Positions 1 to 64,000 of a stretch of DNA of 64,000 nt are shown piece by piece. Under the pieces are notes generated by a model. That model did not search any database, was not told the origin of the DNA, and saw only the letters and a program-made list of their open reading frames with translations. Source of the stretch: Granulicella sp. (GTDB lineage: Bacteria > Acidobacteriota > Terriglobia > Terriglobales > Acidobacteriaceae). Positions within the stretch are counted from its first letter, which is position 1; each line of letters begins with the position of its first letter. The translations under genes were made by a program, and so were the position numbers. The stretch is taken from contig DAHWNL010000078.1 of assembly GCA_027339965.1 (NCBI GenBank), positions 64,001-128,000 of the forward strand. Reading direction: 5' to 3'.

Positions 1-743
1 GCGGCCGAGCAGGCGACAAATGCCTTGGCGCCGGAGTCGGGCTCAGCGTTGGAGTCGGCAACTACGGCTACGTCGGTAGCTCCGGGGCAGCCGGAGAAGG
101 AGCCGCGCAGCTTCAGAGGCTGCTGCGTGGAGTTGGTGATGGTGTAGACCGAGAGACTGCCGGAGATGCGATTGCTGACCACCAGGGTATGGTGATCAGG
201 CGCCACCTTGGCCACACCTGGCCCCTCCCCAGTGGATGCATACCCAATCTGCCGGTGCTTCTCCAGATCCAGCACGCTGACGGTGTTGGATCCCGAGTTG
301 GGCACGTAGCCACGCTTGCCATCCGGCGAGACAGCCAGGAAGTACGGCGTCCTTTGCACTCCGATGGTGGAGACCACGCGGTTGGTGGTGGCGTCGATGA
401 CCGAGACGGAGTCGCTTCCGCTGTTCACTGCGTAGATCTCATTGCGCACCGGGTTGATCGCGAGGCCGGTGGGTTGGCGCCCTACCGGAATCACCCGGTC
501 CTGGCGGAGGTAGACAAGATCCAGTGCCGTGACAGTGCCGCGTGCGCCGTTGGAGACGTAGGCAAACTCGTGATAGCTGGCAGGATAAGCGGGAAAGGGA
601 GAACGGGAACAACTGCCGAGGGCCAGCGGCAAAAGTAGCACAATGCCGGGAGCCCAGCGCTTATGGAAGGGGCCGTCGGATTGGGCGCGCCGCGGTTCCA
701 AGTCCTTTTGCCCCTGGCGCGCTTCGTTCTGTCCCTGGCTCAT
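1..743 (-). CDS. YncE/YVTN-family beta-propeller lipoprotein (3' end runs off the window)
   Basis: Manual translation (absent from the ORF track): MSQGQNE...VLLLPLALGSC (lipobox), then AYVSN..GTVTALD, IYAVNSGSDSVSVID, GYVPNSGSNTVSVLD repeats. Its ATG overlaps the ccmD stop (ATGA). Confidence 0.8.
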   Translation of the reverse strand, partial: MSQGQNEARQGQKDLEPRRAQSDGPFHKRWAPGIVLLLPLALGSCSRSPFPAYPASYHEFAYVSNGARGTVTALDLVYLRQDRVIPVGRQPTGLAINPVRNEIYAVNSGSDSVSVIDATTNRVVSTIGVQRTPYFLAVSPDGKRGYVPNSGSNTVSVLDLEKHRQIGYASTGEGPGVAKVAPDHHTLVVSNRISGSLSVYTITNSTQQPLKLRGSFSGCPGATDVAVVADSNAEPDSGAKAFVACSA

Positions 744-859
744 CGCTTGCTCTTGCGCCACTGCACTGCCAGCCAGCTGACGTATCCCAACTGAAGCAAC
801 CATACGGCGCAGTAAGCGTATACCAAGTGCCGCTGGGAGAGTGTGTGAAACGGAATCAT
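740..859 (-). CDS. ccmD: heme exporter protein D-like small membrane protein (39 aa)
   Basis: Manual translation MIPFHTLSQRHLVYAYCAVWLLQLGYVSWLAVQWRKSKR: one TM helix with the AY motif and a basic tail. Start overlaps the ccmC stop (TGATG). Confidence 0.75.
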   Translation of the reverse strand: MIPFHTLSQRHLVYAYCAVWLLQLGYVSWLAVQWRKSKR

Positions 860-1596
860 CAGGCCTCCTCCAAGCGGTGACGGAGCACTGCGTTGGTTTC
901 TTCCCGGCTAAGAATACCAAGGGCCTCGGCATTGGCATCCTGCTGCCGGCGCCGCTCAATGGCATAGCGCACACCCACCAGAAAAGCCCCCCACATCGCC
1001 CAGGCAACCATGTTCCAGAGGACAGCGGGCAGCATGCTGGGGTCAATGCCGGAGTTGGCCCCGCCACCGAAGACGGCGGCCGGATGCTGCGTGCGCCACC
1101 AGCGGATCGACATGAAGCAGATCGGAATATCAATGGCGGCGAAGATCGCCAGCACGGCTGCGATCACCGCCGTCCGCCCCGTGGAGGAGAAGCTGCGCAC
1201 CAACAGATAGCAGACATAAAGCAGCCACAGCAGAAGATAGGTGGTCATGCGCGCATCCCAAGCCCACCAGATGCCCCAGGCTGCGCGCCCCCACAGCATG
1301 CCGGTTGCCAGCCCGATGGTGGCGTAGAGCACGGTGACCTCCGCGGAGGCTAGAGCAAAGGCATCCGCTGCAGCGGCGCGCTCCACGTTGCGATTGCGCC
1401 AGAAGAGGTACAGAAAAGATGCGGCCAGATTCAGATACGGAAAGACAAAGCTGAGAATGGCATGGGGCAGATGGTAGAAGAAGACCCGGTAAAGGTTGCC
1501 CATGGTTGCCTCTCGCGGTGCGGCCATGGCCCGGTAGAAGCCATAAATCAGCAACAAAACGGTAAGCGCAAGCCAACCCTTAGCCCACTTGGGCAT
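859..1596 (-). CDS. ccmC: heme exporter protein C (cytochrome c biogenesis)
   Basis: WWD motif (GMLWGRAAWGIWWAWDARMT), FFYHLP and WWRTQHP histidines. Start uncertain (ATG 1596 or GTG 1626). Confidence 0.92.
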   Translation of the reverse strand: MPKWAKGWLALTVLLLIYGFYRAMAAPREATMGNLYRVFFYHLPHAILSFVFPYLNLAASFLYLFWRNRNVERAAAADAFALASAEVTVLYATIGLATGMLWGRAAWGIWWAWDARMTTYLLLWLLYVCYLLVRSFSSTGRTAVIAAVLAIFAAIDIPICFMSIRWWRTQHPAAVFGGGANSGIDPSMLPAVLWNMVAWAMWGAFLVGVRYAIERRRQQDANAEALGILSREETNAVLRHRLEEA

Positions 1597-1829
1597 CGTT
1601 CGATTCGATCTAGGAATTTTAGTCACCCTCCGTGATTTTATCTCTTCGTTGAACCGGTCTGGAGAGTTCCGCCTGGCGGTCGAGTCGCCCTCTACACCCG
1701 CGGATCCTCGCCCCACAGCGCCCCGCAGCGGGGGAATCTTCCCCGCTGCGCCAGGGGGCGAATCAGCGCTTGGCGCCAGCTCCAGGGGTTGGCCGCGGCT
1801 TTGACCAGGACGAGCGCCTGCCGGCAGAT

Positions 1830-2510
1830 TCAATCCGCGCTCAGGACAGTTTCGAACAACAGGACGCAAGCGGTTGTGAAGACAATCACATAGGCCAAAA
1901 GCACCTTGATCCATAATGTCGGTTCAAACTGGCCGGTGAGCACGGCCGTGGTGGCCTGGATCATGGCCAGAAGCGCCGGCATGGAGATAGGCAGTAAAAC
2001 CAGCGGCAGCAGTGTCTCACGGTTGCGCGTGCGCAGGCTGAGCGCCGCAAAGAAAGTGCCGTTGACCACCAGGGCCCAGGTTCCGAGCGGCAGGATAAAC
2101 AACAGCTTCCACGCCTGGCCCAGTGGCTGCAAGTTGTAAAAAACAGTGAAGATGGGAGCCAGAACGATCTCCACGGCCGTGACGAAGAAAAAGTTGGCCA
2201 GGGCCTTGCCAATGAACAGAGCCGAAGCCGGGGCCTCCAATAGCCGATGCGCGTCCAGAACACTGTTGTTGGTCTCCCGAGCCCAGGACTGATTCAGCGC
2301 CGTCATGGCCGCAAACAGCAGGGCGACCCACAACAGACCACCGCTGATCTGGCGCGTCATGTCAGGATACGACGCCGGGTCAAAGGCCATGGCAAGCACC
2401 ACCACCACCAGCAGGGCGAAGAAGAGCATGCCGTTGATGGAGTCTTTCGTACGCCACTCCAGGCGCAGATCCTTGCGGAGGTGGGTGAGAACGTGCTGGG
2501 CGTAGTTCAT
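1830..2510 (-). CDS. ccmB: heme exporter protein B
   Basis: KDLRLEWR N-terminus, multiple TM helices, LLPLVLLPISMP motif, ccm context. Confidence 0.9.
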   Translation of the reverse strand: MNYAQHVLTHLRKDLRLEWRTKDSINGMLFFALLVVVVLAMAFDPASYPDMTRQISGGLLWVALLFAAMTALNQSWARETNNSVLDAHRLLEAPASALFIGKALANFFFVTAVEIVLAPIFTVFYNLQPLGQAWKLLFILPLGTWALVVNGTFFAALSLRTRNRETLLPLVLLPISMPALLAMIQATTAVLTGQFEPTLWIKVLLAYVIVFTTACVLLFETVLSAD

Positions 2511-3049
2511 GCTGGTCCTTGCGGGCCGTTGGTGGGGACAGCGCGGCTATCGGCTCTGGTGAGGTCGGCCAGAGCGGCTGAGGTGGCGCGCAGATAGTCC
2601 TGCGGCGACAACAGCAACTGCAGACCGCGCTGCCCGGCTGACACGGAGATCACGTCGAAGATCTCCAGGGTCTCATCGGCAAAGGCCGGGAAGGGCTTTT
2701 TGGCCGCCAGCACGGTGACGCCGCCGCGAATGTACCCGGTGAGCGGTTCAACATCCTTCAAAGCGGCCAACTCTACCTTGCGCATACCGGCAGCGGCTGC
2801 CAGCTTCTTCAAATCCAGCTCGGAGTTTCCCGGCGTCACGGCAAACAGATGTTCGCCCTCGTGCGTGCGAGTGAGAAGCGTTTTGAACACCTGTTCAGCG
2901 GGAAGGCCAACCTTATGCGCCACCGTGATCGCCGAAAGGTCGCTTGGATCCACCTCGTAGGCGCGCAGCTCGTAATGGATGCCAAGAGAGTCCAAGTATC
3001 GCGCCGCGTTCGTCTTGCCAACAGAGGACGCCTTAGCCAATGCCTTCAT
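2507..3049 (-). CDS. ybaK: Cys-tRNA(Pro) deacylase YbaK
   Basis: KTNAARYLD, QVFKTL, LDLKKLA, TGYIRGGVT and SAGQRGLQ motifs. Confidence 0.92.
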   Translation of the reverse strand: MKALAKASSVGKTNAARYLDSLGIHYELRAYEVDPSDLSAITVAHKVGLPAEQVFKTLLTRTHEGEHLFAVTPGNSELDLKKLAAAAGMRKVELAALKDVEPLTGYIRGGVTVLAAKKPFPAFADETLEIFDVISVSAGQRGLQLLLSPQDYLRATSAALADLTRADSRAVPTNGPQGPA

Positions 3050-3909
3050 CGAACACCCTCCCTTTGCGCCGGCGTATCGCCATCTGCCTCCAGGGGCGAG
3101 GTCTGCTGCAGGGAAACCAAGCGGCCGGCGTTCATCGTCAGAGTGCTCTGCGCCAGGGGCCGCGCCAGCTCAGTCTGATGGGTGGTCAACAACAGCGTGC
3201 GCGCCAGGCCGCGGGGCGAAGGCTGAGCAAGATACGCCACAAGGCGAGCGATCATGCTGTGCGCGGAGCCTACATCGAGGTTGGAGAAGGGTTCGTCCAG
3301 CAGCAGAAGATCCGGTTCGGAGAGGAGGACGCGGGCCAGTGAGGCGCGTTGCCGCATGCCTTGCGAATATTCGCCTACCCGGCGAGGATTGGTCGGGTCC
3401 AAGCCCACTTCGCTGAGCGCCTGGGCAGCGCGGTCGCGCAGCCGAGCCTTTCGGGAACCGCTGGAATGGTTGGATCTCATGGACTGTGGACTGCTGTTTT
3501 GCAGGCCGGCAAAGTAGGTGAGGTTCTCCATGCCTGTCAGTTCGTCGTAAAGCATCGTGGCATGGCTCATATAAGCCACGGAGCCGCGTAGGTCTCGCGG
3601 AGATTCGCCGAAGATCGTCACCTCGCCATAGGTGGGCGCGTGCAGCCCGGCAACCACTTTGAGCAACGTCGACTTCCCTGCGCCATTTTCCCCTACAATG
3701 ACGACGCTCGATCCCGGGGCAAGTTGTAGCGAGACCTCACGCAGCGCCACGAAGCTGCCGTACAGCCGTGAGACCCGCTGCAGCTTGACCGCGGCGGAGG
3801 TTTCCGTGGCGGAAGACATCCTCGGCCGGGGCAAGGCCCCTGGTTTGGCAACCGCCGCACCTCCCAGCTCGATGGTGGGCGCAACCGTAGGATCCTTTCC
3901 GATGGTCAT
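3046..3909 (-). CDS. ccmA: heme ABC exporter ATP-binding protein (start may be ATG 3819)
   Basis: Walker A GENGAGKST, YSQGMRQR signature, LLLLDEP; lies upstream of ccmB/ccmC. Confidence 0.85.
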   Translation of the reverse strand: MTIGKDPTVAPTIELGGAAVAKPGALPRPRMSSATETSAAVKLQRVSRLYGSFVALREVSLQLAPGSSVVIVGENGAGKSTLLKVVAGLHAPTYGEVTIFGESPRDLRGSVAYMSHATMLYDELTGMENLTYFAGLQNSSPQSMRSNHSSGSRKARLRDRAAQALSEVGLDPTNPRRVGEYSQGMRQRASLARVLLSEPDLLLLDEPFSNLDVGSAHSMIARLVAYLAQPSPRGLARTLLLTTHQTELARPLAQSTLTMNAGRLVSLQQTSPLEADGDTPAQREGVR

Positions 3910-4380
3910 ATCTGCAGCTCAGTATAAAACTTCGCCGTAAGCTGCCGTGTGATTTGGGCCGCTGTGCGTTGCCGGGGGGAAGAGCCGCATCCAGGAAGCG
4001 GTTTTGTCGCGGAGATGAAGCTATGGCCGCCGGCAGAAGAGGCGAAGGGAGCGGCGTCCGGCCACGGCTTCCAAGGCAGCATGGATCGCACGGAGCCTGC
4101 ACCGGGCTCCTGGCCCGCCGCCGAGCGCGGTACATGAACAAATTGGCATCGCGACGACCGGTAGACGGATGCGGACCGCACCTGAGATCTGGAGCAGGAA
4201 ACCTCGGACCGCGGCAAGCACTCGATGGCGAAACGGCCGGCACCGGCTTCGTGAAACGGAACCGAGGCATACCCCCCGGCCATGCGATAGAAAGATGCAC
4301 GCTCCACGATTGGTTGTGGAGATGCGAAAACCGGGAGCCAGATTCGCCGTCATCCTCAGCGTAGCTGTCAGCTTGCGCCT

Positions 4381-4497
4381 TATAGCATTTTCAGTGCTGC
4401 TGGGTACACCGGAGAGGGCGTGCACTGGCGTTTTCATTGGGGAAAACGCCCTTGGAGGTCAAGGCGTCGCGTTACACCGGCACTGAAAACGCTTTAG
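4381..4497 (+). repeat. MITE-like intergenic repeat, copy 1
   Basis: Imperfect terminal inverted repeats TATAGCATTTTCAGTG / CACTGAAAACGCTTTAG; central hairpin GGCGTTTTC-ATTGGG-GAAAACGCC; homologous to 6370-6485. Confidence 0.85.
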
Positions 4498-4606
4498 TGA
4501 CCATGGCTCTCTTTCCCAAACTTCCAAACTCGCAAGGCTCCGGGATCCTCATCGGGAAAGCGGGCGCAGCGACGGCGATGCCGGGCCGCTCCGGCGGCGA
4601 AGAGGT

Positions 4607-4915
4607 TCATCCCAACGAATCCAACATCTCCTGCATCTCTCTGGCGGCGTGGGCGTTTCCGGTGCGCTCGCAGGCCGCCAATCCGGCCCGCAGCCGTGTC
4701 CTGGCCTCTTCCGCCCGGCCCATCGTTAGCAGCGTCTGCGCCGACATCTGGAAGGCGGGCACGTAGTCCGGGTTATATTCCAGGACGAGCGCATACTCGC
4801 GCAGCGCTGCTTCGATCCTTCCCTCAGCCGCATACGCCATCGCCAGACCGTAGCGCGCAAACGCATCTTTCGGATTCTGTTCCAAGATCCCACTCAACAT
4901 CGCAATCCTGTCCAT
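4607..4915 (-). CDS. tetratricopeptide repeat protein
   Basis: MDRIAMLSGILEQNPKDAFARYGLAMAY...NPDYVPAFQM TPR pattern. Confidence 0.85.
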   Translation of the reverse strand: MDRIAMLSGILEQNPKDAFARYGLAMAYAAEGRIEAALREYALVLEYNPDYVPAFQMSAQTLLTMGRAEEARTRLRAGLAACERTGNAHAAREMQEMLDSLG

Positions 4916-4974
4916 GTTGCTAGGATGCGGCACGTCGTCTGCCGATGCAAACAAGGAGCCATTACAATAAAGGA

Positions 4975-5496
4975 ATGGCCGTTCAACCTCCCTCGAAGCC
5001 GGTTCATGCCTCCCAATCGGAACGGAGCGAGATCATCTTCCCGGCCGACGCCAACGCATTGGGCAATCTCTTCGGTGGTCGCCTGATGCAGTTCATTGAC
5101 CTGGTAGGGGCTACGGCCGCAAGCCGCCACGCCCGCGCCTATACCGTCACCGCCTCCATGGATCATCTGGACTTCGTCGCCCCGGTCCACGTCGGCGACC
5201 TGTTGATCCTGAAAGCCAGCGTCAACCGCGCCTTTCGCACCTCCATGGAAATCGGAGTCAAAGCCATGGTGGAAGACGTCCGCGCCCAGACCTTGCGCCA
5301 TGTCTCCAGCGCTTATCTGACCTATGTTGCGGTCGATCTCGCGGGCAACCGTCTCGAAGTCCCGGAGGTCGTGCCGGAGACAGATCACCAGATTCGGCGT
5401 TTTGAAGCCGCTCTTCGCCGCCGCCAGTTGCGCTCCGAAGAGATGGCGCGCAAGAAGGAACACCACTCCAACTTGCCTCCGGAGTGGCTCATCTAG
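4975..5496 (+). CDS. acyl-CoA thioesterase (hotdog fold, YciA-like)
   Basis: DANALGNLFGGRLM, VTASMD, RTSMEIGV motifs. Confidence 0.9.
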   Translation: MAVQPPSKPVHASQSERSEIIFPADANALGNLFGGRLMQFIDLVGATAASRHARAYTVTASMDHLDFVAPVHVGDLLILKASVNRAFRTSMEIGVKAMVEDVRAQTLRHVSSAYLTYVAVDLAGNRLEVPEVVPETDHQIRRFEAALRRRQLRSEEMARKKEHHSNLPPEWLI

Positions 5497-5539
5497 TTCA
5501 CCATGAATTTATAAGCGAAGCACTCCAAAAGAGGATCTT

Positions 5540-6373
5540 ATGTCTCACTCTCATGCACCCGCAGCGCAAGCTCCACAGCGTCTCCCTGGGATCCGTCACA
5601 TTCTGGCGGTTGGTTCCGGAAAGGGAGGGGTTGGGAAAACCACGGTCGCCGTCAACCTTGCGGTGGCGTTGAACAAACTCGGCCACCGCGTCGGGCTGAT
5701 CGATGCCGACATCTACGGCCCAAACGTACCCACCATGCTTGGCGCCACCCGCTCGCCCAGCATCGTCGACGGAAACCTGATGGAACCGATCCTCGCCCAT
5801 GGCGTCCGGTTCATCTCCATTGGCTTGATCTCTCCCGGCGACAAGCCGATGATCATGCGTGGTCCGATGCTGCACCAGATTATCCGCCAGTTCCTTCAGC
5901 AGGTGGCTTGGGGAGAGCTGGATGACCTGATCATCGACCTCCCCCCCGGCACTGGCGACGTCGTGATCTCGCTCGTCCAGACCGTGCCGCTAAGCGGCGC
6001 CATCGTGGTATCCACCGGGTCTGCAGTAGCGCTAGAGGATGCCCGCAAGGCCCTCGAGATGTTCCATCAGGTCAACGTCCCTGTCATTGGCCTGGTAGAA
6101 AACATGTCGCAGATGACGCTGCCGGATGGCTCCGTGGTGGACGTCTTTGGCGCCGGCGCCACGGAACAGACGGCCCGCCAGTTCAACCTTCCCTTCCTTG
6201 GCTCAGTCGATCTGGATCCTCAGATCCGCACCGGAGGCGACAGTGGGCTTCCAGCTGCGCTCGCGGGCTCCGCCACGGCGCGGGGGAAAGAGTTCCTGGC
6301 CATCGCCGAAAAGGTCGCCACACGAACTCAGGCGCTGGCCGCCAAAGACAGCGTGGTTCTGGAGGTCTCCTAA
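5540..6373 (+). CDS. mrp: Mrp/ApbC/NBP35 Fe-S cluster carrier ATPase
   Basis: SGKGGVGKTT, DADIYGP, RGPM, DLPPGTGD and VENMS motifs. Confidence 0.92.
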   Translation: MSHSHAPAAQAPQRLPGIRHILAVGSGKGGVGKTTVAVNLAVALNKLGHRVGLIDADIYGPNVPTMLGATRSPSIVDGNLMEPILAHGVRFISIGLISPGDKPMIMRGPMLHQIIRQFLQQVAWGELDDLIIDLPPGTGDVVISLVQTVPLSGAIVVSTGSAVALEDARKALEMFHQVNVPVIGLVENMSQMTLPDGSVVDVFGAGATEQTARQFNLPFLGSVDLDPQIRTGGDSGLPAALAGSATARGKEFLAIAEKVATRTQALAAKDSVVLEVS

Positions 6374-6485
6374 AGCAGTTTCAGTGTAGGTGCACCCAAT
6401 GCCTTGGCTTCTATGGGCGTTTTTCCCAATGAAAACGCCACTGCAAGCCCTCTTCGGGACACCCATCAACACTGAAATGCTATAG
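6370..6485 (-). repeat. MITE-like intergenic repeat, copy 2 (inverted relative to copy 1; supplies the mrp TAA stop)
   Basis: CTAAAGCAGTTTCAGTG...CACTGAAATGCTATAG; its reverse complement aligns end to end with 4381-4497. Confidence 0.85.
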
Positions 6486-6612
6486 CCACCGGGCCACCGG
6501 CCTGTGACCGCCAAGAAATGATCATTCCGCAGCGGTGGCAGCTCATGTTCCGAACCGCGCCAACTGCGACCTTTCGGGGTCACAGTTGGTCTAACCTGAT
6601 ATCAAACTTCTT

Positions 6613-7707
6613 ATGTCCAGGGCCCTCACAAACCGCCAGCGCGAGATCCTCACCGCGATCGTGGAGAGTTACATCTCCACCGGCGAGCCGGTAAGCTCCG
6701 GCACACTGGCGCAGTCGGCCTTTGCGAACGGTATCAGCTCGGCCACCATCCGCCACGAGATGGCCGAGCTGGCTGAAGCCGGCCTGCTGGAGCAACCGCA
6801 CACCTCGGCCGGGCGCATCCCTTCGGCGGAGGCCTTTCGGCTTTACGTAGGACAACTGACCAACGCTCAACAACTTTCCGGAACATCCCGCGCCGAGCTG
6901 CAGATGCACCGAGAAGCCCTCCAGGCAAAGATCGATACCAGTTTTGCCGGGGTCGCCGGAGCCTCCGCCCTGCTGGAGCGTACCTCGCACGTACTCGCCT
7001 CACTCTCCAGCGGGGTCGGGCTGGCCATTGGAGCGGCCGCTGCCTCCGACCTGTTGGAGCACATCCACTTTAGCCGTCTTGCCCCACGCCGTATCTTGGC
7101 GGTTCTGGTGACCCGCAGCGGCATGGTGCGTGATCGCGTCCTGTCCTTGGAGCCAGACTCGGGCGAGGTGCTCTCGCCGCTGCAGCTTGAGGCTGCGGCC
7201 AACTACCTGAACACCCACTTCCGCGCCTGGAACATCGATCAGATCCGGCGCGAGCTGTCCGCCCGTCTGGAGGTGGAGCGAAACGCCTACCGCCAGCTCT
7301 CCGACGCCAGCCAACTCTGGTCCCGCACCCTGCCCGAGGACTCTGTCCAGCAGCAGCCCGTCTATGTCGACGGCGTCGCCAACCTGCTTGCCCTTTCTGC
7401 TGACCGCGAGCGGCTTCGCGCCATGCTGTCTGCGTTAGAGGAGAAGCAGCGCCTCATCGACCTGCTCAACGCCTACCTGGATACCGCCGAACACTCCACC
7501 CGCGTGGTCTTCAATCTTGAGCGCCAGGATCCGAGCATGGCGGGTCTGGTTCTGATCGCTGCTCCGGCGCAATTCTCCGGGGAGAGCGCCGTCGCCATCC
7601 TCGGGCACAAGCGCATGGACTACGAGAGCGCCATCAACGCCGTCGGTTACGTTGCCCGCCTTTTGCAACGAATTGACACCGGTCAAGCCGCTCCACAGGC
7701 TCCTTAG
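6613..7707 (+). CDS. hrcA: heat-inducible transcription repressor HrcA
   Basis: RQREILTAIVESYISTGEPVSS, SSATIRHEMAELAEAGLLEQPHTSAGRIPS. Confidence 0.95.
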   Translation: MSRALTNRQREILTAIVESYISTGEPVSSGTLAQSAFANGISSATIRHEMAELAEAGLLEQPHTSAGRIPSAEAFRLYVGQLTNAQQLSGTSRAELQMHREALQAKIDTSFAGVAGASALLERTSHVLASLSSGVGLAIGAAAASDLLEHIHFSRLAPRRILAVLVTRSGMVRDRVLSLEPDSGEVLSPLQLEAAANYLNTHFRAWNIDQIRRELSARLEVERNAYRQLSDASQLWSRTLPEDSVQQQPVYVDGVANLLALSADRERLRAMLSALEEKQRLIDLLNAYLDTAEHSTRVVFNLERQDPSMAGLVLIAAPAQFSGESAVAILGHKRMDYESAINAVGYVARLLQRIDTGQAAPQAP

Positions 7708-7740
7708 CAGTTGAACGGTATCACCCGTCAGGACGAACTC

Positions 7741-8397
7741 ATGAGTATCGTGAAAGATCGCTTGAAGCACTGGCCGCGAACTACCCTCCGCAAGAAGGAA
7801 GAAAACCAGAAGATGAACACCGAACAGATGGAAACCACTGAAGCCAAGCACACGGAAGATGCAACGACCACCCTTCCTGCCGAGACCACCCTTCCTGCCG
7901 AGCCGTTGGAGCTTCCCAGCGAACTGGAACAGCTTCGCGCCGAGCGGGATCAGTTTGCCCAGATGCTGGCCCAATCGCAGGACCGTCTTGCTCGCCTGCA
8001 GGCAGAGTTCGACAACACCCGCAAGCGAGAAGCCAAGGAACGCCAGGATATGCGCGACTTCGCCATCCAGTCCGCCATTGAACCTTTTCTCGGGGTTCTG
8101 GACAACTTCGCCCTGGCCCTCAAGTCGGAGGGGGATGTGGCCCAGCTTCGGACCGGCGTGCAACTGATCGTGAGGCAGATGGAGGACGCCCTTCGCGGTC
8201 TGAACATTCAGCCGGTGGAGGCTGTCGGTGCCCAGTTTGATCCTAGAATCCACGAGGCTCTGGGCAGCATCGAAACCGTAGAGCATCCGGATCACCAGGT
8301 TCTCGAGGAGATCCGCCGTGGCTATAAGCTGCGCGACAAGCTGCTGCGTCCCGCGCTAGTCAAGATCGCCGTCAACTCGGCTCAAAAGAGCGAGTAA
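7741..8397 (+). CDS. grpE: nucleotide exchange factor GrpE (alternative start 7813)
   Basis: RLQAEFDNTRKR, FDPRIHEA, GYKLRDKLLRPALV. Confidence 0.95.
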   Translation: MSIVKDRLKHWPRTTLRKKEENQKMNTEQMETTEAKHTEDATTTLPAETTLPAEPLELPSELEQLRAERDQFAQMLAQSQDRLARLQAEFDNTRKREAKERQDMRDFAIQSAIEPFLGVLDNFALALKSEGDVAQLRTGVQLIVRQMEDALRGLNIQPVEAVGAQFDPRIHEALGSIETVEHPDHQVLEEIRRGYKLRDKLLRPALVKIAVNSAQKSE

Positions 8398-8589
8398 GGT
8401 GTATCACTTCCCTTTCGCCAGCCGCCTCTCGGGAACGGCTGCGAACCAGGCTCTGGGACTTGCCGTTGGAACGGCCCATACAGACGATCGATGGAACTGG
8501 GCTCGACCGAGCAAATCCCCTGATTCAACCGGCCGGCAGCACCCGAGCCTCTCCGCCGGCCTACTCAAAGCAAGCTTCAGGATCCAGGA

Positions 8590-9720
8590 ATGGCAACCTC
8601 AACCATGAAGACCGACTTTTACGAGATTCTCAGTGTCGAACGCACCGCCTCCGATGCCGAGATCAAGAGCGCCTATCGCAAACTCGCCATGCAGTACCAC
8701 CCCGACCGCAACCCCAACAACCCGGAGGCGGAAGAAAAGTTCAAGCAGTGCAGCGAGGCCTATCAGGTTCTCTCCGATCCCGACAAGCGCGCCGCCTACG
8801 ACCGCTATGGACACGCTGGGGTCAGCGGAGCCGGCGGCTTCCCGGGAGGCAACCCTTTCCAAGGCGGAGACCTGAACGATATCTTCGGCGACCTGTTCGG
8901 AGAGATGTTCAACATGGGCGGCGCAGGTCGCCGCGCCACCCGGCAGCAGCGCGGCCGCGACCTCAAATTTGACCTGAAGATCGAGTTTGAGGAGGCTGTC
9001 TTCGGCGTCGAACGAGAGATTTCCATCCGTCGCGCGGAAACCTGCCAAGACTGCCGCGGCACCGGCTCCGCCAGAGGCAAGCAACCGGAGACCTGCCAGC
9101 AATGTGGTGGGCGCGGTCAGATACGCTCCCAGCAGGGCTTCTTCGCAGTTGCCCGCACCTGCCCGGTGTGCAGCGGAACAGGCTCCGTGATCCGCACACC
9201 GTGCCCAACCTGCAAAGGCGACTGTCGAATCGCCCGCGAGCACAAGATCCTGGTCAAGGTACCCGCCGGGGTCGAGACAGATACCCGCATCCGTTACTCT
9301 GGTGAGGGCGAAGCCGGCCGATTCGGCGGGCCCAGCGGCGACCTCTATGTCGTGCTGGAGGTCAAACCCCACAAGTTCTTCGAGCGCGATGGCGATGACC
9401 TTCACTGCGTGATGCCGATCAGCTTCCCGCAGGCCGCTCTCGGCGCTGAACTTGAACTGGAGACCCTGGACGGGGTGGAGACGATCAAGGTTCCGGAAGG
9501 GGCACAGAGCGGCCGTGAGATCCGGCTGCGTGGCAAGGGCGTCCCACACCTGAACGCTCACGGCAAGGGCGATTTGATCGTCGAGCTCCGGGTGCAGACT
9601 CCCTCCCGGCTGACCAAGCAGCAAAAAGAGATCCTCAAGCAGTTCGCGGAGACCATCGATGTGGAAAACACTCCAACCTCCCGCGGCCTGTTCAGCAAGG
9701 TGAAAGAGATTTTCAGCTAA
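8590..9720 (+). CDS. dnaJ: chaperone DnaJ
   Basis: J domain with HPD, G/F region, four CxxCxGxG-type repeats. Confidence 0.97.
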
Positions 9721-9771
9721 TGCACGCCTCGATAGGATCCTGAACGGCTGATCCAAATCAGGCGCGCTCCT

Positions 9772-10551
9772 TCATCCAATCTGAACGGCCAGCATCGAGA
9801 TCGAACCCCCGTCGACACCTTCTACAGGAAATTGAATCCTTTCACCCTCCTGCTGGGCGCCCAGCACATATAGCATCGGCAAGTAATGGTCCGGCGTCGG
9901 AACCGCAAGCATAGCCTCCGCTCCAAGCCGCTCGTAGTTGATCAGCGATTTGTACTCGCCGGCCAGCATTCTCTGTTTTGCTTCAGTCTCAAAGCGAATG
10001 GCCCAGTCATATGGGTCAGGCATGTGCTTTCCCCACGCGTAGGCATGAAGGTTATGGACCAGATTGCCGCTGCCGACGATCAAAATACCTTCCTCCCTCA
10101 ACGGCGCGAGCTTTTTGCCGACCTCAAAGTGAAAGACGCTTGGCTGCCCCTCATCGATGCTGAGCTGCACCACCGGAACGTCGGCCTCGGGATAGACATG
10201 CGTCAAAACAGACCATGTACCGTGATCGAGCCCCCAGGAGTCATCCAGTTCAACCTGCAACGGAGATAGCATCTTCTGCACGCGGCGAGCCAGATCAGGA
10301 TCCCCGGGAGCGGGATATTGCACCTGGTACAACTCCCGTGGAAATCCCCCAAAGTCATGAATGGTCCTCGGCGACGTACTCACGGTGATGCCAGTTCCCG
10401 GCACAAACCAGTGAGCGGAGATGGAGAGGATGGCCTTTGGCCGCCTCATCTGTCCTCCTATCGTCCGCCATGCCTGCGTATAGCGGTTCTGCGTGACGGC
10501 ATTCATCGGATTGCCGTGCCCAAAGAAGATTGCGGGTAATCTCTCACTCAT
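9772..10551 (-). CDS. ygiD: 4,5-DOPA-type extradiol dioxygenase (LigB/YgiD family)
   Basis: FFGHGNPMNA, SAHW, IHDFGGFP, GLDHGTW, GSGNLVHNL, PTPDHYLP. Confidence 0.9.
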   Translation of the reverse strand: MSERLPAIFFGHGNPMNAVTQNRYTQAWRTIGGQMRRPKAILSISAHWFVPGTGITVSTSPRTIHDFGGFPRELYQVQYPAPGDPDLARRVQKMLSPLQVELDDSWGLDHGTWSVLTHVYPEADVPVVQLSIDEGQPSVFHFEVGKKLAPLREEGILIVGSGNLVHNLHAYAWGKHMPDPYDWAIRFETEAKQRMLAGEYKSLINYERLGAEAMLAVPTPDHYLPMLYVLGAQQEGERIQFPVEGVDGGSISMLAVQIG

Positions 10552-11853
10552 CTCCAGTGCCTCTTTCAAGATCGGCATCGAGCCGACGTTCGCCCTTCCT
10601 GGCGTCAGGATGTATGCCTCTATGCTGCCGGAATCCATTTTGCAAGACGGAGCGAGTTTAACTGCAAGATCCACCTGTGCTTGGTAAATCGCCGACAGCG
10701 AATCCGTTCGGGCGCCATCCGAAGATCCGCTTGAAGAATCCGCTTGAGAGACAGACTTAGACAGTTCATATCCTCTTGTCCACCTCTTATGCTCTCCGGC
10801 GAACGCGCGCCCCTCCAGCCGAGCGGTCGAGTAGAAGTATCAGGTCTGATCCTCCGGAACCTTGGCCTCGCGTAGTGGCAAGCGGGTGGCTAGGAAGATA
10901 CCTTCCCAACGTTGGCTGCAATGCCCGATGAAGGATGAAACTTCGCCGATGCATCGGACCCATCCCTTTTCCTTTCTTCTGTTGGAAGCTGCGCTTCCCG
11001 AGTAACCACTTCACAAAATTCTACGTCTAATAAGACAAGTTGGGTGTGGGAGATATCCTGGGAAGGGTGTTCTATCCACACGCACAAGGAACAAGGAACA
11101 AAGCCCAAGAGGCGACAAGGAGAAGGTGGAGATGGTTTTGCCAGACCGGGATGTTGCAAAGCTTGTTGAGCGACGCATTGGCGCCGCTGTCGCAGCATCG
11201 TCGGCTGGAGCGCTAGAGACCGGTCTTTACGAGTCCATATCCGCCAAGGGTGCGGGCACCCTCACCGACGGTTCTCAAGCCAAAACCCGCATGAAGGGCG
11301 CGTTTCCCAATCAGGTTTCCCGCCTTCCTCTGGCCCGCACACTTGATACCATAACTGTAACCGTGGAGGTTTTGGCGCAACCAAGAGAGACCCTTGTCCA
11401 GAAGCGCATCCTCCCGTTAGGTCAATGGCCGGAAAGGCTTTTCACCCCAAGGCCATTCGCGCCATTGAGACGATCCACGGCCTACGAGCATAGTCGCGGC
11501 TTCAGGAGCGTATTCGCGGGTCTTTGTAGGCCATCCGACCGGGCATATTCATTCCAATGTAGTCGCGATGGATCATCTGGAGCCGATGCCAATCGCCATT
11601 TGCGCCTGGAAGAGAGTTGTCAGAGTTCCCCCCGGGCAGACCCCCCGGATTGAGATCGAAGGCAACTGTGGCAGTAGCAGCAGTGGATGTACCGCGGAAA
11701 GGTTTTTAGGACGAAGATTTGACGTTTCAACTTTAGTGACGCGATGCGTCTTTTGGCACCCTCGCAAGAGCCTTCGCAGACTTGGAGTCAGGGATGATAT
11801 ACCAGAGGTTCAGTCAGTCGGAACAAGAACGCTACAAGAAGCTTGGTTCTTCC

Positions 11854-12897
11854 ATGGCGGTATGGCGCACCTCCATCGTGGCCGGAGTCCTCGGACTTAG
11901 CGCAGCGGCAGTACAGGCGCAGGGCCCTGCGCTGCAAAACAGCTCTCAGCCCTTTACCAATACCCCGAGCGCGGCAGCGTTTTCCTCCTCGCTGGCATCT
12001 GCGGTTCCTTCGGTCGATTCGCTGTTTTCTTCCAGTTCCAGTTCCAGCTCAGATGCGGACTCCCCGCTGATGGAGGCCAAGCTGTTCCCGTCTTCTTCTT
12101 TGCCGACCGGGACCGGTCACCAGAACAGCAACCCCTGGGGCACTCAACAATACAAGCGCCCTCTGTATAACTCCGGAGGGAACAGGGACGGGTCAAGCCG
12201 GTGGATCATTTACGGCGGAGGTGGCATCACAGAGCCGATCGGAAACACCCACAACTATCTGACCGACAACTTTGCACTGCAAGCGGGAGCCGGCTATCAA
12301 TTCAGCAGACACTTCTCGCTCCCCATCGAGTTTGACTGGGACCAGTTCGGCATGACCAAGCAAAACCTTGACAACCAGATCCTGATCTACGACAACGTCT
12401 ATGGTAAGGGTGCGTTGAATGGAATTCTCAACGGAAACAGCCATATCTGGTCGTTCTCTCTGGAGCCACGGTATGCCTTCCGCACCGGCAGCGGATGGAA
12501 TCCATACGTCGTGGGCGGCGTTGGCTTCTATCACAAGGTGGCTAACTTTACCGTGCCCGCGGCTGCTCCGTGCTATGGGGGATACGGATACGGATACGGA
12601 TACGGGGGCGGTTACGGCTACGGCGGCTTCTATGGCTTCTGCGGCGCGAACCTCAACATTGATCACTACACCTCCAACGCTCCTGGATTCGATGGTGGAG
12701 CCGGCCTTGCCTACAACCTTTCCGATACGCGCTTTAGCTTTTACGCCCAGGCAGAGTATGTGTACATCGATAACTCACTGAGAAAAGGCATCACGATCGC
12801 TAACTACACAGATACTCCCTACAAGACCTACAACCTGTATCCACCGAACAGCTACCATACCAACTACATTCCGATCACGTTCGGTATTCGCTTCTAG
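11854..12897 (+). CDS. outer membrane beta-barrel protein (start uncertain, 11782-11854)
   Basis: Signal peptide (…AAAVQA), Ser-rich linker, amphipathic strands (PYVVGGVGFY), C-terminal IPITFGIRF. Confidence 0.8.
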   Translation: MAVWRTSIVAGVLGLSAAAVQAQGPALQNSSQPFTNTPSAAAFSSSLASAVPSVDSLFSSSSSSSSDADSPLMEAKLFPSSSLPTGTGHQNSNPWGTQQYKRPLYNSGGNRDGSSRWIIYGGGGITEPIGNTHNYLTDNFALQAGAGYQFSRHFSLPIEFDWDQFGMTKQNLDNQILIYDNVYGKGALNGILNGNSHIWSFSLEPRYAFRTGSGWNPYVVGGVGFYHKVANFTVPAAAPCYGGYGYGYGYGGGYGYGGFYGFCGANLNIDHYTSNAPGFDGGAGLAYNLSDTRFSFYAQAEYVYIDNSLRKGITIANYTDTPYKTYNLYPPNSYHTNYIPITFGIRF

Positions 12898-12917
12898 ACT
12901 CCACCGCCACAGAGGAC

Positions 12918-12952
12918 AAAAGGGGCAAGGTTGATGAACCTTACCCCTTTTT
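12918..12952 (+). terminator. rho-independent terminator
   Basis: AAAAGGGGCAAGGTT-GATG-AACCTTACCCCTTTTT hairpin with a T tract, 20 bp after the OMP stop. Confidence 0.7.
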
Positions 12953-13092
12953 CTTTCCCTTATGGCAGTAATCGGGAGATGAACAAGATGATCTTGCTGA
13001 ATCTAGCAGAACTTGTTTCGGCTTCGCCTCCCCAACCCGGAGAAAGATCTCTGGCTCCAACCTGAAAATGAAAGCAAGGCAGCACGAAGCAA

Positions 13093-15111
13093 ATGACGAT
13101 CCCTGCGATGCAGCAAAGAAGATGGAAAGGCGCCCTGGCAGGATTCTTCTGGCTCCAGCTCGCATGGCTGCTTTTGTCGAGTTGCGGAGGCAACAAGTCG
13201 ATTCCGACGCCGTTCCAGCCCGCGCCTCAACCGGTCTTCGGGCAGAGCGGATCGGTGACGATTTCCCCGGAGTTTGTGGCTCTGGGGATAGGACAAACTC
13301 AGCAGTTCACCGCGACCGTTGCCGGCGGAGGAGGAGCCATCCAATGGTCTCTGACGTGCGCCAGCAACTCCAAAGTCGGATGTGGAACTCTCTCCTCAAA
13401 CGGACTTTACACGGCTCCGGCGATCCCGTTTCAATCCCAGAATGCGATGATTACGGCGCAGCTCGCAAGCTCGCCGCAGAACAATTATGCGCAGGCTCTG
13501 GCAGCGCTGGTGAACTCGGGCCTGGTCTCCCCTACTGCGAATCCTCAAGTGGCAAGCTATGCGCTGAATCTGCCTGATCCGGGATCGATGACAGTGAACT
13601 TCGGCAAAACCACAGCATATGGATTTCCTACTTCGGCCCAGACCATCTCCGCGGCAAACACAGTAACAGTGCTCGTCGCCGGCATGATCGGAAATACGCA
13701 ATACCACATGCAAGCCACAGCGGTCCTGACCGCGATTACGGCGAGTGGGCAGAGGTTGAGCGCGACTTTCACCGATAACGATCACCCGTTCACCACCGGC
13801 ACGCCGTTCGCAACCTCACCGGTAACCGCAGGTGCAGTAGGCGGAGCCACGCCGCAGCCGGGAATTGAACTCTTCGATACAGCGCAACCGCAAGCGCCCG
13901 CGATGGCGTTTGCCACCGACCTGAAAGGAAATGTGATCTGGACCTATAGTTACAAGCTGACGGGAACGGGTGGAACCGGCTCGGTAGCAGACCTGATACA
14001 GCCGATCTATCTGCTGCCGAACGGGAATTTCCTGGTGCAGATCTCGTATCTGTCGTCGCTCCCGGTACACAAAGCGCAGGTGCTGCCATCTGGCACGCTG
14101 GACGAGGTGCGCGAGGTGAATCTTGCCGGCACCACCGTTCAGGAATTCACAGCTTCGAGTGTGCGCGCCGCCGTTGCCGCGAACCCGGCGCTCTCCGGCC
14201 AGCTCAGTGGTGTGACGCTGGGCAGCCTTCATCACGATGTGCTGGCGGTACCCAAGACTGGGCACATGGTGCTGCTGTTTTCGGCCACCAAGACGGTGAA
14301 CATAAGCCCGGCGATCAAGGGAATCGGCGGAGTTACTTACAGCGGTCCCACACCTGTGCTGGGAGATGTACTCGTCGATCTGGATCAAAACGGCAGCCCG
14401 GATTGGGTGTGGAACGCGTTCGAGAATCTTGACGTGAACCGGGTTCCATGGCCACAGCAGTTTCCAGACTGGACGCACTCCAACGCCTTGCTCTACTCCC
14501 GCAGCGACCACAATCTTCTGCTCTCCATTCGTCACCAGAACTGGATCGTCAAAATCGATTACGAGAATGGCACTGGCAGTGGAAACGTCATGTGGCGATT
14601 GGGCGAGGGTGGAGACTTTACACTGCAAGGGGGCACGGACCCGACGGATTGGTTTTACGCCCAGCACGGACCCAATTTCTTCACCACCAACACAATCGGC
14701 AACTTCACGCTGGGCGTGATGGATAACGGAGATGACCGGGAGTTCCCCGGGGAGTTGGCGAATGGAGGTGCGAATTGTCCATCTGCGGGCGTCAGTACAG
14801 CGGCTACCAGCCAGTGCTACTCGACAATGCTGGTCCTGGATGTGAACGAAACCAGCAAGACAGCAACAATCACCGAACGTTACCAGCCAACGCCCGCCGT
14901 ATACAGCTTCTTCGGCGGCGATGTATCTGTGCTTCAGAACGGCGATCGACACGTGGATTTCTGCTCTCCAACAGGTGGAACGCAGGTCTATGAGCGAGGC
15001 GGTCCCGTTGGATCAGGACAGGTGGTGTGGCAGGCAGTGACGAAGGGAGTGAATCAGAATCAGTATCGAACCGACCGACTCCCAAGCCTCTATCCGGGGG
15101 TAACCTGGTGA
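13093..15111 (+). CDS. arylsulfotransferase (ASST) family lipoprotein with N-terminal Ig-like domain
   Basis: Lipobox LLSSC; HHD, DWTHSNAL, LLSIRHQNWIVKID and FYAQH motifs typical of ASST. Confidence 0.8.
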   Translation: MTIPAMQQRRWKGALAGFFWLQLAWLLLSSCGGNKSIPTPFQPAPQPVFGQSGSVTISPEFVALGIGQTQQFTATVAGGGGAIQWSLTCASNSKVGCGTLSSNGLYTAPAIPFQSQNAMITAQLASSPQNNYAQALAALVNSGLVSPTANPQVASYALNLPDPGSMTVNFGKTTAYGFPTSAQTISAANTVTVLVAGMIGNTQYHMQATAVLTAITASGQRLSATFTDNDHPFTTGTPFATSPVTAGAVGGATPQPGIELFDTAQPQAPAMAFATDLKGNVIWTYSYKLTGTGGTGSVADLIQPIYLLPNGNFLVQISYLSSLPVHKAQVLPSGTLDEVREVNLAGTTVQEFTASSVRAAVAANPALSGQLSGVTLGSLHHDVLAVPKTGHMVLLFSATKTVNISPAIKGIGGVTYSGPTPVLGDVLVDLDQNGSPDWVWNAFENLDVNRVPWPQQFPDWTHSNALLYSRSDHNLLLSIRHQNWIVKIDYENGTGSGNVMWRLGEGGDFTLQGGTDPTDWFYAQHGPNFFTTNTIGNFTLGVMDNGDDREFPGELANGGANCPSAGVSTAATSQCYSTMLVLDVNETSKTATITERYQPTPAVYSFFGGDVSVLQNGDRHVDFCSPTGGTQVYERGGPVGSGQVVWQAVTKGVNQNQYRTDRLPSLYPGVTW

Positions 15112-15257
15112 CGGGACCGCTGCTGACCTCAGCCAAGGATCCGCCTATTCCTCGGTACCATCCAGACACAGGCGAGGATGCCGGCCAGTGCGACCGATCT
15201 CTCTACCGGACCTTCGATCTCTAGCCGCTAAGTTTTTTGTGCTCTAATAGAGTTGTT

Positions 15258-15344
15258 GGCTTGATGGCGGAATCGGCATACGCGGTGGTCTCAAAAACCA
15301 TTGGGAGCAATCCCGTGTGGGTTCAAGTCCCACTCAAGCCACCA
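15258..15344 (+). tRNA. tRNA-Leu(CAA)
   Basis: Acceptor stem GGCTTGA/TCAAGCC, discriminator A plus CCA, anticodon loop CTCAAAA, long variable arm, T loop GTTCAAGTC. Confidence 0.93.
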
Positions 15345-15659
15345 CATCGATTCAACCTGCTTCCCTCCCAAAATCCTCATGCCGAGGGTTCTTCCGGCCA
15401 GCCCCCAAGCACCATGGCTCACTTGCCCTCGCCCCCGCAGAACGCGATATCTGGCAATTGGCTGGGATAACGGCACCGGTACCGGTGCCGAAACCGCAGA
15501 AGGCTGCGCCATGGAGGACAGACCGGACCACGCGGGGTCGGCACAATACTCCTCCCAATCTCCGGGAGCATGTGCTGTTGAGCCCCTGATCGACCAGCTC
15601 CTGTCCTTACCTGTCCTGTCCGCGGCGCATACCGTATACTCACTGCGGAGGGAAAGCCT

Positions 15660-16163
15660 TTGGAAATTCGTATCCCAACCGTACCCCCATCCGGGGCCTC
15701 GCCCGTCACGGGACGGACCGCAGCGCGTCTGCTTGGCGTGTTCTTCCTTTTTGCCTCTTCCCTTCTTGCAGCGCCGATTCCAGCCCGCGCACAAGATGCC
15801 GCGCTTCTGGCCAAAGCGAAGGCCGGCGATGAAGCATCTCAACTTCACCTCGGCGACTTCTATGCCGGTTTGAACACAGAGGACGGTTACACGCAGGCTG
15901 CTCTTTGGTACCGGAAAGCCGCCGATCAAGGTGATCCCAAGGCACAGTTTGCCCTAGGTAGCCTTTACTGCTGGCATCAGGGAGTCCCACTGGATTTCTC
16001 TACCGCCTACTTCTGGCTTGATCTGGCCGTTACTGCGGGTGTCCCTGACGACAATCACATGCGCAGCTACGCTTGGTCTCACCTGTCGGCAGATCAGGTA
16101 GCGGCAGCCCAGCAAAAGGTGAAAGCATGGCAGCATTCCCACAAGGAGAAGTCCGCCTCGTAG
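15660..16163 (+). CDS. Sel1-repeat exported protein
   Basis: Signal peptide; WYRKAADQGDPKAQFALGSLY and GVPLDFSTAYFW Sel1 motifs. Confidence 0.8.
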   Translation: MEIRIPTVPPSGASPVTGRTAARLLGVFFLFASSLLAAPIPARAQDAALLAKAKAGDEASQLHLGDFYAGLNTEDGYTQAALWYRKAADQGDPKAQFALGSLYCWHQGVPLDFSTAYFWLDLAVTAGVPDDNHMRSYAWSHLSADQVAAAQQKVKAWQHSHKEKSAS

Positions 16164-16269
16164 AGGCTATGCGAGGAGGATCCAGGTCCAGCGGAGCTTT
16201 CCCCTGTTGAGCAACCGCCTTGGCCTACGGGCGTGCGGCCTCCGCAAGCGCTTTGGATACTTTGGATGA

Positions 16270-16435
16270 AGAAGACCGCTGTCACCAAGAGAGGCCCTCC
16301 GTCACCGCAGGAACGATCTTTGATCGCAGCCGTGTTCCGTTGGCGGACTGGTTTACGGCGATCTGTTCGATGACCAACCAGAAGTACGGCATCAGCACGC
16401 CCGCTTTGCAGCGGTTGCTGGGCTTGGGCAGCTAG
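16270..16435 (+). pseudogene. IS1595-family transposase remnant
   Basis: SVTAGTIFDRSRVPLADWF...TNQKYGISTPALQRLLGLGS* resembles the IS1595 N-terminal region; stop falls where YxTAW is expected and no DDE domain follows. Confidence 0.7.
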
Positions 16436-16657
16436 TAACCGCCCGGCAAAGCCGGAGGCTACTTGCCTTCATCCCCGAAAGTTTCAGGGTTCCTTGCGGC
16501 GAATGCTTGGGTAAACTGCTACAACACGCTCGTTGACCGTTGCTCCTGGGTATGTGCTCTGACGGGCTCCGCGGTGAGTCGTCGGGATGGATGACCCAGA
16601 ATGCCAAATGGCCACTGGCGCCCCCTCCTGGGCTTGCGTAACTCATGGAGATGGCGC

Positions 16658-18862
16658 CTACGACTCCATGATGACTGCCGCTGAACGCGGTGGAATTCGA
16701 AGCGAACCGCTGAAGGACTTGGCGTCTGGCTCCTCGGGTGTGGCAAAGACAAGCTTGCCCGCGTTGGGCAAGTCCAACGTAACGGTAACCGACTTTGTCT
16801 GTTCGAGACTGGCGACGACAACCGCGCGCTGGCCTCCTGAACGGCGAAAGACCGTGTAGCGGACCTTTCCGTCGGCAGGCACGTTGGCTCCAAGATTGTC
16901 GCGGAACTCGGCATCCCAGACCCATGCTTGATACCTTTTACGCAAAGCATCCACCTTTTTGCCGTACTCCAGCGTGAGCGGGAAATCTGTGATGTGTCCT
17001 TTGAAGTGATAAGGTTCGTACTCCATGATGTAGCGATAGAGCAGGCACAGGTTGATCTCATCCCGGGCGTTGAAGCCGCGGACAGCCGCCATGAGCGGGG
17101 CTTGCGGATCAATGTAGCGCAGAGCGTGAACCGTGCCCCAATTGATGCGGTAGTAGCCAAGCACATAGTATGGCATCAGCCAGTCGCCTGGTCCCTCCCC
17201 GGAGAAGAGAAAATCTTCGCCATTGGCGGCGCCGCCGGGCAGGAAGTAGTTGGAAGGGGTGTTGACTGCGGCCTGACGGAACTGCCTGGCGAGCGGGATA
17301 TCTGCATTGAAAAGATAGCCGGGCGGGTTATAGCCGTGATCGGCGCTGAAGTTATAGATCACGCCATTGTGTTGCATCACTTCGTCGAAAAGCCAGCCGG
17401 CAGCACCAAGCTTGACCGTCTTTTCAAACTCGTGCGTTGCAATGTCGCGGTACTCCTGGCAACAGACATCCATGATGGCCCTGCGGCGGTTGTTGATTCC
17501 AGCCAGTTGGACTGGCGTGGTGTAGCTGTAGCCACCCGCCTCGTACTTGTCGCCGTAAGGGTCCGTGCACTCGTACTTATAAAGAACTTCCTTGTACCAG
17601 GATCTGGAGATCGCGGCAAAGATGGGCTTGCCAAACAGGATGATCTTGACTCCCATGGCCTGAATCTTTGCAATCGCATCGTGAAGCTGCTCCCAGGTAC
17701 CGAGGCCAGGATCCGTGGAAAGATCGGGATCCCCTCCATCCTGGCCTCCGTAAGCCCAGCCGACGACTTGGATGGCGCGCACGCCGTTCTCTGCGCACTC
17801 CTTGCCGTAGTGCACAAGATCCGTATAGGGGACCAGGTAGTCCTGCTCCGCTCCATCCACGCGTAGTTGTTGCCAGGAGTGAACTTCTTTCACCCAGGCT
17901 GGAATAGGCGGCCTGCCGAACCATGTGGCGCGCCACTGCTTGTAAATGTCCAGGCCGGCGTGCCAGTCACCCGAATAGGGGCGCACCACGATGGGCGCGA
18001 GATGGAAGGAGGATTTAGGATGCGCAAAGACGAAGTGGCAGGGTCTGAATTCAAGATGCACCGGGATCCCGGAGATATCATCGGTGCGTGGAACGGCGTT
18101 GGCATTCGCATCCACCACGCCCGGAAGCTGGGAGAAGATAAATTGCAGGAAATAGCGGATCTCAGGGTCTTTCATGACCACGTACATGCCCTGCTGGGGT
18201 GACTGAATCAGGCAGAACTGGCTTTGAAATGCGCCCGTGTTGATGATCTTGGTGGGGTAACGATCGCCCCAATAGCCCAGGTTATTTGCAAAGCTGGGAT
18301 AAAGTTCCTGGGTCTGCAAAGCACCGACGAACATGGAATGCGCCAGCATCGCTGCGTTGGGCATGGGCGGAGTCAGATCCCCGAAGTAGGGATACTCGAC
18401 GGTATCAACGCTCAGATCCGACTGATTGTCAACCACACCATCAAACACAAGTTCCCCACTTTGCAGCGTCACGGTTGCTGTGAAGGTAATCGGTAGCACG
18501 CCTGCATGCTCACTGAGCAAATCTGTCCATTGGATCTGGACTCGGTTGTGAGCGATCTTCTCCACACGCTGGGCGCGTTGCTTGTGTCCGAGGACAAAGT
18601 TGTCGCTGCGTTCCGGCAGGGGAACCATCATGCGAAAAGAAGCACCGAGAGCAGGACGCCGCTCAATGGACCATTTGGTGGACTTGCGCTGCATCCGGGT
18701 GAGTGCGCCGGAGCGGGGATTGAATGCCAGGATCACCTCCGCGTCTTCGAGCACAACCTCGCCGCTGGCGGCAGCATCCTGCGCCACACTTGCGTTGTCA
18801 ACTTCGGCCAGAGCAGCCAGCGCGGTAAAGCCAGCCAGTTTATGAAACGCTCTACGATCCAT
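16658..18862 (-). CDS. Tat-exported putative glycoside hydrolase (DUF6259-like TIM barrel)
   Basis: Twin-arginine signal MDRRAFHKL; YSGDWHAGLDIYKQW, IQVVGW..GGQD, LGAAGWLFDE and FSGEG motifs of GH-type barrels. Confidence 0.65.
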   Translation of the reverse strand: MDRRAFHKLAGFTALAALAEVDNASVAQDAAASGEVVLEDAEVILAFNPRSGALTRMQRKSTKWSIERRPALGASFRMMVPLPERSDNFVLGHKQRAQRVEKIAHNRVQIQWTDLLSEHAGVLPITFTATVTLQSGELVFDGVVDNQSDLSVDTVEYPYFGDLTPPMPNAAMLAHSMFVGALQTQELYPSFANNLGYWGDRYPTKIINTGAFQSQFCLIQSPQQGMYVVMKDPEIRYFLQFIFSQLPGVVDANANAVPRTDDISGIPVHLEFRPCHFVFAHPKSSFHLAPIVVRPYSGDWHAGLDIYKQWRATWFGRPPIPAWVKEVHSWQQLRVDGAEQDYLVPYTDLVHYGKECAENGVRAIQVVGWAYGGQDGGDPDLSTDPGLGTWEQLHDAIAKIQAMGVKIILFGKPIFAAISRSWYKEVLYKYECTDPYGDKYEAGGYSYTTPVQLAGINNRRRAIMDVCCQEYRDIATHEFEKTVKLGAAGWLFDEVMQHNGVIYNFSADHGYNPPGYLFNADIPLARQFRQAAVNTPSNYFLPGGAANGEDFLFSGEGPGDWLMPYYVLGYYRINWGTVHALRYIDPQAPLMAAVRGFNARDEINLCLLYRYIMEYEPYHFKGHITDFPLTLEYGKKVDALRKRYQAWVWDAEFRDNLGANVPADGKVRYTVFRRSGGQRAVVVASLEQTKSVTVTLDLPNAGKLVFATPEEPDAKSFSGSLRIPPRSAAVIMES

Positions 18863-19293
18863 TGCATTCTCCGTTTCGGGATGTCTATCCATGTCGGCGA
18901 CCCGCTGGGCGTTGCCTGCTCATTCAAGAGACCGGTTTTCTCAGGCTTGCTTGGCGTTCTGGTTGCACCACGTTGCACAGCTCGCAATCAAGCTTAGCCC
19001 AAGCAACCGCAACCTGATTTGAGCCCTGTTCAGGGGTCCGCAAACACCCTTCCAATGTCGAGGGAGCATGCCAGGCGCGGCGACGCAAAAAAGAGATGGC
19101 TGGTTGTGGATCGCGATGGAGAGAATCTCTGAAAATGGGCTCTCTGGAGAGAAACCTGTCGACACAGACCTCAAGAAGCATCTCTTGGAAGGCTTCCTGC
19201 GCTCCAGTGGACATCCAAACACGCACCCTCCAGCGTTCTTTGCTGAAAAGAGAAGCAGGCATAGGGCGCTGACCCGTGAGGTGGAGGAACAAC

Positions 19294-19323
19294 TTGCAAT
19301 AATCGCTTCCAATCGATTATACG
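19294..19323 (+). promoter_or_regulatory. putative sigma70 promoter of the MFS gene with overlapping CAATCGAT motif
   Basis: TTGCAA-N18-TATACG; the spacer contains AATCGCT and CAATCGAT. Confidence 0.45.
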
Positions 19324-19518
19324 TGGAGCAGGAATCTGTGATCGAGTGCAGGTCCAGCTACCGCCCGGGCACAAGTGCGAGCACGGCAAGAAGCCGAATC
19401 ACAACACGCCATGCCGCTTTTGACGTAACCTTCTCGAAACGACCAACCCGCCTGAACGGATGGCTTTTGCGACCGGAAGCATCCTGCGGGCAGATCAATC
19501 AGAACGGAAGCTCGCAAT

Positions 19519-20784
19519 TTGGCCACTAGAACCCCGGTTGAAGAACATACCGCGCCTCCTCCCCAGGCTCATGTCCAACGCTGGACGATTCTCTCGCTGC
19601 TCTTTGCGATCACGGTGATCAATATCATCGATCGTCAGACGGTGTCCGTATTGGCGCCCCTGATCAAGGCTGCCTTCCACCTCTCCGACGAAGCCTACGG
19701 GCGGATCGTCGCCGCTTTTCAATTCGGCATGATGAGCGGCGAACTGCCCATGGGACAATTGATGGACCAATGGGGATGCCGCATCGGCATGTGCGCCGCG
19801 GTTTGCTGGTGGTCGATGTGTACAGGCTCGCAGGCGTTCGTTCGCACTGGGATGCAGCTCGGCCTGTCACGGCTGGGAATGGGCGGAACCGAGTGCGGCA
19901 ATTTCTCCGGCGGGATGAAAGCCGTATCCGAGACCTTCCAAGAAAAGGAACGCACCTTCGCCATCGGCATCTTCAACAGTGGCAGTGTGGTTGGCGCCGT
20001 GATTGCCCCACCATTGATCGTCTTTCTGGTACAGCACTATGGGTTCCGCGCCGCATTTTTTGTTCCCGCATTGCTCGGGTTGATCTGGGTGGTGCTTTGG
20101 TGGTTCACCTACCCAAGCCATCGCGGCAAAGAGGTGCGGGAGAACGAGGCGCCAAAGACGCCCCTGAAGGCGCTGCTCGGCAACTCGTCTACATGGGCAG
20201 TGGTGCTCTGCCGAGCCTTCGTTGGCCCCGTGATTCAGTTTTACTGGTATTGGTTGCCCAGCTACCTTTACAGCGCGCGGCACATGACGATGACGCAGAT
20301 CGGCACCCTCTCCTGGATTCCCTTCTTCCTGGGCAGTGTCGGCGGCGTCGCCGGAGGGTGGGCAGCCGGTTGGCTGCAGCGGCGCGGAGCGACCCCACCC
20401 CTCGTTCGCAAACTCACCATGTACTTCAGCAGTATCCTTTGCCTGGCCAGTTTTCTCGTGCCGCTTGTGGCAGGGCCTATGCTGGCGCTCACTCTGATCA
20501 GCGTCGCCATCTTCGGACACAACTTTCTCTCGGTAAACATGTTTGGCGCAATTACGGATCTGTTTAGCGGCGCAGAAGTGGGACGGGCAACCGGAATGAG
20601 TGGCGTTGCAAGCGGACTGACCGGCCTGCTGTTTCCCCTACTCACCGGTTATCTCGTGGATCATGGCTCCTATCGGTCTGTCTTCATGATGGCGGCTCTG
20701 ATGCCGTTGATTGGAACCGTTGCGCTGTTTGTCCTGGCTCGGAAGTACCGGAGGATGACCGGAGATCAGAGAGTGCACGTCTGA
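19519..20784 (+). CDS. MFS transporter (ExuT/anion:cation symporter type), candidate sulfosugar importer
   Basis: INIIDRQTVSVLAP, ERTFAIGIFNSGSVVGAVIAPP, FYWYWLPSYL; about 12 TM helices. Confidence 0.85.
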   Translation: MATRTPVEEHTAPPPQAHVQRWTILSLLFAITVINIIDRQTVSVLAPLIKAAFHLSDEAYGRIVAAFQFGMMSGELPMGQLMDQWGCRIGMCAAVCWWSMCTGSQAFVRTGMQLGLSRLGMGGTECGNFSGGMKAVSETFQEKERTFAIGIFNSGSVVGAVIAPPLIVFLVQHYGFRAAFFVPALLGLIWVVLWWFTYPSHRGKEVRENEAPKTPLKALLGNSSTWAVVLCRAFVGPVIQFYWYWLPSYLYSARHMTMTQIGTLSWIPFFLGSVGGVAGGWAAGWLQRRGATPPLVRKLTMYFSSILCLASFLVPLVAGPMLALTLISVAIFGHNFLSVNMFGAITDLFSGAEVGRATGMSGVASGLTGLLFPLLTGYLVDHGSYRSVFMMAALMPLIGTVALFVLARKYRRMTGDQRVHV

Positions 20785-20813
20785 GTTGGAAGACCTCCGG
20801 GGTGAGAGATGCT

Positions 20814-21857
20814 TCAACTGTGAGAGATGCTTTCAAGAACACGCGACGATCCGGCTGGCTTGACGCTGCACCTGTCTTGCCACGGAGTGGCGGCCTCAAG
20901 CACTTTGTTTACCTTGCTTATATTCTCCGCGCCCTCCGTTTCCAGCCATGCACGTAGCGCCGTAGGGCCTTGCTGCACAAAGATAGGAACGCCACCTTGC
21001 CAGGTGGCGCGGCCACACAGCACTCCGTGGAACTCAACGCCGCTTTCCAGCGCGAACTCCAACCCTTCAATGAAAGCGCTATTGGGCACGCCCGCCGAGA
21101 GATAAACGAACGGTTTGGTGGAGGCAGCCGCAGCTCGGCGGAAGTGTTCAGCCGCTTCGGCCCGCGAATAGGCTTGCTGACCCGTGTAGACCTGCATGCC
21201 AGGAACGGACTGCATGCGGACCGGGAACTCCAGCTTGAGCACGTCGGCCCCGTATCGATCCGCAGTGAACTCCTCGATGGAACGAATCACGATCTCCGGC
21301 TTGCGCCTTGCATAGCTTAGAGAGCTTTCTTCCTCGCCGACGCCATACGCGAGCAGCTCCAGAAACAGGGGCATATCCAGGGCACGGCACTCAGCGCCGA
21401 TTCGCTCGACCCAGGCCTTCTTCTGTTCATTCACCCAGCCATCCGCAAACGGCGAATAGAAGAGGAGGATCTTCACGGCGGCGGCACCTGCTTCGCGCAG
21501 ACGCAGCACCGACCATCCTTCTGTCAGACTAGGTAAAAAATCCGGGGCCGTAAAGTCATAGCCGGATTTCTCATAAGCCAGCATGGCTCCTTTCCCGTTG
21601 CGGTGCCCCAGTGCCGGCAAACCAAACTCTACATCCAGCAGGATGGCCGATGCGTGACGCGTAAGCGCCTCGGTGACAATCTCCTTGAACTCGGAGACCA
21701 TGGCATCGGTCGGTTCGCCGGCCTGCATTTCCTTAGCCATCATCTTTTTCAGCAATCCGCGCTGGTCGAGTGCAGCCGCCGCAATCACTCCTCGCGGATT
21801 GGCGACAGCCTTGAGGCCGGCAATCTTTCCCTGAGTCAAAACTGAGGTCATCACCAT
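20814..21857 (-). CDS. LacD-family class I aldolase (tagatose-bisphosphate aldolase-like; candidate sulfofructosephosphate aldolase)
   Basis: ALDQRG, ASAILLDVEFG, AYEKSGYD, DVLKLEFP, YLSAGV, GVLCGRATW. Confidence 0.85.
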   Translation of the reverse strand: MVMTSVLTQGKIAGLKAVANPRGVIAAAALDQRGLLKKMMAKEMQAGEPTDAMVSEFKEIVTEALTRHASAILLDVEFGLPALGHRNGKGAMLAYEKSGYDFTAPDFLPSLTEGWSVLRLREAGAAAVKILLFYSPFADGWVNEQKKAWVERIGAECRALDMPLFLELLAYGVGEEESSLSYARRKPEIVIRSIEEFTADRYGADVLKLEFPVRMQSVPGMQVYTGQQAYSRAEAAEHFRRAAAASTKPFVYLSAGVPNSAFIEGLEFALESGVEFHGVLCGRATWQGGVPIFVQQGPTALRAWLETEGAENISKVNKVLEAATPWQDRCSVKPAGSSRVLESISHS

Positions 21858-21917
21858 CTTCTCTCCATTTTCTTAAGGACGCCTCGAGACGGCGAGACGC
21901 CTTGCTTTTAACGGTGC

Positions 21918-22895
21918 CTATCGCACGGGCAGGCGCTGGGGCGTCGCCTGATGGACCGAGCTCAGCGCCGGTCTACCCTCCAGCACTCGAGTGATGTCCT
22001 CGCAGATCGCAACCGTCACCCGACCTTGGGCCTCGTGTGTCCAGGCTCCAACATGTGGCATCAGAATCACATTTGGCATCGACTCCAGCTCTCCCTGCTG
22101 GGGCGGCTCAGTGGCCCGAACATCCAGCGCCGCGCCGGCTAATCTCCCGGATTTGAGTGCAGCCAGCAGATCCGGCTCCGATACGACCTTCCCGCGCGAT
22201 GTATTGATGAAGTAGGAGCCGGGCTTCATCCTTTCAAAGCAGGCGAAATTCACGAGCCCTGATGTCTGCGGCGAAGCGGGCAGATGGCAGGAGACAATAT
22301 CCGCCCGAGCAAACAACTCCTCCATCGCCACCAATTCGGCCTGAAGATCGGCCAGCAGAACATTGTCCGGGCTGAGGAATGGGTCGCAGGCCAGCACACT
22401 CATGCCGAAAGCCCGGGCGCGGCGAGCCGTGAGATAACCAATTTTCCCGGCGCCAACAATACCCAGCGTCTTGCCATAGAGCTCTGACCCGATAAAGCGG
22501 CGGCGATTCCAGTTTCCGGCCTTGGTGTCCCGGTCGGCAACGGGGATAAAGCGCACCAGGGAGAGCATCAGGCCGAGGGCCAGTTCGGCGACGCTGATTG
22601 CGTTCTGATCCGGCGTGAAGGCCACCACAATGCCGGCTTGACGGGCATACTCCACATCCACATTGTCCAGCCCCACTCCGGCACGCCCGATCACGAGTAG
22701 CTGGGGGGCTGCATCGATCAACTCGGCCGTCACCGGCGTCTGGTTGCGCACAAGGAGTGCATGGCAACCCCTGATCTTGTCAATCAGAAGCTGCGGCGAC
22801 TTCCATGCGTCCGGCAGATAGAGCACGTCAAATCGGCTGCGGAGTGCGTCTACAGCAGATCCTTCAATAGCCTCTGATATCAGAATGTCGGGCAT
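21918..22895 (-). CDS. slcC: D-2-hydroxyacid dehydrogenase, SlcC-like (S)-sulfolactate dehydrogenase
   Basis: MPDILISE, LLVRNQT, GRAGVGLDNVD, GAGKIG, NTSRG, PHVGA; no ACT domain; adjacent to comC/suyAB. Confidence 0.7.
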   Translation of the reverse strand: MPDILISEAIEGSAVDALRSRFDVLYLPDAWKSPQLLIDKIRGCHALLVRNQTPVTAELIDAAPQLLVIGRAGVGLDNVDVEYARQAGIVVAFTPDQNAISVAELALGLMLSLVRFIPVADRDTKAGNWNRRRFIGSELYGKTLGIVGAGKIGYLTARRARAFGMSVLACDPFLSPDNVLLADLQAELVAMEELFARADIVSCHLPASPQTSGLVNFACFERMKPGSYFINTSRGKVVSEPDLLAALKSGRLAGAALDVRATEPPQQGELESMPNVILMPHVGAWTHEAQGRVTVAICEDITRVLEGRPALSSVHQATPQRLPVR

Positions 22896-23950
22896 GCGTT
22901 CACCTCGGGACAGTCGAATGCAACCTTCAGTTGCCGGCACCAGTGTTCCAATTCCGCAATCGTCTCCGGCGCAAGGGGAATGCCGTGCGACTGGTTTTGC
23001 TCAGCGATGCGCGCGGAGCGCTCTCCAGGAAGCAGAATTTCGCTCACTCCGTTGCGTCTCCTCGACGACTTGATCTGGCCAATGGTTTCGTCCATCCGCT
23101 GTAGATACTCCTCGTAGTCCAGGAAGGCGGAGATGTCGAACAGACAGAAAAAATGACCGACATTCTGTGGGCGATCCAGGTTCTTGTACATAGAGCCCAC
23201 CTGGGAACCAATCGCAGCTCCGGAGAGAACTCCGCTGAACATCTCCACCATCAAGGCCAGCGCATAGCCCTTGTGGCCGGCCATGGTAAGAACCGTGCCC
23301 AGCAAGGCTGCCTGGGCATCGGTGGTGGGCTCTCCCTGCGGGTCGAGCGCCCAGCCCTCTGGAATCGGTTGATTGCGCCTCTGAGCGGCAATGATGTTGC
23401 CGCGAGCCACGATCGAGGTAGCCAGATCAATCTTCACCGGAAAGCTCCGGCGCGTGGGGAAAGAGGCGGCGATGGGATTGGTGCCGAAGAAAGGCTCGTA
23501 GCCGCCTGCGGGCGACATGGCTGGCTCGCAGTTGGTCATCGCCAGCAGCACCATGCCATGCTCCGCCGCTGCATTGCAGTACCAGGAGAGCGCGCCGAAG
23601 TGCTGCGAGTTGCGGATGGTAGCCGCGGCTACCCCGTTCCGCCGCGCCAAAGGGATCAGGCGATCCAGCGCCTTCCGCGCCTGCACCTGCCCAAGTCCAT
23701 TACCTGCATTCAGCGCCAGCACACTTTCGGCTCCGCGATCTGCGGTGAGCGGCGCTGCGGGGTCAATCAATCCCTCCTGTATGCGACGCAAATAGATGCT
23801 GAGGCGCGAGACTCCATGCGTCGAAACGCCATGCAGATCGGCATCGACCAGCGCACTCGCAAACAAAGCTGCGTCCTGCGCCGGCACGCCGATGGCAACG
23901 GCAAGCTGCGCGACAAGGCGCTCCAGCGTTTCCTTTCGATATCGCTCCAT
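22880..23950 (-). CDS. comC: Ldh_2-family oxidoreductase, ComC-like (R)-sulfolactate dehydrogenase
   Basis: DADLHGVSTHGVSRL, NSQHFGA, GTNPIA, DLATS, GHKGYAL, LPGE. Confidence 0.72.
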   Translation of the reverse strand: MERYRKETLERLVAQLAVAIGVPAQDAALFASALVDADLHGVSTHGVSRLSIYLRRIQEGLIDPAAPLTADRGAESVLALNAGNGLGQVQARKALDRLIPLARRNGVAAATIRNSQHFGALSWYCNAAAEHGMVLLAMTNCEPAMSPAGGYEPFFGTNPIAASFPTRRSFPVKIDLATSIVARGNIIAAQRRNQPIPEGWALDPQGEPTTDAQAALLGTVLTMAGHKGYALALMVEMFSGVLSGAAIGSQVGSMYKNLDRPQNVGHFFCLFDISAFLDYEEYLQRMDETIGQIKSSRRRNGVSEILLPGERSARIAEQNQSHGIPLAPETIAELEHWCRQLKVAFDCPEVNACPTF

Positions 23951-23970
23951 ACACTCCTGCCCGAGAACCT

Positions 23971-24007
23971 GCGCCGAGGCTCAGTTCAGTGAACTGAGCC
24001 TCGGCGC
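23971..24007. repeat. long perfect inverted repeat between suyB and comC
   Basis: GCGCCGAGGCTCAGTTCA-G-TGAACTGAGCCTCGGCGC (18-bp arms). Confidence 0.9.
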
Positions 24008-24020
24008 GTTGAAAGACGAA

Positions 24021-25184
24021 TCAGGCGCTGCGATAGAGCTTGGTCATCACAAACTCGCGATGGCCGAGCGCCTCCGCCGCCGTGAGCCTGCCGTTGGCCG
24101 TACGAACAATCATCTCGATGAGAGCGTCTCCGGCCTGGTCGAGCGTCATCTCTCCCTGCAAAATCGGAGCCACGTCCAGGTCGATGTGCTCCTTCATTGT
24201 GGCGACGGTCTTGGGATTCCCGGACAGCTTGATGACCGGTTCAATGGGATTGCCGATGACGTTGCCCTGACCGGTCGGGAAAAGGTGGACGACCGCGCCC
24301 GAAGCAGCCCACAGCGTCACCGCCTCCGCCGCAGCGCTGGAGGTGTCCATGAACCACATGCCGGCCTTGGTCGGGGCTTCTGCCGGCTTAAGACACCCAA
24401 TAAACTTGGTCTTCTTGCCCAGCTTTTCCACGTTACCCAGCGCCTTCTCTTCAATGGTCGAGAGTCCGCCGGCGATATTCCCCTTGGTCGGCTGCGACTC
24501 AGAAAGATCATCGGTCTTCTCACTGAACACCAGACGCGTGTAATCTTCGAAAGCCGCCATGAACTGCTTGCGCACCTCTTCATTGGCCGCTTTGGCGGCT
24601 ACGATGTGCTCTGCGCCGGTCAACTCGCTCGTTTCACCGAAAGAGGCCGTCCCGCCGAGCGCGCAGTGTTTGTCCAGAACATTGCCGACAGTGGGGCAAC
24701 TGGCCAGGCCGGTGGTGGTGTCGGACTCCCCGCACTTCACGCTGATATACAGTTCGCTCAGCCTGCACTCCGCGCGCTGCAGCTCGGAAGCCCACTGAAC
24801 AAACTCCTTTGCTTTGTAGGACGCATCGGCGATGGTGCGTATATCGCCCTGGCCTTCGATCCAGTATCCCTCCACCGGCTTGCCGGTCTTCGCAATGCCG
24901 TCCACGATGCGCTTGGTCCAACCCGCCTCAATGCCGATGACCACCACGGCTGCAACGTTCGGATTGCTGCCGATACCGATCATGGTGCGAAAGAATAACT
25001 CAAGATCTTCGCCAAACTGCAGCCGGCCGTAGGCGTGCGGCAGGGCGAGCGTTCCCTTGATATTGTTGGCAACTGCCTCGCAGGCGGCGTTGGAGATATC
25101 GTCCACCGGCAGGATGACGACATGGTTGCGGATTCCTACCCGCCCGTTTTCCCGTCGAAATGCGTGAATCTTTCGGTCTGTCAT
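24021..25184 (-). CDS. suyB: (2R)-sulfolactate sulfo-lyase beta subunit (UxaA family)
   Basis: [58 protein letters not shown] and C-terminal [17 protein letters not shown] match SuyB as I recall it, rather than altronate dehydratase. Confidence 0.9.
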
Positions 25185-25187
25185 GAT

Positions 25188-25466
25188 CTACCACCTTTTC
25201 GTCTTCAGGTTATGCACGTGAACATGCTGCCCCGCACGGATGGGCTGCACCACTTTACCAATCTCGCAGCCATACTTGATGGCGGTATCGCCTACGGCAA
25301 AGTCCCGCAGCGCAAATTTGTGTCCGAGCGGAATCGCCTCGGCCGTCTTCGCGGTGAGCGTCTTGTTGGTCGAAAGATTCCGACCGGTACACTCGGCGCC
25401 GGCAGCAAGGTCGGTTACGGCTACCGCAACCGTATCCGCTGAATCGTGAATGAGGAAATGAATCAT
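25188..25466 (-). CDS. suyA: (2R)-sulfolactate sulfo-lyase alpha subunit (SAF domain)
   Basis: HFLIHDSADTVAVAV, IPLGHKFAL, IKYG, HVHVHNLKTKRW; 3 bp from suyB. Confidence 0.88.
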   Translation of the reverse strand: MIHFLIHDSADTVAVAVTDLAAGAECTGRNLSTNKTLTAKTAEAIPLGHKFALRDFAVGDTAIKYGCEIGKVVQPIRAGQHVHVHNLKTKRW

Positions 25467-25496
25467 AGTGTTCGCCTTCTCCTTTCAAGAGCTTTA

Positions 25497-26939
25497 TTAA
25501 AAGACGCCAATCGAAACGTGTTTCGTTTCGAGAAACGCGTCCAGACCCTCGCTGCCCAGCTCACGGCCCCATCCGCTCTGCTTCACCCCACCGAAGGGGC
25601 TCTGGCTGGTGGTGGGCGCGCCGTCGTTGATGCCTAGCGTGCCTGCCTCGATCTGCTCAGCGAGCCGGAAGATGCGCGCCACATCTCTCGTCATGGCATA
25701 GGCGCTCAAGCCATACTCCGAGTGGTTAGCCAACGCAATGGCCTCCTCTTCGCTATCAAAAGCGGCAATCGGCGCGACCGGTGCGAACGTCTCCTCGCGC
25801 ATGCACATGGCGCCCGGGGGAGCGTTATCGATGACCGTCGGCTCCAAAAAGAACCCGGCCGCGCCGGCTGCTCGTTTCCCGCCACAGAGGAGCTCGCCAC
25901 CCAGGCTGACGGCGTTCTCAATCTGGCTGAGCGCGCCCTCCAACGCCTGCTGGTTGATCACCGGGCCGACATCCGCGCCGGACTCCAGTCCTGAACAGAC
26001 CTTCAGCTTCTTCACTCCATCCACAAAACGCTGGATAAACTTGTCGTGAATGGAACGTTGGACGTAGATGCGGTTCGCGGCAATGCAGGATTGACCGGTG
26101 TTGCGGAACTTGGCGATGAGCGTCTCGTGCACCGCTATGTCCAGGTCGCAGTCTTCGAAGACCAGGACAGGAGCCAGTCCGCCCAGTTCCAGAGAGAGCG
26201 GCTTGACCGTCTGCGCTGCGCCGGCAATCAGTTCCCTTCCAACCTCGGTGGAACCGGTGAAGGTGATCTTGCGGCAGATGGGGTTGGCCAGGAATTCCGC
26301 GGAGATCGCCTTTGCATTGCCCAGCACCAACTGGAAGACACCATGCGGAACGTCGGCGCTCTCCACGCACTCCGCAAAGGCGATCGCGCAAAGCGGAGTT
26401 TGCATCGAGGGCTTCAGGACCACCGGGCAGCCCACCGCCAGCGCGGGCGCCACCTTGCGCACGGCCAACACCAACGGAAAGTTCCACGGAGAGATGGCGC
26501 CAACGACGCCGATGGGAGTCCGCACCACCATGTTGCGGCGGCCATCCGTCTGATGAGGAATGATGCGTCCGTAGACGCGCTTTCCCTCTTCTGCGAACCA
26601 GCGCAGATGCTCCTCGGCCATGGCTACCTCTCCGCGGCTCTGCGCAAGCGGCTTGCCATTCTCCAGCGTGATCGTGCGGGCAATCTCTTCTCGCCGCCGA
26701 GCCAGTTCGTCTGCAACCCGGTTAAGGTAAGCCCCTCTTGCCTTCGCATTCAGAGCTCGCCATGAAGCCAGAACCCGATGCGCATCCTCCAAGGCCGCAG
26801 CCACCTGATCCTGCGTTATCCGCGATACCCGAGCAAACGCCTCGCCTGTCGCAGGATTGATCACGTCAGCGACATCTGCGGTGACTATCCAACGCCCATT
26901 CACATACGACCCGCGCACGTCGCCCGGCTTCTGCTCCAT
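25497..26939 (-). CDS. NAD(P)-dependent aldehyde dehydrogenase (GabD-like; candidate sulfolactaldehyde dehydrogenase)
   Basis: PWNFP, FTGSTEVG, LELGG, KFRNTGQSC, EETFAP, PFGGVKQSG. Confidence 0.85.
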   Translation of the reverse strand: MEQKPGDVRGSYVNGRWIVTADVADVINPATGEAFARVSRITQDQVAAALEDAHRVLASWRALNAKARGAYLNRVADELARRREEIARTITLENGKPLAQSRGEVAMAEEHLRWFAEEGKRVYGRIIPHQTDGRRNMVVRTPIGVVGAISPWNFPLVLAVRKVAPALAVGCPVVLKPSMQTPLCAIAFAECVESADVPHGVFQLVLGNAKAISAEFLANPICRKITFTGSTEVGRELIAGAAQTVKPLSLELGGLAPVLVFEDCDLDIAVHETLIAKFRNTGQSCIAANRIYVQRSIHDKFIQRFVDGVKKLKVCSGLESGADVGPVINQQALEGALSQIENAVSLGGELLCGGKRAAGAAGFFLEPTVIDNAPPGAMCMREETFAPVAPIAAFDSEEEAIALANHSEYGLSAYAMTRDVARIFRLAEQIEAGTLGINDGAPTTSQSPFGGVKQSGWGRELGSEGLDAFLETKHVSIGVF

Positions 26940-26955
26940 CTTGGCCCTCTCTTCT

Positions 26956-27609
26956 TCAGTCCACCCACTTGGGAACAAACTTTCCCTGACGCGCCTGCGA
27001 ATCGATCATCTTGGCCGCTTCCGCCACATGATGCCGGGCCAGCCGCTCCGCGCTATCGGGCTGATTTTTCTCAATTGCAGTGATAATCGCCAGGTGCTCA
27101 TCGTGGATCGTTCGCGGCTCGCGCGAAGCGCGCACCATCATGCCCAAAACTCGGTAGGTCTCCGCCAGACGCGTCAAGATCTTGTTTCGCGATAACTCCG
27201 TGATATGTAGATGAAAATCGCGATCAAGCCGGCCCATCGCTTCTTCCTTGCCCTTCTTGGCCAGCTGATAGATCTCATCGGCCATCTCTCGCAGGGTAGC
27301 GATGTCGGCAGGAGCCACGTTGCCACAACCCAGCCGGGCAGCCAATCCCTCCAGCGCTTCGCGAACCTGATAGGCCTGGCAGATGCGATTGGCATCCAGG
27401 CTCCCTACAAATACCCCCAACTGATCCACCGATTCGACCAGACCGAGCCTCTGCAGTTCAAACAGGGATTCGCGAACCGTACCCTGTGCGACCCCCAGCT
27501 CCCGAGCCAGACTCTGCTGGCTGAGACGCTCCCCGGGCTTCGATTCCCCGGACAGAATCCGGCGCTGGATCTCTTGACGAACGTGATGACGCGCTACACG
27601 TGCAGGCAT
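26956..27609 (-). CDS. GntR/FadR-family (FCD) transcriptional regulator
   Basis: GESKPGERLSQQSLARELGVAQGTVRESL HTH; LDRDFH and EHLAII FCD motifs. Confidence 0.9.
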   Translation of the reverse strand: MPARVARHHVRQEIQRRILSGESKPGERLSQQSLARELGVAQGTVRESLFELQRLGLVESVDQLGVFVGSLDANRICQAYQVREALEGLAARLGCGNVAPADIATLREMADEIYQLAKKGKEEAMGRLDRDFHLHITELSRNKILTRLAETYRVLGMMVRASREPRTIHDEHLAIITAIEKNQPDSAERLARHHVAEAAKMIDSQARQGKFVPKWVD

Positions 27610-27819
27610 TGGGTCTCCCTTTTCATTCGGCTGATTTTGGACCTGTGCAATAAAGAGAAGTCAGGCTCTGCTCTGGGAGGTTTGCCAACTCCACCAGGAC
27701 GCCACCCGGTCCATTGTGTAACTCTGTTTTGCGTAACTCCGTTTGCCACTCCATGATTCCGATGCGTCTTGCTGGTTGCTGCGGCCTATCTCCCCATCAG
27801 CTTCTGGTCATAAACTATC

Positions 27820-27837
27820 ACAATCGATAATCGCTAT
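27820..27837. promoter_or_regulatory. putative operator upstream of gntR
   Basis: ACAATCGATAATCGCTA; same core as at 30551-30569 and 19310-19317. Confidence 0.5.
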
Positions 27838-27864
27838 CATCTTGATTAATGCGCTGTTATCCCA

Positions 27865-29235
27865 TCACTCCCACCATGAAATTCTCAACAATCTGGCTAG
27901 CCGGCGTAAAGTTTCGCGATGGGTTCCAAAGGAGACCAGCACATGATGCGGCAAACCCACATGAAGCAAACGATCAAACCACGAGGGGACATCGACTTCC
28001 CGGATATGGACCAGGGCGGTATTGCCGGTAAGCTTACGGCGTGGCTCCACCGTACGGCCTGCCAACGCTGTCAAATGGTAGCGGTTCTCGCAGCGCCACA
28101 ACCGAAACATCGTTACAGGCTCGTTTGTTCGGATGCGGCCATCTACCACCAGCGGCTTGACGATATTGAAGTGGGGCGCCAGCGCGGGAGCCTCTTCGCA
28201 CCCCGGCCCGTCGCACATATCCATGGGAGCCATACCCGGGTGCCAAAAGAAGATCGACTCCCGGTCGTGCTCCAGCCAGTCGGTAAGAAATCCGGGACCC
28301 GCTCCAATCAAAAGGCTGATCAAACTGCTGAGAGCCCCATCCACATCGCCTTCGATCGCTACGGCGCGCCCCTCTGTGCTGAGCCGCGAAACGGCCAGAT
28401 ACGGCCACTGCCCAAGCAGATTCGGCAGCTCAGGCCAGCATTGGAGGGCCAAAGCGTCAAGCCTCTCCTCTTCCATTAAATCTCGCATGGCCAGGTAGTA
28501 GCGCGAGTTCATCGCCAGATCCTCTGCCACCACGCCGCGCAGAGGCAGCTTCATCTCCTGCACCTTCTGGACATCGCGAAGAACTGCTTGCTCAGGTAGC
28601 TCTCGGACGCGCTCAATAAACTGCGGCAGGCTGAGCGGACAAAGCTGGGAGCCAATCGCTTGACGCAGGAGAAACGGCTCTACCGCCAGATCAATGAAAC
28701 CCGGAACGTGCGTCCCCACCAGACCGACACGGCTGCGGCGGAGGCGGAAGGCGGCGCGCGCCAGCATGACCGCCCTTGCCAGATCCTCACGTACAGCGCC
28801 GTCATCGGGATCACCGTAAACGAACTCCAAGGGATGTCCTACCTGCCGCAGAGAAGACGCCCAGAGATGCTGCCCAACCAAAGAACAGGAGCTCACCTTC
28901 CCATCGCCAGGCCGCTCCGGCGTCGCCCAAAGAATCACCGGATCAGGCCACCGCTGGGACAGCGTAAGAGCCAGTTGTCCATGGGCAATCGAGGGCTGCA
29001 GCAGCAGAAGCACCTCACATCCGGCCCGCTGAACCTCCTCCAAAGCGGCAACGGTCGTCATCTCGTCCACGACCGGCTTCTCAATCCGCGTCAAGGAATA
29101 GCCCAGATGCTCCAAGATGTCCAGGCAGCGTGCCGTCATCATCTGATTCCACTCCTGGTCAAACCCAGGGCGCTTGCGGCCCACAGAGATGACCCCCAGA
29201 CGGATGAACTTTCGATCTTCAAGATTGGATGACAT
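27865..29235 (-). CDS. L-fucose/L-arabinose isomerase-like protein (candidate sulfoquinovose isomerase)
   Basis: ILWATPE, SCSLVG, ALALQCWPEL, IEGDVDGA, FWHPG and GLPHH motifs of FucI/AraA-like isomerases. Confidence 0.75.
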   Translation of the reverse strand: MSSNLEDRKFIRLGVISVGRKRPGFDQEWNQMMTARCLDILEHLGYSLTRIEKPVVDEMTTVAALEEVQRAGCEVLLLLQPSIAHGQLALTLSQRWPDPVILWATPERPGDGKVSSCSLVGQHLWASSLRQVGHPLEFVYGDPDDGAVREDLARAVMLARAAFRLRRSRVGLVGTHVPGFIDLAVEPFLLRQAIGSQLCPLSLPQFIERVRELPEQAVLRDVQKVQEMKLPLRGVVAEDLAMNSRYYLAMRDLMEEERLDALALQCWPELPNLLGQWPYLAVSRLSTEGRAVAIEGDVDGALSSLISLLIGAGPGFLTDWLEHDRESIFFWHPGMAPMDMCDGPGCEEAPALAPHFNIVKPLVVDGRIRTNEPVTMFRLWRCENRYHLTALAGRTVEPRRKLTGNTALVHIREVDVPSWFDRLLHVGLPHHVLVSFGTHRETLRRLARLLRISWWE

Positions 29236-30460
29236 GTTTCCTCTCTTCTTCGGAATCGGTCTTCCGAGAGCTTGGCGGATAATCCGGCAATGTGATCTCA
29301 GGATGGGAGTCCAACTGTCCGATTAACGGCCGGATGTACTCGAAATATGGCTCCCCAAGTGGAACGTCGCCATCTCGAATCCACTCCTCAGGGATTGGAC
29401 GCTCGATGCCCGCAACCTCGATCAGCGGAACGAGATCGTATCTTCCGGTCTCGGTGCTCTGCAGCGGCCGCAGCGATACCATCCGCTCGGAGACTCCGGC
29501 AAGCACAGCCTGCACTCCCGCTCGGCCTACCAGCTCCGCATCCGCACGATCCTGGCTCGCAACATGTTGCATCGACGATCGCCCCAGCAGGCCGGGCTTT
29601 TCGCTTCGGCAGCGCAACTTGAGATGCTGGGCCACCCGATCGGCCAGGTACTGCGCAACTCCCCCCGTAATGGATCGCTTCAGTGCGTCAGCCTGAGCCG
29701 GATCCTCTACCTCATAGACCATGCGCCCCCGCGCGTCGCGAAGACCTTCCGCAGCTACGACCACACACCACCCGCTCCGCGTCACGCAGCCGTCCACCCG
29801 CGCCAAAAATTGATCCAGCACCAAAGGCCTTTCCGGCAGAAGAACGATATGCGGGGCTTCGTCCTCATCTTGCTTGGTTGCTGCAGCCGCAGCCGCCAGC
29901 CATCCTACGCTGCGTCCCATCGTCTCAAGGATTGAGACGGGCTGCGGCATGGAGCGAACGTCCGCCGCAAGGTCGCAGGTCGCCTGGGCGATGTACCGGG
30001 CGGCGCTTGCATAACCCGGGGAGCGGTTCGTCCTCTCCAGATCATTGTCCACCGTCTTCGGCACGCCAACAATCCGAATCACTCGGCCTGCCTTCCGGGC
30101 GCAATCGGCGAGCAGACCTGCGGCATGCATGGTTCCATTCCCTCCAATTACCAGAACGTCACTCACCCGCAGGCGTTCCAGGTGCCGTACGATCGCTGTA
30201 AGATCCTCTGCCTTCAACGGATAGCGAGATGCACCCAAGGTTGCTCCGGGCGAGCCTCGCAGGACGCGAAGATCTTGTAGGGAAAGACCGGTCAAGTCAG
30301 CCACTTGCCCCTGAGCTAGTCCTCTCATAGCCGAGCGGGCACCCAGGATTCGCCGGAAGGCCCCTGATCCGCGCGCTTCTTCCACAATGGATGCCAGTGT
30401 GGCATTCAGTACCGGCGTGGGTCCACCGGCCTGCACCACCAAGATGTTGCGCTCCGCCAT
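29219..30460 (-). CDS. PfkA-family phosphofructokinase (candidate sulfofructose kinase)
   Basis: QAGGPTPVLN, LGASR, IGGNGT, PKTVDNDL, ETMGRSVGWL, LLPE. Confidence 0.85.
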   Translation of the reverse strand: MAERNILVVQAGGPTPVLNATLASIVEEARGSGAFRRILGARSAMRGLAQGQVADLTGLSLQDLRVLRGSPGATLGASRYPLKAEDLTAIVRHLERLRVSDVLVIGGNGTMHAAGLLADCARKAGRVIRIVGVPKTVDNDLERTNRSPGYASAARYIAQATCDLAADVRSMPQPVSILETMGRSVGWLAAAAAATKQDEDEAPHIVLLPERPLVLDQFLARVDGCVTRSGWCVVVAAEGLRDARGRMVYEVEDPAQADALKRSITGGVAQYLADRVAQHLKLRCRSEKPGLLGRSSMQHVASQDRADAELVGRAGVQAVLAGVSERMVSLRPLQSTETGRYDLVPLIEVAGIERPIPEEWIRDGDVPLGEPYFEYIRPLIGQLDSHPEITLPDYPPSSRKTDSEEERKHVIQS

Positions 30461-30542
30461 GTGGGCTTTGCCTCCGCTGCGCTAAAGGCCCCTGATGTTA
30501 TCTTTAAAGAGCCGAAGAAAGTTGAAGTAGCACGTTTCGGCA

Positions 30543-30572
30543 AGACTATGATCGATTGTTATCGATTGTCAA
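30543..30572 (-). promoter_or_regulatory. sigma70 promoter of the sulfoglycolytic operon with tandem ACAATCGAT operator
   Basis: Minus strand TTGACA-N18-TAGTCT; ACAATCGAT occurs twice at a 10-bp period, overlapping the -35 box and the spacer. Confidence 0.7.
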
Positions 30573-30982
30573 GCCAACAGCGCGCCGTGGCGAGATCGTC
30601 GAACTCACCACAGATGCTCAAGTAGCCGCATCTTACGGTCATTCTTCCCTGCCTCGCCTGACTCCTGCAGAACAGAGCAACCTCTACCAACTGGACGGAC
30701 CCGGAGTTCACTCCTCGCTCGCCTGAAACGACCTGCTGCTGACAGGGGATTACCCCGGCCACGCACTGCGGCCTTCGCAGGAGCAGAACCTGGCGACACC
30801 TCAAATACGACACCACGGCCCATAGATCGGCTCCTCCAGCGGGCTCCGTTCTCAGCCTACGGCCCGGCAGAAGCGGAACCTCCACTGTGGCGCAGGAACA
30901 TACAGGGACGTGAGCGCCACAAAGCCATTTCACACCCCCACCCTTGCGCCAGCCAAGGCAATACGACTTCGCGGCCTCTTGC

Positions 30983-32026
30983 TTACGGAGGACCGGCGAC
31001 CAGTCTACCGCCGACTCCACAACCACAGGATTGCCGAATCACCAGACGGGCCTGTAAAACGATCCTCCGGGAAGGCAAGGCGTGATCGCCCTTGAGTCGC
31101 TCAAAGAGCAGCCGCGCACTCTCCCTGCCCAGAGAGTCAGAAGGCTGCTGCACAACCGACAGTCCCGGCGTCAGCATCTCGCCCAGATCGAAATCGTCAA
31201 AGGAAATCAACGCGATGTCACGGCCAGCGGAGATCCCCAGATCGCGAAGGCCTCGCAGAACATGCTGCGTAGTGACCCAATTCAAGGAAAAGATGGCCTC
31301 CGCTGTTTCTCCTCGGAACATCTCCTCTTCCAGCCATTTTGCGGTCAACAAACTTTCATGCTTGACGAAGCACTCTCTCGCCTCTAAGCCCGATTGAGCC
31401 ATGCTCCTGCGATATCCCGCTACGCGTTCTTTCGAAGTGTAAAGATAGGGCCGCGTACCGACCGCGACAATCCTTCGATACCCGTGGGCAATCATATGCT
31501 TCGTCGCCTCAGAGGCGCTTTGGCGGTTGGTGATGATGACGGAGTCAAAGTCAGTGCCGCGGACAAGTTGGTCGAACGTCACGGTGGGGATATTCGCCGG
31601 CAACAGATGACTTGACAGTCTTGGACCGCTGCTCGCCGGGGCAATGATCAAGCCGTCAATTCTGCGCCGTACGAGACTTTCAATCTCAGCGCTCTCTACC
31701 TCCGGCTGGCCTTCTGAGCTTGTGATGATGAGGACATAGCCGTTCGCGCGCGCGACCTGCTGAACGGCTTTGATCACCTCGATCACAAATGGATTTGCAA
31801 GGTTGGCGACAATAATACCGATTGTGCCTGATTTACGCGTCATCAGGCTCCGAGCCAGCTCATTCGGGCGGTAGCCTAGCCGCGCCATAACGGCCTGGAC
31901 TTTGCTTACCTTTTCCTGGCGGACGTTCGATGCCCCATTCAGAACGCGCGAAGCGGTTTTGAGAGAGACGCGCGCCTCACGAGCAACATCTGCCAGGGTG
32001 GGCGCCCGCTTGTTCCGTATAGGCAT
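30983..32026 (-). CDS. LacI-family transcriptional regulator
   Basis: PTLADVAREARVSLKTASRVLN, YRPNELARSL, ISFDD. Confidence 0.93.
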   Translation of the reverse strand: MPIRNKRAPTLADVAREARVSLKTASRVLNGASNVRQEKVSKVQAVMARLGYRPNELARSLMTRKSGTIGIIVANLANPFVIEVIKAVQQVARANGYVLIITSSEGQPEVESAEIESLVRRRIDGLIIAPASSGPRLSSHLLPANIPTVTFDQLVRGTDFDSVIITNRQSASEATKHMIAHGYRRIVAVGTRPYLYTSKERVAGYRRSMAQSGLEARECFVKHESLLTAKWLEEEMFRGETAEAIFSLNWVTTQHVLRGLRDLGISAGRDIALISFDDFDLGEMLTPGLSVVQQPSDSLGRESARLLFERLKGDHALPSRRIVLQARLVIRQSCGCGVGGRLVAGPP

Positions 32027-32286
32027 CTCGTTTTTACCCATCTCCCAGCTTGCCACATCCCAGCCCAGCATCCATGCTGCGCTTCTTTCAAATCCGGCTG
32101 CCAGAGCAAAGCCTTTTGTCCGTCAACAGGCTAGCACAAGAAAGATCAACGACATCGCAAACGATCTTCGTCCAACAAATTACCTGACTCCTGTCAGACT
32201 GAAATGCTTCTTTGCGGACTTGCGGGCACCCTGTGACACGCCATCAAGGAACGGAAGTCAGTACGAAAGGCTTTGAAAGTTCTATC

Positions 32287-32343
32287 TTGACAAACGCAAC
32301 GCTGGCTGCATAGCATTTTGTCGGATTCGTGACAGCGCTGTCA
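32287..32343 (+). promoter_or_regulatory. sigma70 promoter plus LacI-type operator for the TonB-receptor operon
   Basis: TTGACA (32287)-N18-TAGCAT, followed by the perfect palindrome TGACAGCGCTGTCA (32330-32343) with the LacI-type central GCGC. Confidence 0.8.
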
Positions 32344-32610
32344 ATCTTATTTGACGGACAAAGCTCCTCTCTCCCGGAGAAGAAATAAGGAGGGTGAGTT
32401 TTTCGCAACTGCCTCATCAGCGCAAGACCGTTTTGACCCATTCGCGCAAGCCGGGTGGCCTTGCTGAACGACCATCCTTCGCCCGGGAAGGCTAGCGGTC
32501 TGTGAATACCCGAGGATTCCCCCTGAGGCTTCTCCTTCAGAGTTCTCAGGGGTCTGTATGAGAAATCTCAATGCCGGGCAAGCGCGGCAGGGGGCCGTAG
32601 GAGGAACACA

Positions 32611-35600
32611 ATGAGCCATGGAAAATCCCAACACTCAGCGTTTCGACCAATGGTTGGAAACCTATGCTGGCAATCTCATCTCCTTTATCTTGCAGTACTC
32701 GCACTACTGACGCTGCCGCTGGTAACGCCAGTCTGTGGGCAGGAGTTTCGCGCTACGATTACCGGCGAGGTGCAAGATCCATCAGGCGCCGTCATTCAGA
32801 ACGCGAAGGTCACGGCGGTCAATGTTGACACCAAGGTCTCCGCCTCGGCAAAAACAGATACCCGGGGCGTCTATTCGCTGCTTTATCTGCTGCCTGGAAC
32901 CTATACCGTTACAGCTACGGCACCGCGCTTTCAAACCGAAGTTTACAACCGCGTCCGTCTGGATTCAGCCCAACAATTGGGTCTCAACCTGACCCTGAAG
33001 CCTGGCAGCGTCTCTCAGCAGGTGGTGGTGACAGAAGGATCTGTTGAACTGGATACCGTCTCTGCCAGCACCGGGGGCGTCCTGGACCAATTGAAGGTGG
33101 AAAACATGCCAACCGTCGGCCTGATGGTCTGGGATGACGTGGTTTTGACCCAGGGCATCAGCTACTCCAATAATGGAGGGCTGTTTAACCTCACTCTTCG
33201 GAACAACTCCGACAGCTATGCGGCTGCCGGAGCACAGACCGACGAAAATGCCTTTTTTGTCAATGGAGTTCCTGTAAGCGATCAAGGAAGCTGGTACATC
33301 ACTCCCAACATGGCGTCGGTGCAACAGATGCAATCCAGCGTCATGCCCTACGATGCACAATATGGGAGGACCGGGGGCGCTGTATTCAACGCCAACGTCA
33401 AGGACGGAACCAACGAGTACCATGGAGCGGTTTACGACTACTACGGCAACTCCGCCTTGAATGCGAATACCTGGGAGAATAACCTGACTGGAATCCGCAA
33501 GCCCATTAACACCCGTGACACATGGGGCGCCCAGACCGGCGGACCGATCCGTAAAGACAAGACTTTCTTCTTTGGCTCCTACGAGCAATTCGACCAGCAT
33601 GAACCGATGGACGTGACGTCTACCGTGCCGACTGCAGCAGAGGCCGGCGGAGACTTCTCCGGGAGCGGCTACACCATCTACGATCCCAATTCGACCGCGT
33701 GCATCAAGAAGAGCGCATCCGGCGGCTGCACTACGTATGGAAGAACCGAGTTTCCTAACGACACCATCCCTGCCGGCGAGATCAGTCCTATTGGCAAGGC
33801 CATTATTGGCTTGTTTCCCAAGCCAAACAACTCAGCCATCCTGGACAACTACATCGTGGCCGCCCCCAACATCTATGGATACACGCAGTTCATCGGCCGA
33901 GTAGATCAAAACTTTTCGCAGAATACCCGCATGTATGGAGTATTTTTATACCAATATAACGATGACACCACGGGCGGTAACGGGTTTCCAGGCCTCGGAT
34001 GGGACGGGGCCCACGACACCGGCACCGACTACACTGGCATTCTGGACTGGACCCATATCTTTTCGCCAAACCTGGTTGCTGATTTGAAGGCTGGATACAC
34101 GCGTGACTCCTCGATGAATGAAAATGGAGTGACCGTGAGCCAAAATTTCACCGCCGGCAAGGTGGGTCTCACGGACCCCGCGGTGGCAACCTCCTCGCTC
34201 GGGATCATGCCGGAGATTTTTATGACCGATGCGACACAGATCTTCGGCAATACGGACAACGGGAAAATGGATGCCGATGCGGACTTTTCCGGAAGCATCA
34301 CCCAGCTTCTCGGTCGCCATAGCCTGCACTACGGGGCTGAATTTGAGGATGTCCAAGCGGCCCCCACCGGTGTCCTGGGAGATCCCTACGGAAGCTTCAC
34401 CTTCAATTCCGCCTTCTCCCAGGAAAACCCCACGCAACCCGTCGTAGGCGAGGGCAACGAGTTTGCCGATCTACTCCTCGGTTACCCAGCCTCGGGCGGT
34501 GTCAACTGGGATGAACCGACCTTTGTCACCGTCCACTACTACGCCCTGTTTGTCCAGGATGAATACCACGCTCTTCCCAACCTGACCTTGAATCTCGGCT
34601 TGCGCTGGGATGTTGAATTGTCACCACGAGACCGCCATAACCGCATCAACGCGGGCTTTTGCCTTACCTGCACCAACCCCCTCACCAATTCTGTCAACTT
34701 TGCCAATGCCCCTGATCTCTCCAGCCCGTTATTGGGCGGACTTCAGTTTGCCGGAGTGAATGGAGAGCCAAGCACGCCCTTTGCCGTGCAATGGAACAAC
34801 TGGCAGCCCAGAATCGGCTTTAGCTGGCAACCCATAGCCAATACCGTCATTCGCGGCGGCTTCGGACTGTATTACCCGTGGGAGACCCCGGACGTTGATG
34901 ATATCGGCTTCAGCCAAACGACGCCCTTCACGCCAACGCTCGACAACCCTAACCCGTATACTCCCGACAACTACTTCAACTCCGGCACACCGTATCCGGA
35001 CGGCGCCACAGCTCCCACCGGATCTTCGCTTGGCCTGGAAACCGACGCAGGCGACGGCATCTCGTACAATGACCTGAACCGCCAGTTGCGCCGAACCCAA
35101 CACTGGTCTTTTGGCGTGCAGCGTGCCTTGCCTGCCGGCATGGTGCTCGATGTTGAGTATCTGGGCACCCAAGTCCAGCATGTCCCCGTGAATATCCCTC
35201 TAGGCATCATCTCAACTGCCTTACAACAGGCCTGCTATGCGGACCTCTCCCAGTGCGAAACACTGGTGAAGAACCCGTTTTTTGGAGTGTTACCCAGAAA
35301 CACTCCATTGGGCGCCTCTCCAAGGATTCCTGATTGGGAGCTGAAGCGAGGCTATCCTCTCTTCGACGGTGTCACCGAAGAAAGGGTTCCTTCGGGAAGC
35401 ACTCACTACAACTCTCTCAATGTACGCGTGGAAAGTCGCGTAAAGAAGTTTGATTTCATCTTCAATTACATCTACTCCAACTGGATGGATAGAGATGCCT
35501 ATCTCAATGCAGGCGACTTCATTTACCCGGACTATCTCATCAGCGAGCTCGATAGCAACGATAGAAGAAACTCTTTGAACACGGACGCGGTTCTACCCGT

Positions 35601-36111
35601 ACCTGGCCTCAGACGCGGCGGACCGGTCGTGCGATATTTCACCAAGGACTGGCTCTTCGATTCTCTCCTGCTGTGGCAGACCGGCGCTCCTGTTGGCCTG
35701 CCCTCAGGCACCTTTAACTTTGGCGCACCTGGCTGCGCCAGCTATTCGCCTCCCGGAGGCCAAACTCGTGCCCACTGGTTCAACAACAATCCAGGCTGTT
35801 GGACGCCCCTCGCCGACTGGCAGGCTCGGACGACTCCGCCAGAGCTGGGTTATATACGCGCTCCAGGCTTCATTCAATGGAATCCATCGATCAATCGAGT
35901 CTTCCCTCTTCCTCGTCAAGGCATGTATCTTCAGTTCCGGTTGGAGGCGTTGAACGGCTCCAACCATCCCACTTGGCGCGAGCCCAGCACGGATATTGCC
36001 GACAAGCCTACCTTTTCGCCCAGAACCAGCTGGACCGGCCTGGGAACCCTGCCGAACTCTCAAGGAAACACACCGCGGCAAATCATTGCGTCGGTCAAGA
36101 TCGTCTTCTAA
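32611..36111 (+). CDS. TonB-dependent receptor (Oar-like, N-terminal carboxypeptidase-regulatory-like domain)
   Basis: QEFRATITGEVQDPSGAVI, YDAQYGRTGG, LNLGLRWD, QPRIGFSW, C-terminal PRQIIASVKIVF. Confidence 0.92.
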   Translation: MSHGKSQHSAFRPMVGNLCWQSHLLYLAVLALLTLPLVTPVCGQEFRATITGEVQDPSGAVIQNAKVTAVNVDTKVSASAKTDTRGVYSLLYLLPGTYTVTATAPRFQTEVYNRVRLDSAQQLGLNLTLKPGSVSQQVVVTEGSVELDTVSASTGGVLDQLKVENMPTVGLMVWDDVVLTQGISYSNNGGLFNLTLRNNSDSYAAAGAQTDENAFFVNGVPVSDQGSWYITPNMASVQQMQSSVMPYDAQYGRTGGAVFNANVKDGTNEYHGAVYDYYGNSALNANTWENNLTGIRKPINTRDTWGAQTGGPIRKDKTFFFGSYEQFDQHEPMDVTSTVPTAAEAGGDFSGSGYTIYDPNSTACIKKSASGGCTTYGRTEFPNDTIPAGEISPIGKAIIGLFPKPNNSAILDNYIVAAPNIYGYTQFIGRVDQNFSQNTRMYGVFLYQYNDDTTGGNGFPGLGWDGAHDTGTDYTGILDWTHIFSPNLVADLKAGYTRDSSMNENGVTVSQNFTAGKVGLTDPAVATSSLGIMPEIFMTDATQIFGNTDNGKMDADADFSGSITQLLGRHSLHYGAEFEDVQAAPTGVLGDPYGSFTFNSAFSQENPTQPVVGEGNEFADLLLGYPASGGVNWDEPTFVTVHYYALFVQDEYHALPNLTLNLGLRWDVELSPRDRHNRINAGFCLTCTNPLTNSVNFANAPDLSSPLLGGLQFAGVNGEPSTPFAVQWNNWQPRIGFSWQPIANTVIRGGFGLYYPWETPDVDDIGFSQTTPFTPTLDNPNPYTPDNYFNSGTPYPDGATAPTGSSLGLETDAGDGISYNDLNRQLRRTQHWSFGVQRALPAGMVLDVEYLGTQVQHVPVNIPLGIISTALQQACYADLSQCETLVKNPFFGVLPRNTPLGASPRIPDWELKRGYPLFDGVTEERVPSGSTHYNSLNVRVESRVKKFDFIFNYIYSNWMDRDAYLNAGDFIYPDYLISELDSNDRRNSLNTDAVLPVPGLRRGGPVVRYFTKDWLFDSLLLWQTGAPVGLPSGTFNFGAPGCASYSPPGGQTRAHWFNNNPGCWTPLADWQARTTPPELGYIRAPGFIQWNPSINRVFPLPRQGMYLQFRLEALNGSNHPTWREPSTDIADKPTFSPRTSWTGLGTLPNSQGNTPRQIIASVKIVF

Positions 36112-36359
36112 CCAGGAACAAACGGGCCAATCCGCCGGCTGGAGATCATGAATCTAAGGCCATGCGGGCACCAAACGTCGGGCACATCAACTCGTCTTGA
36201 AGGAAAAAGGAACGGATTCTCGTTCTCTTCCCGGGAGGGTCAACCGTAACGCTTAGCGGAAGTACATTCAATCCGCTGCGCGTCAATTGCCGTGCTGATC
36301 ATCTGCCGCATCTTTCAAGTTTTTGCTTACCCGCTTCATCTGCTCCGAGGATCGACACC

Positions 36360-38612
36360 ATGTCTTCATCTCTGCTTTCATTCCGCGTAAAATTCTTCCC
36401 CGCGAAGCTGCTCCAGACATTGCTTGTGCTCATCTGCTGTCCATCCCTTTCCAGCGCCCAGCAGCACTACCAGTACCCTTTTCAAAATCCGGATGTGCCT
36501 ACCGAGCAACGCATCACCGATCTGCTCTCCCGGATGACGCTCGATGAAAAGATTGACATGCTCAGCAATGAGGCTCTCTCCGCGGGCATGATGTCTTCGA
36601 GCGATGTTCCTCGTCTTGGAGTTGTGGGAACGGGACATATCGAGGGCTTGCACGGCGTGTCTCTGGGCGGCCCTGGCCACTGGCAAGGAGCCGGTAAAAC
36701 AGTGATCCCCTCCACGCAATTTCCGCAATCGCGCGGCCTGGGGCAAACCTGGGATCCGGCCCTCCTGGAGCAGGCAGGCGGCGTGGAGGGGTTTGAAGCC
36801 CGCTATATCACTGGACGCTATCATCGCGGCGGGCTCATCGTGCGCGCTCCCAACGCTGATTTAGCGCGCGATCCTCGCTGGGGACGGAGTGAGGAGTCCT
36901 ACGGCGAGGATCCTTATGAGACCGGCACGATGGCCGCAGCTTACGTAAAAGGTTTGCAGGGCAATAATCCGCATTACCTGCTCTCCGCCTCGCTCCTGAA
37001 GCATTTCCTCGCTAACAGCAATGAGAATGGACGAACCAACGGCTCGTCGAACTTTGATGAACAACTCTTCCGCGAATACTATTCGGTTCCCTTCCGCATG
37101 GCCATCGAGCAGGCCCATGCCTCAGGATTTATGACCGCCTATAACGCCTGGAACGGGATTCCCATGGCAGTGCAGCCGGTCCTCAAGAATGTGGTCATCA
37201 AAGAGTGGGGATTTGACGGCATCATTTGTTCGGATGGCGGCGCGATTACCAATCTGGTGACGCAGCACCACTACTACAAGACTCTGCCGGAGGCCATTGC
37301 AGGCGCCGTTCATGCGGGCGTCAACGAGTTCATCGATAACTATGCCAGGACCACGCAGGCGACCCGTGAGGCAGTTGCAGAGGGCTTGCTGACCGAGCCG
37401 GATATCGACACCGATCTGCGCGGCCTGATCCGGGTGATGATCCGGCTCGGACTGCTGGATCCCGCAAGCCACGTTCCATATTCAGGAATCGGTATCTCGG
37501 ATGTGGATCCCGCAAAGGGCGATCCTTGGTACTGGCAGTCGCACAAGGATTTGGCCCGCAAGGCCACGGATGAGTCCATTGTTCTGCTGAAGAATGACCA
37601 TGGGATGCTTCCGCTTGACGCCGGCAAGCTCAAATCGATCGCAGTCATTGGTCCCGATGCGGACAAGGTGCTGGAGGATCTTTACGGCGGAACGCCGCCC
37701 TACGCCGTCAGTCCACTTGACGGCATCCGCCGACGCGCCGGATCCGCTGTAACCGTCAACTTTGCCTCAGGTGCCGATCTGGATGAAGCCAAAGAGCTGG
37801 CACAGCAGTCCGATGTAGCTGTCGTGATCATCGGCAACAGTCCGGCCTGTGGAGGTACGGGATGGCATCACTGTAACCTGCCGAGCGAGGGCCATGAGGG
37901 TGTGGACCGCACTTCGTTATCGCTCGAACAGGAAGAGATTGCAAAAGCCGTGTTTGCGGCCAATCCGCATACCATCGTTGTCCTCAATGCAAGCTTTCCG
38001 TATACGACTACATGGTCACAACAACACGTTCCGGCGATCCTCGAGATGACCCATGGAAGTCAGGAAGAGGGGAATGGATTGGCCGACGTTCTGTTCGGGG
38101 ACTACGATCCGGCCGGCCGGCTCACGGAAACCTGGGTGGCTTCCATGGATCAGCTGCCGCCCATGAAGGATTACGACCTTCGCCACGGACGGACCTACAT
38201 GTATCTGCGCCAGAAGCCGCTCTACCCGTTTGGTTACGGGCTGAGCTACACGACCTTCCGGTATTCGAAGCTGCACATCAGTTCCATGACCTTGCACTCT
38301 GGCGGCACTGTCAACGTCAAGGTGGATGTAAGCAACATCGGTCAACGTGCCGGTGATGAGGTGGTTCAGCTCTACGTGACCCACCTCAATTCCAAGATCG
38401 AGCGGCCGATTCAACAGCTCAACGGCTTTGATCGCATTCATCTTGCTCCCGGTGAAACCAGGACCGTGAGCCTGACGCTCACCGCCAATTCCCTGCGTTA
38501 TTGGGATGACACGGCCAGCCGTTGGGTGCTGGAGCCGGATCAGGTAGAGATTCGAGTCGGCGCTTCCTCAGAGGATATTCGCGCCAGGCAAACAATCCAT
38601 GTCGTCCCATAA
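36360..38612 (+). CDS. GH3 beta-glucosidase/beta-xylosidase with Fn3-like domain
   Basis: RDPRWGRSEESYGEDP, LKHF, MTAYN, GIICSDGG, IVLLKN, YPFGYGLSYT. Confidence 0.93.
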   Translation: MSSSLLSFRVKFFPAKLLQTLLVLICCPSLSSAQQHYQYPFQNPDVPTEQRITDLLSRMTLDEKIDMLSNEALSAGMMSSSDVPRLGVVGTGHIEGLHGVSLGGPGHWQGAGKTVIPSTQFPQSRGLGQTWDPALLEQAGGVEGFEARYITGRYHRGGLIVRAPNADLARDPRWGRSEESYGEDPYETGTMAAAYVKGLQGNNPHYLLSASLLKHFLANSNENGRTNGSSNFDEQLFREYYSVPFRMAIEQAHASGFMTAYNAWNGIPMAVQPVLKNVVIKEWGFDGIICSDGGAITNLVTQHHYYKTLPEAIAGAVHAGVNEFIDNYARTTQATREAVAEGLLTEPDIDTDLRGLIRVMIRLGLLDPASHVPYSGIGISDVDPAKGDPWYWQSHKDLARKATDESIVLLKNDHGMLPLDAGKLKSIAVIGPDADKVLEDLYGGTPPYAVSPLDGIRRRAGSAVTVNFASGADLDEAKELAQQSDVAVVIIGNSPACGGTGWHHCNLPSEGHEGVDRTSLSLEQEEIAKAVFAANPHTIVVLNASFPYTTTWSQQHVPAILEMTHGSQEEGNGLADVLFGDYDPAGRLTETWVASMDQLPPMKDYDLRHGRTYMYLRQKPLYPFGYGLSYTTFRYSKLHISSMTLHSGGTVNVKVDVSNIGQRAGDEVVQLYVTHLNSKIERPIQQLNGFDRIHLAPGETRTVSLTLTANSLRYWDDTASRWVLEPDQVEIRVGASSEDIRARQTIHVVP

Positions 38613-38937
38613 GACGCGCCGCCTCCACTCTCAAAAGGGAGGCCAGGAAGTCTCCTCCTTGGACTCAAAGGCTGCTCTTCGCCCTCGGGCCATCTTGGAA
38701 TCCATTGCGCTCTGGTGAGCAAAGTCTCTTGCGACAGCACGCCGGTAGCCCAGAACAGCATCCGTCTTGGCCATCTCATGGAGGTGTGCTCTTGAGGTAA
38801 CATCGGATTAGCATAGGCTCCTCTGGAACTCTGGATGCTTCCATGCTTGCTGCATCCGTCACGTCCTTCAGAAATCCATCGGCATTGTCGTCCTCAACGC
38901 ATCGCGGACTGCAATTGCAAACCTGCAAGGTGTCTTT

Positions 38938-40860
38938 ATGTTGGAACGCAGAAGGTTTGTCAAAACGGCCAGCATGGCAGCCGCCGGAGTCATTGCTTCT
39001 CGTCATCCGCTCGCGGCGCAAATCGCCGCGCGGTCCACGGTCCACAACGATACCCGCCTTCACTATGTCTCGGACAGCATCGAAGCTCAGTTTTCCGCAA
39101 CCGCTCCGGAGTTCCTGAGCCTCCACATCGACGGGCTTGGGAAGGGCAGGCGCGGCGCGAACATTCTACAGTCGCTCGGACCCATGAGCGGCTATCTGGT
39201 TTCAGCCTCCAGGTCTGGATCAACCCTGCGGGTGGAATACCGCAGCAACCTGGCCGACGCTGCTTCGCGCCCCATGTGGACGGTGGAGTGCAGTGGCAAC
39301 AAGATCGTGCTCAGCTCCGCGTGGAACCCAAATGTTCAGCCGGCCCCGTTCTCTTTTCATTTCAATCTGAACCAAGCTCACAGCACAGTCCTCGCCTTGT
39401 TCCGCAAGGACGGCCTGCTGGCATTGCCGGCGCTCATGCATGTTCCCGGGCAGGGCTCCATGCGCCTCACGGCCAACGTACCCAGCTTCGGGCTGACCTA
39501 TGACTCCAGCCGCTCGCAACAGACTGCCGATCTGTCGCTTCCAGGGGCAACTTTGCCTTTCCAGACGGTGGCCTACACGCTGGAAGTAGTAGCCATCTAT
39601 CCAAATTTGCCGGGGATCGGCGGAGATGCGTGTTTCGATCCATTTCGCCGCGGTTGGCTTGATGTACTGCAACTCAATCCCACCGTGCAAGCACTGGCCA
39701 ACAACACCGCCAGCGACTCCTGCGCGTTCTGCTACTACGAGTTCGCGGACATTGCCGCGCTTTCACCCCCACTGGTCGGGGAACTGACGGCGCTTGCGAT
39801 CGTTCGCCAGACTTTGGATCGGATCCTGGCGGGAGGGTTCGCCTACGGGATGCCCGCAGTACCCGACCATCCGGGGACGACTTCGGATACTTATCCGTCC
39901 TTGGTGATTGCCGCAGCCAACTGTGCCCGCGATGGCGGCGGCGAGGAATGGTTGAAAACCAACTATGAAGGTATTCGTAGCTGGACAGAATCGATGCTCG
40001 CTACGGACAACAATGGCAATGGCCTTATCAAATACTGCGTAAGTGGAAACTCGAGCATCTGGCCCAATGGCAACCCTCCCTATCGACCATCCAATTGGTG
40101 GGACACGATTGGATTCGGGTACGAAGACGCCTATGGCAACGCCCTGGCCTATCGTGCTCTGCGCAACATGGCGATGATGGCGAAAAGAGCAGGGAAAGAT
40201 GCCGATTACGCTCGCTATCTGGCTATCGCGCAAAAGCTGCGCGACGCGTACTTCAAATGTTTTTTCGATCCGGCCACCGGCGTCCTGGGGGGGTGGCGAA
40301 GCAAGGATGGACACCTTCACGACTTCTATTTTCTGTTTGTCAGCGGCATCGCCATTCACTATGGGCTGATTCGGAAGGCGCAAGCAAACGCCATCATGGA
40401 CAAGCTGCTGGCCAAGATGCGTGAGGTAGGGTACACGAACTTCCACCTCGGCCTGCCCGGCAACCTGATCACTGTCGCACTGCCGGACTGTGTGGACAAA
40501 CGCGGCAAAGGCCGCTTTGGCTGCGGCGTCCGCCCGGATAACTCTGATGGTTTTGAAAACTACGAAAACGGTGGCGCCACTGGAGCTTTCGCCTTCTTCA
40601 CCCTTGCAGCACTCTATGATCTGGGACGCAAGCAGGAGGCGGACAAAATACTGTTTGCCATGCTGGACGAATACGACAAAAATGGCTTTTCACAGCGGGC
40701 TGCGGATGGATTGTCTACCGACTGGCGGCGTTGGGATGGAACTCCTACCGGTTACGAGGGCCTGCTCACCGACGACTACTACGCCATGCTCGCAGTTCCC
40801 TTGCGCCAGTCCGAGATCGTCTGGAAGAGCAGCTACCGTCCGGCTACCAACCTGACCTGA
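38938..40860 (+). CDS. Tat-exported putative six-hairpin glycosidase-like protein
   Basis: MLERRRFVK Tat signal; DNNGNGL, NWWDTIGFG, EDAYGNALAYRAL, FFDPATG and YENGG, typical of (alpha/alpha)6 glycosidases. Confidence 0.6.
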   Translation: MLERRRFVKTASMAAAGVIASRHPLAAQIAARSTVHNDTRLHYVSDSIEAQFSATAPEFLSLHIDGLGKGRRGANILQSLGPMSGYLVSASRSGSTLRVEYRSNLADAASRPMWTVECSGNKIVLSSAWNPNVQPAPFSFHFNLNQAHSTVLALFRKDGLLALPALMHVPGQGSMRLTANVPSFGLTYDSSRSQQTADLSLPGATLPFQTVAYTLEVVAIYPNLPGIGGDACFDPFRRGWLDVLQLNPTVQALANNTASDSCAFCYYEFADIAALSPPLVGELTALAIVRQTLDRILAGGFAYGMPAVPDHPGTTSDTYPSLVIAAANCARDGGGEEWLKTNYEGIRSWTESMLATDNNGNGLIKYCVSGNSSIWPNGNPPYRPSNWWDTIGFGYEDAYGNALAYRALRNMAMMAKRAGKDADYARYLAIAQKLRDAYFKCFFDPATGVLGGWRSKDGHLHDFYFLFVSGIAIHYGLIRKAQANAIMDKLLAKMREVGYTNFHLGLPGNLITVALPDCVDKRGKGRFGCGVRPDNSDGFENYENGGATGAFAFFTLAALYDLGRKQEADKILFAMLDEYDKNGFSQRAADGLSTDWRRWDGTPTGYEGLLTDDYYAMLAVPLRQSEIVWKSSYRPATNLT

Positions 40861-40880
40861 CCGGGGCAGACAGGAACAAG

Positions 40881-42194
40881 ATGAACTCTCGAACAGGCGA
40901 GAAGAGCGATGCCGAGCTGCTCACTGATCCACAATCACATCACTCAAACTGGGCGGGCAATATTGTCTTCAAGGCTTCTCAACGCAGCGAACCTGCGGCT
41001 GTGGAAGAGTTGCAGCGGCTGATCAAGGTTTGTTCCCGCATCAAGGCGTTGGGCACTCTTCACTCTTTCCACAATATTGCCGACACCCTGGGCATGCACC
41101 TCTCGCTGCGACGCTTCGATGAGATGACGCTGGATCCTGCCGTCCGGACAGTGTCCGTGGGAGCGGGTGTGCGTTATGGAGAGCTGGTAGCCTGGCTGCA
41201 CGCAAAAGGATACGCACTCAAGAATCTCGCCTCGCTGCCGCACATCAGCGTCGCGGGGGCCTGCGCCACCGCCACGCACGGCTCCGGGCTTGGAAACCAA
41301 TGCCTCTCTGCGGAGGTGGCAGCTATCGAGTTTGTTGATGGCCGCGGCGAACGGATCGCCTGGACGCGCCAGAGCGAGCCCCAGAAATTGGCAGCCTCGG
41401 TTGTAGCGTTGGGAGCGTTGGGAGTCGTGACACGGGTGACGCTCGATGTGGTCGCCACCTTCTCTATAGCGCAGACCGTTTATGAGAACCTTTCTCTGGA
41501 TTCCCTGGACAGGCACTGGGAAGAGGTTCTTGGAGCAGGCTACAGCGTGAGCTTGTTTACTGATTGGCGGCAGAATCGAATCAAGCAGATCTGGGTCAAG
41601 CGAAAACTTGCCCAAAGCGGAGAAACAGATCCGCCTGAGAGCCTGTTTGGCGCGCTACGGCAAAAGGACAAGCTTCATCCTCTACCGGGGCATGCCCCGG
41701 AGCCTTGTACGGAACAGATGGGACAGCCCGGCCCATGGTTTCAGCGGCTACCGCATTTTCGAATGGACTTTACGCCATCCAGCGGCGCGGAGCTGCAAAC
41801 GGAATACTTCGTGCCGCTCCATCGGGGCATGGAAGCACTGCTCGCGGTACAACGGCTGGGTGCGGCCATCTCACCGCATCTGCAGATCTCTGAGATCCGG
41901 ACCGTTGCCGCGGATAATCTGTGGATGAGCATGGCCTGCGAGCGGGACTCCCTTGCCATTCACTTCACCTGGCAGCCTCATGGAGAAGCCGTGCAGCGTT
42001 TGCTGCCGCAGATCGAAGCCAGCCTGGCGCCTTTCAAGGCTCGGCCCCACTGGGGCAAACTGTTTAGCATGCCCCGCGAGCGTCTGCAGGAGCTCTATCC
42101 TCGCTTCCATGATTTTGTCGCGCTGGTGAAGCACTGCGATCCGGAGGGAAAGTTCCGCAACGCCTACTTGGATCGATATCTTCTCGGAGATTGA
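40881..42194 (+). CDS. FAD-linked alditol/xylitol oxidase (AldO-like)
   Basis: NWAGN, GTLHSF (covalent FAD His), NLASLPHISVAGACATATHGSG, ELQTEYF, RPHWGK. Confidence 0.88.
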   Translation: MNSRTGEKSDAELLTDPQSHHSNWAGNIVFKASQRSEPAAVEELQRLIKVCSRIKALGTLHSFHNIADTLGMHLSLRRFDEMTLDPAVRTVSVGAGVRYGELVAWLHAKGYALKNLASLPHISVAGACATATHGSGLGNQCLSAEVAAIEFVDGRGERIAWTRQSEPQKLAASVVALGALGVVTRVTLDVVATFSIAQTVYENLSLDSLDRHWEEVLGAGYSVSLFTDWRQNRIKQIWVKRKLAQSGETDPPESLFGALRQKDKLHPLPGHAPEPCTEQMGQPGPWFQRLPHFRMDFTPSSGAELQTEYFVPLHRGMEALLAVQRLGAAISPHLQISEIRTVAADNLWMSMACERDSLAIHFTWQPHGEAVQRLLPQIEASLAPFKARPHWGKLFSMPRERLQELYPRFHDFVALVKHCDPEGKFRNAYLDRYLLGD

Positions 42195-42425
42195 ATCGAT
42201 TCATCTATCGGCGCAACAGCGGCCTTGTCATGATCCGGACAGCAAAAGGCTTCGGTTGTGGCTTTTGGGGCTGAGGGGTTTGGCCATGCCTGGCCTACCG
42301 CTGCTCCAGATGAAGGTTGCGCTCGGCTGCCCGCTCCGTGTCTCAAGCGACGATCTGCTCACGCAAAGCCGGCGCCGATCGATTTGACACACCCCATCTT
42401 GGAAAATAGATGATGATAGACGAAT

Positions 42426-43193
42426 ATGGAAAAAGCTCATCCGTTCACCCTCGTCGGGAAGCAAGCCGTTGTCACCGGGGGCGCCAGCGGCATTGGCCTG
42501 GCCACTGCCCAGGCCTTCGCAGACGCTGGAGCTCGTGTCACCATCCTTGACTTGGCCGCAGCACAGGCTTCTGAAGCCGCCGCATCGCTCTCCCTGCCCG
42601 GGCGGGGCATCGGCTGCGACGTCACCGAGCCCGCCAGCGTCGAGCAAGCCTTCGCAGAGGCCGGCGGGGTGGATCTGCTGGTGAACAGCGCCGGCATCGC
42701 CCACATCGGGACCCTGCTCGGCACCACTCCAGATGACCTTGACCGCCTTTATCGCGTCAACGTCCGTGGAACTTTTTTGTGTATGCGGGCCGCCGTCAGC
42801 CGGATGCAGCAGAGCGGCGGAGGCGCCATCGTCAACATGGCCTCCATCGCCGCCACAGCCGGCCTTCCCGACCGCTTCGCTTACTCCATGACCAAGGGGG
42901 CAGTCCTGGCCATGACCCTTTCGGTGGCGCGCGATTTCCTGGCTCAGGGAATACGCTGCAACTGTATCTCGCCGGCCCGCGTCCACACCCCCTTTGTAGA
43001 TGGGTATCTCGCCCGCACCTACCCCGGCCGGGAGACCGAGATGATGCGGACGCTCGAAAAGGCACAGCCCATCGGGCGCATGGCTCGTCCAGAAGAGATC
43101 GCCTGGCTGGCGCTCTACCTCTGCTCGAATGCCGCCGGCTTCATCACCGGGGTGGACTATCCGATCGACGGTGGCTTCGTCAACCTTCGCTGA
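42426..43193 (+). CDS. SDR oxidoreductase (2-keto-3-deoxy-L-fuconate dehydrogenase-like)
   Basis: TGGASGIG, NSAG, DRFAYSMTKGA, RCNCISPARVHTP. Confidence 0.85.
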   Translation: MEKAHPFTLVGKQAVVTGGASGIGLATAQAFADAGARVTILDLAAAQASEAAASLSLPGRGIGCDVTEPASVEQAFAEAGGVDLLVNSAGIAHIGTLLGTTPDDLDRLYRVNVRGTFLCMRAAVSRMQQSGGGAIVNMASIAATAGLPDRFAYSMTKGAVLAMTLSVARDFLAQGIRCNCISPARVHTPFVDGYLARTYPGRETEMMRTLEKAQPIGRMARPEEIAWLALYLCSNAAGFITGVDYPIDGGFVNLR

Positions 43194-43351
43194 GACATCT
43201 TGCTCGGCCGGAGATGTCACCTTGGCTTGCCTGGGCATCTCCCCAAGCCGACCTCTCGATCCTCGCTCCCGTAGACTATGCTCCACGCAAGGGCCCGGGC
43301 TCTCACGGCTCCCCCGTCCAGAGACCACCAAGCTCCACCATGTTTCCCTCC

Positions 43352-43448
43352 ATGTGTGCAACGAAATGCACACATTTCGGGGGTAAGGGCATCTCCACCT
43401 GTCGAATATTGGGCATTCCTCTCCTCTGACTTTGGCATCCCAGTTGCT
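43352..43448 (+). promoter_or_regulatory. sigma54 promoter with upstream activator palindrome
   Basis: TGGCATCCCAGTTGCT (43433-43448) has exact -24/-12 spacing; ATGTGTGCA-N6-TGCACACAT at 43352-43375. Confidence 0.6.
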
Positions 43449-43838
43449 TCAACTCTAATCAACGGAACCACAAATCAGAGGGTGGCGGAAGCCAAAGGTG
43501 CATTGGCAGGCCTGCAGGTATTCCACCTTCCGCGAAGACGGTCAACCGTTGCAAGGAATGAAGCCTTGCGCATCAGGACCGTTGGCTGCCTTGAAAGCTG
43601 TGGCAATACGCTAAAGTTTGCCCGGAGGGCTGAAGCTGCCATCCGGCAAATCTTGGCAAGGCGCCCACGGCGCAGCTCGGGACTTGGTTTCTCCCTGTGG
43701 CTGCTTGGGTGCAGCGAGCGTTGCCCCCAAAAGCAGCTGCAAAACCATCCACGCGGAGTGCTTCGAAGGCTATCTCCCGCGCAATTGGACAAACCGGCCA
43801 GGGATGCGGTCCGCGAGCCATCCTGCAAGGAGATTTCA

Positions 43839-44408
43839 GTGATAAAGATTGTTCGTTCTCTCTTTTTATGTTTGCTGATCTTCGGACTCACGCGCGCGTC
43901 CTATGCCTTCAAGCTGGGCGTTCTGGATGCTCCGCCCCCGACGTTCGACTTCACGGGCGCGCCTCTGGAAATCTCCTTTTCCAGTTGTGGCGCCGGCTTC
44001 AGTTCTACCGACGGCTGCGCCTCTATCATCAACGGTACGGGCGCCACCATTACCAGCCTGCTCGTGGATGTGCCGGTGAGCGACCTCGCCGGCCAGACCT
44101 CAGTATCTTGCCTGGGAGGTAGACGCAGTCTGTTTACCAGTTGCATCGTCTCTGAGATCGACAATCAAACCCAGTATCAGTTCGACTTCACCGGCGGCGA
44201 TATCCCTTACTCCCCGTTCAGCAAATGCGACACGGACGACGCCACCTTCTTCCAGATTGAGGAGAAGGGAGTCAACTACCACGATATTACCGCTAATGTG
44301 GCGATGACTCCAGAGCCGGCCAACTTCTGGCTACTGGCCAGTGGGATGCTCCTCCTGGCGGGCTTCCTGTACCGGCGGCGACTCTGGTCCAGCACATTGG
44401 GCTGCTGA
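43839..44408 (+). CDS. PEP-CTERM-type (exosortase target) exported protein
   Basis: AAGGAG RBS and GTG start, signal peptide, C-terminal TPEPANFWLLASGMLLLAGFLYRRR. Confidence 0.85.
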   Translation: MIKIVRSLFLCLLIFGLTRASYAFKLGVLDAPPPTFDFTGAPLEISFSSCGAGFSSTDGCASIINGTGATITSLLVDVPVSDLAGQTSVSCLGGRRSLFTSCIVSEIDNQTQYQFDFTGGDIPYSPFSKCDTDDATFFQIEEKGVNYHDITANVAMTPEPANFWLLASGMLLLAGFLYRRRLWSSTLGC

Positions 44409-44436
44409 GTTCATCCGTCTCCATCGCCCACTCCCC

Positions 44437-44470
44437 AATAGGCCCTGCCCTAACCCGGGCAGGGCCTATT
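44437..44470. terminator. hairpin between convergent genes, probable terminator
   Basis: AATAGGCCCTGCCC-TAACCC-GGGCAGGGCCTATT. Confidence 0.75.
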
Positions 44471-44587
44471 CTCGGTCGGCCACGGCCATTGCGTGATCAC
44501 CGATCCATCGTCGGAGCTATCAGGGAATCTCCACTCGGCCGCACGCTCCCCCGCGGCCACAGAGCGGCTCCCATGGCAGAATCACCG

Positions 44588-45127
44588 CTACATTTTGTAG
44601 CGGCCCATCTCGTCATCGTTAAGATTCTCCAGCCAACGGCGCAGCTCTTCCGGGCTCAGTGTCGAACTTCCGTTCGAGGAGCGGCGAGCTTGCTCGTAGA
44701 CCTGCTGGGAGACGAAGATCGGGCAGTCGGAGCGCAGCGCAAGAGCGATTGCATCAGAAGGCCGCGCATCCAACGCGATGACCTCACCCGCCTGGTCCAT
44801 CCATACCGTTGCGTGGAAGGTGTCCTCACGGAGATCCCCGACCACAACCCGGGTTACCCGGCCGTTCAGACTGTCAATTGCATTGCGCAGCAAATCATGC
44901 GTCCAGGGGCGGAACGTGGTCGCCTTCTCCATCTCGAGTGCGATCGCATTCGCTTCAAAGATGCCGACCCATATCGGCAACACCACCTCCCCGGCCAGAT
45001 CGTTCAACACCACAATGGGCATCTTGGTGGAGGAATCGATCATGAGACCGCGGATACGAACCTCGACTTCTGGTCCCGATTCGCGGTCCTCAGGGTCGGA
45101 TTTGAAGCCGGGCAGGTGCATGGCCAT
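44588..45127 (-). CDS. bifunctional nuclease family protein (DUF151)
   Basis: MPIVVL, LPIWVGIFEANAIA, RPWTHDLL, DARPSDAIALALR. Confidence 0.92.
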   Translation of the reverse strand: MAMHLPGFKSDPEDRESGPEVEVRIRGLMIDSSTKMPIVVLNDLAGEVVLPIWVGIFEANAIALEMEKATTFRPWTHDLLRNAIDSLNGRVTRVVVGDLREDTFHATVWMDQAGEVIALDARPSDAIALALRSDCPIFVSQQVYEQARRSSNGSSTLSPEELRRWLENLNDDEMGRYKM

Positions 45128-45267
45128 AGTGTAACCCCAGCCCGGCCCAGCCGGAAATCCATCTTGGAATGCAGCGCCATGGCTCGACCTGCATTCAAGA
45201 CCCACCATGCGGGCTCAGCCGCTTCGCGCCTTTTTTGCGGTTCCTCTCAGGGCCTCAGCCGCGGCTC

Positions 45268-46632
45268 TCAAACCCGGGCGTTAAGCGCCTGCTGCGCCAG
45301 CAACGTCGGAGAAGGAGAGACGGCGACAGACACCGCAACTCCCAGCAGAGAACTGGGGAAGATCTCCGTGATACGGACATCCAGATAGCCGCCCACCGCG
45401 GGGATACGATCACAGGTAAAGTTCACCGTCTTGTTCTGGGTGGAACGCCCGGTCATCTGGCCACGATGGTTGGGTCCGTGTTCCACCATCACGGACACGA
45501 TCTGGCCCAGATGGCGCGCGTAGTTGCGGCGCTGGATCTCGCGCTGGCGAGCGTTTAGCGTGGCCAGGCGCTGCACCTTGACCTCTTCCGCAATGGAGTC
45601 CGCCATGTGCATGGCAGGGGTGTTGGGACGGGGCGAGTACTTGAAGCCATATACCCCGTCATAGCCAACCTCATCCAGCAAGCGGAGCGTCTCCTCAAAG
45701 TCGCCGTCGTTCTCTCCCGGAAAGCCCACAATAATGTCTGTTGTCAGGGAGATATCCCGCCGTGCCGCCTTGGTCCATGCGATTCGCTCCAGATACCAAT
45801 CCCGGGTGTACTCGCGCTGCATGGCGCGCAGCACGTTGCTGGAGCCTGACTGGACCGGAAGATGCACGTGATCGCACAAGCTCGGCACCGCATCGATGGC
45901 CGAGACGATATCCCTGGTAAAGTCCCTCGGGTGAGAGGTGGTGAAGCGAACGCGCTTGATACCGTTCACCTCGCCCACCGCGGCCAGAAGTTCAGCAAAG
46001 CTGCGCCGGCCGCTGGGGTCCCGATAGCTGTTCACGTTCTGGCCCAAAAGCTGAATCTCAGTAAAACCAAGCTGGGCGATGCGCTGCGCCTCTGCCAGTA
46101 CGGAGGCTGAACTGCGGCTACGCTCCTTTCCGCGGGTATAAGGCACCACGCAGTAAGCGCAAAACTTGTCGCAGCCTTCGATAATCGTGATGTAGCCGCG
46201 GTGGGGATTGGAGCGCGCCGTAAACTCGGTGTCGAAGGTCCGGTCGGTCTGCCGGTCATCCAGACCCGTGATGCGGTTTTCGCCCGCTTCAAGCCGCTCC
46301 AACATCTCCGGCAGATGGTTGTAGCTGGCCGAACCTGCCACGAGCGAGACGTAGGGCGCCTTTTCAAAGATCTTGGCTCCCTCCTGCTGGGCAACGCAAC
46401 CCAAAACCGCAAACTTCTTCCCCTCTCCCTGCATGCGCTTGTACTCGTTCAACCGGTGGAAGACCTTTTGCTCAGCCTTGTCGCGAATGGAGCAAGTGTT
46501 GTAAACAATCAGCGTGGCGTCGGCTTCGTCCGCGGCTGGGGTATAGCCCTGTCGCAGCAAAGTGCCCACAACTTTCTCGGAGTCGTGAGCATTCATCTGG
46601 CAGCCAAAAGTTTCGAGGTAGAAGGTCTTCAT
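45268..46632 (-). CDS. miaB: tRNA-2-methylthio-N6-dimethylallyladenosine synthase
   Basis: TFGCQMNAHDSE, NTCSIRDKAE, radical SAM CDKFCAYC, C-terminal TRAM domain. Confidence 0.96.
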   Translation of the reverse strand: MKTFYLETFGCQMNAHDSEKVVGTLLRQGYTPAADEADATLIVYNTCSIRDKAEQKVFHRLNEYKRMQGEGKKFAVLGCVAQQEGAKIFEKAPYVSLVAGSASYNHLPEMLERLEAGENRITGLDDRQTDRTFDTEFTARSNPHRGYITIIEGCDKFCAYCVVPYTRGKERSRSSASVLAEAQRIAQLGFTEIQLLGQNVNSYRDPSGRRSFAELLAAVGEVNGIKRVRFTTSHPRDFTRDIVSAIDAVPSLCDHVHLPVQSGSSNVLRAMQREYTRDWYLERIAWTKAARRDISLTTDIIVGFPGENDGDFEETLRLLDEVGYDGVYGFKYSPRPNTPAMHMADSIAEEVKVQRLATLNARQREIQRRNYARHLGQIVSVMVEHGPNHRGQMTGRSTQNKTVNFTCDRIPAVGGYLDVRITEIFPSSLLGVAVSVAVSPSPTLLAQQALNARV

Positions 46633-46822
46633 GCGCAACCCTCAGTATAGGGCTTGGCTCGGCCTTTTTTGAACCGCGTTGTCTGCTCCATCTCCGGGCC
46701 TGGCTGGCTGGGGAAGGTCCTGCGGAGCACCCGCAGATCTCCTCTCCATCGGGATCTTCCAAGGGGCGCATGCGCGCCGACCGGCCGGCATGCTATCCTC
46801 GGCCCGAACCCGAGGCGGCGCC

Positions 46823-48553
46823 ATGACGGAAGAGAGCAAGCAGGAAAGACAATCCCGGTCACAACTAAATACGCGGCTGGACAGAGCTTCCACCCGAGCC
46901 AGGGAGAATCAGGCCTCAATGCTAGCGCTGCTCGCGGCTCTACGGGCTCAGGAGGACGAGATTCGTCAGGGAGGCGGCGCCAAGGCGGCCGACGCGCAAC
47001 GGGCCAAAGGCCGGCTGACGGTGCGCGAACGCCTGGCTCGATTGCTGGACCGGGACGCCGAGTTTCTGGAACTCGGCCTGTGGGCCGCCCATGGAATGTA
47101 TGCCGACTACGGAGGCGCTCCCGGAGCCGGCGTGGTCACCGGCCTGGGCAGGATCTGTGGCCGGCTGTGCATGGTAATCGCCAACGATGCGACCGTCAAG
47201 GCGGGAGCCTTCTTTCCCATGACCGCCAAAAAGGTGCTACGCGCACAGATCATCGCTTTGGAGAACCGGATCCCTACGATCTATCTTGTTGATTCGGCCG
47301 GCGTCTTCCTCCCCTTGCAGGAGGATGTCTTCCCCGACACCGATGACTTCGGACGCGTCTTTCGTAACAACGCCGTCATGAGCTCGCTGGGCATTCCGCA
47401 GATCACCGCGATCATGGGCATGTGCGTTGCCGGCGGAGCGTACCTGCCCGTGATGACCGATACCGTTCTGATGACCGAGGGATCCGGCCTCTTTCTCGCC
47501 GGCCCCTCTCTGGTGCAGGCAGCCATCGGGCAGAAGACGGAAGCCGAGGAGCTTGGAGGCGCCACCATGCACGCTGAGATCTCTGGAACCGTGGACTTCA
47601 AGGAGCCCGACGATGCGGCCTGTCTGGCCCGGCTGCGCAGTCTGGTCGGCCTGATGGGACAGCGAGCCACTGGGCCCTTCTCCACAACCCCCTTCGATGC
47701 GGAGCAAGATGCGCCTCGCTTCCCCGCCGAGGACCTCTACGGATTGCTCGATCCATCCCCAGGAGCCGGCAACATCTATGACATGCGCGAGATCATCGCC
47801 CGCATCGTCGACCGCAGCGAGTTCCAGGAGTACAAGGCGGAGTTTGGCCGAACCCTGCTTTGCGGATACGCGCACATCGGCGGCCACGCGGTCGGCATCG
47901 TCGCCAACCAGAAGATCAACCAGACCCAGACCGTGGCTATGGGTCCCCTGGCGGGCAGCAAACGGATCGAAGTCGGCGGCGTGATCTATACCGAGGCCGC
48001 GCAGAAGGCGGCGCGCTTCATCATGGACTGCAACCAGAACCTGGTCCCCCTAGTGTTTCTGCATGATGTCAACGGCTTCATGGTCGGCAAGGACGCTGAG
48101 TGGTCAGGGATCATTCGCGCCGGAGCCAAGATGGTCTCGGCCGTAAGCACCAGCGTGGTGCCCAAAATTACGGTCATCATCGGCGGAAGCTTTGGAGCCG
48201 GGCATTACGCCATGTGTGGCAAGGCCTATGATCCACGGTTTGTCTTCGCCTGGCCAACCGCGCGCTACGCCGTTATGAGCGGCGCCTCAGCCGCCGGCAC
48301 CTTGGCGGAAGTTCGCGCCCGACAGTTGGAACGCGGAGGCAAACAGCTCAACCCGGAACAGAGACAAGCGCTTTACAACGACATCAAGGAGACCTACGAT
48401 GCGCAGGCGGACCCGAGATATGCCGCAGCGAGACTGTGGATCGATGCCATCATCGACCCCGCCCAGACCCGCCAGGCGCTGATCACCTCGCTACAAGCCT
48501 GCGCGCTGAATCCAGAGGTGGCAAGATTCAATCCAGGCGTGCTGCAAACTTAA
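46823..48553 (+). CDS. acyl-CoA carboxylase beta subunit (methylcrotonyl-CoA carboxylase-like)
   Basis: ANDATVKAG, LVDSAGVFLP, CVAGGAY, GSFGAGHYAMCGKAYDPR. Confidence 0.9.
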   Translation: MTEESKQERQSRSQLNTRLDRASTRARENQASMLALLAALRAQEDEIRQGGGAKAADAQRAKGRLTVRERLARLLDRDAEFLELGLWAAHGMYADYGGAPGAGVVTGLGRICGRLCMVIANDATVKAGAFFPMTAKKVLRAQIIALENRIPTIYLVDSAGVFLPLQEDVFPDTDDFGRVFRNNAVMSSLGIPQITAIMGMCVAGGAYLPVMTDTVLMTEGSGLFLAGPSLVQAAIGQKTEAEELGGATMHAEISGTVDFKEPDDAACLARLRSLVGLMGQRATGPFSTTPFDAEQDAPRFPAEDLYGLLDPSPGAGNIYDMREIIARIVDRSEFQEYKAEFGRTLLCGYAHIGGHAVGIVANQKINQTQTVAMGPLAGSKRIEVGGVIYTEAAQKAARFIMDCNQNLVPLVFLHDVNGFMVGKDAEWSGIIRAGAKMVSAVSTSVVPKITVIIGGSFGAGHYAMCGKAYDPRFVFAWPTARYAVMSGASAAGTLAEVRARQLERGGKQLNPEQRQALYNDIKETYDAQADPRYAAARLWIDAIIDPAQTRQALITSLQACALNPEVARFNPGVLQT

Positions 48554-48764
48554 AGAAGCGCAACGCAAACTTCCGCCAATCCCAGCCGGCTACGCAACTT
48601 CCGGCCGGGGCGGGCCGAGGGTTGTAGAGCATTGCGATCGAAGCCTCTTCTTCGGAAACCGCCGGAGTCCACCGCTTCGGGTTCGATAGTCGCCCACAGG
48701 ACTGGGCAGCCGCCTTCCCTGGGTTGTATGATTCGCTGGCTCGGCCCGAAGGCGGATCGCGGCA

Positions 48765-48815
48765 GCCGGAGTGCATGGTGGGCCGGAGTGTATGGTGGGC
48801 CGGAGCGCATGGTGG
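48765..48815. repeat. 17-bp tandem repeat, three copies
   Basis: GCCGGAGTGCATGGTGG / GCCGGAGTGTATGGTGG / GCCGGAGCGCATGGTGG. Confidence 0.9.
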
Positions 48816-48897
48816 GAAGGATCGGCAGCCTTCTCAATACCTACCAAAGATCAGCGCCAGGCCATGGCGCACGGAACTCAACCAAGGAGCCGAAACG

Positions 48898-50088
48898 ATG
48901 GATGTTGCAGTTGAGCAAGCAGAACGCTTATACCCATTCGTCCTCACCGAAGACCAGGAGGCGCTGCGCAGGGAGATTCGCCATTTCGCCGCGCGCGAGA
49001 TCGCGCCGTTCATCATGGAGTGGGACGAGAAGAGTGAGTTTCCCGTTGCGGCTGTCAAGAAGCTGGGGGAGATGGGGCTACTGGGCGTGATCTTTCCCTC
49101 CGAGTACGGCGGCGCTGGGATGGGGTACGTCGACTATGTGCTGGCCATCGAGGAGCTCTCCGCCGTCGATGGCTCCATCGGCCTGACCGTGGCGGCGCAT
49201 AACTCACTGGGCTCCAATCACATCTTTTTGGCCGGCAATGAAGAACAGCGGCGAAGATATCTCCCCAAACTGGCAACCGGCCAATCTCTGGCCGCCTGGG
49301 GGCTCACGGAGCCCGGGTCCGGCTCCGACGCCGGAGGCGCGCGAACCACCGCCGTGCGCAAAGGCAACCGATGGATTCTCAACGGAACCAAGACGTTTAT
49401 CACCAACGGACACTTCGCTGATGTGCTGGTGGTGATCGCCGTGACGGACAAGTCCAAAGGAACGCACGGCCTCTCGGCCTTTGTGGTGGAAAAAGATACC
49501 AAAGGCTTTCGCGCGGGAAAGAAGGAGAACAAGCTCGGACTGCGGGCCAGCGACACCTCCGAGCTGATTTTTGAGGACTGCGAGATTCCCGCCGAAAACC
49601 TGCTGGGCGCGGAAGGGGAAGGATTCGTGGATGCAATGCGAATTCTGGACGGCGGCCGTATCTCGATTGCGGCGCTCTCTCTGGGCATCGCGCGCGGAGC
49701 TTTGGACGCCGCACTGCGTTACGTCAAGGAACGCCGCCAGTTCGGAAAAGCCATCGCGGAGTTTCAGGGAATCCAGTGGAAGCTGGCCGATATGGCCACC
49801 GAGTTGGATGCGGCACGCCTGCTCACGCAACGCGCAGCGCTGTTGAAGGATGCCGGGCGAAGGATCACCCGAGAGTCGGCTATGGCCAAGCTCTTTGCCA
49901 GTGAGGTGGCTGTGCAGATCTGCAATGAGGCGGTACAGTTGTTCGGCGGCTACGGTTTCATCAAAGACTATCCGGCCGAGAAGTTCTATCGTGACGTCAA
50001 GCTGTGCACCATCGGAGAGGGAACCAGTGAGATCCAACGCATGGTCATCGCGCGCGAAATCCTGAAGGTGCAACCCTCCCGCGGATAA
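48898..50088 (+). CDS. acyl-CoA dehydrogenase (branched/short-chain)
   Basis: [50 protein letters not shown]. Confidence 0.93.
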
Positions 50089-50337
50089 AGCAATCCTTCC
50101 TTGGAGGGGAGTTGGCCAAAGCGAGCCTGCCGGGCGATCTCTTACGGGAGATCGCCCGGCTGATGACGCATCCTTTGTGGGGTGTTGCCAGAAAGCTCGC
50201 TGCGGAGATCTGCCCAGGCACCGCCTGCTCGCTCGAAGGCGGCCTGATCCGTTGGTTTCGCCTGAGCTCCTGCATGCGCTCGGCAGCAACCCAAGAGCCG
50301 GAGATCGCAGCCATGAGGCTGGGAAAGAAGAGATGCC

Positions 50338-51249
50338 GTGAACCAAGCCGTCAAGATCGTGGAGTGCCCTCGCGATGCCTGGCAGAGTCTGAGGGGGCAG
50401 ATTCCCACCATGCGCAAAGCCGCTTACCTGCAGCAACTCTTCGAAGCGGGCTTTGAACACATCGATGCGGTCAGCTTCGTCTCCCCCTCGGCCGTCCCGC
50501 AGATGGCGGACTCCGAAGAGGTCCTGCAACGGCTGGCTCCATTGCCGGAAGGACTGGAGTTGATCGGGATCGTCGTCAATCTTCGTGGAGCGCAGCGGGC
50601 CGCTGCTACCGGAAGGATCAACACCCTGGGCTTCCCTTACTCCATCTCGCCCGGATTTCTTCGCCGCAATCAAAACCAGACTCAGTTGGAGGCGCTCCAT
50701 GCGCTGGAGGAGATTCGAAGCCATGCCCACGGCGCCGGTTTGGCCCTGATAGCCTATATCTCCATGGCATTCGGCAATCCTTATGATGATCCCTGGAGCC
50801 TGTCCTCACTGATCGATGCCTGCGCCACCCTGAAGAGCTTCGGCATCGGGCAGGTCTCCCTGGCTGATACCGTGGGCATCGCCACCCCCCCGCAGCTTAT
50901 GCAGGTGGTCACTGAGGTGGTGGCTCAGCATCCAGACCTGGAGATCGGGGTACACCTGCATGCGCGTCGGGACCAGGCCGCTGACCTCGTTCAGGCCGCC
51001 TTTGCCGGCGGCTGTCGCCGCTTTGATGCCGCCATCGGCGGGCTGGGCGGTTGCCCCTTCGCCCAGGACGAGTTGGTAGGAAACATCCCCACCGAGATTC
51101 TTCTTCGGGTGCTCCGCGAACTGGACGCCACCATCCCGCAGATTCAGCCATTGCATGAACTTATCTCCGAGACAGAACGAATTGCCAGCGAGTTCAGCAA
51201 GCATTCCCCAGCGGAGCAGCAGCCCCCGGACCAAGGAGAAACAACGTGA
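50338..51249 (+). CDS. hydroxymethylglutaryl-CoA lyase
   Basis: ECPRDAWQ, SFVSPSAVPQMAD, LADTVG, HLH, GLGGCPFA. Confidence 0.92.
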   Translation: MNQAVKIVECPRDAWQSLRGQIPTMRKAAYLQQLFEAGFEHIDAVSFVSPSAVPQMADSEEVLQRLAPLPEGLELIGIVVNLRGAQRAAATGRINTLGFPYSISPGFLRRNQNQTQLEALHALEEIRSHAHGAGLALIAYISMAFGNPYDDPWSLSSLIDACATLKSFGIGQVSLADTVGIATPPQLMQVVTEVVAQHPDLEIGVHLHARRDQAADLVQAAFAGGCRRFDAAIGGLGGCPFAQDELVGNIPTEILLRVLRELDATIPQIQPLHELISETERIASEFSKHSPAEQQPPDQGETT

Positions 51250-52022
51250 GCTACGCAACGGTTGAGGTGCACGAGCAGGAGTGGGTGCGTAGAATTCGGC
51301 TCAACCGGCCGGAACGGCGCAACGCCCTGACTCCCCAGATGCAGACCGAACTGACCGTCGCCCTCGAGGAGGCCGCCGCCGGAGCCTGCCGCGTAATCGT
51401 GTTAGAGGGGGCCGGCGAAGCATTTTGCTCCGGACTGGATCTATCCGCGCTGCAGGCGGCCAAAGACAAGAGCGCGCTGGAACACCGGGAGGACGCGGAA
51501 CGTGTGTCCCGGCTCTTCCGCACGTTATATGAGCTGCCCAAAGCCACCATCGCCGCAGTGCATGGAGCGGCAATTGCCGGAGGAACCGGTCTGGCCACCA
51601 TCTGCGACTTCACTCTGGCCGCGCCAGAGGCCAAGTTTGGTTACTCAGAGGTGCGGATTGGATTCCTTCCGGCACTCGTCTCGGCCTATCTGGTCCTGCA
51701 GATTGGCGAGAAGCGCGCTCGCGATCTGCTGCTCACTGGAAGGCTCTTTGACGCCGCCGAGGGTCATCGCCTGGGATTGGTCACCGAGGTCGTCGCTGCC
51801 CCCGATCTCGCAGCCCGCGTGCAGGCGCTCGCACAGACGCTCAGCGCAAACAGTCCGGCCGGCGTTCAGGCCACCAAGAAGCTGTTAGCCGCACAGAGCC
51901 AGGCCTGGCTGGATGAGGCCATCGCGCTCTCCCTGCAGGCCAACGCAACCGCCCGGGAGACAGTTGACTTTCAGGAGGGCGTGGCTGCGTTCCTGGAAAA
52001 GCGAAGGCCGCGGTGGCTCTGA
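51246..52022 (+). CDS. enoyl-CoA hydratase (methylglutaconyl-CoA hydratase-like)
   Basis: LNRPERRNAL, FCSGLDL, GAAIAGGTGL, SEVRIGF. Confidence 0.88.
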   Translation: MSYATVEVHEQEWVRRIRLNRPERRNALTPQMQTELTVALEEAAAGACRVIVLEGAGEAFCSGLDLSALQAAKDKSALEHREDAERVSRLFRTLYELPKATIAAVHGAAIAGGTGLATICDFTLAAPEAKFGYSEVRIGFLPALVSAYLVLQIGEKRARDLLLTGRLFDAAEGHRLGLVTEVVAAPDLAARVQALAQTLSANSPAGVQATKKLLAAQSQAWLDEAIALSLQANATARETVDFQEGVAAFLEKRRPRWL

Positions 52023-52217
52023 ACCACGCAAGCAGAGGCGGGATGGAGACCTGCTGGCCCGCTGGCCTCCCAACCCATCCTTGCGTTCTTTGCGTCACTC
52101 GGCACCCTCCCGACGACGCAGCCCGGCATGCGGGACTCACCTCAGCCTTCAAGTTCAACCAGACCCGCGTCTGGTCGAATCGTCACGCTGTAAACCAGCG
52201 AAGTCCCGACCGAAGCG

Positions 52218-53609
52218 TCATAGCCGGTACGCCTTCTTGGCCAATCCGTAGGCCAGCGCATGGGCCAGTTCGACTGCCTCTTCGTGCTCCAGCCGATGGT
52301 CGCGCACCAGCCGGGCCAGAAAGCCACAGTCCATCCGGCGCGCTACATCATGCCGCGCCGGGATCGACAAAAATGCCCGCGTATCGTCATTGAATCCCAC
52401 AGTGTTATAAAAGCCGGCCGTCTCTGTTACGGACTCCCGGAAGCGCCTCATCCCCTCCGGACTGTCAAAGAACCACCAGGGGGGCCCAAGCTTCAAACAC
52501 GGATAGTGTCCAGCCAGCGGGGCCAGCTCGCGGCTATAAGTGCTCTCATCCAGCGTAAAAAGAATGATGCTCAGCCCGGGCTCGTTTCCAAAGGCATCCA
52601 GAAGCGGACGCAGCGCCTGCACATAGTTGGTCGGAGCAGGAATATCCGCTCCCGTATCTCTCCCGTAGTGTTCAAAGATCTCGCGATTATGGTTCCGCAC
52701 GCTCCCCGGATGGATCTGCATCACCAGCCCATCCTCCAGGCTCATCCGCGCCATCTCGGTTAGCATCTGGGCCCGGAACATCTCCTGTCTGGCGGGATCG
52801 GCTCGTCCTTCCAACACCTCGGCAAAGACCCTCTCTGCCTCTGCGGACGAAAGATCTGCTGTCTGTGCCGTCGGATGTCCATGATCGGTAGCCGTGCAGC
52901 CGAGCGCCCGGAATCGCTCCCGGGCGCAGCGTAGCGCCCTCAGGTATCCTTTCCACGTCGAAGTGTCTTCTCCGGTCAGACCACAGAGCTCTTCGACGTT
53001 GCTTGCAAATCCCTTGAACTCCGGGTCCACCACTGGATCCGGGCGAAACGTGGGCACAATCCTTCCCTTCCATCCCGATCTCAGAATCGCCTTGTGATCC
53101 TCCAGCGAGTCCAGGGGGGAGTCGGTCGTCGCCAGTACCTCCATGCTGAAGCGTTCGTAGAGTGCGCGAGGCAAAAACTCCGGCGTCTTCAGCTTTGCGG
53201 AGATCGTATCAAAATACTCTTCGGCTGTGCTCTCCGACAGACGCTCCTGCAGCCCAAACAGTTCCTGGAAGCAGTAATCCAGCCAGATGCGCGTCGGCGT
53301 TCCTCGAAAGAGATAATAATGGCGAGCGAATATCCTCCACACCTTTCTCGGATTCTTGATCTCTGCCTGCCCTATCTCTAAATCCTCCATCGACACGCCC
53401 TGGCTGTATAGCATGCGGTAGATATAGTGATCGGGTTGCACAAAGAGTGTCGCGGGGTCTGGAAAAGGCTGGTTGTGTGCAAACCATGCTGCCTGCGTAT
53501 GCCCATGCGGACTCACGATGGGCAAGCTTCGCACCTGTTCATACAGCGCCTTGGAAATGGCCAGAGCGCCAGGTTCCGCAGGGAAAAGATAATCTTTGTG
53601 AATCAACAT
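52218..53609 (-). CDS. uxaC: glucuronate (uronate) isomerase
   Basis: PIVSPHGH, PDHYIYRMLYSQG, PTFRPD, ATDHGH, GPPWWF, GFNDDTRAF. Confidence 0.95.
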   Translation of the reverse strand: MLIHKDYLFPAEPGALAISKALYEQVRSLPIVSPHGHTQAAWFAHNQPFPDPATLFVQPDHYIYRMLYSQGVSMEDLEIGQAEIKNPRKVWRIFARHYYLFRGTPTRIWLDYCFQELFGLQERLSESTAEEYFDTISAKLKTPEFLPRALYERFSMEVLATTDSPLDSLEDHKAILRSGWKGRIVPTFRPDPVVDPEFKGFASNVEELCGLTGEDTSTWKGYLRALRCARERFRALGCTATDHGHPTAQTADLSSAEAERVFAEVLEGRADPARQEMFRAQMLTEMARMSLEDGLVMQIHPGSVRNHNREIFEHYGRDTGADIPAPTNYVQALRPLLDAFGNEPGLSIILFTLDESTYSRELAPLAGHYPCLKLGPPWWFFDSPEGMRRFRESVTETAGFYNTVGFNDDTRAFLSIPARHDVARRMDCGFLARLVRDHRLEHEEAVELAHALAYGLAKKAYRL

Positions 53610-53940
53610 GACCAGGCACTCTCTCTTTCAGGGATGGAGGCTCTCTCCGAAGATCATATTCTTACGCGGTCTGAACACTTAAACAGGGTTCCGAAAGCGA
53701 AACAAATCCGTTCAGCAATAGTTAGGCTCCCTGCTCATTCGGACCTTCCTGCCGTCGCTTGTTCTGATCGAACTTCTCCAAACCGGTTTCCATTGCCACC
53801 CCAAGCCCGCCGGCCCCGCCCGGATTCCGAGACGTTCTTCCCATTTTTCTCTGCCTGCCTGATATCCGGCGGCAGACGATTCATCTCCCAAGCATGCCAA
53901 GCTCCGGCTGCGCCAAGTAACCCTCAACGAAGCATGCTCT

Positions 53941-54876
53941 TCAGGCCGGCAAAGTCCGGGCACCATCCGCTCGCCGGTCCACCATCCGCAGATACTCCTG
54001 AGTCAAGAGCAGGCGAAGCGTCCGGTCCGTTTCTGGAGCGCAGGGGGTCTCAAGAGAGCGGCAGCGATCAATGGCCCGGCGCAGATCCCCGAGAAATGCA
54101 ACGCACGGCCGGCAACCCTCGATATGCTTCCGAATCTTTTCGCACCTTGGCTCCACGACCCGCCCATCCATGTACTCGGAAAGATTGGCGAAGATCTCCC
54201 GGCAGGTCTTTGGCTGGGGGCGCACCCCGGCCTGCCTGCCCCTGCGCTCGCGCACTGCCGCAGGAGCCACTCGGTTCTCTGGCTCGACTCCTTCGCCAGT
54301 CGTTGTGTCCGCGGCGGCGAGAAGCTTTCTCAGTTGCAGCCTCGCCCGGTGCAGCCTTACCCTTACCGTTCCCTGCTCTATTCCCAGCACTTGAGCGATC
54401 TGTTCGGTCTCCAAATCCTCCATATCATGGAGCACCAACACCATCCGGTAAGGTGGAGGCAGCATCAGGATCGCCTCCTGAAGGCGTTGGTTCTGTTCAG
54501 CTCTGGAAACCAGTGTCTCCGGATTGGGATTCGGATCCTTCAGTAACTGGCTCAGTTCGGATTCGGCGGGAGTCAGTTCACTCAACGAAAGCATCTGGAC
54601 TGGGGCTTCACTCACCTTGCGCCGCATCCTCCAACAGCGATTGCGCGCTACCTTATACAGCCACACCGCAAGCGCCTTCGGCTCAGTGATCTTGGCCAAA
54701 TGGGGTAGCGACCGCACAAAAACCTCCTGCGCGGTGTCCTCAGCGTCCTCCGTGTGGCCGCATATCTTCATGCTGAAGGCATACACAGTGTTCTGCAGCA
54801 GTTCCAAGGCTTCGTTGACCGCGGCGGCATCCTTTTGCTGCAGCAGGCCGGTTGCTCGAATCAGTTCCGGACGCAT
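53941..54876 (-). CDS. ECF sigma factor fused to a C-terminal zinc-binding anti-sigma (zf-HC2/ZAS) domain
   Basis: DAEDTAQEVF, WLYKVARN, GTVRVRLHRAR, then CREIFANLSEYMDG...HIEGCRPC; TAGGAG RBS. Confidence 0.85.
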   Translation of the reverse strand: MRPELIRATGLLQQKDAAAVNEALELLQNTVYAFSMKICGHTEDAEDTAQEVFVRSLPHLAKITEPKALAVWLYKVARNRCWRMRRKVSEAPVQMLSLSELTPAESELSQLLKDPNPNPETLVSRAEQNQRLQEAILMLPPPYRMVLVLHDMEDLETEQIAQVLGIEQGTVRVRLHRARLQLRKLLAAADTTTGEGVEPENRVAPAAVRERRGRQAGVRPQPKTCREIFANLSEYMDGRVVEPRCEKIRKHIEGCRPCVAFLGDLRRAIDRCRSLETPCAPETDRTLRLLLTQEYLRMVDRRADGARTLPA

Positions 54877-56174
54877 TGATCTCCTATAGCCCCATCGTTC
54901 TATCCCAGCGCGCCCCAGTTCTCGGTGCGCTCCTTCCTCCATTCTAAAGCTCTGGCTTTCCTGCAATCGGGTCAGTCCCTTGATCTGGTATGAAAAAGAT
55001 CCGCTCAGGCGTCAGACGCTACGACCACCTGCTCGAAGGACTTCAACTGGTCAAAAATTCTTCCGATGCCGCCAAGGGCGAAGTTCTCGACGCGCGCTGC
55101 GCCGCTTTGTTCTTGCCCGGGATCACCTTGGTCCCGGTCTGATCAATGTCTATGCTGAAATGCTCATCGTGGTTCAACTCCAGCGGTGCGGAGCAGAGGA
55201 TACATCGCGGCCATCCGCTCACTTCCTGGAGCCCCCTCACGACCGCCCTCGATCCATTTGCCCACAAGTTGTCCAGAGTCAGGGATGGCTCTCGAACCAC
55301 AGCCAGCACTGCCCTGAACACGGCCTTCACGTTCAGGATGCACAAGAAGGGCGTCTTGCCCGGAAGCCGTTGTTGGCTCCCGCTGAAATCACGGTCCGCT
55401 TGGAACGAAAGGCATAGGCCACAACCACCGACGCGTTGGACTGGGCGCAAAGCCGGGGCTCCCACCCGCCCGTGCCTCCCTTCTACCCCGGGTAGCTATG
55501 GGCAACTCATTCGCTCTGCTTGCCCGCCGTCGTCATTCTGGCTTAGCCCATGACCATTCCCACTGCCCTTTGTCGCATTTCATCCAACGCGGCCCCGAGG
55601 CAAAGGCCTGCCGTGGCCCTTGCTCAGGCCATATTTAAGCCCGGGATCACGCACTCCTTCCATCCAGGATCAATAGGATCGCCCTACAAGGTAACGGCGC
55701 AGCTTTCTGCTTCACTGGACGCCCTGCCAGGATCGGTCATTCCTCTGAACGATAACCAATGTTTAAGAAGGAAGATTCATATCTCCCGGCGAGTATTTCA
55801 TCAAGCTCTCCACTCCCGTTGACCAACCTGTTCCGCCCTATGCAGTCACGATGCGCAGCCGGCTTCGAGGAGCAGCAACGAGAAATCCGCATTTGGACAA
55901 TGCACCAGCGATCCATCTTCCGTCACATGCATTCTGGTCCCCAACTCATTGTGTACAGACGCCGTAAGCATTCGGTGACGATAATCACATACAACCTTCC
56001 TTCGATCTTGATCTGATACATAGCAACGACACTGAGACGATCCGGTGCGCTTCAGTTGCATTCGATATTTCAAAGAGCTTGCAGGTGGAGGAGCGTTTTC
56101 GGACCGTTGGCTGAGATGCAGGTGCCGTGCCATACCTGGAACCAAACAACATTAAATTGATCGAAGGAGAAACG

Positions 56175-56756
56175 ATGAAGCGCATTCTTTCAGTAACTTT
56201 CGTGTTGCTGAGCACAGCAGTTGCCGCGCAGGCGGGAACGATCCACGGTAAGGTGACCGGCGCCAAAGGGCAGTCCGTCGTCTACATTGACGCTATTGCA
56301 GGCAAGACCTTCCCTGCCCCATCGCAGCACGCGGTGATGGATCAAAAGGGTTTGATGTTCGCGCCCCATATTCTGGCGATCCTGAAGGGAACCACTGTGG
56401 ACTTCAAGAACGAAGACAGCGTGGAGCACAACGTGTTCTGGCCTTCCATCAGTGGCAACAAGAGTCTTGGCCACAATATGGGAACCTGGCCGACCGGTCA
56501 ACAACGCAGTTTCAAGTTCGATACTGCTGGAATCGTTCCCCTCCTCTGCAACGTGCATCCCGATATGTATGGTTTTATCGTGGTTTCGCCGACGCCCTAC
56601 TATGCAATAACCGACAAAACAGGCGCCTTCACGATCTCCAATGTTCCCAACGGCACCTATAGCGTGACTGGATGGAACGAGCGAGACAAGATGCGCACCC
56701 ACACCGTTCAGGTTACGGTAAACGGCGATGTAACAGCGACCATTCCCCTGAAGTGA
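56175..56756 (+). CDS. exported cupredoxin-domain protein
   Basis: Signal peptide; HNVF plus CNVHPDM type-1 copper-like ligands; C-terminal prealbumin-like fold; AAGGAG RBS. Confidence 0.75.
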   Translation: MKRILSVTFVLLSTAVAAQAGTIHGKVTGAKGQSVVYIDAIAGKTFPAPSQHAVMDQKGLMFAPHILAILKGTTVDFKNEDSVEHNVFWPSISGNKSLGHNMGTWPTGQQRSFKFDTAGIVPLLCNVHPDMYGFIVVSPTPYYAITDKTGAFTISNVPNGTYSVTGWNERDKMRTHTVQVTVNGDVTATIPLK

Positions 56757-56826
56757 CAGGCGATCCTAGGGCGGGAAATCTCGCAATCCGGTTGCACCAT
56801 AGCGCCCCAGCAGAGAGACAGCCATC

Positions 56827-58800
56827 ATGCTGAAGAGATTTGAAAACAAAGCGGTCGACGCGGGATGGCTGAACAGCAATTTCCCCTGCATGATGGCATG
56901 CCCGGCTCATACCAATGCGGGACGGTATGTTGCGCTTATTGCGGAAGGCAAGTACGAAGATGCCTATCGCTATGCGCGTGGTCCAAATCCTTTGGCCAGC
57001 GTCTGTGGCCGGGTTTGCGCTCACCCCTGCGAAACTGCCTGCCGCCGCGGTGAGATTGATCGCCCTATCTCGATCCGGGCTCTCAAACGCTTTTTGACCG
57101 AGCGTCACGGACCTGAGTCCCGGCGGCCCGTTGATATAAATGCTGGTCGCAGACAGGAAAAGCTGCCCTTCAAAATTGCGATTGTGGGAGCCGGACCGGT
57201 TGGCCTTTCAGCCGCTCATGACCTCGCGGTGATGGGCTACTCGGTCACAATCTTTGAGGCCGCGCCGGTAGCAGGCGGCATGCTCCATCTCGGTCTACCG
57301 GAGTACCGGCTTCCTCGCAGTGTGATCCAGGCGCAAGTACGCGAAATCCTTGCAACCGGAGATATCACGCTAAAACTCAACCATGCCGCGGGCCGAGATT
57401 TCACCGTCTCCGGCCTGCGCAGTCAGGGCTTCGATGCGGTTCTGATTGCCGTCGGAGCCCATCGCAGCCGCGACCTTTCCATTCCAGGAGTTGATCTCGA
57501 CGGCGTCCATAAGGGCATCGACTTCCTCCTGAACGTCAATCTTGGCTATCAATTCACCATCGGCAAGAAAGTGGTCGTGATTGGAGGCGGCAATGTCGCC
57601 ATGGATGTGGCCCGTTCGGCAGCCCGAGAGGTGCTTCGCCAGCATTCCGCTGGAGTGCAGGAACAGGAACCTCTCCAGGAGAATGTCAACGCTGTCGCTG
57701 CCAAGGAGATGATGGACATCTCCCTTTCAGCCCTTCGCCTCGGCGCCAGTGAAGTTCATCTGGTATGCCTTGAAAGCCGAGCAGAAATGCCCGCATCCGA
57801 CGAAGAGATCGCTGAAGCCGAGGAAGAAGGAATCATCCTGCACCCCGGACTCGGCCCAAAGCGTATGATCGGCGGCCCTGACGGCGTTACCGCCCTCGAA
57901 GTGCTTAAAACCAAGCAAGTCTTCGATGCGGACGGCCGCTTTAATCCCACATTCTATGAAAACAGCGAGTTTCAACTCGATTGCGACACAATCATCATGG
58001 CCATCGGCCAGGCTCCACGGCTTGACTTCCTCCAGCCGCAGGATGGGGTTGAAATCTCACGCCGGGGTCTGATCGCCGTAGAACCGCGCACGCTCATGAC
58101 CACATCTCCGGGAGTCTTTGCTGGTGGCGACTGCGCATTTGGACCCCGCCTGATCATCGACAGCGTCGCGGACGGCAAGCGAGCAGCGATGGGAATCGAT
58201 GAGTACCTCCGAGGGACTCGTCATCCGGAGCCGACGATCGAGGTCGAGGTCCTGCAACGCCACAGCATGCCGCTCAATCTCCTGGATCTTGTACGGAACG
58301 ACCCTCCCCTGCTTCCCCTGGACCGTCGGACCGGCGTCACCGAGGTCGAAACGGTTTACGACGAAGAGACAGCCCGGGCAGAAGCGCAACGCTGCCTACA
58401 CTGCTGGGTTAACACGATCTTCGAGGGCAGCCCCCTGGATGGAAGTCAATGCATCCTCTGTGGTGGTTGCGTGGATGTGTGCCCAGAGAATTGTCTTGAG
58501 CTGGTAAGCCTGGATCGCTTCGATTTCCAGCCAGCAGTCGTTGAACAGCTTGTTGCCAACGAGAGCCTCCTCACCGTGGAGCTGGATGATGTTCGAGCGA
58601 AGGAGCTTGGCACGATCTCCGGCTCCGTAATGCTGAAAGACGAGACGCGGTGCATCCGTTGCGGCCTCTGCGCAGCACGATGCCCGGTGGGCACGATCAC
58701 CATGGAATCCTACAACCTGATCCCGGCCGAACCGACCGGGCTCATCTCCCCTGAATCCATCGAAGCGCCTCTGCGCGCGACGTTGGCAAACAGAAAGTGA
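56827..58800 (+). CDS. FAD/NAD(P)-dependent Fe-S oxidoreductase (GltD/NfnB/DsrL-like) with C-terminal 2x[4Fe-4S] domain
   Basis: CMMACP, CGRVCAHPCETAC, GAGPVG, GGGNVAMD, FAGGD, RCLHC, CILCGGCVDVCP, CIRCGLCAARCP. Confidence 0.88.
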   Translation: MLKRFENKAVDAGWLNSNFPCMMACPAHTNAGRYVALIAEGKYEDAYRYARGPNPLASVCGRVCAHPCETACRRGEIDRPISIRALKRFLTERHGPESRRPVDINAGRRQEKLPFKIAIVGAGPVGLSAAHDLAVMGYSVTIFEAAPVAGGMLHLGLPEYRLPRSVIQAQVREILATGDITLKLNHAAGRDFTVSGLRSQGFDAVLIAVGAHRSRDLSIPGVDLDGVHKGIDFLLNVNLGYQFTIGKKVVVIGGGNVAMDVARSAAREVLRQHSAGVQEQEPLQENVNAVAAKEMMDISLSALRLGASEVHLVCLESRAEMPASDEEIAEAEEEGIILHPGLGPKRMIGGPDGVTALEVLKTKQVFDADGRFNPTFYENSEFQLDCDTIIMAIGQAPRLDFLQPQDGVEISRRGLIAVEPRTLMTTSPGVFAGGDCAFGPRLIIDSVADGKRAAMGIDEYLRGTRHPEPTIEVEVLQRHSMPLNLLDLVRNDPPLLPLDRRTGVTEVETVYDEETARAEAQRCLHCWVNTIFEGSPLDGSQCILCGGCVDVCPENCLELVSLDRFDFQPAVVEQLVANESLLTVELDDVRAKELGTISGSVMLKDETRCIRCGLCAARCPVGTITMESYNLIPAEPTGLISPESIEAPLRATLANRK

Positions 58801-58807
58801 GCCAACT

Positions 58808-59299
58808 ATGACCACTACAAAAGACACCTATATCGTTCAGGAAGGCGCGGTGCTCGATCGCAGGGAGTTTTTCACCAAGCTCGGTCTCGGCTCTCTGGGC
58901 GTTGCAGCCGTTGGTACATTGGCGTTTTACTACCAGTACCTTTCACCCAACGTACTCTTTGAACCATCCCCCATTGTGAACGCCGGAGCTATTGATCGGT
59001 ATCCTCTGGGCTCCGTCACGCTCGATGTCAACTCAGCAATCTACCTCGTTCATATAGCCAGAGGCTACTTCTCTCTCAGCGCTATTTGCACTCACCTGGG
59101 CTGTATGACCGCGTGGAAGCCCGAGCTCAACATGATCGCATGTCCATGCCATGGAAGCCGCTTCAACCGCGAAGGGCAAAAGCTGGCAGGTCCGGCGCCT
59201 AAACCTCTTCCATGGCTAAAAACCTGGTTGAGTGACGATGGAGAACTCATGGTCGATCGCTCCATTACGATTCCACAGTTCCAATTCTTGAGGGTATAA
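58808..59299 (+). CDS. Rieske [2Fe-2S] subunit of a Rieske/cytochrome b complex
   Basis: Tat-like LDRREFF, CTHLGC, CPCHGSRF, GPAPKPL. Confidence 0.93.
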   Translation: MTTTKDTYIVQEGAVLDRREFFTKLGLGSLGVAAVGTLAFYYQYLSPNVLFEPSPIVNAGAIDRYPLGSVTLDVNSAIYLVHIARGYFSLSAICTHLGCMTAWKPELNMIACPCHGSRFNREGQKLAGPAPKPLPWLKTWLSDDGELMVDRSITIPQFQFLRV

Positions 59300-59302
59300 A
59301 AG

Positions 59303-60094
59303 ATGCCGGGCACCATCGAAACCTACTTCGACAAACTCGAACGCACGCGGGTGTGGCGGTCGATCTTCCGCAGCGGCAAGGGCACAAGTACGCTTCACAA
59401 TGCGTTGGCCATTCAGCAAAACGTATTTCTGCACCTGTTCCCCACCAAAGTTCGTAAACGAATGCTCGGGCTGGGCGCTACCTGGTACCTCGGAACACTT
59501 ACGTTGGGCACATTCATCGTTCTAGTCGTCACCGGCATTCTCTTGATGCTCTACTACCATCCATCCGTGCCACGTGCATATTCCGATGTAAAAGATCTCC
59601 AATTTGTCGTTTCTTCAGGTCTTTTCCTGCGCAATCTGCATCGCTGGTCGGCCCATGCGATGGTTTTTCTTGCCTTTGCACACATGTTTCGCGTCTTTTA
59701 CCGCGGAGCATACCGTACCCCGAGAGAATTCAACTGGGTGATCGGGGTCGTTCTTCTTCTGGTAACTCTTCTGCTCAGCTACACCGGCTATCTGTTGCCC
59801 TGGGATCAACTCGCCTTCTGGGCAATCACTGTCGGGACGAACATCTCTTCGGCAGTGCCACTTATCGGCGACAAAATACGCTTTATGCTGCTGGGCGGAC
59901 ATCTTGTGAATGCCAATGCCTTGCTTCGCTTTTACGTTCTGCACTGCGTGATTCTACCGCTCACCGCAGTTCTCTTTTTAGCCGTTCATTTCTGGCGAAT
60001 CCGTAAGGACGGTGGTCTATACGTGCGGGAGACCGAGCCCGGAGTCGCAAATTCGGACCAGGACCTTTCAAATCAGGAGCAGGAATCGCGATGA
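59303..60094 (+). CDS. cytochrome b6-like subunit (N-terminal half)
   Basis: [28 protein letters not shown]-x14-H. Confidence 0.93.
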
Positions 60095-60795
60095 CGCCTC
60101 CAAAAGACTACTCGGCCGAAGTCAGCTCGAACATGCAGGTTTCCCAACGGCGCGTTCTTTTCGTAACGCGGCGCACCTCTCCTCAGGTTAAAGCGTACGA
60201 CGAGGAGCGAGTGCAGACCTCTCCCGAGGTTCTGATTCGAGCTCTGCTCGCAGTCGAGTGCCTCCTGATTGCCCTGGTACTGATGTCATTGTTCTTCAAC
60301 GCACCGTTGGAAGGAGTTGCCAATCCGACCAACACGCCTAACCCAGCCAAAGCTCCGTGGTACTTTCTTGGGCTGCAGGAGATTTTGCACTACTTCCCAC
60401 CTGTTGTTGCCGGGGTTCTCATTCCTGGATTGCTCGTTACCGCACTCATCATTATTCCCTATTTTGACATCAACATCGAGGCAGATGGCCTCTTTCTCAA
60501 GAATCGCGAGCGGCGTCTGATGCTCTCGATGGCCGTTGCGGGTGCGCTGTCCGTCTTCTTCCTGTTTTTCAAGGTATATGTGGCGCTGGCGCCAACGTTG
60601 CTCGTGACCGCATTCGTGTTGCTTGCGGCGTTCAGCCCTCCAGAGTCGTCAGGACGCTTTCGACGGTATCTCGCACGAAGACCCGTCTTCTGGTGGATTA
60701 TGACCTGGTTTCTATGTGAACTCATCGTTCTCACGGCAGTAGGCACCTTCTTCCGCGGCCCCGGTTGGTCGTGGGTCTGGCCATGGAGGAGTTAG
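60091..60795 (+). CDS. cytochrome b subunit IV-like protein (C-terminal half, extended)
   Basis: [21 protein letters not shown] (PEWY equivalent), [17 protein letters not shown]. Confidence 0.88.
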
Positions 60796-62853
60796 ATGCA
60801 AACGACAAATAAGGGCTCATTCTCCTCGATCAGGGCATTCTTGTGCGACCCTTTCCTCATGTTTGGCGTCGTCAGCGTGTTCTTGCTCTTGCTGTTGATG
60901 GTGGCCCCGGCAAAGGATTACTTCAGCCAGTGGCGTAGCTATCAAAGGCAATACCTTAACCTCATCCGCAATCGCGGCGATGCGGTAACGTTGCTTCGGC
61001 ATTTTCAAGGCGGAATCCAGCAGATTTGGATTCCTCAGTTGGGCGTGATCGATCGTTGCCAGACCTGTCACGTTGGCGTGGCGGAGGCAAGCCTCTCCGA
61101 TGTGAAAGAGCAGCCGTTCCGGGCACATCCACCGATTCCGCACAAGCTGACCGAGTTCGGGTGTGTGATATGTCATCGTGGACAGGGTGCGGCGACGACC
61201 CTATCGGAGGCGCACCACAGCAAAATGGCCGGCGAAGAGCCCATCCTTCCCATGCGCTACATTGAGGCATCCTGCGGCCAGTGTCACCACGAACCCCTCG
61301 AGGGCACGCCCAAACTCAACCAAGGCCGTCTGCTGCTGGCTCGCTATGGATGCGTCAACTGCCACGCCATCAATCTTCCCGATGGCAGCACCATACAAGC
61401 CACGGACAATGCTCCGCCGTTGACTCACATCGCCGACAAAACCACCCGGGAGTGGATTTACGCCTGGCTCAAAGATCCAACGAGTTATTCCGCGTCATCC
61501 ACCATGCCCAACTTTCTGTTTAGCGACGCCGACGCGAGTGACATCTCCGCATTTTTGATTGCAAACAGTACACCACAATCGGGCGATTCGATGGCGTATG
61601 CAGCAACTTCGAGTGGATCTGGTTCCGATTCATCTGCGGGCGCCGTCCTCTATGGCGAGTCGTTCTGCGCATCCTGCCACGCGACCCAGAATGAGGCCGG
61701 CAATCTGGTCGGTGGAGATCTTGGACCTGAACTGACCAACGTCGGAACGAAAGTCAAGCCAGGTTGGCTCATGGCATGGCTGAAGGATCCACACACGTAC
61801 GACCCGAAGACCAAGATGCCGCAGTATCGCTGGACCGACCAACAACTCCAAACCCTGACTGCGTACGTTGCCAGCAAGACAGATCCGGATTTTGTCGCCA
61901 ATGTTCATCTGCAACCTGCGACCCAGGAGCAGATTGCACATGGTAAAAAGCTGGTCATCGAGTATGGCTGCGCTTCATGCCATGAGATTAGAGGGATACC
62001 GAAGCCAGACAACTTCGCGCCCGATCTCAGCCGAGTCGGGAGTAAGCCTCTGGTTCAGCTCATCTTTTTACCGGGGATGGAGCAGAGCCTGCCGGCCTAC
62101 CTCGCAGAGAAAATCCGACAGCCCCGAGCCTTTGGGCCTTCGCTTCATATGCCGAAGTACAGCTTTAGCAGCAGTCAGATCGACGACTTGACCACTGCGC
62201 TGCTCTCCTTCACGAACCGCAGCTTCACACTCCCTCCAAACTTGCAGATCCCTGCCGTCCGGGACACAAACTATCAGCCGGCAGGCCATGCGGGTCAGTT
62301 AATGGCGAACATCAACTGCCTGAGCTGCCATCGCATTAACGGCAACGGAGGCACAATGGCCCCCAACCTTAGCTGGGAGGGCTCATCCGTTCAACAACCG
62401 TGGCTTGACGCCTTCCTCAAGAACCCCAACACTTTACGCCCGACCCTTATTCGGCGCATGCCCAAATTCAACCTCACGGATTCGGAGCGTACTGTGCTGA
62501 CCAACTACATCCTAGCCGTCTACCAGACACCTGCATTCGAACGTGACGAGATGCCACTGACTGGGTACTCGCCGGATCTCGTCGAGAAGGGCCGACAACT
62601 GTTTTATTCCAAGTACGCCTGTCAGTCCTGCCACATCGTAAATCCCAACCAGGACAAAGGCTACATCGGCCCCACACTGACAACCGTTGGCGCTCGTCTC
62701 AACGCCGCTTGGATCTACCACTATCTGAAAGATCCTCAGGCGATACGGCCTGACACCATTGAGCCCAATCAACACATGAGTGACGACGATGCTCGTGCAT
62801 TAACCGCATTCCTGATGGCGCAGAAGACGATCGCAGGGCAGGGGGCAAAGTGA
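60796..62853 (+). CDS. membrane-anchored octaheme cytochrome c
   Basis: N-terminal TM helix; eight CxxCH motifs (CQTCH, CVICH, CGQCH, CVNCH, CASCH, CASCH, CLSCH, CQSCH). Confidence 0.92.
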   Translation: MQTTNKGSFSSIRAFLCDPFLMFGVVSVFLLLLLMVAPAKDYFSQWRSYQRQYLNLIRNRGDAVTLLRHFQGGIQQIWIPQLGVIDRCQTCHVGVAEASLSDVKEQPFRAHPPIPHKLTEFGCVICHRGQGAATTLSEAHHSKMAGEEPILPMRYIEASCGQCHHEPLEGTPKLNQGRLLLARYGCVNCHAINLPDGSTIQATDNAPPLTHIADKTTREWIYAWLKDPTSYSASSTMPNFLFSDADASDISAFLIANSTPQSGDSMAYAATSSGSGSDSSAGAVLYGESFCASCHATQNEAGNLVGGDLGPELTNVGTKVKPGWLMAWLKDPHTYDPKTKMPQYRWTDQQLQTLTAYVASKTDPDFVANVHLQPATQEQIAHGKKLVIEYGCASCHEIRGIPKPDNFAPDLSRVGSKPLVQLIFLPGMEQSLPAYLAEKIRQPRAFGPSLHMPKYSFSSSQIDDLTTALLSFTNRSFTLPPNLQIPAVRDTNYQPAGHAGQLMANINCLSCHRINGNGGTMAPNLSWEGSSVQQPWLDAFLKNPNTLRPTLIRRMPKFNLTDSERTVLTNYILAVYQTPAFERDEMPLTGYSPDLVEKGRQLFYSKYACQSCHIVNPNQDKGYIGPTLTTVGARLNAAWIYHYLKDPQAIRPDTIEPNQHMSDDDARALTAFLMAQKTIAGQGAK

Positions 62854-63584
62854 TGAAAAGGACTCTATTGGCCGTTGTAGTGCTTCTGTCCACTATGGTC
62901 TCAGGTTGTAATCACAAGAGGGCTTTGCCGCCCGCACTGGCCGCCAAAGCGAATGGTACCGCCATCGTGGTGGTTAGTGGAGATAAGCAACTCGGGTCAA
63001 TCGGATCCCAGCTTCCCCAACCTCTCATCTTGCAGATCAATGACGACCAGGGAAATGCGGTGACTGGAGCCAACGTGCAACTGTACGGACCTCCCGGCGT
63101 CACCTTTACCCCGCAGCAAATTCTCACTGACGACAATGGGCAAGCGACCTTCAAGGTAACCATGGGTGGAATCAATGGCCGGTACGAACTTACCGCATCT
63201 TCTCAGGATGCGCACGGCAGGACATTCAGTCTCACGATTCCAGAGTTTGCGGCAGGTTACCAACAGGAGGTAGGTTACGAAGTCAATCAACAATACTGTT
63301 CGCGGTGCCACAACCCCGACTCAACTTCGGAGCAGGTTTCTAACTATGACAATCTCGCTGTCAAGCCGCACCGCTTTTCCGACGGATTGATCTACAACAA
63401 CATTTCAGAGACTGATTTGACGACCATCATCTCGCACGGAGGCGCTGCAATGAATCGTTCAGCACTGATGCCGCCCTACGGGTGGACGCTCAACAAGGCG
63501 GAGGTTCAGGGAGTGATTGCTTACATTCGGCTGGTTTCTGATCCGCCCTATGTTGCTCCAGGTGTCGTGTATCAGAAGCATTGA
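62850..63584 (+). CDS. lipoprotein with Ig-like (Big_1) domain and monoheme cytochrome c
   Basis: Lipobox VSGC; VSGDKQ…TDDNGQA Ig-like segment; CSRCH plus distal MPPYG. Confidence 0.82.
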   Translation: MMKRTLLAVVVLLSTMVSGCNHKRALPPALAAKANGTAIVVVSGDKQLGSIGSQLPQPLILQINDDQGNAVTGANVQLYGPPGVTFTPQQILTDDNGQATFKVTMGGINGRYELTASSQDAHGRTFSLTIPEFAAGYQQEVGYEVNQQYCSRCHNPDSTSEQVSNYDNLAVKPHRFSDGLIYNNISETDLTTIISHGGAAMNRSALMPPYGWTLNKAEVQGVIAYIRLVSDPPYVAPGVVYQKH

Positions 63585-63763
63585 AATCACGCAAATGGTG
63601 GATTCGTAACGCAGGCAGAAGTGCCGACAATCTCTTTCCTCAGTACCAGGTTGAATCCCTGCCGGCACTCCGTGCACCTTGAGACGCTTCATCCCACCAA
63701 ATGGTGGAACCGGGAATATTGGCACGATCGTGCGCAATTGATTGATTCAAACTAGGAGGATAT

Positions 63764-64000
63764 ATGAACATCTCACCTTCGGGGACCAGGACTCTGCTAT
63801 CAGTGGCAGCACTTTCAGTCCTGATCTCCGCATTTCCCAGGGATGCAATGGCCGTTCCCAGTTATGCGCGCCAAACTGGTCTTCCCTGCAACGGCTGCCA
63901 CTATGATCCGCCGGAACTGAACCCCGCTGGACGGCTTTTCAAGCTACTGGCCTACGTGCAGCGATCGAGCCTTCTCGGCAGCATAACGGCAAACAGCGGC
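63764..64000 (+). CDS. Cyc2-like cytochrome-porin N-terminus (truncated by the window end)
   Basis: AGGAGG RBS; manual translation MNISPSGTRTLLSVAALSVLISAFPRDAMAVPSYARQTGLPCNGCHYDPPELNPAGRLFKLLAY. Confidence 0.72.
   Translation, partial: MNISPSGTRTLLSVAALSVLISAFPRDAMAVPSYARQTGLPCNGCHYDPPELNPAGRLFKLLAYVQRSSLLGSITANSG

Follow-up and report, generated by a model that had tools for sequence, protein, structure and literature searches.

A gene cluster of the acidobacterium Granulicella sp. probably enables a single cell to convert sulfoquinovose (SQ), an abundant plant sulfo-sugar, into DHAP, pyruvate and sulfite; splitting of this sugar and removal of its sulfur are usually shared between two species. 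The prediction was made from sequence: gene content, synteny, the identity of SuyAB, residue changes and a palindrome shared by promoters.

The cluster would constitute a GntR-repressed catabolic regulon for the free sugar. SQ would be imported by the MFS protein, isomerized to sulfofructose by the FucI-family isomerase and phosphorylated with ATP by the PfkA-family kinase, and the resulting sulfofructose-1-phosphate would be cleaved by a LacD-type class I aldolase with an altered C6 pocket into DHAP and (S)-sulfolactaldehyde. The aldehyde dehydrogenase would oxidize the latter to (S)-sulfolactate, SlcC and ComC would invert this via sulfopyruvate to (R)-sulfolactate, and SuyAB would release pyruvate and sulfite. 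All six carbons of SQ would enter central metabolism.

Organization, conservation and regulation of the cluster

The window analyzed comprises 64,000 nt (positions 64,001-128,000, forward strand, of contig DAHWNL010000078.1, assembly GCA_027339965.1; GTDB lineage Bacteria; Acidobacteriota; Terriglobia; Terriglobales; Acidobacteriaceae). A preliminary description had recognized a minus-strand run of enzyme genes together with an MFS gene and a glycosidase-like gene. This was borne out: all are intact ORFs with matches to the Pfam families given below (suyA was matched by BLAST, not Pfam), and they are kept in relatives.

30545..30572, minus strand: promoter (TTGACA, 16 bp, CATAGT) with two tandem operator-like sites centred on ATCGAT (30555-30572 and 30545-30562)
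29219..30460, minus strand: PfkA-family kinase, PRK14072 subfamily, candidate sulfofructose kinase (SqiK-like); Pfam PFK
27865..29235, minus strand: FucI/AraA-family aldose-ketose isomerase, candidate for SQ to sulfofructose; Pfam Fucose_iso_C, weak
27817..27834: operator-like palindrome upstream of gntR, rank 10 of 1381 genomic ATCGAT sites
26956..27609, minus strand: GntR/FCD regulator, probable cluster repressor; Pfam; in 29 of 32 acidobacterial loci
25497..26939, minus strand: aldehyde dehydrogenase of GabD/SlaB type, candidate sulfolactaldehyde dehydrogenase; Pfam Aldedh
25188..25466, minus strand: SuyA, putative (R)-sulfolactate sulfo-lyase small subunit, 92 aa; BLAST
24021..25184, minus strand: SuyB, putative (R)-sulfolactate sulfo-lyase large subunit, 387 aa; Pfam GD_AH (SuyB/UxaA)
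22880..23950, minus strand: Ldh_2-family dehydrogenase, by position a ComC-like (R)-sulfolactate dehydrogenase; Pfam, NCBIfam
21918..22895, minus strand: D-2-hydroxyacid dehydrogenase, by position an SlcC-like (S)-sulfolactate dehydrogenase; Pfam 2-Hacid_dh
20814..21857, minus strand: class I LacD-type aldolase, candidate sulfofructose-1-phosphate aldolase; Pfam DeoC/LacD
19519..20784, plus strand: MFS transporter of galactonate/hexuronate (anion) type, candidate sulfosugar importer; Pfam; in 18 of 32 loci
19306..19323: operator-like palindrome upstream of the MFS gene, rank 7 of 1381
16658..18892, minus strand: DUF6259 protein, probably an accessory glycosidase by fold likeness; in 4 of 32 loci

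From kinase to aldolase all genes lie on the minus strand with intergenic gaps of -17 to 70 bp, except for 255 bp before gntR. The MFS gene is convergent with this run, and the DUF6259 gene is divergent from the MFS gene.

Among the 32 acidobacterial loci compared, kinase and isomerase genes were present in all, suyAB in 28, the aldehyde dehydrogenase gene in 27, comC and slcC in 26 and lacD in 22; kinase, isomerase, SuyAB, ComC and SlcC occurred together in 26 loci and all eight enzyme genes in 19. The same genes are clustered in other Acidobacteriota, with protein identities of about 47-99% and reshuffled orders, indicating that the arrangement is not due to chance.

The promoter of the kinase-isomerase operon is of sigma-70 type and matches the consensus at 10 of 12 positions; position 30572, where the interval of the preliminary description ends, is the first base of its -35 box. 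The two tandem sites overlapping it rank 1 and 5 among the 1381 genomic ATCGAT sites, using a matrix trained solely on distant relatives. One palindrome is common to the promoters of kinase, regulator and transporter; the transporter copy lies upstream, separated from the MFS gene by approximately 200 bp and from the DUF6259 start by approximately 410 bp. In distant loci ATCGAT was found upstream of the kinase gene (29/32) and of lacD (18/20), in contrast to the isomerase gene (0/33) and suyB (3/30). The GntR/FCD protein is probably the repressor of the cluster and would bind this palindrome.

Aldehyde dehydrogenase and desulfonation enzymes

SuyA and SuyB form a split pair of the UxaA family, 92 and 387 aa long (about 92 and 390 expected). 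SuyB is 68-69% identical to SuyB of Cupriavidus pinatubonensis (from the hpsNOP, DHPS cluster) and Paracoccus versutus, and SuyA is 50-52% identical to SuyA of the same two sources; over all sulfonate-cluster pairs compared the values are 68-72% and 50-54%. SuyB shares 32% with the full-length UxaA-type gene product of the Granulicella genome itself and about 40% or less with other UxaA proteins, and the plasmid matches to SuyB fall into two groups, 13 records with 62-72% identity and 455 with less than 60%. The pair belongs to the high-identity group, in agreement with the earlier identification of SuyAB, and is predicted to be an (R)-sulfolactate sulfo-lyase yielding pyruvate and sulfite.

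Both dehydrogenase genes follow suyB directly. This position agrees with the SlcC and ComC roles proposed earlier; identity is only 39% (D-2-hydroxyacid dehydrogenase) and 34% (Ldh_2 protein) to the suyAB-linked homologues of Sinorhizobium mexicanum, which were compared instead of Chromohalobacter sequences. The best NCBIfam model for the Ldh_2 protein was L-sulfolactate dehydrogenase (266 bits, under the cut-off of 500), and archaeal ComC was its second-best solved-structure match. Another dehydrogenase encoded by the Granulicella genome shares 44% identity with the SlcC-like protein.

The aldehyde dehydrogenase has Cys285 and Glu251, and its Arg161, Arg279 and WNF match Arg171/Arg289 and Trp-Asn-Phe of RlGabD; the arginine pair also occurs in ordinary succinate-semialdehyde dehydrogenases and therefore does not discriminate. 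The enzyme is 56% identical to that of a sulfoquinovosidase-containing spirochaete cluster.

Upper-half enzymes and the nature of the sugar

The kinase carries the motifs GGNGT and PKTVDND, which we take to be those of an ATP-type PFK, and the enzyme looks ATP-dependent. It has Leu where glycolytic PFKs carry the His/Tyr of the 6-phosphate site. This His/Tyr is missing in the kinase clade and in 5/5 Bacillota PFKs encoded beside SqvD-like genes, which are 33-40% identical to the kinase and have the loss of His/Tyr249 in common with it; the contrast is not clean, as non-cluster members of the family keep Tyr in 6/9 and have Thr in 3/9. The lost ligands fit any non-phosphorylated C6, not a sulfonate alone. 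The family (PF00365) is that of the Sulfo-EMP2 kinase SqiK, the comparison being with the five PFKs encoded beside SqvD-like genes.

LacD-type aldolases were found, nearly always single-copy, in 113 of 121 genomes of the family. Cluster copies form their own branch (11/12, plus one further cluster copy), and the cluster aldolase is, judged from its sequence, a paralogue of this housekeeping enzyme. A Ser is replaced by Leu, Met or Ile in 12/12 cluster copies and present in 28/28 non-cluster LacD-type copies; a Lys is replaced by Gln in 12/12 and present in 27/28, respectively. In the Granulicella enzyme these are Leu35 and Gln287, with Lys208 and Arg283 kept. The altered positions align with YihT Ala26, named in the YihT sulfonate pocket, and Ala257. 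Orthology to YihT was rejected: identity is 23% and the protein nests among LacD-type aldolases. Relative to YihT Lys193, Arg253 and Ala26, the Lys and Arg are kept and Leu occupies the Ala26 position, so the aldolase may work like YihT without being YihT. No class II aldolase SqiA (PF01116) was found in the cluster or the genome.

The isomerase belongs to the FucI family, as does SqvD (PF02952). It scored 24.9 bits against Pfam Fucose_iso_C, under the cut-off, and 145 bits against the NCBIfam SftI model (cut-off 700), under which SqvD-like proteins encoded beside YihQ also fall (405-536 bits). Identity is 21-23% to core SqvD-like proteins and 20-24% to those of Lachnospiraceae, the latter values being matched by some unrelated members of the family. 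The protein falls in a clade (100% SH-aLRT) separate from core SqvD/SftI. With such an isomerase and an aldolase that is not a YihT orthologue, SQ is inferred and not read from orthology; what favours the pathway first outlined is gene context, active-site changes and the shared operator.

It is unlikely, though worth weighing, that the substrate is another 6-sulfohexose with the same sulfolactate desulfonation: sulfofucose (6-deoxy-6-sulfogalactose) via sulfotagatose and its 1-phosphate, sulforhamnose, or an amino or conjugated sulfosugar. The separate isomerase clade would allow this, its only solved relatives by sequence being L-arabinose isomerases, which convert galactose to tagatose. The closest aldolase kin are tagatose-bisphosphate aldolases, but since the LacD type is the family's ordinary single-copy aldolase, that name is uninformative on stereochemistry. 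The authors of the study on sulfofucose use by Paracoccus weighed an EMP route through sulfotagatose; they call sulfofucose rare (PMC12421959).

The glycosidases bear on the same question. The DUF6259 protein carries a twin-arginine-like leader and folds like GH129/GH36/GH101 proteins, resembling alpha-galactosidase/GalNAcase families; being near the cluster in so few loci, it is only loosely linked and may have an accessory part in the pathway. No known sulfoquinovosidase is linked to the cluster in Acidobacteria. A true sulfoquinovosidase query found no such GH31 enzyme in the Granulicella genome or four other cluster genomes (0/5), and two GH31 genes elsewhere in the Granulicella genome lack Gln288/Arg301/Trp304/Tyr508. 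Concerning sulfoquinovosidases of family GH188, there is no Gfo/Idh/MocA gene inside the Granulicella cluster, and two Gfo/Idh/MocA genes adjoining related loci had no match to a GH188 structure. The cluster, called self-contained in the preliminary description, is so only for the free sugar: it lacks a sulfoquinovosidase of family GH31, a mutarotase (YihR/SqvB) and a sulfite exporter. Searches for YihR and SqvB were also negative.

SQ as the substrate is favoured by the partners of the isomerase clade elsewhere. Its partners are a class II aldolase and PfkA in two Planctomycetota loci; one spirochaete has transketolase and a CoA ligase with it, and another has transaldolase, aldehyde dehydrogenase, SuyAB, LarA, TauE and a GH31 enzyme. 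Transaldolase and transketolase need fructose-type stereochemistry. In the GH31 enzyme, Gln288/Arg301/Trp304/Tyr508 of YihQ are conserved, as are the two catalytic Asp; this sulfoquinovosidase link is one contig, with about 11 kb to the isomerase.

Two functions under one regulator, external sulfolactate uptake and desulfonation beside kinase, isomerase and aldolase activities serving an ordinary sugar, would suit three observations: one genome of the same genus has suyAB-comC and, over the 20 kb read, none of the upper genes; in one relative belonging to a different family the genes extend across 40 kb; and the neighbours of suyAB in the peat acidobacterium SbA5 were filed under glycolysis, TCA and GalNAc use (PMC6018796). 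We regard this as improbable: the aldehyde dehydrogenase between the halves would have no role if sulfolactate were imported, kinase, isomerase, aldehyde dehydrogenase and suyAB stay linked through several rearrangements, the C6 site is altered in both kinase and aldolase, and the promoters share the palindrome. Least credible is a fucose- or rhamnose-style route for a neutral 6-deoxy sugar, with a lactaldehyde dehydrogenase, two lactate dehydrogenases and a UxaA-family sugar-acid dehydratase, for although the FucI family, the lactate dehydrogenases among both dehydrogenase families and a methyl group in place of the 6-phosphate would suit it, the split pair resembles sulfonate-cluster SuyB far more than other UxaA, and elsewhere the isomerase clade occurs with TauE, LarA and a sulfoquinovosidase.

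Relation to known systems and fate of sulfite

Sulfo-EMP2 consists of SqvD, SqiK, SqiA and SlaB in Bacillus urumqiensis, and hybrid sulfo-EMP1/2 clusters are known (PMC9594981, PMC10665668). The Granulicella cluster shares with Sulfo-EMP2 the families of isomerase and kinase and an aldehyde dehydrogenase that would lead to sulfolactate, and with the hybrids a PF01791 class I aldolase. Unlike Sulfo-EMP2, it has an isomerase of a separate clade, an aldolase of housekeeping LacD type instead of YihT/SqiA and no YihQ or SqvB, and sulfolactate would not be its end product. The proposed intermediates down to sulfolactaldehyde and the Schiff-base PF01791 aldolase recall E. coli sulfo-EMP (YihS, YihV, YihT, YihU); however, the cluster has no YihS, YihV, YihQ or YihR homologues (YihS and the PfkB kinase YihV had no match in the genome either), and E. 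coli reduces sulfolactaldehyde to DHPS and exports it, where oxidation is proposed here.

Sulfoglycolysis and SuyAB have been placed in one cell before: PMC9594981 (section 11) predicts this from gene clusters for the extended sulfo-TAL of Thermotogae and Chloroflexi, and it was shown for sulfofucose in Paracoccus wurundjeri Merri, where a tandem sulfofucolytic Entner-Doudoroff and SlcC/ComC/SuyAB pathway releases sulfite (bioRxiv 2023.08.01.551581, PMC12421959). Extended sulfo-TAL is likewise proposed to use all SQ carbons, but a transaldolase splits the C6 sugar there, in contrast to the kinase and aldolase, with SlcC/ComC as racemase, proposed for Granulicella. Strain Merri likewise degrades a C6 sulfosugar as far as pyruvate and sulfite, by way of (S)- then (R)-sulfolactate; it differs in its substrate (no growth on SQ), its oxidative upper half and the lack of a classical SlaB.

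The preliminary description knew of no account of the pathway in Acidobacteriota. For the lower half one exists: suyAB-comC-slcC, four genes ordered as in Granulicella, was published in 2018 in the Dsr-bearing MAG SbA5 by Hausmann et al. and interpreted as external sulfolactate use, with upper genes assigned to other pathways (PMC6018796). In the supplement, tal, pfkA, an aldehyde dehydrogenase and another copy of lacD have locus tags close by on the same scaffold, so SbA5 probably carries the same cluster. The word sulfoquinovose is absent from the preprint text, and in the literature searched suyAB-comC-slcC was not linked to an upper sulfo-EMP half in Acidobacteriota, nor this abundant soil and wetland phylum to sulfoglycolysis; the upper half had gone unrecognized. 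The cluster provides a defined, testable eight-enzyme set and, if the proposal is true, a new clade of isomerases together with a third evolutionary source of sulfofructose-1-phosphate aldolase, both missed by surveys based on YihT and SqvD.

The gene dsrA is absent from the Granulicella genome, where sulfite would probably be exported or assimilated. It was found in 6 of the 42 cluster genomes tested, including the two closest complete-cluster relatives, so some carriers may respire the sulfite released. We raise only tentatively the wider possibility that Acidobacteriota of soil, peat and sediment combine one-cell sulfo-EMP and SuyAB, through an undescribed isomerase clade and an independently recruited housekeeping aldolase, and that DsrAB carriers (these six genomes and SbA5) respire the sulfite, converting SQ to sulfide. 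This would explain the origin of sulfolactate in sulfite-only reducers, and the cluster would offer a possible source of the sulfite which peat Acidobacteria with Dsr have been proposed to draw from organosulfonates.

Conservation of the cluster and earlier descriptions

The region of the window at 16658-30572 had been read in the preliminary description as a pathway from sulfoquinovose (SQ) to pyruvate and sulfite. All of its genes were found to be intact, and the families named there were confirmed:

20814-30460, minus strand: genes for a PfkA-family kinase, an isomerase, GntR, an aldehyde dehydrogenase (ALDH), SuyA, SuyB, a ComC-like and an SlcC-like dehydrogenase and a LacD-type aldolase
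19519-20784, plus strand: MFS transporter gene
16658-18892, minus strand: DUF6259 gene

The run is densely spaced, with intergenic gaps of -17 to 70 bp and a sole exception of 255 bp before gntR; genome completeness is 98.9%. Among 101 genomes of the genus, 20 carry the isomerase, as do 15 among 301 from the order and 2 among 401 from the phylum, the window's own genome being counted each time. Thirty-two acidobacterial genomes or records (31 located by way of isomerase or SuyB matches, one by lacD) were read around the gene over 6-41 kb each, several of them truncated where a contig stops. Both the kinase and the isomerase gene occurred at 32/32 loci, gntR at 29, suyA and suyB at 28, the ALDH gene at 27, comC and slcC at 26, lacD at 22, the MFS gene at 18 and the DUF6259 gene at 4. 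Kinase, isomerase, suyAB, comC and slcC occurred jointly at 26 of the 32, and the full eight enzyme genes at 19; these counts describe conservation and are not a statistical test, because related genomes are not independent. Nine more genomes agree: five carry the complete set including lacD, three have one gene unseen and one has the genes dispersed across 40 kb. Taken as a whole, the analysis describes a real, conserved and co-regulated gene set, predicted to lead from sulfosugar to sulfite, with SQ as the likely substrate.

In its predicted working the cluster resembles sulfo-EMP2 coupled to the SlcC/ComC/SuyAB route, but by orthology it belongs to neither sulfo-EMP type. The accessible text of Wei 2022 (PMC9594981) describes sulfo-EMP2, hybrids and SuyAB-bearing sulfo-TAL clusters of Thermotogae and Chloroflexi, and that of bioRxiv 2023.08.01.551581 reports a one-cell route with SlcC/ComC/SuyAB for sulfofucose. 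Oxygenolytic routes aside, single-organism SQ catabolism has not been demonstrated according to the available sections of a 2026 FEMS review (PMC13436972).

The statement that no description of such a pathway in Acidobacteriota was known held for sulfoglycolysis: no publication joining the two was found, and "Acidobacteri" is not mentioned in the accessible parts of the sulfosugar papers PMC9594981, PMC12890257, bioRxiv 2023.08.01.551581, PMC10665668, PMC13436972, PMC13372026 and PMC10755693, although supplements (Liu 2020, Liu 2021, Denger and Cook 2010, bioRxiv preprints) could list such clusters. It did not hold for the lower half, since the available part of Hausmann 2018 (PMC6018796) reports suyAB, comC and slcC in the metagenome-assembled genome SbA5, which is equipped for sulfite reduction only. 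The tables seen from that paper place tal, pfkA, ALDH, suyA, suyB, comC, slcC and a second lacD on one scaffold at SBA5_30232-30243, with transcripts detected and the genes filed under other pathways; the tag at which an isomerase would be expected is not among these rows.

The isomerase clade and the possible liberation of SQ

The isomerase was not supported as a core SqvD/SftI orthologue: it scored 145 bits against the SftI model (cut-off 700), was 20-24% identical to eight Lachnospiraceae SqvD-like proteins and at best 32% to an outlying member, and fell, with acidobacterial, planctomycete and spirochaete proteins, in a separate long-branch clade with 100% SH-aLRT support; the deeper order was not settled by either of two quick trees. 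Bacillota SqvD-like genes scored 405-536 bits, all under the same cut-off; one of them neighbours YihQ, a transaldolase and a YihU-like gene.

A probable function for the clade comes from gene context. At a Spirochaetaceae locus (L113, G064:C72) an isomerase of 45% identity is accompanied by genes for TauE, ALDH, transaldolase, SuyAB, a LarA racemase and a GH31 protein, the last 43% identical to E. coli YihQ and keeping Gln262, Gln288, Arg301, Trp304, Asp405, Asp472 and Tyr508. This sulfoquinovosidase, on a single contig, ties the clade to SQ; the link is slightly weakened by the L113 transaldolase, which resembles ordinary transaldolases more closely than it does the sulfofructose transaldolase of solved structure from Bacillus. 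Another spirochaete relative (43%) has transketolase and CoA ligase neighbours. The nickel-dependent LarA, standing in for SlcC/ComC at L113, is a candidate one-enzyme sulfolactate racemase.

The enzyme genes of the pathway were present, but the claim that it is self-contained held only for the free sugar. No GH31 sulfoquinovosidase was found in the window's own or four other cluster genomes, in a search run without a positive control genome; YihR and SqvB were not found in the own genome, nor an exporter within the cluster, a TauE gene lying on another contig of the same genome. The lack of a sulfoquinovosidase in these searches would suit a 6-sulfohexose other than SQ, a substrate that we consider unlikely beside the sulfoquinovosidase encoded with the isomerase at L113.

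The DUF6259 protein was not supported as the missing sulfoquinovosidase: its predicted model (pLDDT 87.9) resembles enzymes of families GH129, GH36 and GH101, with identities of 10-13%, the GH31 sulfoquinovosidase fold match ranks 50th, and linkage to the cluster is limited to the 4/32 loci. Since glycosidases of varied kinds neighbour the cluster in relatives, this protein is probably accessory.

Several clusters (L030:1314-3508, L208, L212, L213; also SBA5_30245, in the tables seen of PMC6018796) adjoin a gene for an oxidoreductase of the Gfo/Idh/MocA type that bears a weak resemblance to glycoside 3-dehydrogenases, accompanied in some loci by a TIM-barrel partner. These neighbours gave no match to GH188 structures; they are a candidate NAD-dependent system for cleaving SQ glycosides. 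A divergent M24-peptidase-family gene recurs next to the isomerase in acidobacterial clusters (L175:4510-5640, L182, L183, L187, L207, L208, L212, L034) and, at 28-50% identity, adjoins SqvD-like genes at 11 loci of Bacillota (L096-L100, L102-L107); it was not found in the window's own genome. Its product may free an amino-conjugated sulfosugar, or the gene may belong to sulfoglycolysis without having been recognised as such. In the Bacillota SqvD-like clusters L096, L097, L098 and L111 an aldehyde:ferredoxin oxidoreductase replaces SlaB, and sulfolactaldehyde oxidation there is possibly ferredoxin-linked. Two Planctomycetota loci (L029, L032) combine this isomerase clade with a class II aldolase and PfkA, so that the sulfo-EMP2 layout is seen beyond Bacillota as well.

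Regulation and the proposed route to sulfite

Within 250 bp upstream, ATCGAT was present for the kinase gene at 29/32 distant loci, lacD at 18/20, gntR at 10/30, the MFS gene at 3/19, suyB at 3/30 and the isomerase gene at 0/33, the genome background being 0.11 per 300 bp. An operator matrix trained on the distant loci (consensus ATTACAATCGATTGTAAT) ranked the window sites 30555, 30545, 19306 and 27817 as 1, 5, 7 and 10 among 1381 ATCGAT sites (1, 4, 6 and 7 when very close relatives were included); sites of intervening rank fall within long ORFs. The two best sites overlie a promoter match, TTGACA-16-CATAGT at 30572-30545, which is weak by itself (3 sites in the same scan vs 5.2 in shuffles); the putative operator would thus be arranged as for a repressor. 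The shared operator-like sites tie the MFS gene to the run. Outside the cluster, the matrix scan of the genome showed no glycosidase or transporter gene preceded by a clear site.

Gene order is variable among loci, lacD and MFS relocating together as a module, and one same-genus genome has suyAB-comC with the upper genes absent within 20 kb. This last arrangement could speak for separate functions in place of one pathway, a reading that is nonetheless improbable given the joint occurrence of both halves through several rearrangements and the shared operator-like sites.

In the lower half, SuyA and SuyB form a textbook pair. For SuyB, identity is 68% with the UxaA-family gene product encoded in the hpsNOP cluster of Cupriavidus pinatubonensis and 69% with the Paracoccus versutus protein; for SuyA the corresponding figures are 52% and 50%. 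Among plasmids, 468 records matched SuyB, 13 at 62-72% and the next among the matches listed at about 39%; the own genome's UxaA-type protein is only 32% identical. By these identities and the gap to other UxaA proteins, the split UxaA-family pair is well assigned as SuyAB. A pathway for a neutral sugar is very improbable. The Ldh_2 and D-2-hydroxyacid dehydrogenase genes come after suyB; identity to their suyAB-linked counterparts in Sinorhizobium mexicanum is only 34% and 39%, so they are assigned as ComC and SlcC by their family and position. The ALDH is 56% identical to that of L113 and at most 38% to paralogues in its own genome. It retains both arginines of the RlGabD type, as do ordinary SSADHs; the accessible text of bioRxiv 2023.03.13.532361 proposes these as sulfonate binders.

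Sulfite respiration by the window's own genome was rejected, as no dsrA over the cut-off was found there. Among cluster genomes dsrA exceeded the cut-off in 0/5 (own included), 2/5 and 4/32, or 6/42, with a stop flagged within two of the six matches; the order baseline was 10/201 genomes. Two carriers (G005, G1132) are the nearest relatives with the full cluster.

Aldolase, kinase and surroundings

The aldolase is not a YihT orthologue: YihT is remote (23% identity, E 1e-7), and the nearest matches are tagatose-bisphosphate aldolases (E 1e-88). A LacD-type gene is present in 113/121 genomes of the family, almost always in single copy; two unpublished genomes (G1015, G1030) enter this count and no other. 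The second copy in the own genome (G000:C10:16615-17595), 59% identical to the cluster copy, is probably the glycolytic enzyme, as no class II aldolase was found there, and the LacD type is probably the main fructose-bisphosphate aldolase of the family. The "tagatose" label, which might have suggested a galacto sugar, is for that reason uninformative and was dropped.

Twelve cluster aldolases were compared with 28 housekeeping copies (the own genome's and 27 from top-scoring LacD loci); one locus placed in neither group was afterwards identified as a cluster copy and has the residues typical of that group. Of the 12, eleven group on a branch of their own and the twelfth lies apart on a long one. 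The residue following DQRG is Ser in housekeeping copies (28/28) and Leu, Met or Ile in cluster copies (12/12); the one following GRATW is Lys (27/28) and Gln (12/12), respectively. These positions align with YihT Ala26 and Ala257, Lys193 and Arg253 being conserved; the sulfonate pocket of YihT is Arg253-Ala26(H2O) in the available text of PMC8006165. The Ser and Lys changes may represent convergent loss of 6-phosphate contacts; they are not the sole changes, as about two dozen further columns separate the groups.

The kinase is a member of the PRK14072 subfamily, in which the proteins of solved structure depend on PPi. GGNG with Gly was found in 22/22 cluster kinases, which we take, by the GGxG/GGxD rule, to indicate ATP use. 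The cluster kinase has Leu at what is presumably the position of the 6-phosphate His249; His/Tyr is also missing in 5/5 Bacillota PFKs beside SqvD-like genes (33-40% identical), and non-cluster acidobacterial members have Tyr (6/9) or Thr (3/9). A second PFK, of housekeeping type, is encoded outside the cluster.

Other features were noted in the window:

13093-15344: protein with an arylsulfotransferase (ASST) domain, 1.5 kb past the DUF6259 gene, and next to it tRNA-Leu(CAA) at 15258-15344, a possible site of insertion on the left-hand side of the cluster; this arrangement was not seen in related loci
30983-43193: adjoining polysaccharide-use locus (LacI regulator, TonB-dependent receptor, GH3 glucosidase, six-hairpin glycosidase, FAD sugar oxidase, SDR); only a single very close relative showed LacI and receptor genes of high identity next to the cluster
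56827-63584: ORFs resembling, by sequence appearance, an iron-sulfur flavoprotein and cytochrome b/c-like membrane proteins

No RNA run was among the sequencing runs listed as carrying window DNA. DNA near-identical to 21000-30500 (97% of words) occurs in sediment and unlabelled metagenome runs from two studies beyond the possible source study.

What the first reader, a model, noticed from the sequence alone, without database searches (positions are those of the whole stretch)
56175..64000. Candidate outer-membrane-to-NAD(H) electron conduit: Cyc2-like porin-cytochrome, multiheme Rieske/cytb complex and flavo-Fe-S oxidoreductase
Seen: co-oriented cupredoxin, flavo-Fe-S enzyme, Rieske, cytochrome b6-like subunit, subunit IV, octaheme cytochrome, cytochrome lipoprotein and a Cyc2-like start; from the flavoprotein to the lipoprotein the gaps are under 10 bp or overlapping. 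Established: Rieske/cytb operons with an NAD(P) oxidoreductase and multiheme cytochromes occur in anammox bacteria, where bifurcation to NAD(P)+ has been proposed; in Acidithiobacillus, Cyc2, a blue copper protein and a reverse-running bc complex support Fe(II) oxidation. Inference: one locus spanning outer membrane, periplasm, quinone pool and cytoplasmic NAD(H), for extracellular electron uptake or export. The direction cannot be read from sequence.
Basis: partly seen in the sequence, partly recalled or inferred. Interest (0 to 1): 0.85.

Follow-up and report, generated by a model that had tools for sequence, protein, structure and literature searches.

The report
Iron-porin on NAD-linked complex III
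This acidobacterium carries a conserved eight-gene cluster that joins an outer-membrane haem-porin of the Cyc2 "iron oxidase" family to an anammox-type complex III with its own NAD-binding subunit; it likely sends electrons out to ferric iron when oxygen is low, which would mean the Cyc2 marker does not always signal iron oxidation.

Summary
Observation confirmed and completed. The genome continues the last gene into a 452-aa Cyc2-family haem-porin, modelled as a 16-strand barrel. A Cyc2-like gene from either of two distant families flanks the core in 41 of 44 complete related loci, and in 13 of 13 flavoprotein-plus-cupredoxin loci from an even phylum sample. The core resembles anammox Rieske/cytochrome b complexes but lacks the haem cN cysteine and the quinone-reduction-site acid; its flavoprotein looks NAD(H)-specific. 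It is therefore likely a fork rather than a straight wire: menaquinol would split into one electron for NAD+ and one for Cyc2, or the reverse. I favour export to Fe(III). Sister operons carry cbb3- or aa3-type oxidases instead of Cyc2. A conserved Crp/Fnr box (42 of 55 loci) is shared in this genome with MtrA-type and pyruvate:ferredoxin oxidoreductase genes. No RuBisCO was found. Against this, tested Cyc2 proteins oxidise Fe(II), and the APWY motif was proposed to mark reverse-running complexes. Direction and binding are untested. The scan noted this operon before in other genomes; my ten paper searches found no description.

The parts
55974..55989 (.). Crp/Fnr-type palindrome GGTGA-N6-TCACA, 186 bp before the first gene
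   Evidence: box with <=1 mismatch before the first gene in 42 of 55 related loci vs 0.8 per set in shuffles and 4 of 47 behind the last gene
56175..56756 (+). Predicted periplasmic type-1 blue-copper protein (cupredoxin plus CarboxypepD_reg-like domain), with a signal-peptide-like N-terminus
   Evidence: Pfam Copper-bind and CarboxypepD_reg; H85, C125, H128, M131 in 59 of 59 aligned homologues
56827..58800 (+). Predicted cytoplasmic FAD/Fe-S/NAD(H) oxidoreductase (GltD/Nfn/DsrL-like, two C-terminal 4Fe-4S motifs); CLE in place of the NADP-binding YRR; invariant K87
   Evidence: (best solved relatives NfnA/Bfu 9n5u, 9bov); YRR rule from PMC7596348
58808..59299 (+). Rieske 2Fe-2S protein with twin-arginine N-terminus, Ser/Phe (mid-to-high potential) type
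   Evidence: best PDB hit Kuenenia Kuste4569 9rk4, E 4e-24; S117 in 74 of 75, F119 in 70 of 75
59303..60094 (+). Four-helix b6-like cytochrome b: H113/H127/H214/H229, extra invariant H44, no haem cN cysteine (YLGT vs b6 CLGG)
60091..60795 (+). Subunit IV with APWY Qo motif, extended C-terminal helices, and Ala51 where bovine cytochrome b has the Qn-site Asp
   Evidence: APWY 70 of 70; alignment PEVLIRA = PYYTIKD; position 51 Ala 31, Glu 23, Val 6, Ser 4, Thr 2 as the five commonest of 70
60796..62853 (+). Membrane-anchored octahaem cytochrome c: predicted bis-His trihaem N-terminal part, then five class-I-like monohaem domains
   Evidence: 8 CxxCH; TM 11-44; conserved H111/H116/H140 and M237/M341/M452/M555; M661 in only 36 of 58; five Cytochrom_C stretches
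62850..63584 (+). Predicted lipoprotein: Ig-like (Big_1) domain plus monohaem cytochrome c
   Evidence: lipobox-like VSG-C, found in most homologues; Pfam; the Ig domain is missing in distant homologues of about 160 aa
63764..64000 (+). First 79 codons of a Cyc2-family fused cytochrome-porin; the gene continues to window-equivalent 65122 (G000:C70:127764-129122, 452 aa)
   Evidence: motif AVPSYARQT-CNGCH-PEL vs Keffer consensus; 16-strand model, PorB/OprP Z about 19

Best explanation
The eight genes form one conserved cluster that likely encodes a low-oxygen-induced, forked respiratory chain which would oxidise menaquinol and send one electron out through Cyc2 to extracellular Fe(III) and the other inward to NAD+. 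Shown: the genes, their cofactor motifs, the porin fold, the conserved Cyc2 link, the missing haem cN cysteine and Qn acid, and the Crp/Fnr-type box. Inferred: quinol is oxidised at the APWY Qo site. The high-potential electron passes Rieske, octahaem, then the copper protein and/or lipoprotein cytochrome, to Cyc2 and on to soluble Fe(III) or another outside acceptor such as humics. The low-potential electron crosses haems b. With no working quinone-reduction site, it would reach the Fe-S chain and FAD of the flavoprotein and reduce NAD+, which complex I would reoxidise with proton pumping. This lets a heterotroph capture more of the large quinol-to-Fe(III) drop in acid water.
For: Cyc2 link: 39 of 44 complete loci by motif plus 2 motif variants seen by eye = 41 of 44; 13 of 13 flavoprotein+cupredoxin loci among 60 of 61 loci from 200 evenly drawn Acidobacteriota genomes. 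Two Cyc2 families alike only at the N-terminus fill the slot, before or after the core. Direction: the same core carries a cbb3-like oxidase plus the flavoprotein in 9 of those 60 loci, and aa3 subunit I genes in 9 more. None of the 17 Cyc2 loci showed an oxidase gene, whereas the Acidithiobacillus rus operon encodes cyc2 with coxBACD (PMC13741234). Perfect Crp/Fnr boxes number only 11 in this 3.8-Mb genome. They precede both decahaem (DmsE/MtrA family) plus 901-aa gene pairs, pyruvate:ferredoxin oxidoreductase and a tetrahaem-NrfD-like cluster; Cys-bearing Crp/Fnr regulators carry 1-mismatch boxes. No RuBisCO match (98.9% complete); complex I and futalosine-type menaquinone genes are present. 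Acidicapsa and Acidobacterium reduce Fe(III) under low oxygen, and Cyc2 has been proposed as terminal Fe(III) reductase behind bc1 and rusticyanin (PMC8790237). Holders of this DNA include mine drainage and mine tailings runs. Qn loss; Hauser et al. call unwanted Qn quinone reduction the main problem for NAD(P)+ reduction in Kuenenia.
Against: All three biochemically tested Cyc2 proteins are Fe(II) oxidases (PMC8406198). Kao and Hunte tie the APWY motif to reverse-running complexes, though untested and APWY is also in the oxidase-linked sister operons. The NAD+ branch is marginal: +0.04 to +0.155 V before the proton-motive force (menaquinone -70 mV recalled). The genome already has two MtrA-type conduits for export. 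The box also precedes citrate synthase, 2-oxoglutarate dehydrogenase and ACIII, so it is not purely anaerobic; its signal is unknown; it was found in only 3 of the 12 three-part phylum loci with upstream sequence (one of these scored at a spurious first gene). In this genome cyc2 is 179 bp behind the lipoprotein gene, with no box of its own. The Qn acid is kept (Glu) in distant homologues that also have Cyc2. H44 also occurs in complexes without the flavoprotein. Three of 44 complete loci lack Cyc2.
Confidence: 0.45

Rival explanations
1. Uptake: the same fork runs backwards. Fe(II) reduces Cyc2, the electron travels to the Rieske centre, and a second electron from NADH comes through the flavoprotein and haems b. 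Together they reduce menaquinone at the Qo site (confurcation), and the quinol is respired by bd or ACIII-aa3. This would be mixotrophic Fe(II) oxidation that consumes rather than makes NADH.
For: Known Cyc2 chemistry; APWY proposed for reverse complexes, e.g. Geobacter p-cresol oxidation; the genome has aa3, ACIII-aa3 and bd oxidases and separate MtrA-type systems that could handle export; acidic Fe(II)-rich habitat.
Against: No oxidase gene in any of 17 Cyc2 loci. In acid, Fe(II) at +720 to +770 mV is far above a Ser/Phe Rieske centre (+200 to +335 mV). The box is shared with pyruvate:ferredoxin oxidoreductase and decahaem operons. No carbon fixation gene found. Spending NADH here bypasses complex I pumping.
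Confidence: 0.25
2. Straight export wire: the flavoprotein is an NADH dehydrogenase feeding quinone through haem bN, and the complex passes both electrons on to Cyc2, forming a self-contained NADH:Fe(III) oxidoreductase, like the sister NADH-to-cbb3 operons.
For: NAD(H)-type, not NADP-type, binding motif; strongly downhill; sister operons hold flavoprotein, bc core and cbb3-like oxidase in one block.
Against: Haem cN cysteine and Qn acid are absent in this clade. The genome has complex I. Hauser et al. reject this route in Kuenenia as wasteful.
Confidence: 0.13
3. Cyc2 and the cupredoxin are a mobile, co-regulated module that serves the periplasmic pool generally, or handles another substrate (metal sensing or detoxification, humics, both directions). 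The bc-NAD complex drains into other periplasmic acceptors and is not dedicated to Cyc2.
For: Related Cyc2 genes occur alone, with only a cupredoxin, with ACIII, or with a long cytochrome b. Full-length homologues are on plasmids of Caballeronia, Ralstonia and Acidiphilium. The Cyc2 here is only 59% like that of the locus whose cytochrome b is 94% identical, so it is exchanged. Keffer et al. warn that function outside cluster 1 is uncertain.
Against: Exchanged copies and a second family keep returning to the same operon (41 of 44). Where cyc2 is first, the box lies upstream of it. 12 of 20 relatives with this Cyc2 family have it within about 5 kb of a cytochrome b.
Confidence: 0.17

Closest known systems
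Kuenenia stuttgartiensis Rieske/cytochrome b complexes Kuste4569-4574 and Kustd1480-1485 (Hauser et al. 2025, PMC12954380; Dibrova subfamily G, PMC5600118; APWY clade, PMC4122944)
   Same: Split b6-like cytochrome b plus extended subunit IV, multihaem cytochrome c in place of c1/f, Nfn/Bfu-like NAD(P) flavo-Fe-S subunit with a Lys at a cluster site, Ser-type Rieske protein (Kuste4569 is the best PDB hit), N-terminal His and C-terminal Arg/Lys in cytochrome b.
   Different: No haem cN cysteine and no Qn acid here; NAD rather than NADP motif; a cupredoxin, a cytochrome lipoprotein and an outer-membrane Cyc2 instead of an HAO-like octahaem; host without RuBisCO match, not an anammox organism.
Acidithiobacillus ferrooxidans Cyc2-rusticyanin-Cyc1-aa3 / CycA1-bc1 chain (rus and petI operons)
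   Same: Cyc2 porin-cytochrome, blue copper carrier, Rieske/cytochrome b complex; also proposed to run outward for Fe(III) reduction (PMC8790237).
   Different: There cyc2 is encoded with the aa3 oxidase and the bc1 complex is a separate, unsplit enzyme that needs complex I. Here cyc2 is encoded with the bc core and an NAD subunit, and no oxidase.
Geobacter extHIJKLMNOPQS cluster (PMC5877670)
   Same: One cluster with an outer-membrane porin, multihaem cytochromes, Rieske, split cytochrome b and a cytochrome lipoprotein; linked to reduction (selenite/tellurite). ExtP, ExtQ and ExtS models are the top or near-top NCBIfam matches.
   Different: All three scores are below cut-off (263/290, 57/150, 84/100). 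ExtI has no haem. No flavoprotein or cupredoxin is listed there; no rhodanese here.

Membership tests
Cyc2 fused cytochrome-porins (Keffer et al. 2021) | AXPXFAR[Q/K][T/Y] before a single CXXCH, PXL after it | tested here: met
   AVPSYARQT-GLP-CNGCH-YD-PPEL, with Tyr for Phe; Tyr invariant in 21 of 21. The paralogue at C70:22142 has the exact Phe.
Cyc2 fused cytochrome-porins (Keffer et al. 2021) | At least 365 aa with a 16-strand OprP-like barrel | tested here: met
   452 aa; 16 long strands; OprP Z 19.1, rmsd 4.0, 314 aligned. Mean pLDDT 58; the haem domain is under 50 and not modelled reliably.
Cyc2 fused cytochrome-porins (Keffer et al. 2021) | FeGenie HMM / cluster 1-3 assignment | not testable with these tools
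   HMMs and reference sequences not held; no Pfam, NCBIfam or PDB sequence match.
Cyc2 fused cytochrome-porins (Keffer et al. 2021) | Fe(II) oxidase activity | not testable with these tools
   needs biochemistry
Anammox-type NAD(P)-linked Rieske/cytochrome b complex | Four-helix cytochrome b plus separate subunit IV | tested here: met
Anammox-type NAD(P)-linked Rieske/cytochrome b complex | Subunit IV with five helices | tested here: inconclusive
   hydropathy gives four hydrophobic regions, one (142-184) long enough for two helices
Anammox-type NAD(P)-linked Rieske/cytochrome b complex | Operonic Nfn/Bfu-like FAD/Fe-S NAD(P) oxidoreductase; hexa- or octahaem cytochrome c | tested here: met
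Anammox-type NAD(P)-linked Rieske/cytochrome b complex | Haem cN (CxGG cysteine) | tested here: not met
   YLGT here; Cys in 6 of 71 aligned homologues, none of the six with a flavoprotein gene in its locus
Anammox-type NAD(P)-linked Rieske/cytochrome b complex | His for the predicted extra haem b at the dimer interface | tested here: inconclusive
   H44 is invariant and similarly placed to Kuste4571 His43, but Kuenenia cytochrome b was not aligned, and the His is also in flavoprotein-free complexes
Anammox-type NAD(P)-linked Rieske/cytochrome b complex | Subfamily G / APWY clade placement in a cytochrome b tree; co-migration of subunits | not tested
Geobacter Ext cluster | ExtP, ExtQ, ExtS above NCBIfam cut-offs; haem-less ExtI porin; rhodanese ExtH | tested here: not met
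Acidithiobacillus rus operon | cyc2 encoded with aa3 oxidase genes | tested here: not met
   no oxidase gene in the cluster or in 17 of 17 Cyc2 loci

The most novel reading that the evidence does not exclude
A widespread, undescribed iron-respiring machine of soil, peat and mine-water Acidobacteriota: a complex III that has lost its quinone-reduction site, bifurcates menaquinol between NAD+ and an outer-membrane Cyc2 acting as Fe(III) reductase, and loops the NADH through complex I. Cyc2 would be one of several interchangeable terminal modules (cbb3, aa3, HAO-like, Cyc2) on one bc core.
Probability: 0.35. Interest if true: 0.9.

Novelty: new variant of a known kind. Interest (0 to 1): 0.72.

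Why it matters
Acidobacteria are long-known low-oxygen Fe(III) reducers without an established mechanism (PMC8790237), and surveys call cyc2-bearing Acidobacteriota genomes predicted iron oxidisers (PMC13594681). If this cluster exports electrons, that marker misleads for a dominant soil phylum: 13 of 200 sampled genomes have the three-part form. It also offers a cleaner test of quinone-based bifurcation to NAD+, so far proposed only for slow-growing anammox bacteria, because this clade has lost the competing Qn-site features.

Tried and rejected
Complex prediction (flavoprotein C-terminal domain with the cytochrome b dimer) was not available; no verdict. A flavoprotein structure job had not finished at submission; the Foldseek 'pdb' search was busy and the wide VIA search was used instead. 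No RNA holder listed, so expression is untested. The sigma-70 promoter/terminator scan found fewer sites than shuffles and none in the lipoprotein-cyc2 gap; that gap folds no better than shuffles (z +1.0). The E. coli-type FNR box (TTGAT-N4-ATCAA) was never better than 2 mismatches in 55 loci. In the window alone the Crp box is not above chance (2 found, 1.42 expected); only conservation makes it real. Cyc2 had no Pfam, NCBIfam or PDB sequence match; the Atlas gave only unnamed cytochrome clusters and a Porin_O_P lead. No MenA match and no convincing NiFe hydrogenase. The H44 'extra haem' argument was dropped as non-specific. The Cyc2 tree is the quick one; two rows were dropped for a missing motif. 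Dibrova 2013 was not held; ten Brink 2013, Kartal 2013 and de Almeida 2016 were not read; no supplements were read (Dibrova 2017 Fig. S1 and Kao 2014 Table S3 may show such neighbourhoods). One paper fetched under a wrong id was irrelevant.
Full report
OBSERVATION. The window is part of contig C70 of a 3.82-Mb, 98.9% complete genome. The closest cytochrome b relative is from a Terracidiphilus MAG (94%). The last gene continues to 452 aa and ends in Phe. It has AVPSYARQT, one CNGCH and PEL, matching the Cyc2 consensus of Keffer et al. except Tyr for Phe (PMC8406198, passages). Its model (21-row alignment, mean pLDDT 58, haem domain unreliable) has 16 long strands. Its best structural matches are PorB (Z 19.4) and OprP (Z 19.1), the same porins named for Cyc2 proteins in print. 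The region is 54-56% GC against 60.8% for the genome.

CONSERVATION. A second Cyc2-like family fills the slot in 38 loci; the two align only over 122 N-terminal columns (98% probability). Among 44 loci with the full core and at least 2 kb on both sides, 39 have Cyc2 by motif and two more by eye, so 41 of 44; L029, L041 and L044 lack it. Among 60 relatives only 3 have the orthologous cytochrome b, and all 3 have the same eight-gene order. In 200 evenly drawn Acidobacteriota genomes, 53 have a close cytochrome b. Of 60 of the 61 loci, 13 have flavoprotein, Cyc2 and cupredoxin; 4 Cyc2 and cupredoxin only; 22 flavoprotein only; 20 a cupredoxin-like gene only; 1 none. In a quick tree, this family's Cyc2 proteins from NAD-linked operons form one clade (support 99; 25 rows, one of them from a cupredoxin-only locus), with the downstream position in three separate subgroups. 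The locus with a 94% identical cytochrome b has only a 59% identical Cyc2. So the gene is moved and exchanged but stays with the operon. Kin are not independent, so these are counts, not tests.

ANATOMY. Cupredoxin: H85/C125/H128/M131 in 59 of 59. Flavoprotein: best solved relatives are NfnA/Bfu subunits. K87 is invariant, recalling the Lys at the cluster next to FAD in Kuenenia. CLE replaces YRR, which in DsrL/NfnB marks NADP use (PMC7596348, passages), so NAD(H) is predicted. Rieske: best hit Kuste4569, Ser/Phe type, predicted +200 to +335 mV. Cytochrome b: four haem-b His, YLGT instead of CLGG; the Cys is found in 6 of 71 homologues, none with the flavoprotein. Dibrova 2017 (passages) reports that short subfamily-G cytochromes b usually keep CxGG, so this is an exception. 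Subunit IV: APWY in 70 of 70. Ala51 aligns with the Asp of bovine PYYTIKD, the Qn-site acid (role recalled); the near clade has mostly Ala, Val, Ser or Thr, distant loci Glu. Octahaem: one anchor, a predicted bis-His trihaem, then five monohaem domains. Lipoprotein: lipobox, Ig domain, one haem.

WHAT THIS MEANS FOR THE 'CONDUIT'. In a Rieske/cytochrome b complex the two chains leave one quinol site (established). The Cyc2 arm and the NAD arm are therefore reduced together (bifurcation) or oxidised together (confurcation). A straight wire between them needs a working Qn site, and both features that support one (haem cN, Qn acid) are missing here. Hauser et al. (abstract, introduction, results and discussion read) name unwanted Qn reduction as the main obstacle to NAD(P)+ reduction in Kuenenia. 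This clade looks built to avoid it (inference).

DIRECTION. For export: sister operons put terminal oxidases on the same core: cbb3-like CcoN/CcoO plus the flavoprotein in 9 loci, aa3 subunit I in 9 loci, while 4 more are joined to ACIII-like genes. None of the 17 Cyc2 loci showed an oxidase, unlike the Acidithiobacillus rus operon (PMC13741234, passages). A TGTGA-N6-TCACA palindrome lies within 400 bp of the first gene, whether cyc2 or cupredoxin, in 42 of 55 loci (31 perfect). Mononucleotide shuffles give 0.8, and the stretch behind the last gene 4 of 47. The window's copy is 55974-55989. The genome has 11 perfect and 53 near-perfect boxes. Perfect ones precede both decahaem operons, pyruvate:ferredoxin oxidoreductase, a tetrahaem-NrfD-like cluster, citrate synthase and 2-oxoglutarate dehydrogenase. 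One-mismatch ones precede ACIII and two Crp/Fnr regulators with N-terminal cysteines, and genes I read by eye as hybrid cluster protein and universal stress protein (names recalled). No RuBisCO was found; complex I, bd, two haem-copper oxidases and futalosine-pathway genes are present. Heterotrophic Acidicapsa and Acidobacterium reduce Fe(III) under low oxygen, and Cyc2 has been proposed as a terminal Fe(III) reductase (PMC8790237, passages). Ten runs hold half or more of this DNA; labels are mine drainage, sediment, wastewater and unlabelled, five of them possible sources. A mine-tailings run from another study has near-exact pieces.

For uptake: tested Cyc2 proteins oxidise Fe(II). Kao and Hunte link APWY to reverse running, on one untested Geobacter proposal (PMC4122944, section 13 and passages); yet APWY is also in the oxidase-linked sisters. 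The NAD+ arm has only +0.04 to +0.155 V to spare before the proton-motive force. The genome already has two MtrA-type systems. The box is largely confined to the near clade (3 of 12 three-part phylum loci), and cyc2 here has none of its own.

WIDER PATTERN. The same contig has a second unit: cyc2 (50% identical), Rieske, and a long PEWY cytochrome b fused to four haems (C70:22142-27181). In relatives this Cyc2 family also sits beside ACIII, beside a lone cupredoxin, or alone. In 12 of 20 relatives that have it, it lies within about 5 kb of a cytochrome b (read). Behind the window's cyc2 lie an IS-like remnant (IS1595-type, recalled), an 84% identical second cyc2 with a stop at codon 66 that is also in contigs of two other runs, and an integrase-bearing IS.

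KNOWN OR NEW. The core works like, and largely matches, the anammox complexes but fails the haem cN test. Geobacter's Ext cluster is a precedent for porin plus Rieske/cytochrome b in one cluster (PMC5877670, passages), but its family models score below cut-off. Searches (search 55 concerned DsrL) listed no paper describing this combination; most hits were seen as listings only. PMC3509893, PMC10654088, PMC13594681 and the Tenderiales preprint were seen as passages. Several key reviews and all supplements were not seen. The scan's index shows look-alikes in 168 windows and earlier AI notes of the same operon; these are not independent support.

VERDICT. Real, conserved and apparently undescribed: a new variant of a known kind. 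Export with bifurcation to NAD+ 0.45; reverse uptake 0.25; loose module 0.17; straight NADH-to-Fe(III) chain 0.13. Interest 0.72.

Noticed in passing
G000:C70:22142-27181 (L195; outside the window): Second Cyc2 unit: cyc2 paralogue, Rieske, long PEWY cytochrome b fused to four c-haems (910 aa); the same layout in G020, G037, G057 and others.
   Followed up: partly
L001:12026-13384 (window-equivalent 66025-67383): Tandem cyc2 copy, 84% identical, with an in-frame stop at codon 66 that is also in contigs of two other runs; IS-like remnants on both sides.
   Followed up: yes
G000:C44:28048-31900 and C80:11000-14872 (L191, L193): Two near-identical DmsE/MtrA-family decahaem plus 901-aa gene pairs (likely porins; no NCBIfam match), each behind a perfect Crp/Fnr box.
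   Followed up: partly
L025, L028, L089 and others (26 of 80 loci), just after the lipoprotein gene: A conserved gene of about 430 aa with no Pfam match accompanies the operon; 22 of 26 with the second Cyc2 family by motif, none with this window's family.
   Followed up: partly
L142, L143, L146, L148, L152, L155, L158, L159, L160: Sister operons: Rieske, fused APWY cytochrome b, heptahaem, cbb3-like CcoN/CcoO and the same flavoprotein. L151, L153, L154 and L156 join the core to ACIII-like genes.
   Followed up: partly
L001:15950-19131 and on to G000:C70:148400 (window-equivalent 69949-84400): Downstream cluster with a hydrazine-synthase-alpha middle domain protein, an ASPIC/UnbV protein, a beta-propeller-like protein with three CxxCH, and then a tetrahaem, a 4Fe-4S protein and NrfD behind a perfect Crp/Fnr box; a similar three-haem protein lies on C81.
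   Followed up: no
window 53941-54966 (-): ECF-type sigma factor fused to a zf-HC2 anti-sigma zinc finger, divergent about 1.2 kb upstream of the cluster; no link tested.
   Followed up: no
G000:C21:9483-16100 (L187): Eleven-haem and five-haem cytochromes beside a Cys-bearing Crp/Fnr regulator, with five boxes within 6 kb.
   Followed up: partly
window 1875-1890: A perfect TGTGA-N6-TCACA box; target not identified.
   Followed up: no
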